Source of the DNA: Stylophora pistillata
Taxonomy: Eukaryota
Direction: 5' to 3'
Length of the DNA: 64,000 bases
NCBI RefSeq assembly: GCF_002571385.2
Contig: NW_019217860.1
Coordinates: 700,856-764,855, forward strand
The notes under the pieces are model-generated. The model was not told where the DNA came from. It did not search any database and was given only the letters and a program-made list of their open reading frames with translations. Of this stretch, positions 1 to 64,000 are shown one piece after another. The position numbers were made by a program, and so were the translations under genes. The first letter of the stretch is position 1, and every line of letters begins with the position of its first letter.

Positions 1-240
1 CACGGGAGAGAGAAATGTACCACTTTTTCTAATATTAAATGTAACTTCTGATGAGAAAATGACTTTTGTTCCGGTTATCAGTCGACTTTTGCAAAGTTTG
101 ATAGTCATTGCTAAAGAACTGATTTGTATACCTGTAGTAGTTGCATCGCAATCCAGAGCAAAACAATTTAAAATTATTTCATAATAGCATAAACGTAACT
201 TTCAAAGTAGTATTTTGGAAATACGCGAATGAATTTCTTG
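1..240 (+). repeat. Inverted copy of the TPR-CHAT 3' flank
   Basis: The window start (cacgggagagagaaatgtacc...attatttcataatag...gtattttggaaatacgcgaatgaattt) matches the reverse complement of about 2100-2335, which lies just downstream of the copy-1 stop codon. Confidence 0.8.
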
Positions 241-316
241 ACGAAATCGTTCCATTCAGAAAAAAACGGATCGAGAAACGACCCTAGGAAAGCGAATTGA
301 ACATAAGGAAAGGAAT

Positions 317-1148
317 CTATCATTCAGCGAACACATAAGTGCCATCTATAAGAAAACAAGCCCGAAAGTAGGAGTGCTAATGAGGCTAAGCAACCTTATT
401 CCCTACTCAGCCAAACTTCAACTCTACAAATCTGCTATTTTACCGCATCTGACGTTTTGTGACATTGTGTGGCATTTCTGAAAAACTGCCGATAGACGTA
501 AGCTCGAACGTATTCGAGAACGAGCACTGTGAGCAATTTTTAAATCTAAGGTGGACACGTACAGTACTTTATTAAACAGAGCCTCCCTATCAACTCTATA
601 TGAAAGGAGATTACAAAGCATAGCTACACTCATGTTTAAAGTTAAAACGGATTAATGCCACTCTATATTACAGAAATATTCCAGTCTACCTATAAAGGCT
701 ATGAGCTTAGGAACGCTGATTTTAATGTCCCGAGGGTCAGAACGTCCCGTTACGGCAAACACTCACTTCGTTGCTTCGGACCGTACTTATGGAGGAAGTT
801 AATCGTCAGTGATCGGGAGAAACCATCTTTCAACGATTTTAGACAAAGCATAAAGAAACGAAACCTGGCCGAATTGTTAAAAGACACCTGCGTGGACTGT
901 GAAATCTGCTCTTAAAATAAGATTTTATCATTCTGTATAATTTTTAGCGATCTAAAAGTATTATTGGTATGTAAATAAGGCTCCAGTTTTATATCTGAAA
1001 TTTTACTCTAAATGTGTAAATAACTAATAAATTTATCTTTAAACTTCTGTAGGTTAAGTAATTAAGTAGTGTCCCCAATTAGTTTTTACACCTGTAAAGC
1101 TAAATACATTGACACTTGAATAAAGTTTTCATTCATTCATTCATTCAT
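317..1148 (+). mobile_element. 5'-truncated non-LTR retrotransposon (CR1/L2-group RT C-terminus), decayed, with (ATTC)n tail
   Basis: Translates as LSFSEHISAI...LYKSAILPHLTFCDIVWHF*...RKLERIRERAL*... and continues into ORF 655-915. It ends AATAAA...(ATTC)n. The empty site ggaat|ttcttgttcg is present in the paralogous flank near 8375. Confidence 0.85.
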
Positions 1149-2371
1149 TTCTTGTTCGAAAGCAGACATCAAGAAATGAAATTTTCTGGTGGAAAAATAG
1201 AACATGAAAAAATTCTGCAAATGCAGAATGAAGAGAATAGTCTAGATGAGAGAGTAGGTGAAAGCTTTTTTCATTGTTGACAGTTCTATAAGATGAATAT
1301 CAACTGGCTCTCTATGAAACAAAGACACGTGTGCTCGTTAATAGAGTGACCGGAAGTTAAATATTTTTAGAACTTCCGCTAACGATGACTAAAACGCGGC
1401 CCTTTCAATCAGACTAAAGCAATTAATTGGAATGAGTCATTGATTTCAATCGAAAAAAGAAAGGTTATTTGTTAGGAGAAGCTCGAGGGAGACCGTGGTA
1501 ACGCACTTCTTTCTTTGTTCACATGATTTACTCGTTCTGTGCAAATGATAGTCCATGATGCAGTCTGTTTTCATGTCGTAAAGGTCACGTGTCTATGATA
1601 TTGGAACTGTCGCGGAACATAACCAAGGAATGATATTTGAACGAAATAAAATACCAATGCCACTCCATTAGAAACCCAACGCTTGCAACGACCCCTAGTC
1701 TTACTCTCCCGTAAAATTGTACATGGATATTTTATACAAATTTTATATAAATGATACAGAGCCAGTGTTCATTTCTTGACTTGGCAGAAAGGATAACCGA
1801 GCAAAGAAGAACGCTTTGCAGAAAAAAAAATACGCGCAGTTAGGCCAATCAGAGCCACCCAACTGAAGTTCTTGCGCAATTACATTTCTTAAAAACAAAA
1901 CAGACGGTGAGATTTCGACTTAGCTTTTATTTCTTCTTCCTCGTTTTCTTATAAATGAAAAGAAAGGACAATGCTTTTTTTCTGAGGTTTACAAAAACTT
2001 AAATTTATTACAGGATTAATGCATAATTTGCTTATAAAGCCGTAGCTCTTGGGACTCTACAATAGAGCAATTTCATCAAAATATTGTTTACATGAAAGAC
2101 AGTAAATTCCTTCCCGTATTTCCAAAATACTTCTTTAAAAGGTAAGTCCGATCCTATTATGAAATAATCTCAACCTGCTTTGTACGGTATAATTAAATCA
2201 TTATCCAAAACAGTTCTTTGGCAATGTCTATGCTACATTAGAAAACTCGGCTAAAAAGTAAAACAAAAGTTGACAGATCATTAGAAAGTACTACGTAATA
2301 TTGAAAAAGGAATTGATACATTTCCCTCTCCTGTGTTCTCGTCTTGCTGCACCTGGCTTGAAAAAAGGTTC
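1149..2371. repeat. Duplicated ~1.2 kb 3' flank of TPR-CHAT genes, copy A
   Basis: Collinear and highly similar to 8376-9680 and 13175-14356. Confidence 0.9.
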
Positions 2372-4876
2372 TCACAGGTCCAGATTGACGTCATCTCCAA
2401 TCAGAACAAATGGTGCCCATTCTCTCACAGTGTACCTCGCCGACTTAGATTCTCTCATCCACTTCATGGTCTGGTGAAGAGCTTCACTGGCACTCATTTT
2501 ATCACACTTCAGATGTCCGTAGAAACGAATCATGAACTCCTTTGTAGCTTTGTCATCCACGGCCCATAGCGAAACAAGCACTGAACGAGCTCCAGAAGCA
2601 ATGAAAGCTCGAGCGATCCCAATAACTCCCTCGGCTTTCATGATCTTTCCTTTAGCACTGTGACAACAGCTGAGTACAACCAGTTTGGCCCTGATCCGAA
2701 CATTGGCGATGTCTTCCATGCTCAGCATATAGTCCTCCTTACTTGGCTCTTGAGGGGAGGATGGGTTGGGTGCACAAGCGATCTCTCCTCTTTCAGCATC
2801 ACCATGGGCGGCGATGTGTATCAGACACACATCAGTTATTCGCCACAGCACCTCTTCCTTCGTGGCTTGCTCACCCAACAAAGGCTCCACCTCTAGAAGA
2901 TCAGCGATTTCTTTAGCCTCCTGCCTCGCTGCTTTCAATTGCTCTAGTGGCGTGATATGACTGACTTGTGGATCACCAACAATCAGCGCTCCAGTTTGGC
3001 TGTGATAATCTGGTGGAGAGTCAAGGATAAGCTTAAGTGCTGTCAACGAGGGAATGATGCGGATTTTGCAAGTATCAGACACGTAATTTCCAGAATCATC
3101 TTGCAGCGCCGCAAAGGGAACCATGAACAGGCTTGGTTCGGGGACGAGCAAAACCTCTCGGTTTTCGATACGATCTGCAATTGGGGCAATCAATATTTCG
3201 TGTACATGATTCTCAATATCTGCCGAGTTTTCATCGTCCAACTCAATGAGGCGTTTCACCGTTTTAGTTGTGTAGTCCTCGCCGTCTTTATTCTCAGACT
3301 TGAGGTCGCAGTCGTACAATGCTGATAACGAACGGTCTTCACACTCAGTTTCTCGTTCATTGACAAAGGATTTGATATCATCGCGTGGTTTAGCTTCCAG
3401 AAGATCAAGCAGTGTTTTTGGTGACTTTAATTGCTCCAGCTTTCCATTGTTATCACCTGATAGGAGCCAATAATTAAATTCGATAAAAAAAAGAGCTATG
3501 AATACTAAAATTTGTTTCTTCTGCAGTCTTTCCACTAAACCGACTAAAGTTTCCTCATTAACAGGTGTGGTGCATCCTTCAATTGAATATCTCTTTGTTA
3601 GCAATTCTCTCAGGACACGCGCACGGCCTTGTTCTGCAGCAATCAAAGAATCGAGGTCTCTGCCAAGATCAAGAAGTAAACAAGAATGCGCATGATACAC
3701 AGAGAGGAGGAAATTTCCTTTCTTACTTCCTAGATACATTTTGTGCTCATCACTTAGGGGCTCCAGTTCACTTTCAAATTGTTCTATGCTTTCTGATGAA
3801 ATATCGTATGCTTGTTCTACAAATCCTTCTGCAACATAACCATTAGCTGCACGCATTAGAGCCAACGACCTAGGAATCCTTCTAAATCCTGTTTTCCTAA
3901 TTGATTTAGTCGCTCGCTCTCTGTATTCCGTTGCCTTGTCACACTGGCCGAGAGCAAGGTGTACATCAGTCAGCCAAATACAGGCTTGCTCATAGACTTC
4001 TCTTTCTCCTGACGAATAACTTAGTTCAGCGGCTTTTTCTAGGTAGGGAAGTGCTTCGTCATACCGTAGAGAGTGTGCAAGAAATCCGCCTAAATTAAAA
4101 CATGTACGGCCTTCGTTCTTTCTATCATTCGCTTGTCTACTGATTTGAAGAGATTTTTTCATATACTGGAAAAACTTATCCTCTTCCCCAGCTCTTTCAA
4201 AAGCCATTCCCATAAGATTCAATACTGTTGCTCTTCCAAAAGCGTCATCAATCTCTTCGAAAATTTTGAGTGATTTTTCTAAAGTGAGAAACTCTTTCTC
4301 GATCTTCCAAAGGCAACCAAACACTTTACTAATGTCGGTTAGAGCTACAGCCTCCATTTTTTTGTCTCCTTTGTCTCGGCTCAGACGGATTGATTCTAGA
4401 TAGCAATCGCGTGCTTCTTCGTACTGTTCTAGGTCATGATATACTTTTCCAAGGCACCAGAAAGTTTTCGCTTGTTCTCGATATCCAATCGCTTCATTTA
4501 TCTGAAGTGCTCTTTTAAAATGTTTGATTGACTTGTCGAATCGGCCAAGACCTTGGTACAAATAGCCAATACTGAAGGAGAACTTCCATAAGCAGCTTTC
4601 GTCGTTGAGCTCTTCGCTTACTCTAAGACCAAGTTTGAAAGTCGATTTTGCTTCATTAATGGAACCAAGGCTGAAGTACGCAGGACCAAGGGCAAGGTAC
4701 ACAAACATTCTGAGGGCGTCCCTTTTTGATGACGGTTCGTTTTCGACATGGTCTGCCAGAGTCAGCAACTCTTTGTAAAGTTGTATGGCAAAATAGGGAC
4801 GGTTGGTCTTTAAAAAGAAATCCGCTACATCGGAAGCAATGTCCACAATCAGATTGAACAAAATCTTGACCATCAT
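2372..4876 (-). CDS. TPR-repeat + CHAT caspase-like protease (TTC28-like architecture), 834 aa, single coding exon, intact
   Basis: N-terminal TPRs (e.g. LGKVYHDLEQYEEARDCY), AEQGRAR motif, and CHAT motifs IHIAAHG (His), LVVLSCCHS (Cys), GARSVLVSLWAVDD and WAPFVLIG. Confidence 0.92.
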   Translation of the reverse strand: MMVKILFNLIVDIASDVADFFLKTNRPYFAIQLYKELLTLADHVENEPSSKRDALRMFVYLALGPAYFSLGSINEAKSTFKLGLRVSEELNDESCLWKFSFSIGYLYQGLGRFDKSIKHFKRALQINEAIGYREQAKTFWCLGKVYHDLEQYEEARDCYLESIRLSRDKGDKKMEAVALTDISKVFGCLWKIEKEFLTLEKSLKIFEEIDDAFGRATVLNLMGMAFERAGEEDKFFQYMKKSLQISRQANDRKNEGRTCFNLGGFLAHSLRYDEALPYLEKAAELSYSSGEREVYEQACIWLTDVHLALGQCDKATEYRERATKSIRKTGFRRIPRSLALMRAANGYVAEGFVEQAYDISSESIEQFESELEPLSDEHKMYLGSKKGNFLLSVYHAHSCLLLDLGRDLDSLIAAEQGRARVLRELLTKRYSIEGCTTPVNEETLVGLVERLQKKQILVFIALFFIEFNYWLLSGDNNGKLEQLKSPKTLLDLLEAKPRDDIKSFVNERETECEDRSLSALYDCDLKSENKDGEDYTTKTVKRLIELDDENSADIENHVHEILIAPIADRIENREVLLVPEPSLFMVPFAALQDDSGNYVSDTCKIRIIPSLTALKLILDSPPDYHSQTGALIVGDPQVSHITPLEQLKAARQEAKEIADLLEVEPLLGEQATKEEVLWRITDVCLIHIAAHGDAERGEIACAPNPSSPQEPSKEDYMLSMEDIANVRIRAKLVVLSCCHSAKGKIMKAEGVIGIARAFIASGARSVLVSLWAVDDKATKEFMIRFYGHLKCDKMSASEALHQTMKWMRESKSARYTVREWAPFVLIGDDVNLDL

Positions 4877-5038
4877 TTAGCATGGATTCTGCATTGGCAA
4901 AAAAATTACCGTTGATACTGCTACGGAGTGTCAAATGGTTAGGATAAGCGCCATAAATTTGACAAGTTAACAATGTTCTCTGCAGTCTGTAACGATGTCA
5001 CTTGGATAGCCGCGCAATAAACTAGAAGTCGCCGATAT

Positions 5039-5116
5039 TGTTATCTTCGATGAGCGCATGTCGATGAGCACATGTTATCTTCGATGAGCACATGTTATCT
5101 TCGATGAGCACATGTC
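5039..5116. repeat. 20-bp tandem repeat (tgttatcttcgatgagcaca), about 3.5 units
   Basis: Directly visible, about 160 bp upstream of the copy-1 start codon. Confidence 0.85.
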
Positions 5117-5370
5117 ATTAGATAAGCATGTCACCAGTACCTGCAAAGCCTGTTTCTTCCACCTTAGAAACATTAGCAAGATAAGGGACTGCCTATCTCT
5201 AGCAGATACTGTCAAATAAGAACGAAAACCCGCAACAAAGGTTATCCTCGTCGTTCCTTTACTGCACAAGAGAAGAAGGATTCTTATCTCCTTTCCTGCT
5301 AATGTTTAAAACACGTTTTGTCCCCAGACATATTTTTCTTCAACAAAATGCCATCTGAGATACAATGAAT

Positions 5371-5607
5371 AAATGAAGTTCATATATATATGCACTTCAT
5401 ATATTCATTGTATCTCACGAATTGTTTCTTTCACGAATCAACTTAACGGCCTGCTCCCAGTTGACTTGTTAGCTCAATTGGTAGAGCGTTGCACTAGTAT
5501 CGCAGAGGTCAGTGGTTCGAGCCCGTACAGGCCTGATTTTTTTTCAGGTCTGATTTTCGCTATTGCATAAATAGCGCTATATACTGCGAGGATCGTGCAT
5601 CATACGT
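5371..5607 (+). mobile_element. tRNA-derived SINE-like repeat
   Basis: tRNA-like head (tagctcaattggtagagc...ggttcgagccc) embedded in a longer body that is shared with the copies at 40511-40818. Confidence 0.75.
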
Positions 5608-7101
5608 AAAATGCCATCTGATCACGAACGACCTATTCAATGACAAAATTGAAACCATTCTCTTTGCGTTATCAAAATCGTAACCCGGAACATTTATCCC
5701 AGCGAACATTACAAAATACTATAAAAAGATTGAGATGAAGAAAAACTTGACCAGAGAGCCAAATCAAATGAATCAAAGAAGCGTCATACACGGTACTTCC
5801 TTGAACATTAACCCAAGATAATCGTGTTGAATGACCAATCGTAATCGCGGTATGCGTCTGTTTACTTCTCTTCACTTAAGAGAAGACCGTATACAGTAGT
5901 TACTGGCTGAGGGCTTTAACGTCAGTAGAAGAGGAACTTCGTGCCTTGCGCGGATATCATCGCTTTTCAAACGTGCCTTGAACTGAAAGGTCAGTCGCTT
6001 GTCGACCATTGTCGTGGAGAGGATTTCGACAGCTTCGTAATTAAATGTATCATCGGTCGACCAGGAAAATCGAGTCGCACTGCAATCGTGCAGTTAACAT
6101 AACATAACACAACGGAAGGTAATATTGCAAAAATTAAAACCCGTGGGAGAAACATGAAGAGTACGGATTTTCACATGACATCTTCAAATTCGAAAATTTG
6201 GAAATTTATAGCCACGAAAATTTATATCCTCATCAGGCATAAGGGGGTCTAAATTCGTATCTATTTCCAAAATTTTCAGCTCAATGGCATGCTTGGTTTG
6301 GAAAGCAGCGCAGTTTAAAGTTCAGAGTTATGGTGGTTGCGTGACTTGCAGCTCTAATCGCGTTTGTCGAAAAATATAGTCCTATCTGCTGATTTTTAGT
6401 CTTTTTATGAAATTATGTGTTAGAAAAAGTATTTTTGTACATATTTGTTGGTTTAGTTTAGATAATCACAGGGCTAGTTGGCCAAAGTTGGTTCCAGATG
6501 TTTTGCACTATTTCCGGCTGCCATGTTGGTTGACCAAAGATATCCACCAACACGGCGGCTGCATGCTGGGCTCTGTAAACTTGCGCTTAAATTTGGGAAA
6601 ACAAAGAGACCTAAAACTTGGAGAAGTGCTTCCTTAACCTATATCCTTTAATATTGCAATTTCTGAACTTTATCCACTGAATTTCTTTTTCTCGATGCGT
6701 AATAGTGGAAACGATTAGTTCGTACGCATTTTTTCCGGTGTCTTTCGTGGACTGATCTTACAACTAAATTTAAACGTTTCACACCGATGAAAGCAACATG
6801 ATTTTAAAACGATTGAGAGGTAAATGTTTAGAAATTGCGAAAACAAAATAACTTGGGAAGCAGCACAGAAATTTTATCCGACGCTTTAATCACAAAAGCA
6901 CTTCCGCTTTCACTCCTGCTTTCTGACCTAAGCTTGATTATTACCCTACAATATATCCCTTTAAAGCAAAAGTAATCACATACAAATTTCTCGATTGAAT
7001 CAATCTAGAATCTGTCTTTGCTACTCATGCCATTTCCATATTTTTCTTATTCATCCAGTGACAAATCTGAAATCGAAACATTTGTCTCGAAGGTGTTGAC
7101 G

Positions 7102-8172
7102 CACCCGATTCGCCTTTAATCTACCGCTTATAACCGAATCTAATTATTCTCAAATTACCGCATACATGCTGATAAAGTAGGCCCTATTTACCTACCGAGA
7201 TTAGATTACCGAGAACAAAACAAAGGCCAAAACAAAAGAAAACAAAGGAAAACAAAACAAAGGAAATGATTTCAGAATGTTTTTCTGTTCTTCAGTAATC
7301 TTCACGCGTGGAATTTTATCCATGATCTCTTTTTACCAGATGTAAAAGCGATGAATTTTCCTCTTTCGCTTGAACCTTGCCACATGTCAAGTGCGACTGC
7401 GATACCGAAGCTAAGCTACAAATCCAGCACCTTACCAGGCCTTTTTTTTGTTCTCGGTAATCTAATCTCGGTAGGTAAATAGGNNNNNNNNNNNNNNNNN
7501 NNNNNNNNNNNNNNNNNNNNNNNNNNNNNNNNNNNNNNNNNNNNNNNNNNNNNNNNNNNNNNNNNNNNNNNNNNNNNNNNNNNNNNNNNNNNNNNNNNNN
7601 NNNNNNNNNNNNNNNNNNNNNNNNNNNNNNNNNNNNNNNNNNNNNNNNNNNNNNNNNNNNNNNNNNNNNNNNNNNNNNNNNNNNNNNNNNNNNNNNNNNN
7701 NNNNNNNNNNNNNNNNNNNNNNNNNNNNNNNNNNNNNNNNNNNNNNNNNNNNNNNNNNNNNNNNNNNNNNNNNNNNNNNNNNNNNNNNNNNNNNNNNNNN
7801 NNNNNNNNNNNNNNNNNNNNNNNNNNNNNNNNNNNNNNNNNNNNNNNNNNNNNNNNNNNNNNNNNNNNNNNNNNNNNNNNNNNNNNNNNNNNNNNNNNNN
7901 NNNNNNNNNNNNNNNNNNNNNNNNNNNNNNNNNNNNNNNNNNNNNNNNNNNNNNNNNNNNNNTTTTGTTTTGGCCTTTGTTTTGTTCTCGGTAATCTAAT
8001 CTCGGTAGGTAAATAGGGCCTACTTTATCAGCATGTATGCGGTAATTTGAGAATAATTAGATTCGGTTATAAGCGGTAGATTAAAGGCGAATCGGGTGTA
8101 TCAGCATGTATGCGGTAATTTGAGAATAATTAGATTCGGTTATAAGCGGTAGATTAAAGGCGAATCGGGTGC
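7102..8172. mobile_element. Element with long inverted termini spanning the assembly gap (MITE/foldback, or misassembly)
   Basis: 7102-7236 (gcacccgattcgcc...) is reverse-complemented at 7963-8098, with a further partial copy at 8100-8172. The homologous flank near 19248 lacks the element. Confidence 0.6.
7484..7962. other. Assembly gap (N run)
   Basis: Run of N bases. Confidence 1.
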
Positions 8173-8319
8173 AAGCACGAGATTAGACTATTACACTAGC
8201 TACATCATATCAGCTCAATAAATTAATCCGCTTGGCAGAAGCACTATGTTTTACAAATCAAGTAATGAAAATTAAGGTACGCATGAGTCATTACATGAAA
8301 TAATAGAGGTGAACTCAAG

Positions 8320-9680
8320 AAAAAACGGATCGAGAAATAACCCTAGGAAAGCGAATTGAGCAGAAGGAAAGGAATTTCTTGTTCGAAAGCAGAAATCAAG
8401 GAATGAAATTTTTTTGTGGAAAAATAGAACATGAAAAAGTTTTGCAAATGCAGAATGAAGAGAATAGTTTAGATGAGAGAGTTGGTGAAAACTTTGTTTA
8501 TGGTGACGATTCTACAAGATGGATATTCTTTGGCTCTCTATCAAACAAAGACACGTGTGCTCGTTAATAGAGTGACCGGAGGTTAGATATTTTTAGAACT
8601 TCCGCTCTACCAACAGAGACGCGCGTGCTGTGAATGAGACCGGTGGAAAACAATGGATGTCGTTAATAGAGTGACCGGAAGTTAAATATTCAGAGAACTT
8701 CCGCTGATAATAACCAAAACGCGGCGATTTCAATCAGACTAAAGCAGTTAATTGGAATGAGTCATTGATTTCAATTGAAAGAAAAGAAAGGCTGTTTCTC
8801 AGGAGAAGCTCGAGGGAGACTGAGGTAACAAGCTTCTTTGTTCACATGATTTACTCCTTCCACGCAAATGATAGTCCGTGCTATCTGTTGTCATGTCATA
8901 AAAGTCACGAGTCTACTGCTATTGAAACTGTTACGGAACATAAACAAGGAAGAATGTTTGAACAAAATCAAACGCCGATGCCATTTCCATTAGAAACCCA
9001 GTGTTTGCAAAGACCCCTTGACTTACTCTCCCGTAAAATTTTATATGGAAAAAAGCATAAATAATACAGAGCCAGGTGTTCTTTTCTTGACTTAGCAGAG
9101 AGGATGAACGAGCAAAGAACTACTCTACAGAAAAAAACTACGCGCAGGTAGGCCAATCAGAGCCTCCCAACTGAAGCTCTACCGCAATTACATTTCTTGA
9201 AAAAAAAAAAAAAAAAAAACAGTAAGATTTTGAACTGGTTTTTATTTCTTCTTCTTTGTTTTCTTATAAATGAAAAGAAAGGACGATGCCTTTTCTGAGG
9301 TTTACAAAAACTTAGATTTCTCACAGCTTTAAGGCATAATTTGCATATAAAGCCGTAACTCTTGGGACTCTTCGATAGAGCAATTTCATCAAAATAAAGC
9401 TTACATAAAAGACAATAAATTCCTTCGCGTATTTCCAAAATACCATTTGAAAAATTAAATTTATCCTATTATGAAATAATCACAACTTGCTTTGCACTGT
9501 ATAACTACATCATTATCCAAAACAGTTCTTTAGCAATGGCTATCGAACATTGCAAAAGTCGACTAATAACTAAAACAAAAATTGGTAAAACATGAGAAAG
9601 TACTACATAATATAAGAAAAAGTGATACATTTCTCTCTCCTGTGTTCTCGCGTTGCTGCTCCTGACTTGAAAAAAGGTTC
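8320..9680. repeat. Duplicated 3' flank of TPR-CHAT genes, copy B
   Basis: Collinear with 261-316 plus 1149-2371, and lacks the LINE insertion. Confidence 0.9.
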
Positions 9681-12207
9681 TCACAAGTTCAGATTGACGT
9701 CGTCTCCAATCAGAACAAATGGTGCCCATTCCCTCACAGTGTACCTCGCCGTCTTAGATTCTCTCATCCACTTCACGGTCTGGTGAAGAGCTTCACTGGC
9801 ACTCATTTTATCACACTTCAGATGTCCGTAGAAACGAACCATGAAATCCTTTGTGGCTTTGTCATCCACGGCCCACAGGGAAACCAGCACTGAACGAGCT
9901 CCGGATGCAATGAAGGCTCGAGCGATCCCCACAACTCCCTCTGCTTGCAAGATCTTTCCTTTAGCACTGTGACAACAGCTGAGTACAACTAGCTTGGCCC
10001 GGATCCGAACATTGGCGATGTCTTTCATGGTTAGCATGTAATCCTCTTTACTTGGCTCTTGAGAAGAGGATCGGTTGGGTGCACAAGCGATCTCTCCTCT
10101 TTCAGCATCACCATGGGCAGCAATGTGTATCAGACACACATCAGTTATTCGTCGCAGCACCTCTTCCTTCGTGGCTTGCTCACCCAACAAAGGCTCCACC
10201 TCAAGAAGATCAGCGATTTCTTTTGCCTCCTGCCTTGCTGCTTTCAATTGCCATAATGGTGTGGCATGACTTACTTGTGGATCACCAACGATCAGCGCTC
10301 CAGTCTGGCAGTGATAATTCTTTGGGGAGTCGAGGATGAGCTTGAGTGTTGACAACGAAGGACTCATTCTAATGCTACACGAGTCAGACAGGTACTTTCC
10401 AGAATTGTCCCGTAATGCGGCAAAGGGAACCATGACCATAGATCCCTCAGGAGCAAGTACAAGCTCTCGGCCTTGAATACGATTAGCAAATGGAGCGATG
10501 AGTGTGTTGTAGAGTTGATTTGGTAAGTTTTGAGCTTCAAGTTCCTCGTCGTCTGAGTCATCAAAGAGACGTTTCTCTCTGACTTTGATATGCTGGGTAC
10601 CATTAGCAGCAGACTGATTTTCGTACAAGGCTGACAAAGAACGGTCTTCACAGTTGATGCTTCGACCACAAGAAAGTGACCTGGAAAAAGCTTTGAGGAG
10701 ACAATCGACTTCAGCTTTTTCTTGAGACATCGCCTCCAAATTTGGGCCCTGTTCATTGGTCATTATCCACAAGATTTTCTTATAGGAACCAGAGCCAAAA
10801 AATAGTAAGATTTGCCTCTTTGCCAAACTACTCATTAGGCTATGGAGGTCAGTTTCACTAAACTTGACCTTTTCTTGAATGCCATATTTCTTTGCCAATA
10901 GTTTTGTCAATACATGGGCACGACCTCGCTCTGCTGTACACAAAGCCTCCGCGAACTTTCCAAGAGCAAACAGCAGAAAGAAACGACTATTGTACATCAG
11001 GATGTTGGCTTCTAATTCCCCAACAGAAAGTTTGGACTCGTTAGACAGAGGTTCAAGACTGTTTTCATAACCTTCGATACTCTCAGCCAGGATGTCGCAT
11101 GCTTGTTCAAAGTACCCGCATCCACTTATATATGCACCAAGGTTCCTAAGGGATGTATGCTTCTTTTCGTGCCAACTTCCCGTTAATATTTTCGTTAAAT
11201 ACTCTTTAGCCTTCTCCAGCTCACCACAGAGTAGGTGTAGACGACACAGTTGGATGTATATTTGGTCCTTGCAGTGTAAGGTGTGGTATCCTGACTTGTC
11301 TTCTCCACAGATGTCAAGACCTTTGTGTAAACACTTCAGGGCTTCGTCAAATTGTTGAAGTTCGATAAGAACAGTACCGAGTCTCATAAAGACTGACCGT
11401 CCTGAGTAAGGCAGTTTTGCACTGAATTGTATCACTTTCTCGTAACATTACTTTTCTTCTTTTTCTTCTTTCTTCTTTTCAGCCCTTTAAAAGTCTCCTA
11501 GAGCTAGGAACACTCCGGCTTTTTTTTCATCATTTCAATTTCTTCGCTAATTTCAAGAGCTTCCTCCAGTTTCCTTAACGCTTTTTTTTTTCTTGCCTGG
11601 TAAAAGCACCTCACGTGCCAGGGCAATTAGGCATTCAACCTCTCTTTCCTTGCAATTACCTTTGCGACTCGTTTGAATTGATTTCTCTAGACACTCTGCT
11701 GCCTCATCCATTTGACCAACCTCAATATGTCTCATAGCAAGCAGATAATAGGCGGTTGCTTCTGTCTCTGTATCACCGGATTTCCTAGTAACTTGTAGCA
11801 TTTCGTTGAGACATTCAGTATTTTGGTCATGTTGGTTAAGGCCGAAAGCCAAAAATACACAAAGCATTTGTTTACATGACTCCTCGGTCTTTTTACAGCC
11901 AGTTTTTCTGCTTTTAGCGAGAGCAAGTTCAGCATGAATCTTTGACTCGTTGTACTTACCCAAATGTAAGTTGATGACAGCGATGGAAAGAAATGCAGAT
12001 ATTGTCCTGTAATTTAATGCCCTCCGTGTTCCAAGATTCATTGAGGCTTTTGATGAGTTAAATTCTTGTTCGATGAGTTCTAACAGCGTCACAAACTCTT
12101 TGTAGAATTTTAAAGCTGCAGGTCGACGTTTGGTGTTTTTTTAAGAAACGTGCCACTGACGTTGTAATCTCCAGAGCTTCCGTATCAGCTACGTATACTT
12201 TTTTCAT
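9681..12207 (-). pseudogene. TPR-CHAT copy 2, frameshifted in the N-terminal TPR region (pseudogene or sequence errors)
   Basis: Start ATG at 12207 (MKKVYVAD). ORF pieces at 11553-12092 and 9681-11435 are broken at poly-A runs (about 12140, 11585 and 11450-11530). The CHAT His/Cys motifs are intact. Confidence 0.8.
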
Positions 12208-13174
12208 GATTGACGCCGGGCTATAAGTGAATTAAATAATGCGTTCCTAAGAAACCTTATGATAGCCTATATGTATATATAAACTTTTGTTTATTAAGAT
12301 CAGCTCTTGATGCTTGTCTACATCGTTGAAGATCTAGTTTGCTAAATTCTTGATATATATATGTATACGCCCGGTCAGATAGCTAAGAACATGTCACCAA
12401 CAGAAGTCACAGAAATAAGAAGGAATATCACTAAAAATTAGCGCCATCACAAGATTTATCAAGGTAAACAGGCATTTCATGACAGCGCCCTTCTTGGTTT
12501 TATATCAACACTGAAATTACTCGCTAAAAAGAACTTTGGTTGCAATAAGACATTGACTGAGTTGAATACTTTGGAAAACGAAGTAATTTTCGAAACCGAC
12601 AGCAGCTGTCGACATGACGTTTATTTTGATTTATACCTTAAGGTTTTCTTTCTATTCAAACAGAATCCATTTGAAAACAAAGCGTATAATCTCGTCGGTA
12701 ATCTTTAGTTTTCTCCTTTTTTTCTTTTGACAAAAGACTGTGTGTATGGTCTGAAAAACGAGCTATATGGCAGTCTTGCCCAAAGCTCTGACGATGAAAT
12801 TTTATCCCTTCCGCCTTAGTTCGCTTTCTCAAGAGCATGCAGGAAGTACTCTTGATTTTAACCTTGAAAGATTGACCTTTCAAGCAAAAACCGTCACTCA
12901 CAAACCTCCAAAGTGAAGCAACTTTAGAATCTTCCTTTGCTTTTTATATCCTTTCCATTAATTGCTCTATCACCCTGCAAATTAACCAAGTAAAAACAGA
13001 ACATTCGTCTGGAAGGCGTTGTCGATCTCTGCCATCCTAAATGTTGATATTTGACTATTACCAGTCTTGTACCCAAGCCTTTCACGGCCAAGTGGTTGTA
13101 AGCCCACCGTCATACGACCTTACACGGTAGGATCTGGGTTACGGGATTAGACTGTTGCACTAGCTACATACTTA

Positions 13175-14356
13175 AGAAATGAAATTTTCTGGTAGAAAAA
13201 TAGAACATGAAAAAGTCGTTAATATAGCAAATGCAGAATGAAGAGAATAGTTTAGAAGAGAGAGGAGGTGAGATCTTTGTTCCTTGGTGACGGTTCTGCA
13301 AGATGGATATCAATTAGCTCTCTATCAAACGAAGACAAGCGTACTGTAAATGAGACCAGTGGAAAACGGTGGATGTCGTTAATAGAGTGACCGGAAGGGA
13401 GATGTTTACAGAACTTCCGCTGATGATGACTAAAACGCGGCGCTTTCAATCAGACTAAAGCAATTAATTGGAATGAGTCATTGATTTCAATCGAAAAAAG
13501 AAAGCTGTTTGTAAGAAAAGCTCGAGGGAGACAGTGGTAACGCACTTCTTTCTTTGTTCACATGATAGTCCGTGCTGTCTGTTGTCATGTCATAAAGGTC
13601 ACGTGTCTCTTTAAGTTGAAACTGTTGCGGAACATAATCAAGGAATGATGTTTGAACAAAATCAAATGCCAATGCCAATTCCATGCGAAACCCAGCGTTG
13701 GCATAGACCCTTGTCTTACTCTTCCGTAAAATTTTATATGGAAAAAAGCATAGATAATGCAGAGCCAGGTGTTTATTTCTTGACTTAGCACAGTGGATAA
13801 ACGAGCAAAGAAGAACTCTTTGCAGAAAAAAGCTACGCGCAGTTAAACAAATCAGAGCCTCCCAACAGAAGCTCTAGTGTAATTACATTTCAAAAAAAGA
13901 AACGGTCAGTAAGATTTCGAAGTGGTTTTTTCTTCTTCGTTTTCTTATAAATGAAAGAAAGGACGCTGTGTTTTCTGAGGTTTATAAAACCTTAATTTAT
14001 CACTGCATAAAGGCCTAATTTGCACATAAAGTTGTAACTCTATACGATAGAGCGATTTCATTAAAATATTGTTAGCACGAAAGATAATCAATTCCTTCGC
14101 GCATTTCCAAAATACCATTCTAAAGGTTAAGTTTAATCCTATTTTGAAATAATCTCGACTTGCTTTGTTCTGTATAACGCGACATTATCCACAACAGTTC
14201 TTTAGCGATGGCTATTGAACATTGTAGAGTCGACTGATAACTAAAACAAGAGTTGTTGAATCATTACAACGTACTACGTAATACAAGAAAAAGTGATACA
14301 TTTCTCTTTTCTGCATTTGTTCTCGTCTTGCTGCTCCTCACTTGAAAAAGAGGTTC
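13175..14356. repeat. Duplicated 3' flank of TPR-CHAT genes, copy C
   Basis: Collinear with copies A and B. Confidence 0.85.
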
Positions 14357-16967
14357 TTACACATCCAGATTGACGTCGTCTCCAATCAGAACAAATGGTG
14401 CCCATTCCCTCACAGTGTACCTCGCCGTCTTAGATTCTCTCATCCACTTCATGGTCTGGTGAAGAGCTTCACTGGCACTCATTTTATCATACTTCAGATG
14501 TCCGTAGAAACGAATCATGAACTCCTTTGTGGCTTTGTCATCTACGGCCCACAAGGAAACCAGCACTGAACGAGCTCCGGAGGCAATAAAAGCTCGAGCG
14601 ATCCCCATAACTCCCTCGGCTTGCATGATCTTTCCTTTAGCACTGTGACAACAGCTGAGTACAACCAGCTTGGCCCGGATTCGGACACTGGCAATATCTC
14701 CCATGGTCAGCATGTAATCCTCCTTCGCTGGGATTTGAGGGGAGGATGGGTTGGGTGCACAAGCGATCTCTCCTCTTTCTGCATCACCATGGGCGGCGAT
14801 GTGTATCAGACACACAACAGGTATTCGTCGCAGCACCTCTTCCTTCGTGGCTTGCTCACCCAACAAAGGCTCCACCTCCAGAAGATTAGCGATTTCTCTA
14901 GCCTCCTGCCTTGCTGCTTTCAATTGCCATAATGGTGTGACATGGCTGACTTGTGGATCACCAACGATCAGTGCTCCAGTCTGGCTATGATAATTCTCTG
15001 GGGAGTCAAGAATCAGCTTGAGGGTTGACAGCGAAGGAATGATGCGAACTCTGCACGAATCAGACAGGTACTTTCCAGAATCGTCCTGTAATGCGGCAAA
15101 GGGTACCATGGCCATAGATCCCTCGGGAACTAGAACAACCTCCCGGTTTTGAATACGATCAGCAATTGGAGCGATAAGTGTGTAGTAGAGTTGATTTGGT
15201 AAGTTTTGAGCTTCAAGCTCCTCATCGTCTGAGTCTTCAAAGAGACGTTTCTCCCTGATTCTGTCGTGCTGGGTACCGTCGGCAGCAGACTGAATGTCAT
15301 ACAAGGCTAACAACGAACGGTCTTCACTGTTAATGCTTCGACCATAAGAAAGGGACTCGAAATAAGCTTTCCATGGGGTATCTTGATTGGCACTTTTTGG
15401 ATTCCGCATCTCCAGTGAGGCGTCATTTTTCATTATCCAGAACGTAATCCTTTTACCTCTTGGAGTAGCGATGAATACCACAATTTGATTCTGATTCAGA
15501 CTCTTTAGAAGGATGCTGAGGTCATTTTCACTGAGCTCTGCCTTTTCTCGAATAGCATATTTCTCTGCTAACATTTCTGCGAGTAGACGGGCACGGGCTC
15601 TCTCTGCTGTGCACAAAGCCTGGACGGGTTTACCCAGAGCCACCAGCAAAAGGCAATAATGCCTGTACAATTCAAGGTGTTCTACCATGTCCCCGGAAGA
15701 AAGTTTGAACTCATCATTGAAAAGGTCACGTTCGCTTTCATAGCATTTGATACTTTCAGAAATGATGTCACATGCCTGTTCCAATTTTCCGTTTACACTG
15801 AAAAAGGCACCTAGCTGAAAGAGGCTTACGGACCGATCCAAGTTATTTTTGGGCCGATTTTCCGTTAATATTTGCTTTACACATTCGTCAGCTTTATCGT
15901 GTTGACCAAGGAGTAGGTGTATCTTACAGAGTGTAATGTAGATGTCGCCTTTAGAGAGTGTGGTCTGCTCTGTTAATTTGCTTTCTTCACATAGTTCGAG
16001 GGCTTTCTCTATGCTCTTCATGGATTCTTCATATTGTTGAAGTTCCATAAGAAGCTCAGCGATATGATAATAGGCCATAGCTCCTAAGTTTGAGACATGA
16101 AACTCTTCACTGACTCGAATCATTCTCTGGTAATATTCCTTTGCTTTATCGTATTCACCAATATCCTTGTAAGCATGCCCTAAAGCCATTAGTGCTATGG
16201 ATTTAATGAATCCCCCTGCATTCTCTTCGCTAACTTGAAGGGCTTTCTGCAGTCTCTCGAAAGCCTCCTTTGCCTGGCCTGGTGAAAGCAAATTATTTGC
16301 TAGTAGGTTTAAACAATCAACTAGACTCTCTTGATGTTCCTCGGTTTGACGTATCTGCATTGATTTCTCTACAAACTCTACTGCCTGTTCTTTTTGACCG
16401 ACGAAGGAATAGCATGCTCCTAGCTGGAAATAGACTTCTGCTTCTTTCTCGGTATCGCCAGTTTCCTTGGTAATTGCAAGCATTTTCATGAGACATTCAA
16501 TCTTTTGGTCATATCTTTCAAGACGAATAAAACATTTCCAAAATATTCCATAGCACGCTCGGGCTATATATTTGCTGGTATTTTCTTGATTTAAGATAAT
16601 TGCAAGAGCAAGTTCAGCATTTTTTTTTTGATTCTATGTAGTTACCCAAGCATAATTTGCTCTCAGCGAGGGCAAGATATACTAGCATTGTGAACTCGTC
16701 TATTCCTTTCCGTGGTTCTTTCTTTCTTGGGCCAAGCAAAGTTTTTTTTATCTCCTCGGGTATTGCATCTGATAATATATTGAAGGATTTTTGGACTGAT
16801 TTTAACAGAGTCAGCAAATGATCGTAGAATTCTGAGGCTACTTGGCCGCGATGGCTGTTCTCGAAGTAACACATCACTCTTCTATCTGCAGCTTTGCAGA
16901 CATCTACGTTTTCCTTTTTTAACGCTGGGCTCTGCGGAATGAAGATAATGTTGCTGTGATAAGACAC
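14357..16967 (-). CDS. TPR-CHAT copy 3: 710-aa open part plus a frameshifted N-terminal part (16614-16967)
   Basis: TPRs, AERARAR motif and a CHAT domain with AAHG and LSCC. The N-terminal helical segment is homologous to copies 1 and 2 but is disrupted at about 16490-16630. Confidence 0.82.
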
Positions 16968-17123
16968 CTCGGCTACAGGTTAAAAAGTTGACCAATGTTA
17001 AGTCGAAAGTTAGAAATATTTGGAAATTGCAGTAAGTAAAGACATAGTTCAATTAGCTTAGTAACAGCATAGGGAAAAACAGGAACAAAATCAAGAATAC
17101 TTTTCAATATATTGCGCATTCTA

Positions 17124-17486
17124 TTAATCCAAAAATGTAACTTTTTCAAATGATGCTGAGGCGCCAGGCCTCTTATTCAGAGACTTCTTGTGTTTTTTTT
17201 TTTTTTTCAGGGATTTTTTAAGTTTTTCAATCCGACCAACTGATCCAATATCAGAAAACGCATTGGAAGCCAAAGGGAAAAAAGGGGATAGCCTTACCTG
17301 ATCCAATTCCTTCCGTGGCTCATTTTTTTGGTGTAAGGATTCTTCGATGAACTCCAACAGTGTCGTCGACTCTTGGTAGAACTTTCGTGCCGCGTGATGA
17401 TGGTGAGTGTTTACAAGGTAAAGTCCCACCGAGACACTTACGTCCACAGCTTTCAAAACATCTCTCAAGAAATATTCTTTCTCCAT
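17124..17486 (-). pseudogene. N-terminal fragment of a fourth TPR-CHAT gene
   Basis: MEKEYFLRDVLKAVDVSVSVGLYLVNTH...KFYQESTTLLEFIE resembles the N-termini of copies 1 and 2. It decays into poly-A sequence. Confidence 0.65.
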
Positions 17487-17602
17487 GATAAATACTGTGA
17501 CCCGAGCTCTGAGTAAGTAAAACAAGGCCGTATTTTAAAAGACGCTACACCATCGTCCAGACACAGATATGCCTGACTTGTTCTTATTCGTCTCACTAAT
17601 TT

Positions 17603-17714
17603 TTATCTTCAAGAAGAGTACGACATTTTTTAATTTCGAAGACATGTTTCGATGTTCGTAACATCGAAACATGTCTTCGAAATTAAAAAAATGTCGTACT
17701 CTTCTTGAAGATAA
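17603..17714. repeat. Near-perfect inverted repeat (~54-bp arms, 3-nt loop)
   Basis: ttatcttcaagaagagtacgac...gatgtt-cgt-aacatc...gtcgtactcttcttgaagataa, with one 1-nt indel. Confidence 0.9.
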
Positions 17715-18539
17715 CGATTTGCTTTCTGCTGTCTCGATCTCTCTAATTTCTAAAATCAACATGCGAAGCGTGGAGGAAGATGGGCAAGAGAAAAATCTTC
17801 TTCCTTCCCATCTTCCCCTTCGCCGCGGTAGTGCGGGTCTCTCGCGACCCCGAAGACGTAATCGGGTAATGTCACTCCCGACTCCCTTGGGAGTCCGAGG
17901 CTTTGCCGGTCACATGACTTTTGGCTGGAATCGCCATGTGCTCGGGTTTGCGGATGTTTGTTTAGTTTTTTTTATCCATTGAAGAGAGTTTTAAAGAGGG
18001 CGTTATTGTGTCTTTCGTTGGCTTAAGCGAATGGTTCGGTGAGTTAATATTTGTTTTTTTGTCGTTCAGGCAGGTATTTGGAGTTTGGTGCCTTCATTGT
18101 TTGTTATTTTCAGAAAACCTTACTTACTTACTTTCACTGCATTGACCGAGGCCGTGCGGCCAATGTATGAGCTCGAGTTTTCGACGTTCGTTTGAGATAA
18201 ATAAACACAGTACTACGGTACGAACAGGTAAAGATACCATGTGTGAACTCAATATATTTATTTAACACAAAAGTAGCTTTTGTGCTAGGGCATTATGGTG
18301 AGGGAAAATAAGAAAAGTTTTACACCAAACTTCGTTTTCAAAGGGACGGGTTTTCGAAGTTGGGAACACCTTTCAGATGTAGTCGGAGATAACAAGATGA
18401 AGACTTGAAAACATTTCCACCAAACAATCAAAGCACAGGAAGTTGAGTTTGACTGCATTTCAATTCGAATAAAAATGTACAATTGCAGCACATTTGATGA
18501 GCAAGTTGATTTACCTTTGAAACGTGCGATTCGTATATA

Positions 18540-19560
18540 GCCTTATTCACGGCACTAAAACCGCAAACAATACTTACTAAGGGCTTTGCGTTGGTAGAGA
18601 GGGTACTTCATGTTTCGCACGAAATATTTGCTTTCCGAACGTGCCTCGAACGGAAGGGTTTTGCTAGTCGACCATTGCCGCAAACGGGGTTTCGGCAACC
18701 TCGTATAAGACTCTCATGTATCAAAGATCAGTCATCAAAAATCTAGTCACGCTGCGATTGCACGCTTAACTTAAGAAGACAAAGCAGTAAATATTCTTCT
18801 CATCTGCTCCTGTACTCAGGTGAAAACTTTTATGATAATCTAGAAATTTCAGCGATATGTAAATTAAAAGCATAAAAAAACGATCAACAAGAAGGAAAAA
18901 CAAATACAAATGAAAATTCCTACGAGATTCAGGAAGATAATCAGGTATTTTGATATGGTCTCTCCTGAATAGATTTTATATCTACGTAGAAAGTACATCG
19001 TGATAAGAGCAAACGAAATCTTGGAAGCAGCACTGAAATCTTGCCCGAAGCTCACAGAAAGCACTTCTGCTTTCACTAAGTAAGCTTGATTTTACCCTGA
19101 ATCTTACCATTAAAAGCAAAATAGTGACGTACAAACCTTTAGATTGAAGCAAATTTAGAATCTTTCCTTGCCGCCTTTCTCGTACTTGGCTCGTTCACCC
19201 AGCGAGAAAAAAAGCGTAAATCGTAACACTTGTGTCGAAAGTGTTGACGATATGTAGATGCGTGATCGCATGACGTTCACATCATGTACTCACGTGCTCA
19301 ATCAGCTGTGTAAAAAATATGCTCCGTCAACGAAATAGTAAAGAAAAGCCGAAGGCGATTGAATAAATTCTGGAAGAAAATCTGGGAAAAGGCATCGAGA
19401 AAATACCCTCGAAAAGCGAATTGAGCGTAAGGAAGGAATGTTCCTGTTATAAAGCGGAAATAAACGAAATGAAATTTGCAATGTAGTAAAATACAACGAT
19501 AAGTATAGGACTATTGCGGCAAGAAATTACAAATGGGAATGGCAAAGGATAGAGGAGAAT
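18540..19560. repeat. Diverged copy of the array intergenic unit
   Basis: 18580-18680 resembles 5910-6015, 19060-19250 resembles 6900-7100, and 19400-19500 resembles 8335-8430. Confidence 0.7.
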
Positions 19561-20023
19561 TATGCGGATCGCAAATGAAATCTAAAGAAAATCAGGATAC
19601 ATTTTCTAAGATAAAAACATCAACAAAGACTTCCAGTTTAAACTCATATAAAACTATCACAAGTCGCTAAAATTCAGAAAAACATCAATGATTGAACTGA
19701 AATAGCAACGCTTTATTCGTATGTACTTATAAACATTCATTCATCCAAAAATTGATAGAGAAAAATCAGTTACAGCACAACTGCGATACAAAAATAGTTT
19801 AATTCATTTTAAATTATAACTTAGAGTTAATTAGCTGCATTTTATATTTATTCAAAACCTGCTCCAATTTTGTTCCATTAATTTAGCGTGCACAAAGCCA
19901 TCTTTACCGCACTTATCTTTGTTCTCTTTTTCTTTTCTTCTTTCTTTCTTTTTTTTTATCTCTTCCATTTACATTCGTGATCTTTAATTCCTCTCCTCTC
20001 CGTGCGAGTCAGATCTTGTGGCT

Positions 20024-23000
20024 TCACACGGCACCGTTCTCACTTTTCTCCTGATGTTTGTGCTGAGCCAGTGCTGCTAGTCTCTTGTCTCGTAAATTCC
20101 TTCTCTCATTCAGTTGATCTAAAGGAATGCTTTCATTGAACGCCTTTTCAATCTTGTCCAAAGTAGCACCAGCTAATTTCCGCGGTCCTCCTTCTTCTTC
20201 GCACACACGCACAATGTTTTCTCCGTACCTCTCACAGTAATCTCTGATTCCTAATGAATAAACATAAGATCACATATGATGAAAAATGACACGATATGTC
20301 CAACAAGTCACGATTGGTTTTTCTATTTTCTCTGACTGGCTGAGAAAGTTGCGCGACTTTCCTTCACAACCAGTAGACAGTAATGAAGAAATGCTAAGGA
20401 CGTATTTCTTTCGACACACAATTTAAATTTACCACCCATATGACCCGAACAATCCCGCGGGCTTTTGGAAAAGATTATGAGAAAAATATCCTTATGAAGC
20501 CCGTATGCGGGAACACCATATAGGCCGGAAAAAGCCGTGCGGCCTTTTGAGATGCGAGCTGAAAGGATAAAGGAAGAAAGAGAGAAAGTGGCGGTCACGA
20601 GAAAATATTTGGCTCTCGTTCATGAGGTACGGACGAAGCGCATGGCCTCGAGCCAAATATTTTCCCTTCCGGCCTTCCCACTCAGGCAATAGGTACATAT
20701 GTGCGCACGTACGTGCCTAGGTATGTTCGTGCGTATTTGCGTGGGTGCGTATGTGGGGAATTTGGTGGCCTAGAAAAATCAGCAACAAGGAGCTTTGGAG
20801 ACAAACAGGGCGGCGTCCGATAAAGCAAGAGATAAGACAAAGAGCCTGGGGCTGGATCGCCCACACATTGAGGAAACCAGATGGACATGTAGTCAAGAGG
20901 GCACTGGAGTGGAACCCACAGGGGAAACGAAAAAGAGGGAGACCCCAGCACACCTGGCGACGTACAAGAATTGCAGAGTTAGAGAGGAAATATCTCACGT
21001 GGAATGAGGCAAAGGGTACTGCACAAAGTAGGGTTAGGTGGCGCGTTCTAGTTGAGAACCTATGTTCCACTAGGAACGAAGAGGAATAAAGAAGAAGTAG
21101 GTGCGTACGTACGTACGTGCGTGCGTACTTATGGGTGTGTGTACGTGTGCGTTCGTGCTCTTCGCGTACCTCTGCCCGATTCCGCGCACCTCCGCCCGAT
21201 TTTGATCAATCTACGTAAGGACCGATCGGCTTCAAGACATATTTACCCGTCAACTCAGTCAAACAACAGTATTAACCTATATAAAATCTCTGAAAAATTA
21301 AAGAGAAAAAAACACACCATTGGCATTTAGATGCATAGTTTCAAATGGACCAATCAGAGCGTAACGTAGTCCAAGACCATCTGTCACTGCTGTTTCGATA
21401 TCTTCAGGTGTACAAATGCCATCCTCAAAAAAGGAAAAAATAATATATTCTAAACAGCGTCAAACCACCGTGACGGTTTTTTAAAAGCAATCAGTTGGCA
21501 TCAGGCTTTCTCCAGACGAGGTTTGACTTGATAAAATAAATATCCTTCCACTTTTGGGTTTTGGCATTTTTTGATGCTGTTCACAATAATAAATATTCCT
21601 ATAAAAGGTTCAGCTACAGTGAAGAATGTTTAGGACGCGGTTTTGTTGGCTATGACGTTTTTCCAACTAATTACTACTCTACACGCTGCTACCTTAGTAA
21701 AGAAAAACCAATGCAATTTGAGATCACTTCCCATGCTCATTTCATAATTACTCTAACTTGTTGTGAACATACAAAAGTGCTTGGAGGTAACAAAACTGAC
21801 GTAATTTCTACGTTTATGTCACCCTTGAGCCAGTCACACCATTACAAGGGAAAGTCATATCACTAATAGATAAACCCCAAAAATTAACTGAGCCATTTTG
21901 ACCTGCAGTACACCAATCTTTCTTGTGGATTGTGACTACCTTCTTTCATCACTTTTTACCAGACAGTGCTACTTCCAGCTTACCCCCTCCCCCACCGCAA
22001 AACACCCATCACCTACCCATCCCATATGCAAAACTTCCTTATACCTCCACCAATCTCCAAGACTCCATGATAACAGCATACTGCAAACGATTCAAAACAA
22101 ATCCATTCACTTCTTTCTTGGTTACCACAGGTGACTGGCCAATCTGTTTCATTAGAGCGACTGTCTGGTCTGTAACTTTACTGTCTGTCCAAGGAGCAGG
22201 AACAACCTCCACCAGTGGTACATAATATGGAGGGTTTATCTGATAATTGCAAAACCAAAAATAACATCAATTGTAAATCTTGCTAAAAGTAATTGTGCTT
22301 ATGCAGTGCAGTAAGTTATCTCCAACCTCTGAGAGTGATTGCATCTTATTCTCCTTGCAGCATCACTGTTAATTCAAATGTAAACGTCATGAGAATAAGG
22401 AAAATGATCATCCAAAAGAGACGCTCTTGTTGTTAATGGCTCCGTTGTATGGTCACCCTTCACTGCCAGATATATCATGACTTTGGAAAGAGTGCAACGC
22501 TGAGCTACAAAGTTTATTTTATTTTTTGAAGATGGCTATGATGCTTGCAACTCTATGCTTAATCTGCTGTCCTTGGAACACAAATGATTTCTTTTTTGAT
22601 GTGTTATTTTTTTTAAAAAGTTTTGAATGGTTATGTTGACTTTAACATCTCTTCAACAGTTCCGTTTTATTCTGATACTGCTAGGTACTCTATGAGAGAG
22701 AAAGATGGACTTACTTTAAAGGAGAATTATGCCCTTACAAACACTTTTAATTGTGATGAAATTTTGTGGGCCGAGGCCAGGAACGTGTTCGATAATTGAG
22801 TCAGTTTGCTAGACATAACGTCTCGTAGTCACGTTCGACGCACTAAAAACTACTATAAAACGAATACAAGAATTGTAAAAACGTGTAAAATGGTATATAA
22901 AAAGTCACTTGTAAAAATGTAGCGGAATTCCAAATCGATTTCGATCAATTACGATCCTCATCAGTAGTACTCCGCCATGTTTAAAATACTGAGTATTTTA

Positions 23001-25664
23001 AACATGGCGGAGTACTACTGATGAGGATCGTAATTGATCGAAATCGATTTGGAATTCCGCTACATTTTTACAAGTGACTTTTTATATACCATTTTACACG
23101 TTTTTACAATTCTTGTATTCGTTTTATAGTAGTTTTTAGTGCGTCGAACGTGACTACGAGACGTTATGTCTAGCAAACTGACTCAAACACTTTTAAGTTT
23201 AGTTTTTTAATTGTATTGTTGATATGTGGATTCACTTTCATTTTCGATGATATCAGTGTCTAGTATCTCAAGTTTTAAGCATGCTGTGAGGAACTTCTTA
23301 ATGAATCCCACCTACACTGGTAAAATTACTGAAAACTCATTGTCACACATTTTAGAATTTTTGTATCAGATTTTAATTAATTATTAATATTAATTATATA
23401 ATTAAATCATATTTCCCAACTATATATTTAGTTAGGTGGTCTGTCTGAAGATGGGATCTTGGACTCTTTTACAGACCATCCTTATGGCATTTCCTTTGTT
23501 ATAAGTAATTATTTTATAATCTTAATTACCAATAAATTGTAATAAATAAATAAATAAAAACAAATTCAGTACTGATAGAAATATATGTAGAGCAATATGA
23601 AAAATATGCATTACTAATCTTAGAGGGTAAAGCAGTAAGGTCCTAATAAAGCTTTCATACTCACTGGATGGGCTACAATACACTGACTGCGATGCTTCAA
23701 AGCTTCCGTGAACTTCGACGGCACTATACAGGATGTGGAACTAGCTAATATCACATCATCAGAAGTAATACTTCTATCCAAGTTTTCAAAAACTTTTTTC
23801 TTGAGGTCAAGATTTTCTGGAGTACATTCCTAATCCAAAATAAAATACCAACACAACTTAAATAAAAATGCTATTGATGAATATACATCTAAAGTATACA
23901 TTTTTCAATCAAAGAGGTTTTATTCATCAATAATCATTTAATGATATTCCATTGAATTATACCTGGACATACATGGCTCCATCCAATGCCTTTACAAGGT
24001 CGTCATAGCTGGTAACTAACTTAAACGCCTCCTCAGCGGCCATGCCTGGACAACGCATTAACCCTTTTATCTCCATATCATGCAGCTGGGACTCAATACT
24101 TGTCAATGCATTAGTCAGTTGACTGGCTACCGTGTCATACAATGCAAAATTGAAACCAGCACTGGAGAAAATCTGTCAAAAAGGCAGGATTTAGTGAGAT
24201 TTTGTCTGAGGTACCAAGTGACTCAAAGTTATCTAATTTTTTAACAATCACTAAAATTGTCAAAAAGTGCTAACTGTGCCATTACTACTTACCACAGACC
24301 AAGATCTTCCTATCAAACCACTCATGAAAGAAAAAAGACAAATGAGAAATGTAGAAGCACATCAAGTTCTAACCTTTCCTACTGCTACATCCATAACCTT
24401 TGGACATTGTTATGTTTGACCATACAATTTCATTTTAAAAAAATTAAGCTTTACACTTTATCATCATTAGTTAAATTTGGAAGGGCACGTAGGGATCTAT
24501 TATCATTTTTAACATATAATGAACAAAGTATGATTTGTCTGATTGGTGCTTTATCAGGTTATAGCGCCTGCATGTAACTAGTTACATCAAAAAAGCAATA
24601 GAATGCATTTTTCCAGCATTTATTTGAGCAATAGAACAAATTTTTCCAAGCACTATGATGGGATAAAGCCATGCAGGACGTTGGAAGAATACCAGGAAAG
24701 CTTATAAACCACATGCCTTTGGCTCACAATTTACAAGCTTCCTCGTGTTCTCCCAAACAGGTTCTATAAGGAGATTTGTCACCTTATAGAACCTGGAAAA
24801 AGGTGTTTTCTTGCCTAAATCTACCCTGCAAGCAGAGCGCTAGCCTTTTCTTCTTCTTTTTAACCCTCCAAGGGAAAAGGCTCTGCCTACATCCTGTTGT
24901 TGCTTTGAAATGCTGAAAGCCTAAAACTCTGGGCTTCTCAAGCTGGTTTTGCCTCCAGTCAAACCGGTTTTGGTGCACACACCTTTGTTTTTCATATAAA
25001 CAGATGACCAAATCTGTGCACACAAATGGAACCGGAACCGGATATAGTTCAAGGGGGCATGGAAAAGGATCAGTTTCTAGGCAACTGCTGCGCATGTTCA
25101 AACGAGCAACAACAGGGTGTCGGCAGAGCCTTTTTCCCTTTTCGATTCGAGGAAAGGCTCTGCTCACAGGGTAGCCTAAATCAGGTCTTTTACAAAATTA
25201 TACTGCACCTAGAGGTAACATTTTCACACCCACATTTGACTAATTTCACAACACACACAGGTGATCATGATAGATAACCTTCTTTGACAGAAGGTGTCAT
25301 GATGTTGACAACAAGCTCCATAGGACCTTACAGAGCCACTTTCCAGTGTGCTATTACTTACTAGAGTCACACACAAATTGACCAATCACTTTACAGGAAA
25401 TGGACCATGATTCCAAATAAATTTTGGATAGTGACAATCAGTGTTCATGGTGAAAGAGAGCTAAAAGTGACAAACAATTTTTTGTCTAGATTCCAGGTTA
25501 ACTTTTGAAACCAGAATGGTTAAATTTTGTGTTTACTTGCTGAGCCAGGAAAGAGTGATCATACAGAAAATGGCCGTGCATTTTGCTTTCAAAATGATTG
25601 GCACAGTTTATAAAACCCACCTGCCAATGATGGCGACTTTTCCTTTGCTGTTTGAAGTGGCCAT
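20024..25664 (-). CDS. CRYL1: Lambda-crystallin homolog / L-gulonate 3-dehydrogenase, 324 aa; exons 25664-25621, 24320-24293, 24172-23963, 23829-23665, 22239-22045, 21423-21318, 20250-20024
   Basis: Spliced translation reads [22 protein letters not shown]...YVQECTPENL...LASSTS...[14 protein letters not shown]...GFVLNRLQ...[10 protein letters not shown]. All introns are GT-AG with consistent phases. Confidence 0.95.
20750..21100 (+). mobile_element. RTE-clade LINE 3' fragment in a CRYL1 intron
   Basis: [13 protein letters not shown]...WIAHTLRK...[19 protein letters not shown] is a typical RTE C-terminus. It has a GAA-rich tail and is flanked by TACG/GT-rich simple repeats. Confidence 0.85.
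22920..22977 (-). ncRNA. Mirror copy of the hammerhead ribozyme (sense with respect to CRYL1 pre-mRNA)
   Basis: Reverse complement of 23005-23062 within the palindrome. Confidence 0.8.
23005..23062 (+). ncRNA. Minimal type I hammerhead ribozyme
   Basis: Stem I tggcggagtacta/tggaattccgcta, core CTGATGA-G, stem II gatc-gtaatt-gatc, then GAAA, palindromic stem III tcga, and the U-H site at 23048-23049. Confidence 0.8.
24823..25173. mobile_element. MITE-like element
   Basis: Termini accctgcaagcagagc...gctctgctcacagggt. A related terminus lies near 39617. Confidence 0.6.
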
Positions 25665-27114
25665 TTCTAACACAAAGAGGTTGACTTATTCTTTTCTGAC
25701 ATTAACTTTATCAGTAGCTGCCTTAATTAATAAAAATGCTTCAGTTTTCTCTATCAAACAAAACCAATCAACTATTATTAAGTCATAATTTAGTAAACAT
25801 GATACAAAGGGTAACTGGTGAAGATCAGCATCTCGTCATTGTAGCCAAAAGTATCTTGACATAAAATATTTAGCTTCAACACGTTCTCAATCTACACAAT
25901 ATATTTGTTGTTTCTTGTATTCCAGTTGGTCAGTGGTAATTAACACAAATACTATAAATGCTCATGCAATTAGTCAAATAAACACTCAGAGATCTCTAGG
26001 ATTCCGTCAACGTTACCATTATTTCAAATTCCAAAGGATTTCTCAAATTCTTTTAAAATTATGTCAAAATGTTGCGTCTTAAATTACTCAGGTCCGTGAT
26101 CAATACATTTGTCCTGGCCCATGTGACAAGCTTAGCAGGGTAGGGCATCAGATATCAGAGGAAGAAACGTAAGCGTCATGATTGATCGAGAGAACAATAG
26201 AAGGAAGGGAAGCTAGGTTCTGGTTAGCTGATATAACACAATTTGAATTTAAAGAGGACAGACACGAAATCTTGTTTTTTCCTTAATTTTTGCGAATCTT
26301 ATCAGTCTCGAAACCTAAACAAGATAGATTACGCGGGAATAATAAAGAAGAAAGATGAATAAAATATGGCAATCTGAAAATATATGTCCAGAGTGGTCCC
26401 TCTTTCCTTTTTTTGATCGAATATATATAACTTTCTTTCAAATTGTGTCTTGGCATTTGGGTGTCGAGAATAAAATTATGAGAGGAGTAAATTACCATAA
26501 CGTGATCTGATCAGTTGGGTGTGCCTTGGCAGGCAAGATATTCGGTAAACCACACAAAAAAATTAGCATTGCGTTAAAATTCTGAGACTGAAAAATTGTT
26601 CAAAATGTTCCTTGCGTGACACAAAAGAGAGATGTTATTTTTCGAATCTGACTTACGGTAGTTCATCATAATGTATTTGACCAAAGAAAAATCCCTAAAT
26701 TATAAAGCTATTCAATGTTAACGAACCTGCCCAGTGTTTGTCGAATTGGGACACGCCGTTCAGGAAGAGAAAAAATTTCCCGTTAGCCTAAGAAAGGAAA
26801 GTGACTCGATTACAACATTTCCAGTTTTGGAGTGCGCCCGCGCGCCATCTCGGGAAAAGGACAAAATCCACTAGGGTGGTGTACGTTGGTACGAAATCTG
26901 AGGACGTTTATTCAACCCTGCGAGAAAATTTCTAGATAAAGTGTACTCAAATTTTAATCCAATACCTTTTTTAGTATCTAAGTTAACTTTAATACAGAGA
27001 AATGCTTCGAAAAGTAGCTAATACGTTTAGTTTAAAATGTTACGTTCATATGTACCCTCATATGTACCCTACAATGGTTTGCAAGCCGATTGGCTCGTAC
27101 TAAGAGGCTGGGTC

Positions 27115-27139
27115 GGGGATTCCCCACGGGAAAAGTCCC
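27115..27139 (+). promoter_or_regulatory. Tandem NF-kB-type sites upstream of the A20-like gene
   Basis: GGGGATTCCCC (27115-27125) and GGGAAAAGTCCC (27128-27139), with a reverse CCAAT box near 27089. Confidence 0.75.
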
Positions 27140-27524
27140 GGGGACGAACGTTGATAATGTTTGTCGTATGAGGTGATTTCGTTTTCCTCCGAAAGTTTTG
27201 GGACTGTTTTCCTCCCTGAAAGGTTTGTTTCTCGGCAGTCGATGATACTTGAATTTTAAAAAGGGTGTGAGGCAAGCCAAATGACTTTTTCGGCAAATTA
27301 TGTCGGTTTCTACCCCCTAACTCTGACACAATTCTACTTCCGCTTGCAATCGCATTCTTAAAACCTTCGTTACTTAATTTTCTTTCAGGATTTTGAACTT
27401 AACTTCTTGAGAGGGGATACAGAAATGAGTTTCCAGATATAAATCGTCTTCTTTATCTGGAAGAATTAAGTAAAGTTTCGACAGATTTGGTTCTGCACGT
27501 TGGTTGCGATCCTTCAAGGACACC

Positions 27525-30500
27525 ATGGCTTCGTTTCAACCGTCGAGTCATCTATTTGAACGAAACATCTCTCTAAACGATCTCGACTCCGCTTTAGACG
27601 TGCGAGAAATAGTACGAAAAGATGTCGTGGTACCCGAAGACGTTACAAAACATAGATATCTCGATGCATCTTCCAACTATACGTTTGTGCTCCCTTCGTT
27701 CCGAGACTTCTCTCTCGAATTCAGAAAATTCGTGTTCAGCTTTCTAGTGGATGGACACATAATGAGAGAGTTGGAAGCTGCCAGAAGACTTAATTGGTGC
27801 GGTTCTCTGGGTCGTATGGTGACAGTGAGTACTTTGGGCGATGGAAACTGTTTAATGCATGCAGCTTCTATTGGAATGTGGTCCGTCAACGATCGTTACC
27901 AGACTCTCAGGAAAACTGTTCATGAAGCGCTCGTGGAAGACGTGGAAGGTACAAGTAAGTTAAGATTTAAAGATGAAAGGAAAGGGTTAGAGTAGTCTGT
28001 TTTTTAATGTGCAACACCCCCCCCCCCTCAAAAAAGAGGAAAATGGTAGTAAATGATTCACAGTTTAATTTTAGTTTATCCATTTGCTCAGTGTTATTTT
28101 GGCTGGTACCTGAGATAAGTTCAGATTTGAACCAATCGTGTCCAGCTTTGACTCCCAATGGACATAAGCAATTGATTGACAGTGGGTTGCTATGGTTAAG
28201 TGATCTTTTAATTGATCTTTTTCCTTGTCTGTCTTTTTTTCACATCCTTCAAGCAAATGAGAAATGATCTGGTAAAATTAATTGTCAAATGCCTCAAAAT
28301 GTCCCACAATGCTCAACAATTACTTTTTGTCAGGCACATGTAGGCCCCTTGGTTTTATCTTATAGGTTAAATCTTGTGTCTTGTATTTATTGGTGAGAAT
28401 TTATATTTATTCGTGGTTTAAAGGTTTTTACCATGGTCGCTGGAAAGCTGAAGAAGAACGGCAAATATTGAACCAGCACGGAGGATATCAGAGAACAGAA
28501 GAACAATGGGATCACGAATGGGAGGAAGTTATAAGACATGTATCACAGAATGAATTTCCATTTGGTCCAAATGGCGCTCAGTTTGGAAGCCTTGAAGAGA
28601 TCCACATCTTTGTCCTTGCCAACATCCTGCGTCGCACCATTATAGTAATGTCTGATGACACCTTAAGAGGACCATATGGTGATTCATATTCTCCAATAAA
28701 CTTTGGCGGTGTTTACCTGCCTCTGTTGTGGGACTCTGTAGACTGTGTGAAAAGTCCTTTGGTAATTGGTTATGCAAATGGACATTTCACAGCAGTTGTT
28801 AGTATTCAAGATGGAAAGCTAGACCTGGAGGTTGAAAATCAGCCAGCTTCAAGCTCAACTAATTGCATGCATGCAGTGCCATTAGTGAAATTCGATGGAT
28901 CACCATTACCAGTTCACTTTCTTCTCGATCATGAAGTACCTCTGGCCAATGACCGTGTTCGTCAGTACTTGGACTGTGCTAAAGTACCCTTTTTAAGTGA
29001 TCAAGGAGAACCTAGGCAGACAGTTCTTGTGGCAAAGTTGCATTTTGGTGAGGAACCTCACTGCATGAAAGCTCTTATCGAGGGATACTTCCAAAGGGCC
29101 AGGGAGGAATATCAACGTATGCTGAGAACCAGTCAGGTTAATGCTCAATCTCAGCCAGGTACCAAACAACCAGCACTACAGATTGTTCAATGCCAAACTC
29201 CAGGTTGCACCTTCTATGGATCAACAGAAACTGGGAATCGGTGCTCTCAGTGTCTGAATGAGTATCTCAGGAACCTTGGACCTTTAGAACCAAGTCATCC
29301 CCGAGCAGTGAGACAGATTTTCTCACAGCAAAATTTTGTTACAACATCATCCCCAACACCACAAGCTCCTAATGCCTTTGTGACAACCATTCCAACAACC
29401 TTTCCAGCTACAACTTCTGCCAAATGCCGCACATCTGGGTGCAAGTATGCTGCAGTGTCTAACCATGGTGGCCTATGTGAGAGGTGCTTCGAAGCTGAGA
29501 GAAATGCTGAAGAAATGGCTGCAAGCATGAATCCCATGACTTTGGCAATCACAAAGCACTGTGCAAACAGAGTGAATGGCTGTGAGTTCTTTGGCCTGCC
29601 TGAACATCACAACTTATGCTCAAGATGCTATAGAACCTTTTGTCTACAGATGGAAAACACCTTGGCAACACTCCCTCAAACTGGTTTAAAACCCTGTAGT
29701 CCAGCATTGCCAGGACAGCCTAACAGTTGCCAGAGTCAGAACTGTCCATATCCTGGTGTTCCTGCATTGTATAGTATGTGTGTACAGTGCTATAATGGTT
29801 GTATTCACAGTTTTATAACCTCAAAGGGTGCATCAGTTGGGAGTGCTGTGCAACCCAGTCCACCCCAGCATGCACCACCACAAAATATCACAAGAATGAA
29901 TCCAGTTCCAACTGGTGGTAGAAGGAAAGGTGTCCTCTGTGCCTCTCCAGGCTGCTTCAGTGAAGGAATTTCTCAATTCTCAGACTTGTGTAGAGAATGC
30001 CATGCAAGAAAATCTGGTCCCTCTCCACAAGAACGAAACACTCCAGTATCTACTGCAAGAGAAGCTAGTGTCCCTTTAACCACACGGTCTCCAAGCTCCA
30101 CATCTGCGGCAGCAGTGGCAGCTGCCTCAAATCATCACCTAACATCAGCGCCAACAAGATCAGGCAGCACAGCAGGGACAGCATCGAGGGTATCAGGACA
30201 TCCTCTTCCAGCTTTTACAAGTAGCCGCACCAATACTAATGCTAACCCTGGGACCTCGTCATCTGTCGGGGCACAGCGTCCTTATCAAGTCACTTTACCA
30301 CAAGCACCATCCACTGAATCAAGAACTGATAAGTGTGCCTTGTGTGGAAAAGAAGCAGAGCTGGATGGGGTATTGTGTAAAGATTGCTTTGCTGCAGGTT
30401 TTCAGGCAGAACTGCGGAACATGGAGAAGAGGCAAGCTTCAGTATCCCAGACATCATCCAAACAACAAGGCACCTTTGCGGCTGTTTCTTCAAACAACCA

Positions 30501-31876
30501 GGTAGGCAGTTATTTAAAAATTGAACTAAGAACTCCCTATCTTTAAGGGCAGTTTACTTCATAAACTCCAAACAGTCTTATTTGCACCTTTTGTTGCCCT
30601 CATTTGCTTTGCTGAAGCACATAAAATGGTGTTGTGAAATATCTCAATGAAGACAGTTACCGGTAAGCAACAAAATTATGTTAGTTTGGCTGGAATGCAC
30701 AGCAATATACAGCTAGAAGGAAGACAGCCATCATCCACAGACTTAAGTTTTGTTTAAAAAAATGCTATAATACATAAATACGCCTTGAAGGATCATTATT
30801 TGCTGTTAATATATGTAACCCTTGAGCATTTTCTTTTTTGAAGGGAGCACAAAGCACTTCTCAAGGAATGAACCAAACAGAGATAGCAACAGCAACAGCA
30901 ACAGCCAAGAAGATGGCTGTGAAGGTAACTGAGCTTCCATGTACAACCACAGGCTGTCTGAGATTTGGAACCCCAGAGAAGAATGGGTTATGTGAGCAGT
31001 GCTATCTTGTTGAGAGAAGGATACGGCGTGGCTCATCTACTGAAGCACATCAAAATCAGGCTCCAGGATTAAGAGAAAACCCACGCAGTTCTCCAACGCC
31101 CACACAAAATCGCCAGTTTGGTTATGACCTTCCAGAACCTGTACAAGTGTCCCAGCCACAAAACTCTCTGTATGCACCTCGTGCAAGACAAACTCAGTCA
31201 AATTCGGGCAGTGACGACATCAGTGGTCAAAAATGCCGTGGCACAAACTGCACCTTATTTGGAACGCCAGAGACAAATGGATTTTGTTCTCGGTGCTTTT
31301 TGGAGAGCACTCTTCCTCTTCCATACCCTCATTCAGTTCCAGGTAACATTTGGATTAAAATTTTTGAAAGTGAGGCTAAATTTGTTAGCTACGTTAATAT
31401 TAATAGTATTGTTGTGTGTTGCTATTCCTCTTAATTTCATGAATGTGCTCTTCTGTTTTGATATCTTACAGTGTATGCAATTGTTTTGTGCTGTAACAAT
31501 AGGTTACTTCTAACCAACAACCTCTAACCATGTCAAAAAAAAAAAAAAAGACAAATGATGGGTGCACAAATTACACACTATACAAAAATCCAGCAATTGT
31601 AGCCAACAGATATGCAATCCCCTTAAGAAGTGGGTTATTGAAAGTAGAGTTTTGTATTCCTTTTTCCATCTTAAAATTAACCTTAAAATTAAATTGGATC
31701 TCTCAATAGACTTCTCTACTGCATCTCATCCAGCAGCAGTAGTGCAAAGATGCACTGTAACTGGATGTGACCGCACTGCTGCACCAGAGAGACATGGTCA
31801 CTGCCAAGACTGCTTTGGAATGTTCCACCCTGATGTTCTCTCTCGTGAATCCTTTCTCAACGATTCTCATAGATGA
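27525..31876 (+). CDS. TNFAIP3: A20/TNFAIP3-like OTU deubiquitinase with multiple A20-type zinc fingers; exons 27525-27948, 28424-30501, 30844-31342, 31710-31876
   Basis: OTU motifs GDGNCLMHAAS, SLEEIHIFVLANILRR, GGVYLPL and GHFTAVV, followed by nine Cys4 fingers (e.g. CRGTNCTLFGTPETNGFCSRC). Splice phases are consistent. Confidence 0.9.
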
Positions 31877-33604
31877 CTGCAAATATGTTTAAACAGGCTG
31901 TAATAGGGAACAGTCAGTTTATAATAAAAGTACCTAACACTGATATGATTGTAAGTGCATCTTAATTCAGCATTATCACGCTTTTCTGCTGAATGCTGGG
32001 TATAAATTAAGGACTGTTCAAAGTTTCAACCATGTTGGACCAATATGAAAACAATATTAATTCATTAAAAAGTCTACAAGGATCAAACCTTGGTCAATGA
32101 AACCTGGTAGATTGGTCTGTTCGTAGGCTTGTTTCCTCTTTAATCAATGTCCGGAGCATGTGCAAAAGAACAGTTGCCAGGAATTGATAAAGGACAAAAT
32201 TAACATTAGGGAGTGAAGGACAGTAGACATTCCTGAGGAACATTGTATTTGTAAAAAGAATCAGTTACAGTTTTTGTTACTTGACACATCAGCAGTAACT
32301 GAGAGAACTTATAAGTTCTTACTAGCCCTTATTCTCAGCTCAGAAGGGTACAACTCCTAATTAAGAGAAATTAGATTTACAGTATGTTACAAGTGTTAAT
32401 ATGGTTAGTTGTGTAGATGGCTTATTTTGAAAGTATTAATTTCATTTATTCTTAGGGTAACCTTGAGCATTGATTAGTCAAAATTAATATTATATCTTTT
32501 CGCCTAATTAGCAAGTTTTTTCAGGGACATTGTTGTTTGGGAAGTTGGTTTAAAAAGCTTGTTTTAAACTAACCAAAAAAAACAATTAAAAGTTCCATTT
32601 GAGTGTAATGGGAAACAGACTGGTGAAAGAAAAAAAAGGACTTCTGACACATGCATTGACATCCAGCTATTGCAGTATAGGCTCTGGGCATGTAAATAGT
32701 AATGATGTGTGCATTTAATTAATTCAATTTTTTTTAAGCACTACAGTAAGAGAAAAATGTTCAAGTTTAAAATACAAGTAGTGGTGTTAACAAATGCAAT
32801 AATAAACTTGATTGCTTGAGATGTCTGTACCATCAATTATTCAATTACGATAAAAATAATTATATTCTGTTGTTGGATAATAAAGTATTTTGTGCACAAG
32901 TCTTCACTGCTATGACATTCTCTTCCACTAGATGTGGTAACCATTCCACTTCAAAGAACTTAGCCTACTGGGAACAGAGACTTAAAAAAAAGTGAAATTC
33001 AGGCATTCGTGATACCTTTGATAAGAGACAATTTTGGTCTAGTTTCAAAGCAATTTGACAAATTATTCTAATTGCATTCAGTCAAGGCAATTTAATTGTA
33101 CATGTAGGAATGACATACAGACATGTAACACACTGCAGCACTAGTCATAGTCAATGCTGAGTACATCAGCCCTTTAGCTCCCAAGATCTGCTTGTTAATT
33201 CCCCCCTCTACCTACGTCACACACTTGCTTGTAAATTAATAGTGAGAATTTGGTGTTAAAAAGCTTCCACCTGATAAATTTGAATACTCCCATTACCTGT
33301 TTGCTGGATAATGTATGGAAATTATAAGGAGAAGTTTCATGTTAATCAATTATAGGAGTTAATGAACACAGTAATGATGAGGTTGATAGTTGTGTCCTTA
33401 CAATGAATAATCAAAACATACATAAAAGATATGAAATGCATGTACATGACATGCCTTCCTAAAATATCCACATTCCAACTCCCAACTGAAAAATTAACAC
33501 CAAGTGCAAATAAACCTCCCCCCCCCCCTTAGAACAAAGCATAACACAAGTAACATTTTCAACAAAGGCTTTATTACATGTTGGACATTTTACAGTCGAA
33601 TTTA

Positions 33605-36600
33605 TTAGCGTTTTCCTCCAACACGAGGGGCCTTTGTCTGAACAGGTTTGGCTGCTTTCTGCTTCTGCCTGACAGGCTGTTGTTGCTGTGCCTGTAAGAA
33701 ATTGGGTTGTAAACATAAGCAGTCTGGTAGATGAGTGTGAAAAGTTCAAGTACAGTTTGTTCATTGTGAAACTTGCATGTCATAGACGATTACAATGTGT
33801 ACATTAATTCCTTTACTATTATTGCTATGTTACAAAAGCTAATGTCTTTGGAATCCTGAAACATAACTTGCAGTAATAGTAGAGCAGGGTAGTTGCTAAG
33901 CACTGGCTGCCTGTGAAATTTGCTTGGTAAAGCACAACAGGCACTTTTGAGGTTATGCACTTACAAGTAATGGACATAGAACCCTATATTCTGAAACAGA
34001 GGCTTAACTAACCTAAGTATTAGTGGCACTATCACAAGTAAACTGATTGAAATAGAACAATTTTTTCAGCTTTTTTTTTTTTATTGAGACTTCTTTGTTT
34101 CTTGCATCCACCATTTTGTTCACAAGAAACTGTGTAGTACCACATTCAAAAGTGTTGCAAAAGACTGGCAATGAAACGTCATCACAAGGCCAGGTCTCTC
34201 TTTGAGCTGCCTCGCTTTCAATTTCAGCTAGCAGCTTCACTGCTTAGTTACAACCCTGGCTAGAGAAAAGCCACTTAACTGTTTAAACCGTAAGAGTGAC
34301 CAACATCTTATTTCTCCCAATAATAACACTTCTGAATTATTCACCAAGACTATGAGGATAATGGAAATGACTGCCCATCTAAGAGGCTTTGATTGTTGAA
34401 CCAATTCTTCTTATCAGTACCAAAGGACATTTACAGGGCTCAACACTAACTTTTCAACCTACTAGCCAAGTGGCTAATGACAACTTAGATGTTATGACAA
34501 TTTCAGTTTGTTCACCAGCCAAACTGGCTGATGGAAATTGAAAACCACCAGTTTGAGCTAACCATTGAGCTCTATCCATTGAGCTAACCGCCTCCCAGTT
34601 AGCTCAATGGATAGAGCACTGCACTGTTAAGCAGGAGGTCGAGGTTTCAAGCCCCAGCCGGACCAACACTCAGGGTCTTAAAGTAATTGAGTAGAATATG
34701 CTACCTTTCTTTTACATCAAGAAATGGTTAGATATTCTAGTCTTCTCGGATAGGGATGGATAAATGGAGGTCCCATCTCCTGCAGAGTTAGGGGCAGGAG
34801 ACGTTAATTTCCCATGCACGAGATTACTGTGTGATGGATGTCCTCCCCTGGGGTGGGATGGGTGGGTTAATACAGCAGGTCCACATCAGCTAAGCTGCCA
34901 ATTAATCAACCTGCTTAATCAACCTACTTAATCAATCTGCTTAACACATTGACACTTACGTGTAACACGTGCCGACGAAAAGTCAAAATTTTGGAGAAAC
35001 CAAGAAGGCAAACACAATGCGCAGTAAATTTTTAAAAATCAGCTTTTCCAAAAAAAAGCTCCAGTGAAAGAGGACTAATTAAAGAACTTATTTCCGGCGA
35101 AAAAAGCGATAGGTGCATATTACGTTTTAACTCAAAAATCAAGATGAAAGATAAAAATCGCTAAATATTTTCGCATGTGTGAAAATAGGCATGTGGATCA
35201 TATTTCAAAAGGGAATATGCAAATTTGTCCATGAGTGAAGAGATCTCAAGTTTCATGGAATCTGTCAATAGGAAGCAAGACTAAAATGGCCAAGAAATAT
35301 TTCGGGACGTCAGATTTATTCAAAACAGTTTTTGATTTACTGTAATAAGCGAAAAACGTATGAATTTCTTACGTGTAAAAAGCCCATGCGGTAAAATTCA
35401 TCATGCTTGGATCGTTGTTTACTTGCCTTCGTGGCCAGAAATTGCGCAGCGTTATGGTGAAAATTCTGAAAAAACTTCGATTTGAGGCAAAATCTTCTAT
35501 TAAACTATACTTTTTGAACACCTTGTTACTCAAATATAATATTTACCGGGCCATTGAATCGTCAAATTGTCGCCAGGCCCTGCTTGAAGTCCGAAAGTTT
35601 GGTTTTCACTTTACGTCCATAATTCGCATCGCCTTAGAGAATCGTAATGTCGTTGACTTGAGAGCTTATTCTGTCACTTTTAAGACCTGGATATCCATTC
35701 TTTTCCAAGTAGAGTATTCTATAGCATTGTTACTTTACATTCTGAATTCCACAAGGTCTAACTCGATCGCAAATGAACGAAAAATCCGACCTGAAAATTT
35801 TGAGGGTCGGCCGCGTGGACGCCATATTTTCAAATTTGATCATTTAGTGAAGACGCATAGAGTAAAGCCCCTCTAGTACCCCCTAAAGTCGAAAAAATAT
35901 ATGCGCAAACAACGGATTCTGATTGGCTTATTGATCTCCAAACTATAGAGGAAGTTTGGGGACAAAACTCCACTTAGTATGGGAGGTAGGGGGAAAGCAT
36001 TCCTCGCGCGAGGCGATCGCGAAGTTCGGGCGGTTGAGGTGTCAATGGGACAAATAAATAAATACTAAAAATACTAAACTGAGTTTCTACTAGTCTGTGG
36101 CTAGTTGGCTACCATTTGTGTCTAGCCCTGATCTATACAGAAGGGTATGAATAATATAGATGCTGATGCTGGGGTGTAAAAGGCTGGTGTCACACATACC
36201 TTGAGAGTTTTCTTTTGTTGCTCTTTAGCCCTTGATTTCTCCTTTGCAGCCCTTTGGGAAAAAAATATAAGAATATTCTTTAAATTTGTAAAATAATACA
36301 AACTACTTAAATGTAGTTATGGTTACCTGTCCAGATCACTATTCTCAGAGTTTAGATGAGTTTCAAATCAGAGATTCTCCGTGAGAATCTCAAACAATGT
36401 AGGTAAATCTAATCATCATGGAATTGCCTGGACAACAAGGCTGCACTTTGATGTAGGTTCATGATTCTAAAGCAGTAATGACAAAGTGTCCTTTGTTTTA
36501 GAGAGTTCAGAGAAAAACCAGAACATCTCCTGTTCTTAAAAAAAAAATCTTCAATGCCTGCAAAGAATGCACTATTCAGATCCTCACAAGGAAAGACAAC

Positions 36601-36865
36601 AAAGTCATCACCAGGTTCAACAATTTCTCTACAGCTTTTTAAACAAAAACTTAGACAGGCCTCAAGGACATTAGATCGCATTCAATTCGAAAAGGAGGCC
36701 CGTGTGATAACATCAAAGCAAACGGATTTTTTATACTTTTAAGTCCTTGAAATTTCTTTACTTTTTCCTTAGAATTGTCCATATATTTAAGTAGTTCCTT
36801 TTTAGTTCCTGGCAGGTCCACACCAGCCTTTGGGTTGCCACAAACCGACCTGCCTTAACAAAAAT

Positions 36866-36897
<32 letters not shown>

Positions 36898-37756
36898 TGT
36901 ACCCTTCCTTCAATCAGCAAACAATGGAAATTACTTTGGCAAGTTCTTGCCACTTCTCCCCAAATTTTATGTGTTCTTTCCAGATTTGAAAGAATTATAT
37001 TTAACCAAAACAAGCTGTGTATTGAACTACAGTATATGGTTACAATAAAAGAAACTGCAAAAAGAAAAGGTCCAGTCTTTTGTGTTTAATAGTCAACCAA
37101 ATGGACAAAATCCACTGAATAGTAGGAACTTTACTGGACTAAATTTACCCTTAAAACCAACCTGATGGCTTGTTCACGCTGGGCTTTTCTGACTTCAGGT
37201 TTCTGGTTCCGCTTGGCCAAGATGTTCTCAAGAGTTGCCCCCTGGACTGAACGCTGGAACTTGACATTACGTCTGGTTCTCTTTTTGGAGACCTCCTCTG
37301 TCGTACCCTTCTTATGCTTTCGCCTATAAAGCACAGTCCACGTAATCTTACGGGGATTGCGGCGCATTAACAAGGCTCGCTCGCATTTCTTGTTAAGGAA
37401 GTTGAAGACCTTAAAGTAAAACAGAACAAATCTTGCTTAAGTGACCATTAGCAGGGTTCCAATAACTTTTTCCATAAGCTGCTACCAATGAAGTAATACA
37501 TATTATTAAAAACTAGATCATTGGATAATGCAATTCAAGACTTTCTTTTTATTGGCTTAGCCATTATGGTATATTAGCCAATATACCATAATCTACAAAT
37601 ATAGTTAGCATACACGTCAGCTTAAAATCAAAAGGGAGCTAAAAAATCCTGTTTCTTCTTACAAAATAATAATTTTTTGGAGGTGTTTTTAATAAAACAC
37701 TTATTCCACTCACGCTTGTTGGATATGAGATGATTATAGCCAACTCAGTGCTACGG

Positions 37757-37790
<34 letters not shown>

Positions 37791-38922
37791 TGCGCTCGTG
37801 GAATAATTGTTAATTATACCACAATTGCCCGTAATTCTGCCATCTGACTGGCCAATTTACCATTGTCGATAAGAGTACAGACAATTCTGCTGACATCAAC
37901 ATCATAAAAAACAAGTTGATAGTGGTTTAACATGCAGGATTGTACTTTTATCTCCAACAACATTCATCATTGCAGTGGCAAAAATTTGTTGCAGACTCAC
38001 AAGGCACAGCCTCATGAGTCTAAAACATTTTTATTGTTTTAAACAGCTCTTCAAAACTTCACAAGAAAGGCTCGCTTCTTCTTTTTAATTTACTTTCTTT
38101 AACAACACAACTAAAGGACTCTCACCACACCACTGTCTGACACAGAATGGAGAGTAAGAAAGGTAGCCACTCCGATTGCAGCATTTGGAACAAAATGTTA
38201 TTAGATTAGCACCTGCTATGAGTTCTACTTCTTTTTGTCACAAATGCAACCATTTAATTTACATGTAGCTCTATATTCTGTAGTTGCTCCATAGAAATAA
38301 CATTAAAAGCTAGAAGTACAGAGACACACTCAACTGTTGGAAAATCTTCTCTAACATGCAAGAAAACAGACTAAAGAAACTTTGAATCGAATATACTCGT
38401 GAGTGTACTTCCTCGATGCAGTTACACTTCTGAATCATTTATGCGAAAATCTGACCATTATCTACTATACTTGTAATATATGACTTTATGACAGAACATA
38501 CCTTTCCATCCAGCCTGATATACCTCTTGCCATGGCCAGGGTAGATCTTGTACCCACTGTAGTTGCACAACTCGAGCCTAGGAAGTAGGACCAAATTTCA
38601 TATTTTAAGTCAAAATGAAGAATCATTTCAGCATATATTAAGCCAAAAAGATGTACCATCTGTTAGGCTATGATTACTAGATGAACATTATTGTAAAATA
38701 ATAACCATATAGGACGCTATCAATCAGACACAAGTAGTATTCCTAGTATGATAGTATAACAAAGAAAACAAGCAAAATATCACAAGTCAGTGGTTATAAT
38801 TTCAATTTTATCCACAGAATTGAAACTAAGATACTTTTAGTAGCTTCGTATGGTTGATTTATGTTCTCATATAGTAGATAAATGTCCGGATGGCAGAGGA
38901 TTTTGAAGATTACTTACTTCAT
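33605..38922 (-). CDS. RPL24: 60S ribosomal protein L24 (eL24), 155 aa; exons 38922-38918, 38577-38502, 37409-37162, 36251-36200, 33691-33605
   Basis: [38 protein letters not shown]...[19 protein letters not shown]...APRVGGKR*. Confidence 0.97.
34587..34905 (+). mobile_element. tRNA-derived SINE
   Basis: tagctcaatggatagagc...ggtttcaagcccc head followed by a ggaccaacactcagggtcttaa body. Confidence 0.7.
34945..36049. mobile_element. piggyBac-like non-autonomous element
   Basis: Follows TTAA; termini cacattgacac...gtgtcaatggg. Confidence 0.5.
36341..36424 (-). ncRNA. Intronic box C/D snoRNA, U34/SNORD34 (snR62)-like
   Basis: C box ATGATGA, D box CTGA and terminal stem attc/gaat. The guide TTACCTACATTGTT is complementary to conserved 28S rRNA AACAAUGUAGGUAA. 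It lies about 90 nt upstream of the 3' splice site. Confidence 0.85.
36867..36901. repeat. (TATG)n microsatellite
   Basis: Directly visible. Confidence 0.95.
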
Positions 38923-39080
38923 CGTTAAACGATGATTATTTTGGTGGAAGAGAAGGAATTAAGGTGCGCATGAGCACTAAGACACTTCTGTGAGGCGAAG
39001 AGCATTATGGGAATCTCAATAGGGCGGCTTTGTAGACGATCAATTAGCAAACATTCTTAACGCGATTTTATAGAAGATAC
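38923..39080. promoter_or_regulatory. Compact bidirectional promoter RPL24/CCDC28
   Basis: 158 bp separate the two ATGs. There is a TOP/TCT-like pyrimidine tract on the minus strand (38946-38958), an NRF1-like TGCGCATG near 38964, and a Staf/ZNF143-like TTCCCATAATGC (minus strand, 39002-39013). Confidence 0.7.
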
Positions 39081-39485
39081 ATGGATAAGAGTATGGAAGG
39101 TCAAGGTAGCAGTAAAGCTAAACCAAGAGAGGCTAAAGAAAGTGAGAAGTCACAGGTTAAAGCCACTTCGAAAATGCAAGAACATTCTTTTTTAACAGAC
39201 AGAACGGACGTGAAACAAATGGAGAAAGGACTGTTAGATCTTATGCATGATTTCAATCACGGCAAACTTTATGCGTTTGGTAGGGACTGTACAATCGAGA
39301 AGATGGATAAAGTACGCGAACTTCAGGAACATTTGGCTCAACTTCACTTTGAACTTGATAATATGACAGAGGGATTTGGAGATGAAGAGGAGCCAAGAAG
39401 CGGCGGCAATCTAGAGAAATTAATGAAGAATTTAGAGACTCTAAGTTCGACCGTTCAGAGCTTGCATCAAGAAAGCTCTTCTTGA
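39081..39485 (+). CDS. CCDC28: Coiled-coil domain-containing protein 28 (CCDC28A/B family), single exon
   Basis: HSFLTD..DVKQMEKGLLDLMHDFNHGKLYAFG..C..EKMDKVRELQEHLAQLHFEL matches the conserved family core. Confidence 0.88.
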   Translation: MDKSMEGQGSSKAKPREAKESEKSQVKATSKMQEHSFLTDRTDVKQMEKGLLDLMHDFNHGKLYAFGRDCTIEKMDKVRELQEHLAQLHFELDNMTEGFGDEEEPRSGGNLEKLMKNLETLSSTVQSLHQESSS

Positions 39486-40510
39486 TATGAACTGGAGAAT
39501 TAGGTGTATCATTAAAGACACAGTGAGAGCACAAATTGGAGTGCTTCTTAGTACGTGCACAAAAGTGCACTTAGTAATAATAACATTATTTTGTTTGGTT
39601 GTTGGGCTTTCGATCTACCCTGCGAGCAGAGCCTTTTTAAGCTCCTCGGAGGGTTAAAAAGAAGAAAAGATGAAGAAAAGGCGCTGATCACAGAGTACTT
39701 TTGATCTGAACTTTCTTTTCAATATCTACTCCCATCTGCGTTGACAAGATATTCTTAAGGGGGTTTACAATCTATTTTCAAATTACAGTTTTCAAAGAAA
39801 CAACAAAGGCCAATTTTTGGGCAAATTTTAAACCTTTACCATTGATTTAGGGTGATAAATTTATGTAATCAAGTAGATACCAAAATTGGGTGTACGAGAC
39901 CCTGTTTGTCAGAGGGACTAGGATTTTTCACTAAAAATATAGGTAGAAGGTAATGAATTGCATTTAAAAAGAATGTTGTGGTGATGAATATTTAGGTACT
40001 ATAGCCAAGAACAGTAGTAATTTATACAGTATCTTGTCATTTGATATTGTAATAAATAATGTTACTTTGTATGGATTTTTTCAGTCATTTCCTCTCCTTT
40101 TCCTGCTGGGTAAAGCCTTACTGACATTGTAACTTAAATTATTGATAGAGCTTATTCCAGTTTCTGTTTTAACACTTCATACTCTAATTAAGTGCTCTTT
40201 AGTTGGTGATCATTTCCTTTATTCTCCTGACCTTAATGTGTGATTCAGGGCTGATATTGTAAGGAAAAATTAGATGTTGGTCACTTATTGGGGTCTGAGG
40301 ATTAAGGTACTGTGTCATGGCAAATACAAGTGGAGATCAGGACATACATGGAACCACAAAATTATGAACGATAACTACTGTCAGCTTCATTTGCTCTCCA
40401 AAAAACAACAGGTTTGGGGAAAAACAATTCTCTGAGTTTGAAATTCTTCTTAAATATCTTTTGGTTCAATGTATATATGAAGTTCATATATTTTGAAGTG
40501 CGGTATTAGA

Positions 40511-40818
40511 TACGTATGATGCATGATCCTTGCAGTAGAGAGCGCTATTTATGCAATAGCGAAAATCAAACCTGAAAAAAAATCAGGCCTGGGGATTCGA
40601 ACCACTGACCTCTGCGATATTAGTGCAGCGCTCTACCAATTGAGCTAACAAGCCAACTGGGAGCAGGCAGTTGGCTTGTTAGCTCAATTGGTAGAGCGCT
40701 GCACTAGTATCGCAGAGGTCAGTGGTTCGAATCCCATACAGGCCTGATTTTTTTCAGGTCTGATTTTCGCTATTGCATAAATAGCGCTCTCTACTGCGAG
40801 GATCATGCATCAAACGTA
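40511..40818. mobile_element. Head-to-head inverted pair of tRNA-derived SINE-like repeats
   Basis: 40511-40660 is approximately the reverse complement of 40668-40818. Same family as 5371-5607. Confidence 0.8.
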
Positions 40819-42486
40819 AATATCTTTTATTTAATGATTTAAAACTGGTACAGTCACATGCTAAATCACTAATAATAAACTCTTGTATAGAAAAATTGGT
40901 GATAGCTTCAAATGGTCTCTAAGAAGCTCTTAGATTAATTTTTATTTCTATGAACTAAAAACCTAACTAGGGGCCTAGCCAGCCTGTAGGTCTAGTCCTA
41001 TTTCTTCCACCTGCTTGAGTTTTACAATATGACTCTTGCAAACATTGAAATAAAAGTTGAACTTTCTTAGGCTATGCCCCTGCTAACCTAACATTTACCC
41101 ACAATGCACCTTATTAGAAAAAGTCAAATGCTAACAAAGAAATAGGTAATGAGAACAGACACGACCCCTAATTCAGAATAATCTTCCCCTCATCTTTACT
41201 TTTTCCATAAATAAAGAAAATACTCTGACTGAAAAATACTGTACAACTTCAACACAACAAATGGCTATTATCATAATCACTTTGCATTTCTCTGCTAGTT
41301 TGGAACATTAAACTCCCATCAATAATGTGATGGAATTGTATTGCTTGCTTGTCTCATCGCATTGCATTCAAATTGCGACGATAGTTCTTATAATGATTAA
41401 TATATAGATTTAGCCAAGCCTAAAAGCGGAGCTCCCAAGTTCGTAATGTTAATGATAACATAAAAGAGGTGCATTTGCCAAGACTCGCCTGAGACACCCC
41501 TCCCTTCATTTTGATAGTCTCCCCCACCCTACCTGTGCATTCTGAAGGCCCGTACGTACACACGCTCAGTCAGTCACGTGACAACCAAATTAAAAGAGGT
41601 TGACCATATTCCAGGGGTATGGGGCTCTGCCCCATGCGCTTTGTGCGCATGGGAGCCCCGCTACAGATTTATAAAAATGAAAGATAGGATTTTGTTTGTT
41701 CAATGCTTTTCTTACCAAATTAAAATAAGAAAATGAAAAAATGTGTACCCCCCTCCTTTTTATTTAGTCCATTTTGGAAAAAAAAGTCAATTATGATGCA
41801 AAGAAATCAAAGTTACTCAATGCATATCATAAAAAATTAATTCTTTATGTACACAAGATCACTTATTGAAGAGATGCTTAAAAAATCCCTAATGACCCCA
41901 GAGAGATTCTTTCACATTTTTTTTTTTAATCTATTGCATGTAAAACTGAGAATTAAAATTTACAGCTAGTCATAAAGGGTTTTGTTCCAAGCACCAAACT
42001 GTTACAGTAATTATTAGAAAGTACTTTTGGTGACATGGTCTCTTCTTTCTAATGACATCCCTTCAGAGGAGTGGCAAGATATAAAAATACACCTCTTTGT
42101 CCCTTTATCCCCACAATCTAATAATCAATCCTCCCCACTGCTTGCCATATATTTCCTTTTTAATTAAACAGCAGAATTTGGTCCTATATCAAGAAAACAC
42201 CCTCTTGCTGATAAGCTTGTCAGTTCTCACAACCTTTCAGTGATGCAGCAAAAGTAAGCCAGGTTAGTAAGTAATTGGCAGCCTGTGCAGACAAAATCTC
42301 TATTCTTTCTGGCTTTCTAGTAGGTAAACTTTGCAACCCAAGTATTGTTGCTGGGTTGATAGCAAGTCAAGGTGACTGAGAGTTCAGACATTGTGTCTGT
42401 CTTACAAAAAGTCTGTAGTTTCAATCCACCTTCAGTGAACATCAACATACTATCAGTGTCTTTTGACAAGTTTTGTGTCCTATTAC

Positions 42487-43292
42487 TTAAATTGGTTTGT
42501 ACAGCAATGTTGAAACATATTTCTCCCTAAAGCGATGTGTTCCACTTAATGTCATAACACCATCCTAGAAAAGAGAATAAGTCTGTTTTAGTTCAATATC
42601 CAGCAAATGTAGTTAAAATTTAAATGATTAAAATAGGTTGTAGCTATCTATCATGGAGGAGTCACTTGTGGTGAGGTATAATAATTTCTCTCACAGTGTA
42701 GGAACTTGTATCAATCACAACATTTCAACTGCATATTACTAAGCTAGTAGTATGTAATTGAAAAATCACAATCCACATTTATTAGAAGAGATAAAGTACA
42801 AATTAGAGTTTCATTTTCACCCCATTGCAGGTTAGAACTACTTTCAATTGTTCTTTTGTCTTCAGAATGTTTATTCTACTTTACGTTAGTAAATAATTGT
42901 TTATCTCTCTGCATTGGCCAAATTACTACCACTGTATAATGTTAACGTAACCTGGAGTACTGGACACCTTGTATCAAGCAGACTTTAGAGAGAGTGCTGC
43001 CATTGTCAGTTTAAGGAGTGATTAAGAAGTAATTTCTTCTCACAATGTCAACACACCATCAAAGAGACAGGTGAGGAGAATTAGAAATTTATCAGCGAGG
43101 ATATCATTTGATTTGACACTGAATTCCCCTAATCTAAGAAACATATTAATTAAGGAAGACTTTGGGGAGAATTGCTCTGGAGATATCAGGAGAGAAAAGG
43201 TTTAAAACTGAGTCTGAAAATCTCCAGCATAAAGTTTTAAAGGAAAACTGAGAATAAAAAGTATATTAAGATACATACACACATTAAAACAA

Positions 43293-43334
<42 letters not shown>

Positions 43335-46300
43335 CTATATATATTACCACAGACAATTATGAACATACCTTGATAGAGAGTGCATATAAGTGATTTAGTG
43401 ACACATGATTTGGTTCTGGCAAAAGGGAAGGATCATTGTGATCCACTACATCTTTGTTGAGTATTACATGGAGAAGGTGAGGTGGAAGAACTGGAGGTAC
43501 ACTGGAGTGCATGCCATCTTGCACAATAACTGGGTTGTGATGCGATGGGATTAGTTGGCCGTAGGAACCAGGAGGAGATCCTGATACTGATTCTAAAAGA
43601 AAAAAATTAAATTTACCTTAGATAAAAAAAATTCTTTCTTGACATAAAAACATAATGATGATACAGGCGACAAATAATCAGTTTCAGTCCAAAAGAGGAA
43701 GAATTCAAACATGATTACTTCTTTGGCTCCAACGAGTGACCAACACAGAATTTCTCCTTACATTATCAACACAATATCAAGCAGCCGAGTGGTGAGAATA
43801 GAAAAAAATGTCAATTAGGGGATGATTAGTCGATCAAATGCCAAATTCTCCCAACTTACCCCAACTTACATTATAAAAGACCTTCTGACAGGGTGCGCGG
43901 GTGCACAATTCGGTCAAGGCTGCTAGCGTTGTGGCTTTCTTATTCAAAGTGAAAAAAAGGAATGTTTATTCTTGGCATTTACAGGACGAATGGGTCGTCA
44001 GATATTAAGACTTTCGTAAATAGTGGTGGAATAAGAAAACACGGCTTCCATCGACAGTAACTTTTACTGGCAAACTCAAATTATGGGGCGATCTTGAGTG
44101 TTTTCGTTGAGCTCTTTCGATCGCTTTGACGAACAGAGAATTGCTTCAAAATAGGTTCTAAAGTTCAGTCAATAAGATAAAAATCATTCAAAGTAAAATC
44201 TAGAGGTCATTTAGCCATTACAGGAGGAATTTCAAATTGATATTACAAGAAAAGGTATGATTTATGAGGAGAACCCAATGTTTAGTTTAACAGGGAGTGG
44301 GATACAAAATATTTTGTTTGACGCAAGATTATGCAATTCCGCATGATTAACTTTTTCTCCTGCACAATTCGCCTCCAAAAAACTGCACAATTTTCATTTT
44401 TTTCCTGCACCCTATCAGAGGGCCAGTCATAAGATCTGTATGATAGGCAGTATATATATCTTATTAACCAAGCGCGAGGGCCGTACTGGGAGAATATTGG
44501 CCCGAGGTCTTGACAGTACAGACCAAGCGCAGCGAGGTCCGTACAAAAAAGACCGAGGGCCGATGTTCTTCCAGTATGGTCCTGAGCAAGCTTGGTTAAT
44601 AAGAGATTTATTATACGATTGAAGTTCAAAGGGATACAAGTGCGGTGTCATTCAGAACCATTCGGGACAGTGCCCGGTCCAATACTTAGAGAATATTGAC
44701 CGGCAATAGCGCATTTTGATTGGTTGATTTTAGTTATTGGCCCTCTGACTGCCCGAGTCGTGTAATAAAGAGAATTATCACTGAGATCTTGGGAGTGAAA
44801 GTATTACTCACTGATTGATCCAGCTGAACCGATACTTGCACTGGCATCAGACTCCAGAGCTTGAAACACTTCAAAGTCAGACTTCTTAACATTGATCACG
44901 TTGTTTCTACCTCCAAAATTGTCATTTGTGGTTGGCTAGTAAAATGAAAAATTAAAACAAGAAGATCCTAGTTTTATTTTAGTTTCTGAATTATCATTAT
45001 TAATAACAGATACTGATTGTTTTCCTTTTCAGGCAGTAATCAGTAAAAATTACCACTGTGACAGTTCTTGCAGCTTAATGATCTGGTGCTGAAATTACAT
45101 TCTACTTTTTTCTTTCCTTTGCCACCATTACTTCCCTGAAGGTCTCCCCCTCACATGTAATTTTCACTCTCCCATATTGAATTTTGAGAGATTTTCCCTC
45201 ATTTTCCCTACAATGGCACTTTAAACTTTATACCGATGAGAGAGACTTCACACTCAGCCTCGTTCTTGCCGCATAATTTCAGCACCAAATCACTGAATGG
45301 CAAGAACTTTGAAGAGGCTTATTGGAAAGACAATTGCTCTTTAAAGTTCTACAAGTTGGAAAATTTATTTTCGCTGACACGCTTAGAATAAGGGCGAACA
45401 CTATTGATCAAAACTACATAAAGCCTAACTTGAACTCCTACTGGACAATGTGAATAGCCAATTGGTGTGTCTTTCTTGTGACCAAAACCAAGTTATTCCT
45501 TGGAGCGGGTCACCAAAATTTTAGGACTCTCAAAAATGCATGCAACCCCAATTTGGTCAAACAGTTTGGTCTTATGACCATAAATAAATAATCCTAGTGC
45601 TGCTATCCACCCTGATAAGATCATTTTGCCTCATCAAATATACACTTACAGCATTTGGGTCATGGATCCAGCGGCCATCCACACAAAACTTGTACTCGTG
45701 CTCCCCCTCGGGCAGTTCAAGTATGGCTGAGAATTCTCCTTGGCTACAAAGAGAGACAGAGATATCTTCACTAAATAAATTTACTCATTGAAGGCGTACA
45801 TAACAAGGCCTGGTCAGGAGTCAAAAGGAAAAAAAATCACTAGCTAGCAAAGGAAATCTGCTCACAAATCAACCAAAGTGAATAGTTTGAAATCAAAGGA
45901 TGGTTACATGTATATTTGGAAAAAAAAAGTCTAGCATCTACTGTTGACAATCTAAATAGTTACTACTCAGACTTGATATTTACTGACCTAAGATTCATTG
46001 GAATTCTTGTTTTCCAATCATTAAAACTTCCAGAGAGTAAGACTTCTCTGCCACCATGTTCCCAACCAAACACTGTTGGCACAGTCCTCTTTAGCGGAGG
46101 CTCTGGTTCCATGAGGTCATCATCGAAATCAAACTCACTTTGATCATCAAAATCTGACTCTTTTGCTAAAATAAAATCACAGACAAATTGAACTTTTTCA
46201 GTAAAAGATAAAAAAGAAAGCTACCACTCCACATATAAAACCCATTCTCTTTGTCACCAAGGATGATCCTCGCCAAGAGTTTTCGCTGAACAGTTGTCGC

Positions 46301-47207
46301 AACCGGAAATTGTGTGTGACATAAGTTGTCGTTGTGTTTGACAATCACGTGCCCCGCGCACGTGATAAAAAGGAACTTTGAACTGTCAAAAAAGTAAGAG
46401 TTGTTGTGATAGAAAAAAGTGCAAGTGGTTGTAAGAGAGAAAGGTTATTAAAAACTGAGTATACAAAAAACATTGTGAGTTTCCTTTGTCGAGGTAAACG
46501 AAATTCCCAACACAGTTGTTTCAGCCAATTACTGGTCTCTTCAAATTAATTTTCCCTTACTGCAGATACTTTGGATTTCACAAATAAAAAATCCCTATTA
46601 CATGTACATGAAAATGAAAGTTTCTTCCATCACTGGGGATTAAAGTTGAACCTCCATGAGAGGATACCTCAGAAAAGCATAATTACCCTGTGACTGTAAG
46701 CAGGCAACAGGCAGTATTGACTTGTAGACAGTTCCATCCCAAGCATGGTGTCTCATCCGTGTTTGACCGTGACAATTCGCGGTTAATAACTTCATGATTT
46801 AGTACAAGGGTAACCTGCATGATTATATTAAATGAAGATATTCCCTTGTTGTACACGGTTTAACCTTTCTAACTCCCAAAAGTGACCGAGACAGAAATTC
46901 TAGACTATATCAATACAATTCCAAGCAGATTAGTGATTAGAATAGAGAAAAAGATCACTGAGATCATTAGTTGATCCAATACCAAATTCTCCCGAGTAAC
47001 ATGAAAATTGTATGGAAACAGTAAGAATTACTAATGAGATCTTTGGAATGAAAGGGTTAAGCTACTAGCTACAGTGTACAGACACACACCTGATGAAACC
47101 ATTTTTGCTTCCTGTCCACTGGGGAACATCTTCTTGCCAGTTTCAAATTCTAATGTAGAATCTGAAGTGTGCACATCCTTATGTTTTCCTAAACCAGTGT
47201 TTCCCAT
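42487..47207 (-). CDS. PRKAB: AMP-activated protein kinase beta subunit, 271 aa; exons 47207-47090, 46165-45988, 45743-45650, 44935-44812, 43592-43369, 42564-42487
   Basis: MGNT myristoylation start, glycogen-binding domain (PTVFGW.HGG.EV.LSGSFNDW, LPEGEHEYKF.VDGRW), and ASC domain (PPVLPPHLL...LLPEPNHV.LNHLYALSIKDGVM...KYVSTLLYKPI). Confidence 0.95.
43293..43333. repeat. (CA)n microsatellite
   Basis: Directly visible. Confidence 0.95.
44451..44768. mobile_element. Interspersed MITE-like repeat
   Basis: tcttattaaccaagc...gcttggttaataaga inverted ends. Related segments lie at about 20590-20695 and 58035-58135. Confidence 0.6.
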
Positions 47208-50200
47208 TCTCCGAGTATGTTTTGTTTACTCCTCGTTAGTTCTTTAACATTTATGAGCTACGAGAGAAATGATAACATATTAATTACTTTTACTAGTTTG
47301 AGCTGTTTCTGTTCCCAAGATCACAAATAAAGGACATCCGATAAGTGATTTTGAATGCTGTAATAAATTAACGAGTGAGAGTAAGTTGAAAGACTGCTCG
47401 AGTCCCTTATTAACTAGTGCGAAACACTGGATCAAGTAAATTCTTTGTGGGGCGATCCAATGTTAAACAATATCTAGCGCTGTTAAATCAAATCAAAGCG
47501 TTTACGCCTTCTCAACTGAAGGAAAAGTTTGATTTGGGTTGATCAATTTCTTCCCGACTTTCTGCAACTGAATGACGTGTATTTCGCAGGCATACGCCGA
47601 ATATCTGGGTAAATGTTGTCTCAGATGCTCCTTTTTACGTACCTAACTCAAGCCTCCAAGCGCAATGATACCAGCCAGCCGATCAAAAGCGTGTTGGTTT
47701 GAAATTATACTCTATTTACAGCCTCAAATTGCTTGCAACGTTCGATTGAAGGTGTATTTTTCAAATCAAGCCTGTAAGCATGATGGGATAGAAGAGTGTC
47801 CAGTCTTTCAAATGGTGTCTCGTCCGTGTTTGACCGTGACAATTCGGAGTTAGTTACTTTGTTATTTTAAAAGGCTGTTGTGATGTGATGTCCACATGAT
47901 GTTTTTCCACTAAGGCGTGATCAACATTTCACTTTTGTATCATAACGTTATGACGCGATTCTACTGCTGACGAGTTTTCCCCCAAAATATTTTCAAGATT
48001 TTCAAAATCGCAATATTTCGTGGACAGCGATCGAACAATAATATCAAATTGGTTTCCTATGAAATCACCACAAAATCACCCTCAGATGTGTTAGATATTT
48101 TTTTCAAGAAGTACTCACTTCCATGACATTCCGCACGTAATCCAGGCCTTCTTCCACCAGTTCTCTTTGTTTAAAGATGCTTATTTTGCGAAATATTTGT
48201 TAATTCACTCTTGAGTCCGTACTTTACCCTTTGCCTACCGTCTTAAACAGGTACATAAAACTCTCATGGACAGCCAGAAGTGTATCGTGATCCTCCAGAC
48301 ACTTGACGACCCTGCGACTATCCGGTGATCCGACGACTAACTATCAAGAATACTCGCTGGTGATTGGTCAGTTTTCATAAAAGCAGTACATGGTTTTTAC
48401 ACTTTGGACTAGCTCGGCGTTTTTTTTTTTTTTTTACCTTAGATGTTTATGGGACATTCCCATGAGTCTCGAGTCCAAGATAGCTCTATGGCACGTTCGT
48501 TGTGGTAGAATTTTACTTTCAATCTGAATAACATAATTATCTCAGGGCCCTTAATCAAACGCAAGATAAAATGATCAATTGTTTGTTTGTTCATTTATTT
48601 ATTTATTTATTTATTTATCACTTCCTCTACTTCGAAGAACCGCGATGTTCGCGCTTCACGTGTAAGTGCGTGTTGTGATCACATGTAGAGCTTTTGTGGA
48701 GCGCACACTAAGCTTCAATGCAGAAGCAAATATTGCTGAATTTCGCTATCGATGCATTGTTATCTCAAGAAATATAACAAAACGGCTGAGGAATTCGATA
48801 TCCGATATACAATTCTCTTGCTGATGTGTTTCATCGTTCAAGGTGAGGTTTTTGGGGGTTATTCGTTATTTGGGTTATTTACTCATTTGTGCCTCACGTG
48901 GCTCGCAATAAAATTTATTAAAAACCGAAAGTCTTGATCAAAACTATGATGCTTTTGTTTACCCGAATTGTAGTATTAAATGCTAGATTAGTACAGACTA
49001 CACGATGGTAAGCATGTACATCAAGCATACAAAAGATTTATCATAAATATTGCCATTTTTGGGGTCAGAAAAATGCCCTGTCCGATCAGTGTCGGCCAGG
49101 TTTGGCTGGGTTCCAGACATACCCCTCCGCTGGTTTTTAAAAATTTTTGTCTGACACAAAAACTCTTGCAACGATAGGGTTGCACGTTACTATTGGCTAT
49201 ACGTTACTTGGCTTAGTTAGACTATAGAGAAAAACATATTCCTCCCGTCTCATAGGAAATTCCTAAATCAGCTTCTGCTGTTTCCCGGCGGCAGATTGTT
49301 GTCTTAGCTGCCATGTTGTATCCATAAGCGATCTCCTAGCAAGTGATTGATAAGTTAAACCGGCGACACACTTGGCGATCGGCGAAAAATGCCAGGTGTG
49401 CCAAGTGTGTGCTATTATATCTGGCATGCCAGATGATGGTGATTTTCGCCGGCGATCAAATTCGTTGCGATCGGTCTATAAAGTCGCCAATTGCGTCAGC
49501 GACTTTACAAGTTGACTGGATAGTTGATACCAAGAAAATTAACTCATTACGTACATTAATAAGATGTGCCTATATGTTAACGTAAGACCCAACCAGCTTA
49601 GAAAAATATCTTGGTATACCAGAATAGATTTTTCTTAATGCTTTCCTTCTGGACAGGCTTAATTACAGTTCAGATGTATAGTCTGGAAAATTGTCCCACA
49701 GTAAGACTGATAGTGTACAAATCTAATCATGCAACAATAGAGGCACCCTTGGGTCATATAGGCGTTTACAGAAAATCTACACTCACTGAGGTATCACATC
49801 CGATGGCATCAATAGGCCTTGGAAAAAAAAAACTTATGACCGAGCTATGCAACCCATTTGCGCTACATACTTGCGGCAGACTTATTTTAAAGAACACGTT
49901 TTTTCCATTTTGAAAGAGATATTCTTTTCGTCAGAAAAAGCTTTAGAAGTGTCAAGTACGGTATAGACCGTAAAAACTTAATAATTAACCGAGAGATTGT
50001 TCTGTTTTTCAGTTTGTCATCACTGTTAATCTAAAGATAGCCAAAATCACCTTTTACATAATTGGACGCCCTGGTGAGCTTTAAATTTCTAATTAACCAC
50101 TTTTGCCTGGCCGGTAAAGGGAGTCTCTGTCAGCGGAAAACCACGACCGCTGTTTATCATTCAACCGTTCTTTCACTCCTACTCGCCTCCCCTGCCTGAG

Positions 50201-50672
50201 ATAAATTGGTTTTATCAATTGAGTTTATAATGTAGATACTCTTTACGGTGATCAATTTACATGATTAACTTAATCAATAAAACCCTATTTTCTCGTAATA
50301 CCCCGAACGACGAAGCACCTCAGTTTCTTTGAAAATTTACCCCCTTTATCCAATGACCGAGAGCCTGAAACATAATTGAACAGGTTGCATTTGGCTTAAG
50401 GGTTCACACACATTTTAGAATTATACTGATCAATAAACCTCATTTCTATTTCTCTTCTTTTTTTTTTCCTTTTAATGGCTATAGCTGTTCCATGCGACGA
50501 GCCACCCTTATGTCACTGGTGGAATGTCTTCTAAGGAGTGCAGATTTTAATTCTCTTTTCTACACCTGCAGTTGTTTTTCTCTTTATGGTGGTATTTCTA
50601 TTAATATCTATATTACTGATGGCCATGCATTTCTATCTGTAAGTCGATACTACACGCTGGAAAGTGTTAAGA

Positions 50673-53600
50673 ATGAAAAAGTGGAACTGCATCCACCGTA
50701 TTTTTCTTTACTTCTTTCTAAGCGCCATTGTTCAAGGTACGTTTTCTTATGAAGAATAATTATTGCACTGAAATGACCAGGTCTTTTTGGGTAAAAGTAT
50801 CAGGACCTTCGTGTCTTTAGGAAAGAAGTAATTCTCTAAGATCCCACAAATACGTGCTCACAAGCTTTTGAAAAGCTGGTGAAGAAAATGGAGTAATGAT
50901 TTCGTTGGTCCACATACTGGTCCGGTGTCAACCTTTGAGAGAGGGGCAACAAATTTAAAAATGGTTTAGATCGAGTAATGTCGCTTCGATTTTACATTTT
51001 TAAACATGAGATTTCCGTTTTTTAAACATAGAGATAGAAGATTTTTAAGTACAACACTGCATGTGGAATAAAACTGGCATCTTTACTCCCACAGGACGCG
51101 ACTCCAAAACGAAGAACTTTTACACTTCACGCGCAAAAGGGAATGACAACTGGTCGTGTGACCAAACAGAACCATGTCAAACCATTTGGAGGGCAGTATC
51201 CCTAGCTTCAGATGGGGATGTAGTTTACTTGGATGGCACCGGCACTGGAAAAAATCCATACAGCTGTCACTCAACACAAAATCTGGGAGTTTACATCAAT
51301 AAAAGGCTTGCCTTGATAGGAACTGGACCCATGCTTCCTCAGATACGATGCTCTGAGGGAACAAGTTTGACATTCAATGGTTCCGGAAACGCCTCGCAAA
51401 TGAATGTTACATTATCAGGACTACTCGTAAGTGACAGTTTGGTATACTTCCATGACTTGTCCGTTAACATTTATGGATGCCAATTCATCGGTAGCAAACA
51501 CGGTGTGAAGTTTGTGATGAGCAACAGAGAGGTGTCTGATATTGTTATTACCGATTCAAACTTTTTCGGAAACAAGGAATGTATCTCAGTTTTTGTCACG
51601 GGTTCAAGGATTGGATCTCCAATTATAAAACAAAACTTGATTCTAAAGAATTCTTCTATGTCCGGGAACACCATTGCCGACGGAGGAAATTTCATTTCCC
51701 TCACAGAGTCTCCTGATAACAACAAGACTGTAAATTGTTTTATTGCCATGGAAACTGTAACGTTTTCCGGCAACACATACAACTCAAGAGGTCTCGTTTA
51801 CCTCCAGTTCAAAAATGGCGACCAGTACTTTAGAAACCATAAGGTAATATCCATGAACAACAGGCCATCATCAAATAAGGAAGTATTGTTGGATCTTCAG
51901 AGGAACAGTGAGTTTATGTTCGAGTGCCAAAATGTTACTATTTCAATCAACTCAAGCAACTTTATATCTCAGAATGCTAGAACATTAAACGTGTCGGCAA
52001 CCAACATTTTATTGCAAATCTCTAATTCACGTTTCAGCGTTCACCGATTGGCAAGATATGGAGGAGTTGTATCCTTAAGGGGATCTAGCGAATGTGAGTT
52101 GAAAATATCAAACTCGTCGTTTATCAACAATACCGTCATTTTAGATAATGGCGGAGCTATCGAAGCTGAATGCACAAAGGTCAGGTGTACTTTAACCAGT
52201 AGTACCTTCACAGATAACACGGCTGTGAATGGAAATGGTGGAGCAGTAAAACTCCGTGTTTTCTCCTCTAGTTTCAATTATTTAAGAAAAGAGAATGACA
52301 ATAAAGACAATGATTTGGTGGTTTTAGTTAGAAATGTGACATTCAACAATTGCAGTGCGCTCTCTGGTGGAGCGTTAAGCATTGTCTACGAAAGAAGACA
52401 TCATGGTGTTGTAAGTATTAGCAACTGTCTCTTCATATCTAATGGGGCTCTTGCTGGGAAAGAACCCTTAAGTGGTTATGGTGGAGCCATCCAGGTCAGG
52501 CCAGCTACTGATGATAAATTAAAAGAAAAACACAGCAATATCAATGTCATAATCGGGGGATCAATATTTACCAACAACACCGCAGTTATAGCAGGTGGTG
52601 CCATTTATGTAAAAGTGACCGATCAAAGTAACGTTATTATTGAGAAATCAGAAATAGAATGGAGTAGTGGTTTGTTTGGCGGATGTACCATTGTTGGACC
52701 CACCTCATCCTTAAAAATACTTGACTGTACCTTTGCAAATAACTTAGCCAATGCTTTAGCGATATTTCACAATGTGAAAAACGTTGAAATCATAGATTCG
52801 TCTTTTGTTGGTAATTATCCTTTAAGTGGATCATTTGGAGGGGCCCTTGTTATTTCGGATAGCAAGAAATGCGAACAGGAACAATTACAACAGGGATCAT
52901 ATGCGATCATCCAGAACACGACATTTAAAAGTAATATAGCAGTGAATAGTGGTGGTGCTGTGTATTTGGCCAACTGCAAGACAAACATTCGGAATTGTCA
53001 GTTTTTTAACAATTTCGCCCCACGCTACGGTGCTCATGTATATGCGCTAAAAACAAACAGTTTGGCGATACTAGACAGCATCTATATGCAAACCAGAAAC
53101 AAACCGCGATTAATCAATGGAAAAAATTACTCTGACCATTCTTCACTTATTGACATAGTTGATATAGAAACACTGGTTGTGTATAACACAACAGTGGAGG
53201 TCAAGGCATATAGTCGTGATAAAGCTTTGATGATGGTGACAAGCATTGTTGGTAAGGTGGATCTTGGTAACGAAAACTTTGCAGCAGAGTTTACTTGTCC
53301 TGTTGGAAGTGAAATCAAAATTAATTGTATGCCTGGTATCTTAAACACTCCAGACCGACCTTGTAAATCTCATCGTAATGGCGGTGGAGTCTCTAGTATT
53401 CAATTAAGATGCTCTGTTTGTGAGGGAAATTCCTACAGCCTGGAACGTGGTCGAGCCAAAGGAACCCAGTTGGTGTCACCAGTCCAGTGTCACCCTTGCC
53501 CATTTGGTGCAGATTGCACTAAGAATATAGTTGCCAAACGTGACTTTTGGGGTTTCAAAGAACAGCAAAACTCCTCGCTGCTAAGGTTCACCATGTGTCC

Positions 53601-55098
53601 TATGGGATATTGCAGCCAACCAAAGGAAGCAGACTTTCCTGAGTTTAACAGCTGCCAAGGAAACCGGTCTGGCAAATTGTGTGGAGAGTGTAAAGACAAT
53701 TATGTGGAGACACTTTACTCTACACAGTGTATACCATCACATTGGTGTAATGATTACTGGTTCTGGCCCGTGGCGTTGATTTATGTTTTTGTTATGGCAT
53801 TGTACCTAACATTTAGACCTCCTGTGGTACCTTGGATCAAGCGTCAGATCTTGTGGTTCAAGCAGAATGAGCCAGTGGGCCAGGATGTCAACTTTGAGAA
53901 AGGTTATATGAAGATTCTTTTCTACTTCTATCAAGCAGCAAATCTTGTTCTTATCTCTGGCTCGTCCCAGTTGGCTATCAAAGATAAAATCGTTCAACCA
54001 CTACTTGGCGCATTCAACTTCAGATCCGGTTTTCTTCAGGAATTCAATTGTCCCTTTACTGGTCTCACGGTGGTAACCGAGCAGTTATTCTTAGCATCTC
54101 ACGTTGTTTGCACGTTGCTAGTAATATGTGCTTTGTACGGTGTACTTTGTGGTTTTCAGAGGTTTCGAGGCAAAGGGAATCCATCTCCAGGTCCATATGT
54201 AGGCGGCATCTTACAAACTACTTTGCTGGGATATACAGTCATAGCCACCAAAAGCTTCAGTTTGTTGCGTTGTGTTGATATTGGTGGGGAAAGACGTTTG
54301 TTTTTTGATAGTAACATTGTTTGTTTTCAATGGTGGCAATACCTCTTGATGGGATTTGCTTGTGGTCACATTGTACCGTTTTTGTTCGTCCTCCTTTGGG
54401 GCTCTTGTAAACTATATTATAAGACTATCTCTGCGAATAATTTCCTCGTGGCTTGTTTTTTTCCATTGCCACTTATAATCTACTGGTCTTATGGTTTCTT
54501 GCACGGTAAATTGAGAGGGGCAGTCACAGAAAACGCACCACCGAGCACGGATTTGAAAAGGTATTTGGAAATAGTTCTTTATGATTCCTTCAAAAGGCTT
54601 GAAAAAGGAAGTGAACTATCCCTTTGTTGGGAAAGTGTCATGATTGGCCGTCGACTGATCCTTGCTGCACTGAAGTCATTCGTCAGCGACCCATTGCCTC
54701 GAGTCGTCATTATGAATTTATTATGTGTTTTGTTTCTTATTCACCACACTTTGACTCTGCCATTTCGTGATGATATTGCCAATATAATTGAGACCATTTC
54801 ACTGGCATCTATTGTTGTTTTGGGATCTGCGAACGTGTTCTTTGCTTCGTTCGTGTCGTTAGGTGTTTCAATCGACAACAAGTCCTTGAGACACTGGTGG
54901 AATGTCTTGCAAATTATAGAGCTCGTAATTCTCAGCCTAGTACCTATATGTTTTTTGTTAGTACTGGTCGTGGCTTTTGTCTCTCTGTGGTTCCGGATAA
55001 TCGTTGTGGGTTTTCGTGCTTTGTTCAAAGTCTTGAACTCCTTTAGTGCACGTTCCAAGAGCCAGACGGAAGAGAGAAGATCGCTGATAGGTCTATAA
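50673..55098 (+). CDS. Pmp-like beta-helix / Cys-rich / multi-pass membrane protein, paralog 1; exons 50673-50736 (signal peptide) and 51095-55098
   Basis: Signal exon MKKWNCIHRIFLYFFLSAIVQ-G|gt splices in phase 1 to cag|GA. Repeated FxxN...GGA(I/L/V) motifs, a Cys-rich CPFGADC/CPMGYC/CQGNRSGKLCGEC region and about 10 hydrophobic segments follow. Confidence 0.85.
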
Positions 55099-55391
55099 TA
55101 TGGGAGCTAGATGATGTCCAAACTATTGTGCAGGCTGCTCGCGAGGAAAAGAACCCATCCGTATTGTTCAATTCCATTAGGAAAGCAGCAAAGAAGCAAA
55201 TAAACAAGCCATACTTAATGTCCGCCTGGAAAACCTTTACGTTTAATTTAGAGCAAGTCTTCTTCCTTTCGATTTTAGGCTGGGCGTATGAACACTTAAA
55301 GAGGGAAAACTTTTTATCAGAGCTGACATTTTTTTGCATTTGAAATACGACAACACTCTTCTTGCAAATACACAAAGGCTCCACTAGTATT

Positions 55392-55880
55392 ATGGTTACT
55401 GGTCAAGTCGCCCGGAGGTCATGTCGTCGGGAACCTGAGTCATTTCGCCCGAGATTTTAGTCATGTCAACCGAAGAAAAAGTCAAGTCGCCTGAAAAAGC
55501 AAATACTCAAAAGCTCAGACTTACAGACTGTAAATAGGCAATAAAGTTGAGAAATTTTTATCACTAAGGCACTCTTTGTTTCCCACAAAACCATTATCAG
55601 AATAGAAATGTGTACCCCTGTCAACTCTAAAAGGCTTTGTTCGTTTCTAGCAACAAAATAAAGCGCTGCTCGTTTGGTATTTACTCGTTTCGTACACAGG
55701 ACGTTTCGTAACCTTGAGAAACTTTACCTTGGTTTCTTAAAACCATGAAGACTTTGACTACATAGAAAACGATCATATGGCCAGAATTGAAATATGTTTG
55801 AGTGACGATTCTAAAAACGTTGCCACGGTTCGTTTTTAATAACAAACAAACGCTTCGGGTGACATGACCCAGGTTCCGTG
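55392..55880. mobile_element. Small element with inverted ends and subterminal gtcatgtcgccc-like repeats
   Basis: ggtcaagtcgcccg/gtcatgtc repeats at the left end and cgggtgacatgacc at the right end. Confidence 0.45.
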
Positions 55881-56582
55881 CAATATGGTTAATTTCGATG
55901 TTACCACGGCAACTGTTATCTTTAACTACATATTTATAGGGTGTTTTGAAATGGTACTGGCATATGTAAGTGCTTTTGTGGAATCAAAATTTACGCGGTG
56001 TAATGACGATTAAGATTTAAAGATAGAACGTTAGTAGTGTATTGTTGAGTGTGAATTAAAGAATTAAATATGTTATCATAGACCACAGGCAGCCCATGCG
56101 TAATGTGTGTGATTTGAGGCTTTAAAGGCCATTAACGGGAATAAATTTTAAGCGTAGTCGTGTGCCGTAAAAAAAAAATTTAAAAAGTAGAAAAAATAAA
56201 AAGGATAATAAAAGTAAAAACATGCTCAGTCTCCTTACAGTGTCCCCTCCAGAAACCTGCTCAGTCTCCTTACCCTTATTAACGCTACCTTGTCGACTTT
56301 CTTTGTGCCGCGTGTCGTGCTGTTATATGTGATATATGCTAACTTTCATCCTCACTCCACATCAATAGCCTGTATAGAGTCGCTTCCTACCCCACCAATT
56401 TCCCTTCTCTACCCGCAAAAGTCATGAGTCCCAGGCTCTAGAATGCTTTTTGTCCCAACTGCAATGCTAACGCAGGCTCAAGGCACAATATCCCTGACTT
56501 TCGTTTCAAAACCTATGGAGTTGAGCCGAGAGTGAAACACTGGGTCTTCATATTGCTTTATTCTGTCTGGAAAGTGTAAAGG

Positions 56583-59500
56583 ATGACCCCGATTATTCGC
56601 CGTATTTTTCTTTACTTCTTACTATGTATCATTACCAAAGGTACGTTTTAGCAAGTCAGGTAATTACATTTTATGCATAGAAATGGTGGCGTTGCTAAGT
56701 AAGACGTAAAGACCCATGAATACAAAGCACGGAATTGCTGTCTTATTTTCAGACAGGAATATGGACGCCACAAAATTTAAACTCGAGAGCGCCAAACGAA
56801 AGTTTTTGAACGAGTAACGATTTCCACCCTGTCAATTTTAAACCCCATGAAGTCATCCATGCCTGTGCCTGTATCACGGTCAAAAGGCCCTTGTTATAAC
56901 CTAAGGGTGCTTTCATCAAGATTTGTCCGTCTAGCTCTCGACCTGACTAGCGGACAAGGATAAGAACTTGCAAAAATCTCGACGGAAATCGATTTCGTAT
57001 CAGAGCTTTCACCATTCGTAACCAGTGCGTTTACATTAAAATGAAATCTTTACATGCAACACTTCACTGCATCTAATGGCTTTGCTAAGTCAGGATAGTC
57101 TCAGTAGGTGTCACTAAAAAGCAGACCCAGGTTTAATTTCTTCTCTCAATGGCTTTTACTTGGGCATCCCTCTTTGATATGGGTGTTACTAAACAGAGTA
57201 ACACAGTAATTAACGGAGTAACAAGAAAACGAGTAACGGCACTATGCTCTTCAAGTGTAAGTAAGTAATTCCGTGACATTTTGGAAGCTCTTGAAGCAAT
57301 CTCAATCAAAGACCGAAAACACCTTGGGATTCACCTTTAAAATTTTCACCTTTAAAATTTTCACCTTAAAATTTCTTTTTAGAGTTAACACGAAGCATCG
57401 TTGAAGATAGGCACGAATCCATCAATTTTGTGAATCGTTCAATTAATTGTTCAAGATTTGATGGGAGGAAGTAAAAGTCGGCATTAGCTGATTGACGTAT
57501 TTCAGTTTTATCGTGCATGTATGTCAACGCTAGTGGCTTGGATCATCGGTCGTGTGCTCTCCAAAATTACCAGAATTTACTGCCACATATCTTTAATCTC
57601 ACTCAATAAAAGAAAAAGGAAACTTGCAGTCACAGATGATACATTCCCAGTTATATCATCTGGAGCGAGAGATGATATAACTAAGATGATATAACTTTCG
57701 TTTTCTATAGAAACTGGAAGAACACCGCAAACAAAGTCGTCGCGACTGTGAGACGCAAGTTTTGAATATTGCCCCCTCAAATATTGCCCCCTCAAACACC
57801 ACCTCTTTTGAAATGATTAGTCAAGTTTCCAAGAATATACCGACTCGAATTTGGGTTTGTCCCGTTATAAAAACACAACTATAGTAATCACAAATCCTTT
57901 AAGACGACTTTTGTTCAGATTGTCAGAGCGATGTGAAGCCTGATAACCAGAACCTGCAAAGAAACGCCGGAAGTGCCTTTTTGAAAGATAGACCACGGCC
58001 AAATTTTAAACTTTGGCTTTTCCACAGGAAGTCCGTGTGTTTGGACATGACTCACGGACTTTGCTGCGCTCGGTCCGTACCTCATTACCTCGAGCCAAAT
58101 ATTTTCCCGTCCAGCTCTCTCACTAGGTAAATAAGTACCCAATATTTTTCTCTTGGTACATATTTGTGATACATTTCCTGTCGGGATCTGTGACTAGATC
58201 GCTGTAGCTCTCAAGGGCAGTAGAATCAAAAGCTCAACCGGCGGCCTCAAGTTTGATATGAGACGGATGCCGTTCTTTGTTTTGTTCGTGAAAGATGTAT
58301 TGACGAGGCGCTTTCATCTCGCGAACAGATCTCGCAAGAGTTGGCCTGATTTAACGTATTGTTCGAAACTTTCCACTTTGAAGGATACAATTTCCAATTA
58401 GGTACGAACTAAATTCAAAATGCTGCAAGGAAACTCTAAAGTGACGGGCGGCGAATTTGTTTACCGCAAAACAATTGACTATAGGTCCAGGATGGCTCTT
58501 GAGAAAGACTATTTTACGAGATTTTCAGTAATCAAGGAACTTCGAGTTTACAGGAAATAGGTCGCGGCACACGTTGCTTGAAGGTTAGAAATGGTCCTTT
58601 ATTGGGGGATACAGGATTTAGTCAAGGGGGGTTCGCAAAATTGTCCGCTAAAGGCGAACCCCTCTTGAGGGTCCTGAGGGTCCGTGAGCATGCTTCCCGC
58701 GGGATTTTGAAAATTAGGTCTTCGAATGCATGATTTCCAGCGTTTTGAGAGACGCATTAGGGGGTTCGGCCAAACAAGCCCAGCTTGTTAGAGTACATGA
58801 CCTACGAGTACACCTCTTTTTATTTCCTTCGGATGAAAAGCTCGGGTATTTTAAAAGCATCGAATCAGACTGTGACAAAAGATTTCTTGTCGTTTTTTTT
58901 CGGCTGCGGTAAACTTTGATGTCCCGGATGAGCGTTTTTTGTGCAAGACAACGCACTTTTAAGTCTCCCACTTGTAACGCAATGAAAAACAGTAGTTATT
59001 TATTACTAATAGGCATTATGAATAACCACTTCTTTACAAACGCGTCATTATGAAAAATTACAACCGAACTCACGTATTTAGTTCGTTTTATAAACGACAT
59101 TCCAAAAAATTAACCGTCAACCGTCAACCTTCAAATGACCCAAACTTTAACCGTCAACCATCAAAAGGGCTTATTTTAAACCGTCAACCGTCAATGTGAA
59201 CCCCCCTCCCATTGAGATCCTCTTTAATGGCGTAATCTATAGCTGTTAGAAAACCAGCAATCAAGCTGTAAGCGTAAGTGGTTTGAAGTGAATCAAAAAG
59301 TGAGCGGTAGCCGTCGAGATTCTCAATGCAAATTACTAAATGACCGCCACTCAGAAATTTTTCTAAAAAAATTAATCAATTTAAAGAACCCATACAATCC
59401 AACTGTTATATGTCGATTAGGAACTGCTAAACGATCCCAAAGTGATTTATAAATCTCATGTTTAAGTTTATCCACTGTCAAGATACCACAAGTGCACAAG

Positions 59501-62500
59501 CTCGATGAAAGGTTCTGTAGTATTCCAAAATATTTTACATTAAAAAAGGCATTTAAATCCGGCAACGAATTGAAACTTTCCTACCGTGTTATGTTCAAGG
59601 AAATAATATTTTGCCTTTTTTACATAAAAATTGATACTTTTGTTCGATAACGTAAAAGGCTTGTATAACGCAACTGAAATCCTTATTCTCATAGAGCGTG
59701 CCTCTAAAGCAACCAACTTCTACATTTCCCGCGCATCTGGGAATGACAGTTGGTCATGCGTTCAAACAAAACCGTGTAAAACCATCTGGCAGGCAGTATC
59801 CTTGGCTTCAGATGGGGACATTATTTACCTGGATGGCACCAAAACTGACCAAGACCCTTTTAACTGTCAGTCAGCACAGAATCCGGGATTAAATATCAAT
59901 ACAAGTCTCGCCTTGATTGGAACTGGTCCCATGCCTCCTCAGATAAGATGTTCTGAAAAGGCACGTTTGTCTTTCGATGGTTCCAGAAATGTCCAGGGCA
60001 CGAATGTTACACTATCAGGGCTAATTGTAAAGGAAAGCTTGGTTTTCTTTCAAGATACATCTGTCAACATCTTTGGCTGCATTTTTCTCCATAGTAAACA
60101 AGGCGTGCAGTTTGTTATAAGAAGAAAAGTGTTGTCTGATTTTTTAATTACAAGTTCAGTGTTTGACAGAAACAAAGAATGTATATCCGTTTTCATCAAC
60201 ACCGCGGGAATTGATTCATCGATTATCCAACTGAACTTCACCGTCAAAAATTCTTCAATGTCTGGTAACACCATTGCAGATGGCGGGAATGTCCTAACCT
60301 TCACAGAATCACTTGATAATAACCAGACTGTGAACTGTTTTATCACTATGAAAGGTGTAACTTTGTTTGAAAACAGGTTCAGTACAAGAGGTCTCTTTTT
60401 TCTCCATTTAAAGAATGGCAACCTGAGCTTTGAATTGCATGAGGTGAGATCTTTTAATAACCGGCCACCATCACCGAATTTTAGTGCACTGAAAGACCAT
60501 CTAGGAGACAGTGAGTTCTTCATTAACTCCGTCAATGTTGCTATTGTCGTCGATGCAAGCAACTTCACCAGTAAACACGCAAGGGCATTCTGTTCAACTT
60601 CTTCTAACATTTCGCTGCAGGTCCATAACTCATCCTTCACTGGTCATCACGTCAAAGGAAATGGAGGTGTCGTATATCTCAAGGGATCCCATGAATGTAA
60701 ACTGAACATATCAAATTCATCATTTCTTAACACAACCGTTGACAATTACGACCGGACCGGCGGTGGTGGAGCAATCTTTACTGAATGTGTAAACGTCAGG
60801 TGTACTTTGAAAGACAGCACTTTTGTAGGTAACAAGGCGGTGCACAATGGAGGGGCAGCAATAAATCTTTGTTTTGTCTCCTCTGGCCCATACAATGATA
60901 CAAGAAGGAAAACACTTAATCTGTCTCTTCTTATTGAGAAAGTACTGTTTAGAGGATGTAGGGGGTTTGCATCTGGATCCTTACAGATCTTGTACGGAGG
61001 AAGAAATCTTAACGTTTTTAATGGTGTCATTAATATACGTAATAGTCGTTTTAGTCATAATTCTGCAAAAACTGGGGGAGCTATTAGTGTCTTTCCATGG
61101 ACGTATGTGTGGCCTCGAATGTGTAGCAACTTTACTCTTGCCATAGAGCGTTCAAACTTTGATAACAACACTGCTGTTATGCTTGGTGGTGCTCTTTACT
61201 TTGAAGATATGTCAAATAATACTAGCAGCTTTGTTTTAGACAAAGTAATCATGGAATCTAATAGAGTGACTTTTCCATCCTCCGGAGTATTGGAACTGAG
61301 ATCTACCTCTTCCGTCAAAGTGCTGAACTCTTCTTTTTTAACAAACGAAGCTCATTCTCCCGCTGGTGCTTTTTCCCTATATAGAGTTGACATCATTGAA
61401 ATTACAGATTCTCTTTTCGTTAGCAATTTTGCCAAATGGAGATCAGGAGGAGCCTTATCTATAACGGAGGTCTTGAATATAACCATCAAGAACACAATAT
61501 TTGAAAGAAATTTTGCTATTTATGCTGGTGGTGCTCTATTTTTAGACACAGCTCTGATTGGAGCAAACGTTTTGATTATAAATTGTTCCTTCGTGGATAA
61601 TTTGGCATTGAGTAACGGTGGTCACACATTTATTTATTCAATGCAACCATCCTTGAGCGTCCTAATACAGAATAGTGTTTTCACTCAAACCAAGAATAGG
61701 TTACAATTATCGGATGGAAAGGTTTACTCTGTCAATTTTTCTTCAACCGATATTGCCGTTTCCAATGCAGCAACAGTGGTAATTTCCAACACAACCGTGA
61801 AATCCAGGGCATATAGTCGTCACAAAGTCTTGATGGTGGTGAGCAACAGCAAGAAATTAGAACTTGGAAACGGCAGTTTAACGACAAACTTCATTTGTCC
61901 AGTTGGGAGCATAATGGACATTTTGTGTATCTCTAAATTGCCTAACGGAGAAAACGGAGTCGACTTTCTTCAATTTAAGTGCTCGGCATGTGAGGGAAAT
62001 TCCTATAGTCTGCAACGTGGTCGATCCAAAGGAACCCAGTTGGTGTCACGAGTCCTGTGTCACCCTTGTCCATTTGGTGCAAACTGCTCTCAGAATATAG
62101 TCGCCAAACGTGACTTTTGGGGTTTCAGAGAGCAACAAAACCCCTCGCAGCTAAGGCTCGCCACGTGTCCTATGGGATATTGTAGCCAACCAACGGAAGC
62201 AGACTTTCCTGAATATAACAGCTGCCAAGTAAACCGGTCTGGCCAATTGTGTGGAAAGTGTAATTATACGGAATTATACGGCAATTATACGGAGTCACTT
62301 TACTCTACAGAGTGTATACCATCACATTGGTGTAACGATTACTGGTTCTGGCCTGTGGCATTGATTTATGGCTCTCTCATGGCATTGTACCTAACATTTA
62401 GACCTCCTGTGGTACCTTGGATCAAGCGTCAAATCCTTTGGTTTAGGCAGAGTGAACAAGTGGACGAAGAGGTCAGTTTCAACAAAGGATATTTGAAGAT

Positions 62501-63686
62501 TCTCTTCTACTTTTATCAGGCTGCAAACCTTTTCCTGATCTCTGGCTCAGCCCAGCTGCTAATCAAAGATAGAATTGTTGAGCCAATCGTGGGAATCTTC
62601 AACTTTAAATCAAGTTCCTTGGGAGCATCCATTTGTCCCTTTCCTGGCCTCACTCCAACAACCAAGAGGTTATTCTTAGCATCTCACGTTCTTTGCATGT
62701 TGTTGTTAATTTGCACTTTATACGCTATACTTTGCGGTGTTCAAAGGTTTCGTGGCCGAGGCAGTCTAGCACCTGGTCCTTACCTAGGTGGGATATTACA
62801 AATCACTTTGCTAGGATACACAACCTTAGCCTCCACAAGCTTCAGTCTGTTGCGCTGTGTTGATTTTAACGGGGAGAGGCGCTTGTTTTTTGATGGTACC
62901 ATTGTTTGTTTTCAGTGGTGGCAGTACATTTTGATTGGATTTGCTTGTGGTTACGTCGTCCCCTTTGTGTTCGTCCTACTCTGGGGTTCCAACAAGCTTT
63001 ACGGTGGTACCCTCTCTGTTACTGAGTTCCTATTGGCTTGTTTTTTGCCACTGCCATAACTGATCTACTGGTTTGCTTTGTTTTTTAACGTTAAAATTAA
63101 AAGAGCAGTCTCAGAAAACGCACCTCCAAGCCAAGATTCGAGAAGGCATTTGGAAATGGTTCTTTATGACTGCTTTAAAAGGCCTGAAGAAGGAAGTAAC
63201 CTTTCCCTCTGTTGGGAAAGTGTCATGATAGCCCGTCGACTAGTTCTTGCTGCACTGCAGTCACTTGTCAGCGACCCATTACCTCGTATCGTCATCATGA
63301 ATCTGCTTAGTGTTTTATTTCTTGCTCACCACATCTTTTCTTTGCCATTTCGTGACGTTACTCCCAACATTATTGAGACCATCTCATTGGCGTTCATTGT
63401 CGTTTTGGGATCTGTGAACGTGTACTTTGCTTCGTTCGTGTCTCTTGGTGTTTCAATCGACGACACGCACTTCAGCTATTCGTGGTTTGTCTTGCAAGTA
63501 GCAGAACTCATTATTCTCTGCTTGGTACCTGCATGTTTTTTCCTTCTTGTTGTCTTAGCGGTTGTTTCTCAGTTTTGTCGGGTCATTGTTGTGGATTTTC
63601 GTAATTTCTTCAAAGTCTTGAACTCCTTTTGTGCATGGACAAACCAGACAGAAGAAAGGATACCGCTTGTGGCCGTTGCAAGTTAA
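56583..63686 (+). pseudogene. Pmp-like beta-helix multi-pass membrane protein, paralog 2, with in-frame TAA at 63057-63059; exons 56583-56640 and 59695-63686
   Basis: Signal exon MTPIIRRIFLYFLLCIITK|gt is homologous to that of paralog 1. ORFs 59631-63059 and 63078-63686 are in the same frame and collinear with paralog 1 across the stop. Confidence 0.82.
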
Positions 63687-64000
63687 GCTCACTTAAAGCG
63701 CGATAAATGTCTGTTGTGGATGTGGATTGAAACTCTTCTAAAGTTCCCTTTTAGCAAGATATCAGCATGCCACTAAGTTAAACTTTGAACTTAAGATTCG
63801 ATGGGAAAACCCCCTGCTTTTGCCTAGAAGCAAATCTTCGCCCTCCCGATTTTAAAGCCACGTGTATAAAATCCTAGAGGGAGGAAACTCTTTTCTTGAA
63901 CTTAAATTTTACTAGAATTGGTGTTAGCTCTTTGGAATACAGAAACGCCATTCTTGCCATAACCTGAGAAAGTTGGTACACGTTCTTAGACAGAAGCAGT

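What the first reader, a model, noticed from the sequence alone, without database searches (positions are those of the whole stretch)
2372..17486. Tandem array of TPR-CHAT proteases with variable sensors and a conserved catalytic domain: candidate caspase-like innate immune system
Seen: at least four copies with uninterrupted coding regions. The three complete CHAT domains all keep the His (IHIAAHG) and Cys (LVVLSCCHS) motifs. The last ~200 aa are almost identical between copies, while the TPR halves are barely alignable. Known: CHAT is a caspase/separase-fold (clan CD) protease, and bacterial TPR-CHAT proteins (e.g. Csx29 of type III-E CRISPR, gasdermin-associated proteases) act as sensor-activated defence proteases. 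Inference: this is a birth-and-death family of cytosolic sensor-proteases in an animal, analogous to NLR arrays. No substrate gene is evident next to the array.
Basis: partly seen in the sequence, partly recalled or inferred. Interest (0 to 1): 0.85.

Follow-up and report, generated by a model that had tools for sequence, protein, structure and literature searches.

The report
Coral TPR-CHAT protease gene cluster
This is one local cluster of a very large, already published family of stony-coral genes that join a repeat-built binding arm to a caspase-like protease; the genes are real and expressed, but their near-identical ends come largely from recent DNA exchange between neighbours, and their function is still untested.

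Summary
The observation largely holds. The window carries three minus-strand TPR-CHAT genes, not four.
- A (2372-4876) is an intact 834-aa ORF.
- B (9681-12134) has an intact CHAT half but a broken TPR half.
- C (13758-17486) is a transcribed two-exon gene.
- A real fourth copy, D, lies 8 kb outside the window.

All copies keep the His/Cys dyad, as do 62 of 64 CHAT domains sampled genome-wide. The genome holds at least 137 CHAT matches.

The near-identity of the last ~194 codons is not only selection. Synonymous divergence drops from about 0.9-2.5 to about 0.2 at a breakpoint inside the CHAT domain. The same similarity continues through 1.2 kb of array-specific non-coding 3' flank. This indicates gene conversion or unequal crossing-over.

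A clean comparison with a near-orthologue gives dN/dS of 0.73 for the TPR part and 0.17-0.23 for CHAT.

The predicted fold matches Csx29 and separase.

The TPR-CHAT expansion in stony corals, with its NLR analogy, is already published (2018, 2022, 2025). This cluster is therefore a new member of a known kind. Its protease activity and any immune role remain untested. Other readers of this scan noted the same family elsewhere in this genome.

The parts
2372..4876 (-). Copy A: intact single-exon TPR-CHAT ORF, 834 aa including the stop codon. TPR solenoid about aa 1-430; beta/pseudo-protease part and a disordered linker aa 431-556; CHAT domain aa 557-828.
   Evidence: ORF. Pfam CHAT E 7e-57 plus TPR families. 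AF2 model pLDDT 83, pTM 0.78. PolyA RNA contigs of at least 4 studies hold 41-56% of its sampled words.
2393..3208 (-). CHAT domain of A. Predicted catalytic His691 lies at 2804-2806 and Cys738 at 2663-2665.
   Evidence: H691 and C738 are invariant in a 42-sequence alignment that includes bacterial CHAT proteins. Each follows a predicted beta-strand, E685-690 and E732-737. 62 of 64 genome-wide CHAT domains keep both residues.
1172..3011 (-). Homogenised tract of A: the last ~190-210 codons plus ~1.2 kb of 3' flank. It is shared with B, C and D at 77-95% DNA identity. Its 5' boundary lies between 3011 and 2945.
   Evidence: Sliding identity. Flank blastn. dS 0.22-0.24 in the tract against 0.86-2.5 upstream. 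MaxChi breakpoint at codons 622-644, 0/1000 permutations. The flank occurs only in this array on contig C77.
1..240 (+). Inverted relic of the first ~270 nt of the shared 3' flank. It belongs to a partial plus-strand CHAT copy that lies just before the window.
   Evidence: The CHAT fragment L002:9231-9614 matches Pfam CHAT at E 5e-21.
7484..7962 (.). Assembly gap. It is intergenic and is flanked by inverted copies of a high-copy repeat (7102-7483 and 7963-8172).
   Evidence: N run. Repeat copies at 85-99% identity on many contigs. No family ORF is adjacent.
9681..12134 (-). Copy B. The CHAT half is an open 584-aa ORF (9681-11435). The TPR half is broken at 11448-11555 by five in-frame stops, so B is a probable pseudogene or a 5'-truncated gene.
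   Evidence: RNA is faint: two short low-depth contigs at 11882-12048 and 12690-12835 in one run.
8370..9680 (-). 3' flank of B, homologous to the flanks of A and C.
   Evidence: blastn 82-90% identity to A's flank and 81-87% to C's.
13758..16931 (-). Copy C, exon 2. The CDS runs 14357-16931 and the 3' UTR reaches a polyA site near 13758. The assembly has one extra base in the T10 run at 16620-16629.
   Evidence: RNA contigs of four studies. Poly-T loose ends at 13758 and 13971. One base is left out at 16620 in the only contig covering it. With that base removed, the joined ORF is 920 aa with no stop. Pfam CHAT E 1.7e-58.
16932..17297 (-). Intron of C, 366 nt, with GT and AG ends.
   Evidence: Loose ends of X10 and X11 contigs at 16931 match 17298-17327 with one mismatch. 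Donor GTAAGG and acceptor CAG are seen in the sequence.
17298..17486 (-). Exon 1 of C (63 codons, ATG at 17486). It is a second copy of the family's N-terminal module, i.e. a relic of a lost copy now used as an exon.

Best explanation
The stretch is one local cluster of the large stony-coral TPR-CHAT family, which databases name 'TTC28-like'. On this contig the cluster holds four full-length copies (A, B and C in the window, D just outside it) plus relics.

Shown by the data:
- Each gene encodes a soluble-looking protein with three parts: an N-terminal TPR solenoid, a pseudo-protease/linker part, and a C-terminal CHAT domain with a conserved His-Cys dyad.
- The overall fold resembles Csx29 and separase.
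- A and C are transcribed. B has decayed in its TPR half.
- The cluster grows and decays by tandem duplication.
- Its 3' ends (half of the CHAT domain plus 1.2 kb of flank) have been homogenised by gene conversion or unequal crossing-over. That is why the last ~200 aa look almost identical.
- Beyond this, CHAT is under purifying selection (dN/dS about 0.2). The TPR part is kept open but changes fast (dN/dS about 0.7).

Inferred, not shown:
- The TPR arm binds a partner or ligand and holds the protease in check until binding. This would make these proteins regulated endopeptidases.
- The diverse TPR arms may give different triggers or substrates, in defence, stress, symbiosis or self/non-self responses.
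For: - Domain calls.
- Dyad invariant across 42 homologues and kept in 62 of 64 genome-wide copies.
- AF2 model: pLDDT 83.
- Fold matches: Csx29 8eey_B (Foldseek E 8e-16; VIA Z 28.5 over 569 residues). Separase protease domain 5fby_A (Z 25.5, rmsd 3.9 over 319 residues) and 5fc3_B (Z 24.2, rmsd 3.2). LGN TPR (Z 30.8) for residues 7-337.
- Family size: at least 137 CHAT matches, 279 first-look candidates.
- A, B, C and D form one clade in the CHAT tree, support 100/99.
- Transcription and splicing.
- Recombination: dS about 0.2 in the last 194 codons for all six pairs, against 0.35-2.5 upstream. Breakpoint test. Array-specific flank at 77-90% identity.
- Selection: against the near-orthologue L063, dS is a uniform 0.30-0.51. 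dN/dS is 0.73 (TPR), 0.30 (middle), 0.23 and 0.17 (CHAT).
- A neutral TPR ORF would stay open in about 0.1% of simulations.
- Published descriptions of the expansion: PMC12314368, PMC9145168, PMC6208414.
Against: - No protease activity, substrate, ligand or phenotype is known for any animal TPR-CHAT protein.
- The N/S ratio of the TPR part does not differ from neutrality (p = 0.1), so positive selection on a 'sensor' is not shown.
- No candidate substrate or partner gene is linked to the array.
- RNA evidence comes from assembled contigs, which show presence but neither level nor induction.
- The His-Cys distance in the model could not be measured with these tools.
- The one-base correction of C rests on a single RNA contig.
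Confidence: 0.7

Rival explanations
1. One reading: a strongly conserved catalytic module and diversifying 'sensor' modules, produced by selection alone. Under this view the near-identity of the last 200 aa reflects functional constraint only.
For: CHAT is more constrained than TPR in the near-orthologue comparison (dN/dS 0.17-0.23 against 0.73). Some TPR windows reach dN/dS 1.0-1.6.
Against: Synonymous sites and the non-coding 3' flank show the same step in similarity. The step lies inside the CHAT domain, not at the domain border. Constraint on the protein cannot lower dS four-fold or conserve 1.2 kb of flank.
Confidence: 0.1
2. A largely neutral gene-family bloat. Copies multiply in recombination-prone, transposon-rich regions and drift towards pseudogenes, without a specific defence function. 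Their expression is leaky.
For: B is broken. 18 of 137 CHAT matches carry stops. Relics and repeats surround the genes. The TPR N/S ratio is near neutral. PMC12314368 discusses neutral expansion as one possibility.
Against: The TPR ORFs of A and its near-orthologue are both open at dS 0.3, whereas about 0.1% are expected to stay open under neutrality. The dyad is kept in 62 of 64 copies. CHAT dN/dS is about 0.2. PolyA transcripts with a defined splice and polyA site exist.
Confidence: 0.15
3. Non-proteolytic scaffolds with a cell-cycle or cytoskeletal role like vertebrate TTC28, simply multiplied in number.
For: The closest named relatives are annotated 'tetratricopeptide repeat protein 28-like'. 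The TPR part matches the LGN/Pins spindle-orientation TPR best (Z 30.8, 23% identity). PMC9145168 suggests a cell-cycle role.
Against: Hundreds of fast-diverging, copy-number-variable paralogues are not what a housekeeping role predicts. The dyad is conserved family-wide. The proteins are 834-920 aa, mostly from a single exon. Published work reports a separate canonical TTC28 orthologue in corals (PMC9145168; not tested here).
Confidence: 0.05

Closest known systems
Scleractinian TPR-CHAT domain-containing proteins, also called the 'TTC28-like' expansion (PMC12314368, PMC9145168, PMC6208414)
   Same: The architecture is the same: N-terminal TPRs of variable length and a single C-terminal CHAT. 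The genes are tandemly duplicated, number in the hundreds per coral genome, vary in TPR length and are expressed. The nearest named protein is 'tetratricopeptide repeat protein 28-like' of another stony coral (51% identity).
   Different: Nothing differs in kind. Added here for this cluster: a mapped recombination tract, family-wide retention of the dyad, a decayed copy, and a relic N-terminal module reused as an exon. Text searches of the 2025 paper (PMC12314368) found no occurrence of 'gene conversion' or 'catalytic'.
Csx29 (TPR-CHAT) of type III-E CRISPR 'Craspase'
   Same: Whole-protein fold match covering TPR plus CHAT (Foldseek E 8e-16; VIA Z 28.5 over 569 residues). Both have a His/Cys dyad.
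   Different: Identity is only 11-14%. There is no sequence-level PDB hit. No Cas7-11, Csx30 or Csx31 partners are present, and the host is a eukaryote. Activation by an RNA-guided partner cannot apply.
Separase
   Same: A helical repeat arm is followed by a pseudo-protease and an active clan CD protease. Residues 405-834 superpose on the Chaetomium separase protease domain (Z 24-25.5, rmsd 3.2-3.9).
   Different: Separase is a single-copy, much larger, essential cell-cycle enzyme regulated by securin. Here there are hundreds of short, fast-evolving paralogues.
Vertebrate TTC28 (TPRBK)
   Same: It is a metazoan TPR plus C-terminal CHAT protein.
   Different: By the cited papers, TTC28 is a single-copy, much longer protein with a role in cytokinesis. 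The coral genes are short and massively expanded. Phylogenetic placement relative to TTC28 was not tested here.
NLR / NACHT-repeat immune receptor arrays
   Same: Both are tandem, copy-number-variable arrays with a variable repeat arm joined to a conserved signalling module, with pseudogenes and recombination between copies.
   Different: There is no NACHT/NB-ARC NTPase and no Death-fold domain. The output module is a protease. The likeness is an analogy only.

Membership tests
CHAT domain (Pfam PF12770; clan CD peptidases) | Profile match above the curated cut-off | tested here: met
   193.5, 205.2 and 198.8 bits against a cut-off of 24, covering profile positions 5/6-289 of 289.
CHAT domain (Pfam PF12770; clan CD peptidases) | Catalytic His(-Gly) and Cys, each following a beta-strand of the caspase-like fold | tested here: met
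   H691-G692 follows strand 685-690 and C738 follows strand 732-737. Both residues are invariant in 42 homologues and kept in 62 of 64 genome copies. The spatial distance between them was not measurable.
CHAT domain (Pfam PF12770; clan CD peptidases) | Fold similarity to solved CHAT/separase proteases | tested here: met
   Csx29, separase and DdvA are the top Foldseek hits. VIA Z is 24-28.5.
CHAT domain (Pfam PF12770; clan CD peptidases) | Peptidase activity | not testable with these tools
   This needs biochemistry.
Scleractinian TPR-CHAT (TTC28-like) expansion | N-terminal TPR array plus a single C-terminal CHAT domain in a stony-coral genome | tested here: met
   The host is identified as a stony coral by scan notes, by coral RNA runs and by coral relatives.
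Scleractinian TPR-CHAT (TTC28-like) expansion | High copy number with tandem clusters | tested here: met
   At least 137 CHAT matches, many clustered on the same contigs. Four copies lie within 28 kb on contig C77 and form one clade.
Canonical TTC28 orthologue | Single-copy, long (over 2,000 aa) TPR-CHAT protein | tested here: not met
   The proteins are 834-920 aa and there are at least 137 copies. A tree including TTC28 itself was not made.
Type III-E Craspase Csx29 | Encoded next to Cas7-11/gRAMP and Csx30/31 in a CRISPR locus | tested here: not met
   The neighbours found are family copies, repeats, an A20-like gene, CCDC28 and Pmp-like ORFs. The genome is an animal genome.
NLR-type receptors | Central NACHT/NB-ARC NTPase domain | tested here: not met
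   No such Pfam match in A, B or C.

The most novel reading that the evidence does not exclude
Coral TPR-CHAT proteins may be true ligand-gated executioner or signalling proteases. On this reading they form a protease-based counterpart of NLR repertoires. Recombination inside the CHAT domain would let diverged TPR 'sensor' halves be recombined onto a common, homogenised protease half, and relic modules would be recycled as exons. Such a system would be a metazoan relative, in working principle, of bacterial Craspase and gasdermin-activating CHAT proteases.
Probability: 0.3. Interest if true: 0.8.

Novelty: new member of a known kind. Interest (0 to 1): 0.35.

Why it matters
Corals have hundreds of these genes, while by the cited paper (PMC12314368) most other animals have one or two. 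Nobody knows what they do. They show up as differentially expressed in bleaching, probiotic and symbiosis studies (PMC10668361, PMC10363134).

This cluster gives three usable things:
- two expressed, intact and compact genes (A and C) with a confidently modelled fold and defined catalytic residues, suitable for a first biochemical test;
- evidence that the catalytic dyad is kept almost family-wide, which argues that proteolysis is the selected activity;
- a caution for evolutionary analyses of the family. Similarity of CHAT domains between neighbouring copies is distorted by recombination, so CHAT-domain trees such as those used to date duplications can mislead.

Tried and rejected
- A hidden fourth copy next to the gap. 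tblastn with A, B and C finds nothing between 4877 and 9683. The gap flanks are a high-copy inverted repeat.
- An upstream exon or promoter of A at 7383-7483. This was suggested by a 101-nt match to the near-orthologue's upstream region. It was rejected because that stretch belongs to the same high-copy repeat.
- The shared 3' flank as a transposon. It was rejected because the flank occurs only within this array on contig C77.
- A chimeric origin of A's TPR half from another family member elsewhere in the genome. The best matches anywhere are only 27-32% identical, so no donor was found.
- An intron as the explanation for B's stops. It was rejected because the stop-bearing segment aligns colinearly with coding sequence of C.
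- A sequence-level search of the PDB with the CHAT domain found nothing at E <= 1. Only fold comparison links it to Csx29 and separase.
- No Pfam hit for several other ORFs in the window.
- Not done: a tree with canonical TTC28 and bacterial CHATs, because no TTC28 reference was within reach under the length limits of the search tool.
- Handling of the joined model of C. The joined two-exon, one-base-corrected sequence was used only inside scripts for translation and alignment. Searches used the separate ORFs by reference.
Full report
**What is there**

The window is contig C77:700856-764855 of a 398-Mb stony-coral assembly. The host is identified by scan notes, by coral RNA runs and by coral relatives.

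Between 2372 and 17486 the minus strand carries three genes of one family.

- All three match Pfam CHAT over essentially the whole profile (E 7e-57 to 2e-60) and many TPR families.
- tblastn with each copy finds exactly three loci in the window: 2375-4876, 9684-12134 and 14360-16522.

**State of each copy**

A (2372-4876) is an intact 834-aa ORF.

B has an open CHAT half (9681-11435, 584 aa), but its TPR half is broken.
- Five in-frame stops lie at 11448-11555.
- Three of them lie in a segment that reads open in another frame between two homopolymer runs (11582-11591 and 11520-11527).
- Two are TAA codons at positions where C has Tyr.
- The segment aligns colinearly with C's coding sequence, so it is not an intron.
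- RNA over B's 5' half is faint, and I did not lay reads on its CHAT half.

C looked truncated (710-aa ORF), but RNA contigs change the picture.
- PolyA RNA-seq contigs from four studies cover 13758-16931.
- Poly-T loose ends mark polyA sites near 13758 and 13971.
- At 16931, contigs of two studies continue into sequence that matches 17298-17327 with one mismatch.
- The genome shows a GT donor at 17297 and a CAG acceptor at 16934-16932.
- The one contig that covers 16620 lacks one base of the T10 run.
- With that base removed, exon 1 (17486-17298) plus exon 2 give a 920-aa ORF without stops.

It looks like the relic of a lost copy that has been recruited as an exon.

I used the joined model of C only inside scripts.

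**Beyond the window**

- A fourth full-length copy, D (888 aa from its Met, with an N-terminal tandem TEAVEIT repeat), lies at C77:689997-692663.
- A partial inverted CHAT copy lies at C77:700231-614. Its inverted 3' flank is window 1-240.
- Flank fragments lie at C77:694537-697059.

**The gap**

- 7484-7962 is intergenic.
- Both sides are inverted copies of a repeat found at 85-99% identity on many contigs. This plausibly caused the gap.
- No family ORF is near it.
- I did not fill it, and continuity across it is unknown.

**Family context**

- The genome has at least 137 CHAT matches (279 first-look candidates). Eighteen of them have internal stops, and many are clustered.
- In a sample of 60 of these plus A-D, 62 of 64 keep both the His and the Cys.
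- In a maximum-likelihood tree of these domains, A-D form one clade (support 100/99).

**Why the ends are nearly identical**

DNA identity between copies:

| Region | Identity |
|---|---|
| 5' two-thirds, A against B or C | about 45-55% |
| Last ~600 nt of the CDS | 88-95% |
| ~1.2 kb beyond the stop codon | 77-90% |

The flank occurs nowhere else in the genome.

Synonymous divergence tells the same story.
- In the last 194 codons all six pairs have dS 0.17-0.24.
- Just upstream, still inside the CHAT domain, A against B, C or D has dS 0.86-0.98. In the TPR part it is 1.7-2.5.
- A maximum chi-square test on third codon positions within the CHAT domain places the break at A codons 622-644 (window about 3011-2945). 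Differences are 0.44-0.50 to the left and 0.12-0.14 to the right. None of 1000 permutations reaches the observed value.

Protein constraint cannot produce a four-fold step in dS or conserve a non-coding flank. The 3' ends therefore share a much more recent ancestor than the 5' parts, through gene conversion or unequal crossing-over within the array.

I found no donor for A's TPR half elsewhere in the genome; the best match is 32% identical.

**Selection, measured cleanly**

A Tara coral-metagenome scaffold (L063) carries a gene 75% identical to A. Its dS to A is roughly uniform along the gene (0.30-0.51), so it behaves as an orthologue or near-orthologue.

| Region | dN/dS |
|---|---|
| TPR | 0.73 |
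| Middle | 0.30 |
| CHAT, first part | 0.23 |
| CHAT, last 194 codons | 0.17 |

- The contrast between TPR and CHAT is significant (Fisher p = 6e-7).
- The TPR N/S ratio does not differ from neutral expectation (p = 0.1).
- Even so, both TPR ORFs are open. Under neutral substitution at half that divergence, only about 0.1% of simulated ORFs stay open.
- The TPR arm is therefore kept as a protein but is free, or driven, to change. Positive selection is not demonstrated.
- In the last 194 codons this gene is about equally far from A, B, C and D (dS 0.30-0.33), whereas A is 0.22-0.24 from its neighbours. This fits homogenisation within each lineage, but the margin is small.
- Its 3' flank is not alignable with A's.

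**Structure**

An AlphaFold2 model of A built on a 42-sequence alignment has pLDDT 83 and pTM 0.78.
- About ten helix pairs form a TPR solenoid (residues 1-430).
- Three strands and a disordered linker follow (495-550).
- The CHAT fold comes last. His691 follows strand 685-690 and Cys738 follows strand 732-737.

Matches to solved structures:
- The top Foldseek hits are Csx29 of Craspase, separases and the CHAT anti-sigma factor DdvA.
- VIA gives Z 28.5 to Csx29 over 569 residues.
- VIA gives Z 24-25.5 (rmsd 3.2-3.9) between residues 405-834 and the Chaetomium separase protease domain.
- VIA gives Z 30.8 between residues 7-337 and the LGN/Pins TPR.

By sequence alone no PDB chain matches. I could not measure the dyad geometry.

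**How it likely works**

Shown: the architecture, the conserved dyad, expression, purifying selection on CHAT, a fast-changing but maintained TPR arm, and recombination between copies.

Inferred: by analogy with separase and Csx29 (established structural knowledge; the fold matches are cited above), the helical arm binds a partner or pseudo-substrate and gates the protease.

What the trigger and substrate are, and whether the context is immunity, stress, symbiosis or allorecognition, is not shown by anything here. No candidate substrate gene adjoins the array. An A20-like OTU/zf-A20 gene lies 10 kb away, but nothing links the two.

**What is known**

- The expansion of TPR-CHAT genes in stony corals is published. 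PMC12314368 (2025) counts 276 and 304 in two Acropora genomes and 6-362 across corals. It shows tandem duplication in non-syntenic regions and variable TPR length, and it discusses the family alongside NLR-type expansions.
- PMC9145168 (2022) reports a TTC28-like expansion in Montipora.
- PMC6208414 (2018) notes coral-diversified TPR proteins with CHAT domains and suggests apoptotic signalling.
- PMC10668361 reports 56 differentially expressed TTC28-like genes.
- Text searches of the 2025 paper found no occurrence of 'gene conversion' or 'catalytic'.
- Other readers of this scan flagged the same family at other places in this genome. One noted the flank similarity in this same stretch.

**Verdict**

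This is a real, expressed gene cluster of a known, expanded and functionally unexplored family. The main correction is that recombination, not only constraint, makes the catalytic ends look identical.

Noticed in passing
window 27504-31434 (+): A multi-exon A20/TNFAIP3-like gene. OTU domain pieces lie at 27504-27995 and 28381-30546, and A20-type zinc fingers at 28381-30546 and 30838-31434. It lies 10 kb from copy C. No functional link to the array is shown.
   Followed up: partly
window 51061-55098 and 59631-63059 (+): Two long ORFs (1345 and 1142 aa) with right-handed beta-helix and Chlamydia Pmp-repeat matches. They form a tandem pair of an uncharacterised animal family.
   Followed up: no
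window 39081-39485 (+): An ORF matching the CCDC28 family (E 7e-31).
   Followed up: no
window 7102-7483 and 7963-8172: A high-copy repeat (85-99% identical copies on dozens of contigs, often as inverted pairs) sits on both sides of the assembly gap in opposite orientation. A second repeat family covers about 6165-6720.
   Followed up: partly
L001:8380-8663 (contig C77, about 692380-692663, minus strand): Copy D starts with about ten tandem copies of a 7-residue unit (TEAVEIT/P) ahead of the family's N-terminal module.
   Followed up: no
window 3311-3340 (A residues 513-522) and the matching places in B, C, D and L063: A motif EDRSLxALY is conserved inside the otherwise poorly conserved linker, predicted disordered, between the middle part and CHAT. 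It is also present in one more distant coral relative (P0003). It could be a processing or docking site; this is untested.
   Followed up: partly
window 17298: RNA contigs of two studies read A where the assembly has G at the last base of exon 1 of C. The change is synonymous (CAG to CAA) and is probably a polymorphism.
   Followed up: no

What the first reader, a model, noticed from the sequence alone, without database searches (positions are those of the whole stretch)
22738..23196. Perfect 391-bp palindrome carrying twin hammerhead ribozymes inside a CRYL1 intron
Seen: 195-bp arms around a single base. Each arm contains a complete hammerhead core (CUGAUGA, 4-bp stem II, GAAA, palindromic UCGA stem III, 13-bp stem I). 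The insert is bracketed by a 13-bp direct repeat resembling a TSD. Known: minimal type I hammerheads with a palindromic stem III occur in the terminal repeats of Penelope-like retroelements and cleave as dimers, and these elements often leave inverted termini. Inference: this is a young non-autonomous Penelope or retrozyme-like insertion. Either strand yields an RNA holding a ribozyme and its own antisense, so it would form a long dsRNA hairpin that self-silences cleavage of the host pre-mRNA and could feed RNAi or ADAR editing.
Basis: partly seen in the sequence, partly recalled or inferred. Interest (0 to 1): 0.8.

Follow-up and report, generated by a model that had tools for sequence, protein, structure and literature searches.

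The report
Head-to-head truncated Penelope element insertion
The perfect 391-bp palindrome is a very recent, dead-on-arrival double insertion of the last ~195 bases of a coral Penelope-like retrotransposon, two copies joined head to head; this is a known habit of these elements, and each copy carries the family's small hammerhead motif.

Summary
Arms 22796-22990 and 22992-23186 are 195 nt, 100% complementary, around one base. A 13-bp duplication flanks the insert, and each arm has a complete minimal hammerhead motif.

It is an ordinary, if neat, product of a young Penelope-like element (PLE) family in a coral genome (closest named proteins: Stylophora pistillata).
- The genome holds 88 copies of the element's 3' end, and 25 head-to-head pairs are visible among them.
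- Longer copies encode a telomerase-like reverse transcriptase with a C-terminal GIY-YIG/CCHH nuclease.
- The window's insert (22751-23183/6) is two 5'-truncated 3' ends in opposite orientation.
- A paralogous uninterrupted site holds the 13-bp target once, which confirms the duplication.
- The hammerhead recurs in four related PLE families at about 50% protein identity, with covarying stems, although Rfam misses it.

The two ribozymes lie on opposite strands, so any transcript carries one ribozyme plus its antisense. That transcript is predicted to fold into a 195-bp hairpin. Cleavage, RNAi and ADAR effects are untested.

The read-level check could not be run.

One new point: across 22 measurable pairs the two arm lengths are strongly correlated, which suggests the two cDNA syntheses are coupled.

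The parts
22738..22750 (.). Left copy of the 13-bp target-site duplication (CAAACACTTTTAA)
   Evidence: Direct repeat D3, 13/13 identical. Paralogous uninterrupted copies of the host repeat carry this stretch once, for example C4:1089050-1089061.
22751..22795 (-). 45-nt PLE 'tail': the extreme 3' end of the minus-strand copy, present at this end only
   Evidence: The same 45 nt follow ...GACTCAA in many other copies genome-wide. The partner end of each pair lacks it. It matches the published 30-40-nt one-sided tail of PLEs (PMC8557442, PMC11167929).
22796..22990 (-). Left arm: minus-strand, 5'-truncated copy of the last 195 nt (before the tail) of the PLE, including a hammerhead motif at 22920-22977
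   Evidence: It is 100% identical to at least 22 other genomic copies.
22991..22991 (+). Centre base G. It is templated by the element (the longer copy reads TG just 5' of the arm), so the plus copy is 196-197 nt and the junction has 1 nt of microhomology (T22990).
   Evidence: BLAST mapping to a longer copy: the plus copy maps to 22990-23186 and the minus copy to 22751-22990. The junction 31-mer is unique in the genome.
22992..23186 (+). Right arm: plus-strand, 5'-truncated, untailed copy of the PLE 3' end. It ends at ...GACTCAA and shares CAA with the target.
23005..23062 (+). Minimal type-I hammerhead motif: stem I 23005-17/23050-62, CUGAUGA 23018-24, bulged G 23025, helix II 23026-30/23035-39, GAAA 23040-43, palindrome AUCGAU 23043-48, predicted cleavage after U23049
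   Evidence: Parsed. Model R1 scores 49 bits here. The same motif recurs in four relatives with covarying stems. Rfam is negative.
22920..22977 (-). Mirror-image hammerhead motif of the minus-strand copy (CUGAUGA 22958-22964 on the minus strand, predicted cleavage after 22933). This is the copy that is sense in the host pre-mRNA.
23184..23196 (.). Right copy of the target-site duplication. Its first 3 nt (CAA) are shared with the end of the arm.
22436..23555 (.). Older interspersed repeat that was the target. It is split by the insertion into 22436-22750 and 23184-about 23555.
   Evidence: More than 40 genomic matches at 67-88% identity. In C4, C787, C1508, C719 and C1026 the two halves abut with a 12-13-nt overlap, which is the empty site.
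22114..22239 (-). Downstream host exon (3HCDH_N profile positions 138-178)
   Evidence: C77:722969-723094, minus strand.
23659..23829 (-). Upstream host exon (3HCDH_N profile positions 84-139). Together the two exons place the insert in an intron of about 1.4 kb.

Best explanation
The palindrome is a single, very recent integration event of a Penelope-like retroelement (PLE; canonical type with a C-terminal GIY-YIG nuclease and a Neptune/Nematis-like CX4CxxC linker).

Shown:
- Two 5'-truncated copies of the element's 3' end lie head to head.
- The minus-strand copy is 195 nt plus the 45-nt tail (22751-22990). The plus-strand copy is 196-197 nt without a tail (22990/1-23186).
- They are joined with 1 nt of microhomology and flanked by a 10-13-bp target-site duplication.
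- The insert sits inside an older repeat, in an intron of a 3HCDH_N-domain gene.

Inferred mechanism:
- The PLE protein cuts both target strands, and both 3'-OH ends prime reverse transcription. One starts at the RNA's 3' end (tailed), the other at the internal start site just upstream of the tail (untailed).
- The two cDNAs stop at nearly the same point on the template.
- Their 3' ends anneal and are filled in.
- Identical arms therefore need no homogenisation. They are sister cDNAs of one young family.

Consequences:
- Each arm carries the family's minimal hammerhead as cargo.
- At this locus the ribozymes are almost certainly inert. Each transcript holds one ribozyme and its perfect antisense and should fold into a 195-bp hairpin.
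- No function is implied. The likely effects are an unstable DNA palindrome and an intronic dsRNA.
For: Family and copy number:
- 88 element 3' ends occur in the genome. 40 of the 42 scored arm matches are 95-100% identical to the window's arm over most or all of its length.
- 25 minus/plus pairs are visible.

Coding capacity of longer copies:
- They carry an 813-aa open frame with DKSG, RT motifs A, B and C (YVDD), CX4CxxC, VTY-CxxC-YVGE and CCHH.
- The AlphaFold model has pLDDT 88, and its top Foldseek hits are telomerase TERT (6zdq, 3du5, 7qxb).

End structure:
- One end of each pair has the 45-nt tail and the other stops at CTCAA. My tally is 26 of 28 pairs.
- Every pair checked has its own 8-13-bp duplication.
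- Paralogous empty sites show the window's 13-mer once.
- Junctions show 0-4 nt of microhomology or 1-10 nt of filler, and are often centred on natural palindromes.

Arm lengths:
- They are correlated. 7 of 22 pairs agree within 2 nt, against a permutation mean of 0.86 (P<5e-5).

Hammerhead:
- It is conserved in four related families (L041, L044, L042, L048), placed about 100 nt before the ORF start or after the stop.
- 7 of 10 pairs change on both sides; 85% of cells pair, against 62% when shuffled.

Literature:
- Inverted 5'-truncated copies, a one-sided 30-40-nt tail and hammerheads in pLTRs are described in PMC8557442 and PMC3846280.
- Dual minimal hammerheads 100-700 bp apart on opposite strands are described in PMC4209133.
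- Both strands are cut and extended in vitro, and the tail lies between two RT start sites, in PMC11167929.

Folding: hairpin MFE -355 to -363 kcal/mol.
Against:
- The assembly breaks this family with N gaps elsewhere, though not in this locus.
- The window's insert has no ORF, so its family assignment rests on identity to longer copies.
- The RT is weak at the sequence level: Pfam RVT_1 E=0.08, GIY-YIG 20.1 bits against a 22.6 cut-off, and the PDB sequence search was negative.
- Ribozyme activity was not measured, and Rfam is silent.
- The two-ended priming step is inferred. In vitro, no strand difference in start site was seen, whereas here the tail is almost always one-sided.
Confidence: 0.87

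Rival explanations
1. Same element and same event, but a different mechanism. A single target-primed cDNA folds back on itself or switches template onto itself (self-priming), and copies itself back to make the second arm.
For: - Many junctions sit on natural palindromes of the element: ACGT in L094, GGAATTCC in L098, AAATCGATTT in L100.
- Centres are only 0-28 nt in 13 pairs.
- L099 looks like a 4-bp AATT snap-back with a loop of about 14-18 nt.
- Self-priming was proposed for rotifer PLEs (PMC3846280).
- It would explain the correlated arm lengths.
Against: - A copy-back strand should reproduce whatever its template has at the outer end, giving two tails or none. Yet 26 of 28 pairs have exactly one.
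- It predicts that the tailed (first) arm is never the shorter, but the untailed arm is longer in 10 of 22 pairs.
- A 1-nt centre, as in the window, is sterically impossible for an intramolecular hairpin primer without later processing.
Confidence: 0.3
2. Assembly or library artefact: an inverted chimera or a collapsed repeat, not present in the animal's genome.
For: - The assembly handles this repeat family poorly, with N gaps at the same element position in several loci.
- An apparent 2.5-kb 'perfect palindrome' in L033 was only N against N.
- Reads could not be examined.
Against: - There are no Ns in or near the locus.
- The 13-bp duplication is exact and is validated by paralogous empty sites.
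- The one-tail asymmetry and the junction type match more than 20 independent loci, each with its own duplication.
- The centre 31-mer is unique and must have come from reads.
Confidence: 0.05
3. One reading: the twin-ribozyme palindrome is an active unit. It would be a non-autonomous PLE or retrozyme, or a domesticated hairpin-RNA locus, whose dsRNA regulates ribozyme cleavage of the host transcript and feeds RNAi or ADAR.
For: - The hammerhead motif is intact and its family is conserved.
- A 195-bp perfect hairpin is predicted in the host pre-mRNA.
- PLE-derived small RNAs are known in rotifers (PMC3846280).
Against: - The exact structure is unique in the genome, so it has not been propagated as a unit.
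- There are no direct-repeat ribozymes, so no retrozyme-like excision or circle is possible.
- Other pairs have arbitrary arm lengths, many without the ribozyme.
- Single minimal hammerheads showed no cleavage in vitro (PMC4209133).
- With 100% arm identity and an exact duplication, the insertion is too young to show selection.
Confidence: 0.05
4. A DNA transposon or MITE made of two 195-bp terminal inverted repeats.
For: Inverted identical ends plus a target-site duplication; many genomic copies occur as minus/plus pairs.
Against: - Arm lengths differ from locus to locus, from 21 to more than 1500 nt.
- Interiors are two opposed copies of an RT-nuclease ORF, not a transposase.
- The ends are asymmetric, with one tail.
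- The duplication length varies from 8 to 13 bp.
Confidence: 0.01

Closest known systems
Canonical EN+ Penelope-like elements with an adjacent inverted 5'-truncated copy and a one-sided tail (Penelope of Drosophila virilis, Pen2a_Av of Adineta vaga, Neptune/Poseidon; Evgen'ev & Arkhipova 2005, Arkhipova 2006, PMC3846280, PMC8557442)
   Same: - RT plus C-terminal GIY-YIG with CCHH
- head-to-head inverted copies from one event
- optional 30-45-nt tail on one end only
- variable target-site duplication of about 8-13 bp
- hammerhead in the terminal repeat
- palindromes or microhomology at the inverted junction
   Different: - Here both copies are cut down to about 195 nt, so nothing but two 3' ends remains, and the insert is a near-perfect palindrome with a 1-nt centre.
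- The family is a coral one that the held literature does not mention.
- The tail is 45 nt rather than 30-40.
Minimal hammerheads of metazoan PLEs (Cervera & de la Pena 2014, PMC4209133), including 'dual min-HHRs about 100-700 bp apart on opposite strands' in Schistosoma
   Same: - CUGANGA and GAAA boxes
- unpaired nucleotide between A9 and G10.1
- G10.1-C11.1 pair
- palindromic helix III implying dimeric action
- occurrence in truncated PLE ends on opposite strands
   Different: - Helix I here is long (13 positions) against 4-5 bp in Schistosoma.
- Helix II is short (4-5 bp) against 7-8 bp.
- The motif sits about 80 nt after the stop codon.
- Activity is untested.
Twin priming of human LINE-1 (Ostertag & Kazazian 2001; from my own knowledge)
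   Same: Both target strands prime reverse transcription in one event, and the cDNAs are joined by microhomology.
   Different: L1 twin priming uses one RNA and gives an inversion of adjacent segments, not two copies of the same 3' end. It has no second defined start site or tail.
Non-LTR retrozymes (PMC7229834; bioRxiv 10.64898/2026.07.22.740005)
   Same: Short non-coding sequences with type-I hammerheads, related to PLE terminal repeats.
   Different: Retrozymes are direct tandem repeats whose ribozymes excise a circularisable RNA and which amplify as units. This insert has inverted ribozymes, is unique in the genome, and cannot excise anything.

Membership tests
Penelope-like element (canonical EN+) | Reverse transcriptase of the PLE/TERT lineage | tested here: met
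   This was tested on longer copies of the same family (L031:3743-6181), not in the window insert itself.
- DKSG and RT motifs A, B and C (YVDD) are present and invariant across 31 homologues.
- The AlphaFold model has pLDDT 88, and its best Foldseek hits are TERT.
- Pfam RVT_1 is only weak, E=0.08.
Penelope-like element (canonical EN+) | C-terminal GIY-YIG nuclease with two Cys between GIY and YIG, plus downstream His (CCHH) | tested here: met
   - VTY-EIKCIQC-NSVYVGE, followed by WKHCKEKH, R, E and N.
- Pfam GIY-YIG has E=8e-4 in three copies, just under the cut-off.
- A CX4CxxC linker is present, which is a Neptune/Nematis-like trait by the criteria of PMC8557442. No phylogeny was made.
Penelope-like element (canonical EN+) | Complex insertions: partial tandems and/or an inverted 5'-truncated copy, flanked by one variable-length target-site duplication | tested here: met
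   - 25 minus/plus pairs among 88 3' ends.
- Pair-specific duplications of 8-13 bp.
- A partial tandem in L038.
- The window's duplication is verified against empty paralogous sites.
Penelope-like element (canonical EN+) | Optional 30-40-nt 'tail' present at one end only | tested here: met
   A 45-nt tail lies at 22751-22795 and is absent at 23187. The same holds in 26 of 28 pairs.
Minimal (PLE-type) type-I hammerhead ribozyme | Conserved core: C3 U4 G5 A6 N7 G8 A9 ... G12 A13 A14 A15.1 ... U16.1 H17 | tested here: met
   CUGAUGA at 23018-24, GAAA at 23040-43, U23048, U23049.
Minimal (PLE-type) type-I hammerhead ribozyme | Unpaired nucleotide between A9 and G10.1, and a G10.1-C11.1 pair | tested here: met
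   G23025 is unpaired, and G23026 pairs with C23039. Both features are invariant in the five families compared.
Minimal (PLE-type) type-I hammerhead ribozyme | Very short helix III with palindromic sequence (dimer formation) | tested here: met
   - The helix III sequence is AUCGAU here, ACUAGU in L044, AAUAUU in L048, UCAUGA in L042, and imperfect ACUUGU in L041.
- The sequence changes between families but stays palindromic.
- The cofold calculation predicts intermolecular pairing.
Minimal (PLE-type) type-I hammerhead ribozyme | Helices I and II supported by compensatory changes | tested here: met
   - 7 of 10 pairs change on both sides.
- Covariation score is 0.56 against 0.16 shuffled (0/500), and slid controls reach at most 0.25.
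- Caveat: there are only 5 distinct sequences, and the alignment was fitted to the model.
Minimal (PLE-type) type-I hammerhead ribozyme | Self-cleavage at H17 | not testable with these tools
   - There is only an anecdote: the untailed copy in L017 begins exactly at the nucleotide after the predicted cleavage site.
- Two junctions lie within 5 nt of the site, but those sit on the natural palindrome GGAATTCC.
- This is not significant on its own.
Rfam hammerhead families (searched as part of the whole Rfam 15 library) | Score against the curated covariance models | tested here: not met
   - There is no hammerhead hit at E<=10, even on a single 106-nt arm.
- I infer this is because those models require a helix III hairpin.
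- The miRNA hits are generic responses to a perfect hairpin, all below their gathering scores.
Retrozyme (non-LTR, animal) | Direct tandem repeats, each with a sense hammerhead, delimiting an excisable unit that amplifies | tested here: not met
   The two motifs are inverted, and the structure is unique in the genome.
TIR DNA transposon / MITE | Fixed-length terminal inverted repeats, a fixed-length duplication, and a transposase in autonomous copies | tested here: not met
   Arm lengths vary from 21 to more than 1500 nt, one end carries a tail, and the interiors are opposed RT-nuclease ORFs.

The most novel reading that the evidence does not exclude
In this young coral PLE family the two halves of head-to-head insertions are not independent.
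- Almost every pair has exactly one tailed and one untailed end.
- The two arm lengths agree within 2 nt in a third of pairs, with either arm slightly the longer.

The most novel reading is that both cDNAs are made in a coupled way. One enzyme would start at the RNA 3' end and the other at the internal site 45 nt upstream, on one RNA or within one dimeric particle. Both would then stop at the same point and pair through their 3' ends.

If so, perfect palindromes such as the window's would be direct footprints of the still unsolved PLE integration mechanism. They would also be in-vivo evidence of a strand-specific use of the two start sites, which the in-vitro system did not show.
Probability: 0.35. 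Interest if true: 0.5.

Novelty: new member of a known kind. Interest (0 to 1): 0.25.

Why it matters
For the genome it matters little. It is one more dead transposon fragment in an intron, although a 391-bp perfect palindrome is a potentially fragile DNA site and a source of intronic double-stranded RNA.

For the field, it adds a very young and apparently still active Penelope-like family in a reef coral, mislabelled in public annotation as 'Ty3 Gag-Pol' or 'hypothetical'. The family has dozens of near-identical insertions whose junctions, tails and duplications are still intact. That makes it a clean natural dataset for the unresolved question of how these elements build their tandem and inverted structures.

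It also shows that Rfam's hammerhead models miss the minimal Penelope-type ribozyme.

Tried and rejected
- **Rfam on the region, on a single arm and on the whole window**. No hammerhead hit. The sub-threshold miRNA and sRNA hits are generic matches to any long hairpin.
- **TIR transposon or MITE reading.** Suggested at first by the minus/plus pairs. Rejected once the interiors proved to be opposed RT-nuclease ORFs and the arms variable.
- **'Perfect 2.5-kb palindrome' in L033**. Rejected as N against N. The N runs were left as they are.
- **PDB sequence searches with the ORF and with a 31-sequence profile**. Nothing significant. Structure prediction plus Foldseek was needed.
- **Own-genome search with the hammerhead model**. 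Only this family scored well. The tool scores just 150 of about 113,000 candidates, so it gave no view of other families.
- **The look-up of sequencing runs**. I did not try another route.
- **Second batch of genomic copies**. About 20 further 3' ends remain unexamined.
- **Exact search for the centre 31-mer in JGI metagenomes**. 0 hits, uninformative.
- **Protein atlas on one host exon**. Only 3HCDH_N. CRYL1 orthology is left open.
- **Hint that truncated copies start at the ribozyme cleavage site**. One exact case, and the neighbouring cases are confounded by the natural palindrome GGAATTCC. Recorded but not claimed.
It is a different sequence with no match to my pattern or model.

Full report
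**1. The observation**

The repeat finder reports arms 22796-22990 and 22992-23186, 195 nt each, 100% complementary, with one base between them. It also reports a 13/13 direct repeat at 22738-22750 and 23184-23196.

Each arm holds a hammerhead-like motif. On the + strand:
- CUGAUGA at 23018-24
- an extra G at 23025
- helix II at 23026-30/23035-39 (four Watson-Crick pairs plus one G.U, loop UAAU)
- GAAA at 23040-43
- the palindrome AUCGAU at 23043-48
- U17 at 23049
- a 13-position stem I at 23005-17/23050-62, with one A.A mismatch and three G.U pairs

The mirror motif lies on the - strand.

Two corrections apply. A 45-nt non-palindromic stretch (22751-22795) separates the left repeat from the palindrome. 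The right repeat shares its first three bases with the arm.

The core boxes alone are not beyond chance (2 found, 0.7 expected per window). Rfam gives no hammerhead hit even on a single arm. The sub-threshold miRNA hits are what any perfect hairpin produces.

**2. What it belongs to**

The arm is a repeat. 40 of the 42 scored matches in the window's own 398-Mb assembly are 95-100% identical over most or all of the arm. An exact-pattern census finds 88 copies of the element's last 24 nt.

Most copies occur as minus/plus pairs at variable distances. The sequence between the arms of the longer pairs is two opposed copies of one ORF.

The longest open copy is L031:3743-6181, 813 aa, cut off upstream by an assembly gap. 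It shows:
- a weak Pfam GIY-YIG match near its C-terminus (E 8e-4, reproduced in three copies) and a faint RVT_1 match
- 403 homologues, the best full-length ones 1040-1090 aa at about 50% identity
- invariant DKSG, RT motifs A, B and C (YVDD), a CX4CxxC linker, VTY-CxxC-YVGE and downstream His, R, E and N residues, which together form the CCHH-type GIY-YIG nuclease peculiar to Penelope-like elements (criteria in PMC8557442)

An AlphaFold model built on the 31-sequence alignment is confident (pLDDT 88.3). Its best Foldseek matches are telomerase catalytic subunits, followed by Prp8, LINE-1 ORF2p and group II intron RT.

The nearest named proteins are from Stylophora pistillata at 98-100% identity, annotated 'hypothetical' or 'Ty3-G Gag-Pol'. 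I infer that the genome is that coral or a very close relative.

**3. Anatomy of the insertion**

I aligned the outer ends of all copies. The element ends in ...GACTCAA, followed in many copies by a constant 45-nt extension.

In pairs, one end has the extension and the other stops at CTCAA. My tally over searches is 26 of 28 pairs with exactly one tail. If tails were independent with frequency one half, this would have a probability of about 1.5e-6 (my calculation).

Each pair checked has its own 8-13-bp duplication.

In the window:
- The tailed copy is on the - strand (22751-22990).
- The untailed copy is on the + strand.
- Mapping to a longer copy shows that the + copy also includes T22990 and G22991. 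The centre base is therefore templated and the junction has 1 nt of microhomology.

For mapping only, I used the L031 plus-strand copy with the 45-nt tail appended as a coordinate ruler.

The flanks belong to an older repeat. In several paralogous copies (C4, C787, C1508, C719, C1026) the left and right flank matches overlap by 12-13 nt. The C4 copy reads straight through with a single copy of the 13-mer, 12 of 13 bases identical to the window's. This serves as an empty-site control for the boundaries and the duplication.

The insert lies between two exons of a 3HCDH_N-domain gene on the - strand, at 23659-23829 and 22114-22239. Whether that gene is CRYL1 was not established.

**4. Comparison with published work**

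All of these traits are described for Penelope-like elements:
- heavy 5' truncation
- an inverted 5'-truncated copy abutting the main copy
- a 30-40-nt tail, often at one end only
- variable duplications
- a hammerhead in the terminal repeat (PMC8557442; PMC3846280)

Cervera and de la Pena describe dual minimal hammerheads 100-700 bp apart on opposite strands, attributed to truncated PLEs (PMC4209133).

The only in-vitro study found that the protein cuts and extends both target strands. It also found that reverse transcription starts at two adjacent sites whose spacing equals the tail (PMC11167929).

The window's palindrome is thus the extreme, minimal form of a known architecture. I found no paper in the held library linking Stylophora with Penelope elements or hammerheads.

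**5. Is the hammerhead real?**

The four features that Cervera and de la Pena list as non-random are all present:
- a nucleotide between A9 and G10.1
- the G10.1-C11.1 pair
- palindromic 15.2-16.2
- families with compensatory changes

I fetched contigs encoding homologues at about 50% protein identity and found the motif at the equivalent place:
- in L041 and L044, about 100 nt upstream of the ORF and again 94-138 nt after the stop
- in L042 and L048, upstream of the ORF
- in L043 and L046, as degenerate versions

Across five families the helix II and helix I sequences differ but stay complementary, and the helix III hexamer changes while staying palindromic. On a model-fitted alignment, 7 of 10 pairs change on both sides. 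The covariation score is 0.56, against 0.16 shuffled (0/500) and at most 0.25 in slid controls. There are only five distinct rows, so this is supportive rather than conclusive.

Activity is untested. Published minimal hammerheads of this type were inactive as monomers and weak as dimers.

**6. What it does here**

ViennaRNA predicts that either transcript of 22700-23240 forms the full 195-bp hairpin (-355 and -363 kcal/mol). The isolated 66-nt ribozyme region folds at -21.8 kcal/mol.

The host gene is on the - strand, so the pre-mRNA carries the antisense arm first and the sense, tailed arm second. The ribozyme's complement already exists when the ribozyme is made.

No transcript contains two sense ribozymes, so the dimer cannot form in cis. 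I therefore regard the ribozymes at this locus as inert cargo.

A long perfect intronic dsRNA and a DNA palindrome with a 1-nt centre are plausible substrates for Dicer or ADAR and for palindrome instability, respectively. That is inference from general knowledge.

**7. How the palindrome arose**

I could measure 22 head-to-head pairs. Junctions show 0-4 nt of microhomology or 1-10 nt of filler, and several are centred on natural palindromes of the element (ACGT, GGAATTCC, AAATCGATTT).

The two arm lengths are far more alike than random re-pairing gives. 7 of 22 agree within 2 nt against a mean of 0.86 (P<5e-5), and 4 of the 13 pairs with an arm longer than 100 nt do so (P=1.5e-4). The window (239 against 241 from the 3' end) belongs to this symmetric class.

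Simple fold-back self-priming, proposed for rotifer elements, explains the symmetry. It does not explain the one-tail rule, nor the 10 pairs in which the untailed arm is the longer.

I favour priming from both target strands, about 55 to 30 over fold-back. One priming would be at the RNA 3' end and the other at the internal site, with the two cDNAs ending together and pairing through their 3' ends. This step is inferred.

**8. Caveats**

- The assembly inserts N gaps into this family at a recurrent position. Structures above about 800 nt are therefore unreliable, and one apparent giant palindrome was spurious. The window locus and the short pairs contain no Ns.
- Twenty further copies could not be fetched.
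- One untailed copy (L017) starts exactly at the nucleotide after the predicted cleavage site. This is a single case, and nearby junctions are confounded by the GGAATTCC palindrome, so I make no claim from it.

**9. Verdict**

The 'non-autonomous/retrozyme' and 'twin ribozyme' readings are not supported. The regulatory consequences are untested.

It is a new member of a known kind. It is of low general interest, with some value for specialists as a clean dataset on PLE integration.

Noticed in passing
G000:C77:688163-688356 (L040:1364-1557), about 12.5 kb upstream of the window: A different palindromic insert: 80-nt arms at 93% identity with a 34-nt spacer. It contains a near-hammerhead (CCGACGA ... 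CGAAACGUC, with C in place of U4). It is not related in sequence to the window's element and is not matched by my model R1.
   Followed up: partly
window 22436-22750 and 23184-about 23555: The intron is largely an older interspersed repeat of about 690 bp, with more than 40 genomic copies at 67-88% identity. A second, shorter repeat of about 110 nt lies at window 22325-22436, with many copies at 75-85%. Neither has been classified.
   Followed up: partly
L007, L016, L028, L033, L034 (element position about 842 nt from the 3' end): Assembly gaps (1 N up to hundreds of Ns) begin at exactly the same position of the element in at least five loci. This suggests a branch point between subfamilies, or a systematic assembly break. 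The Ns were left untouched.
   Followed up: partly
L017:1126-1262 (G000:C153): The 5' end of an untailed 137-nt copy coincides exactly with the nucleotide 3' of the predicted hammerhead cleavage site (it starts UGGAAUUCC...). This is a possible footprint of in-vivo cleavage, but it is a single case.
   Followed up: partly
L101 (G000:C7:567037-567098 and 570529-570590): Two identical mini-insertions (29 nt of tail joined to 34 nt of untailed end) lie 3.5 kb apart in direct orientation, probably inside a larger duplicated segment.
   Followed up: no
L043:4760-5744: In a related metagenomic contig, the PLE is followed by an integrase/chromodomain ORF (rve, Chromo), which is an LTR-retrotransposon neighbour. 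This may explain why a Stylophora gene model fuses this PLE with 'Ty3-G Gag-Pol' (P0003).
   Followed up: no
window 5463-5534, 40585-40654 (-), 40673-40745: Three tRNA genes pass Rfam's gathering score. Two of them form a divergent pair 19 nt apart.
   Followed up: no
G000:C3237:190-723: An intronless 303-aa open frame with a full-length 3HCDH_N match (189 bits) sits on a small contig. It may be a bacterial contaminant or symbiont sequence in the assembly.
   Followed up: no
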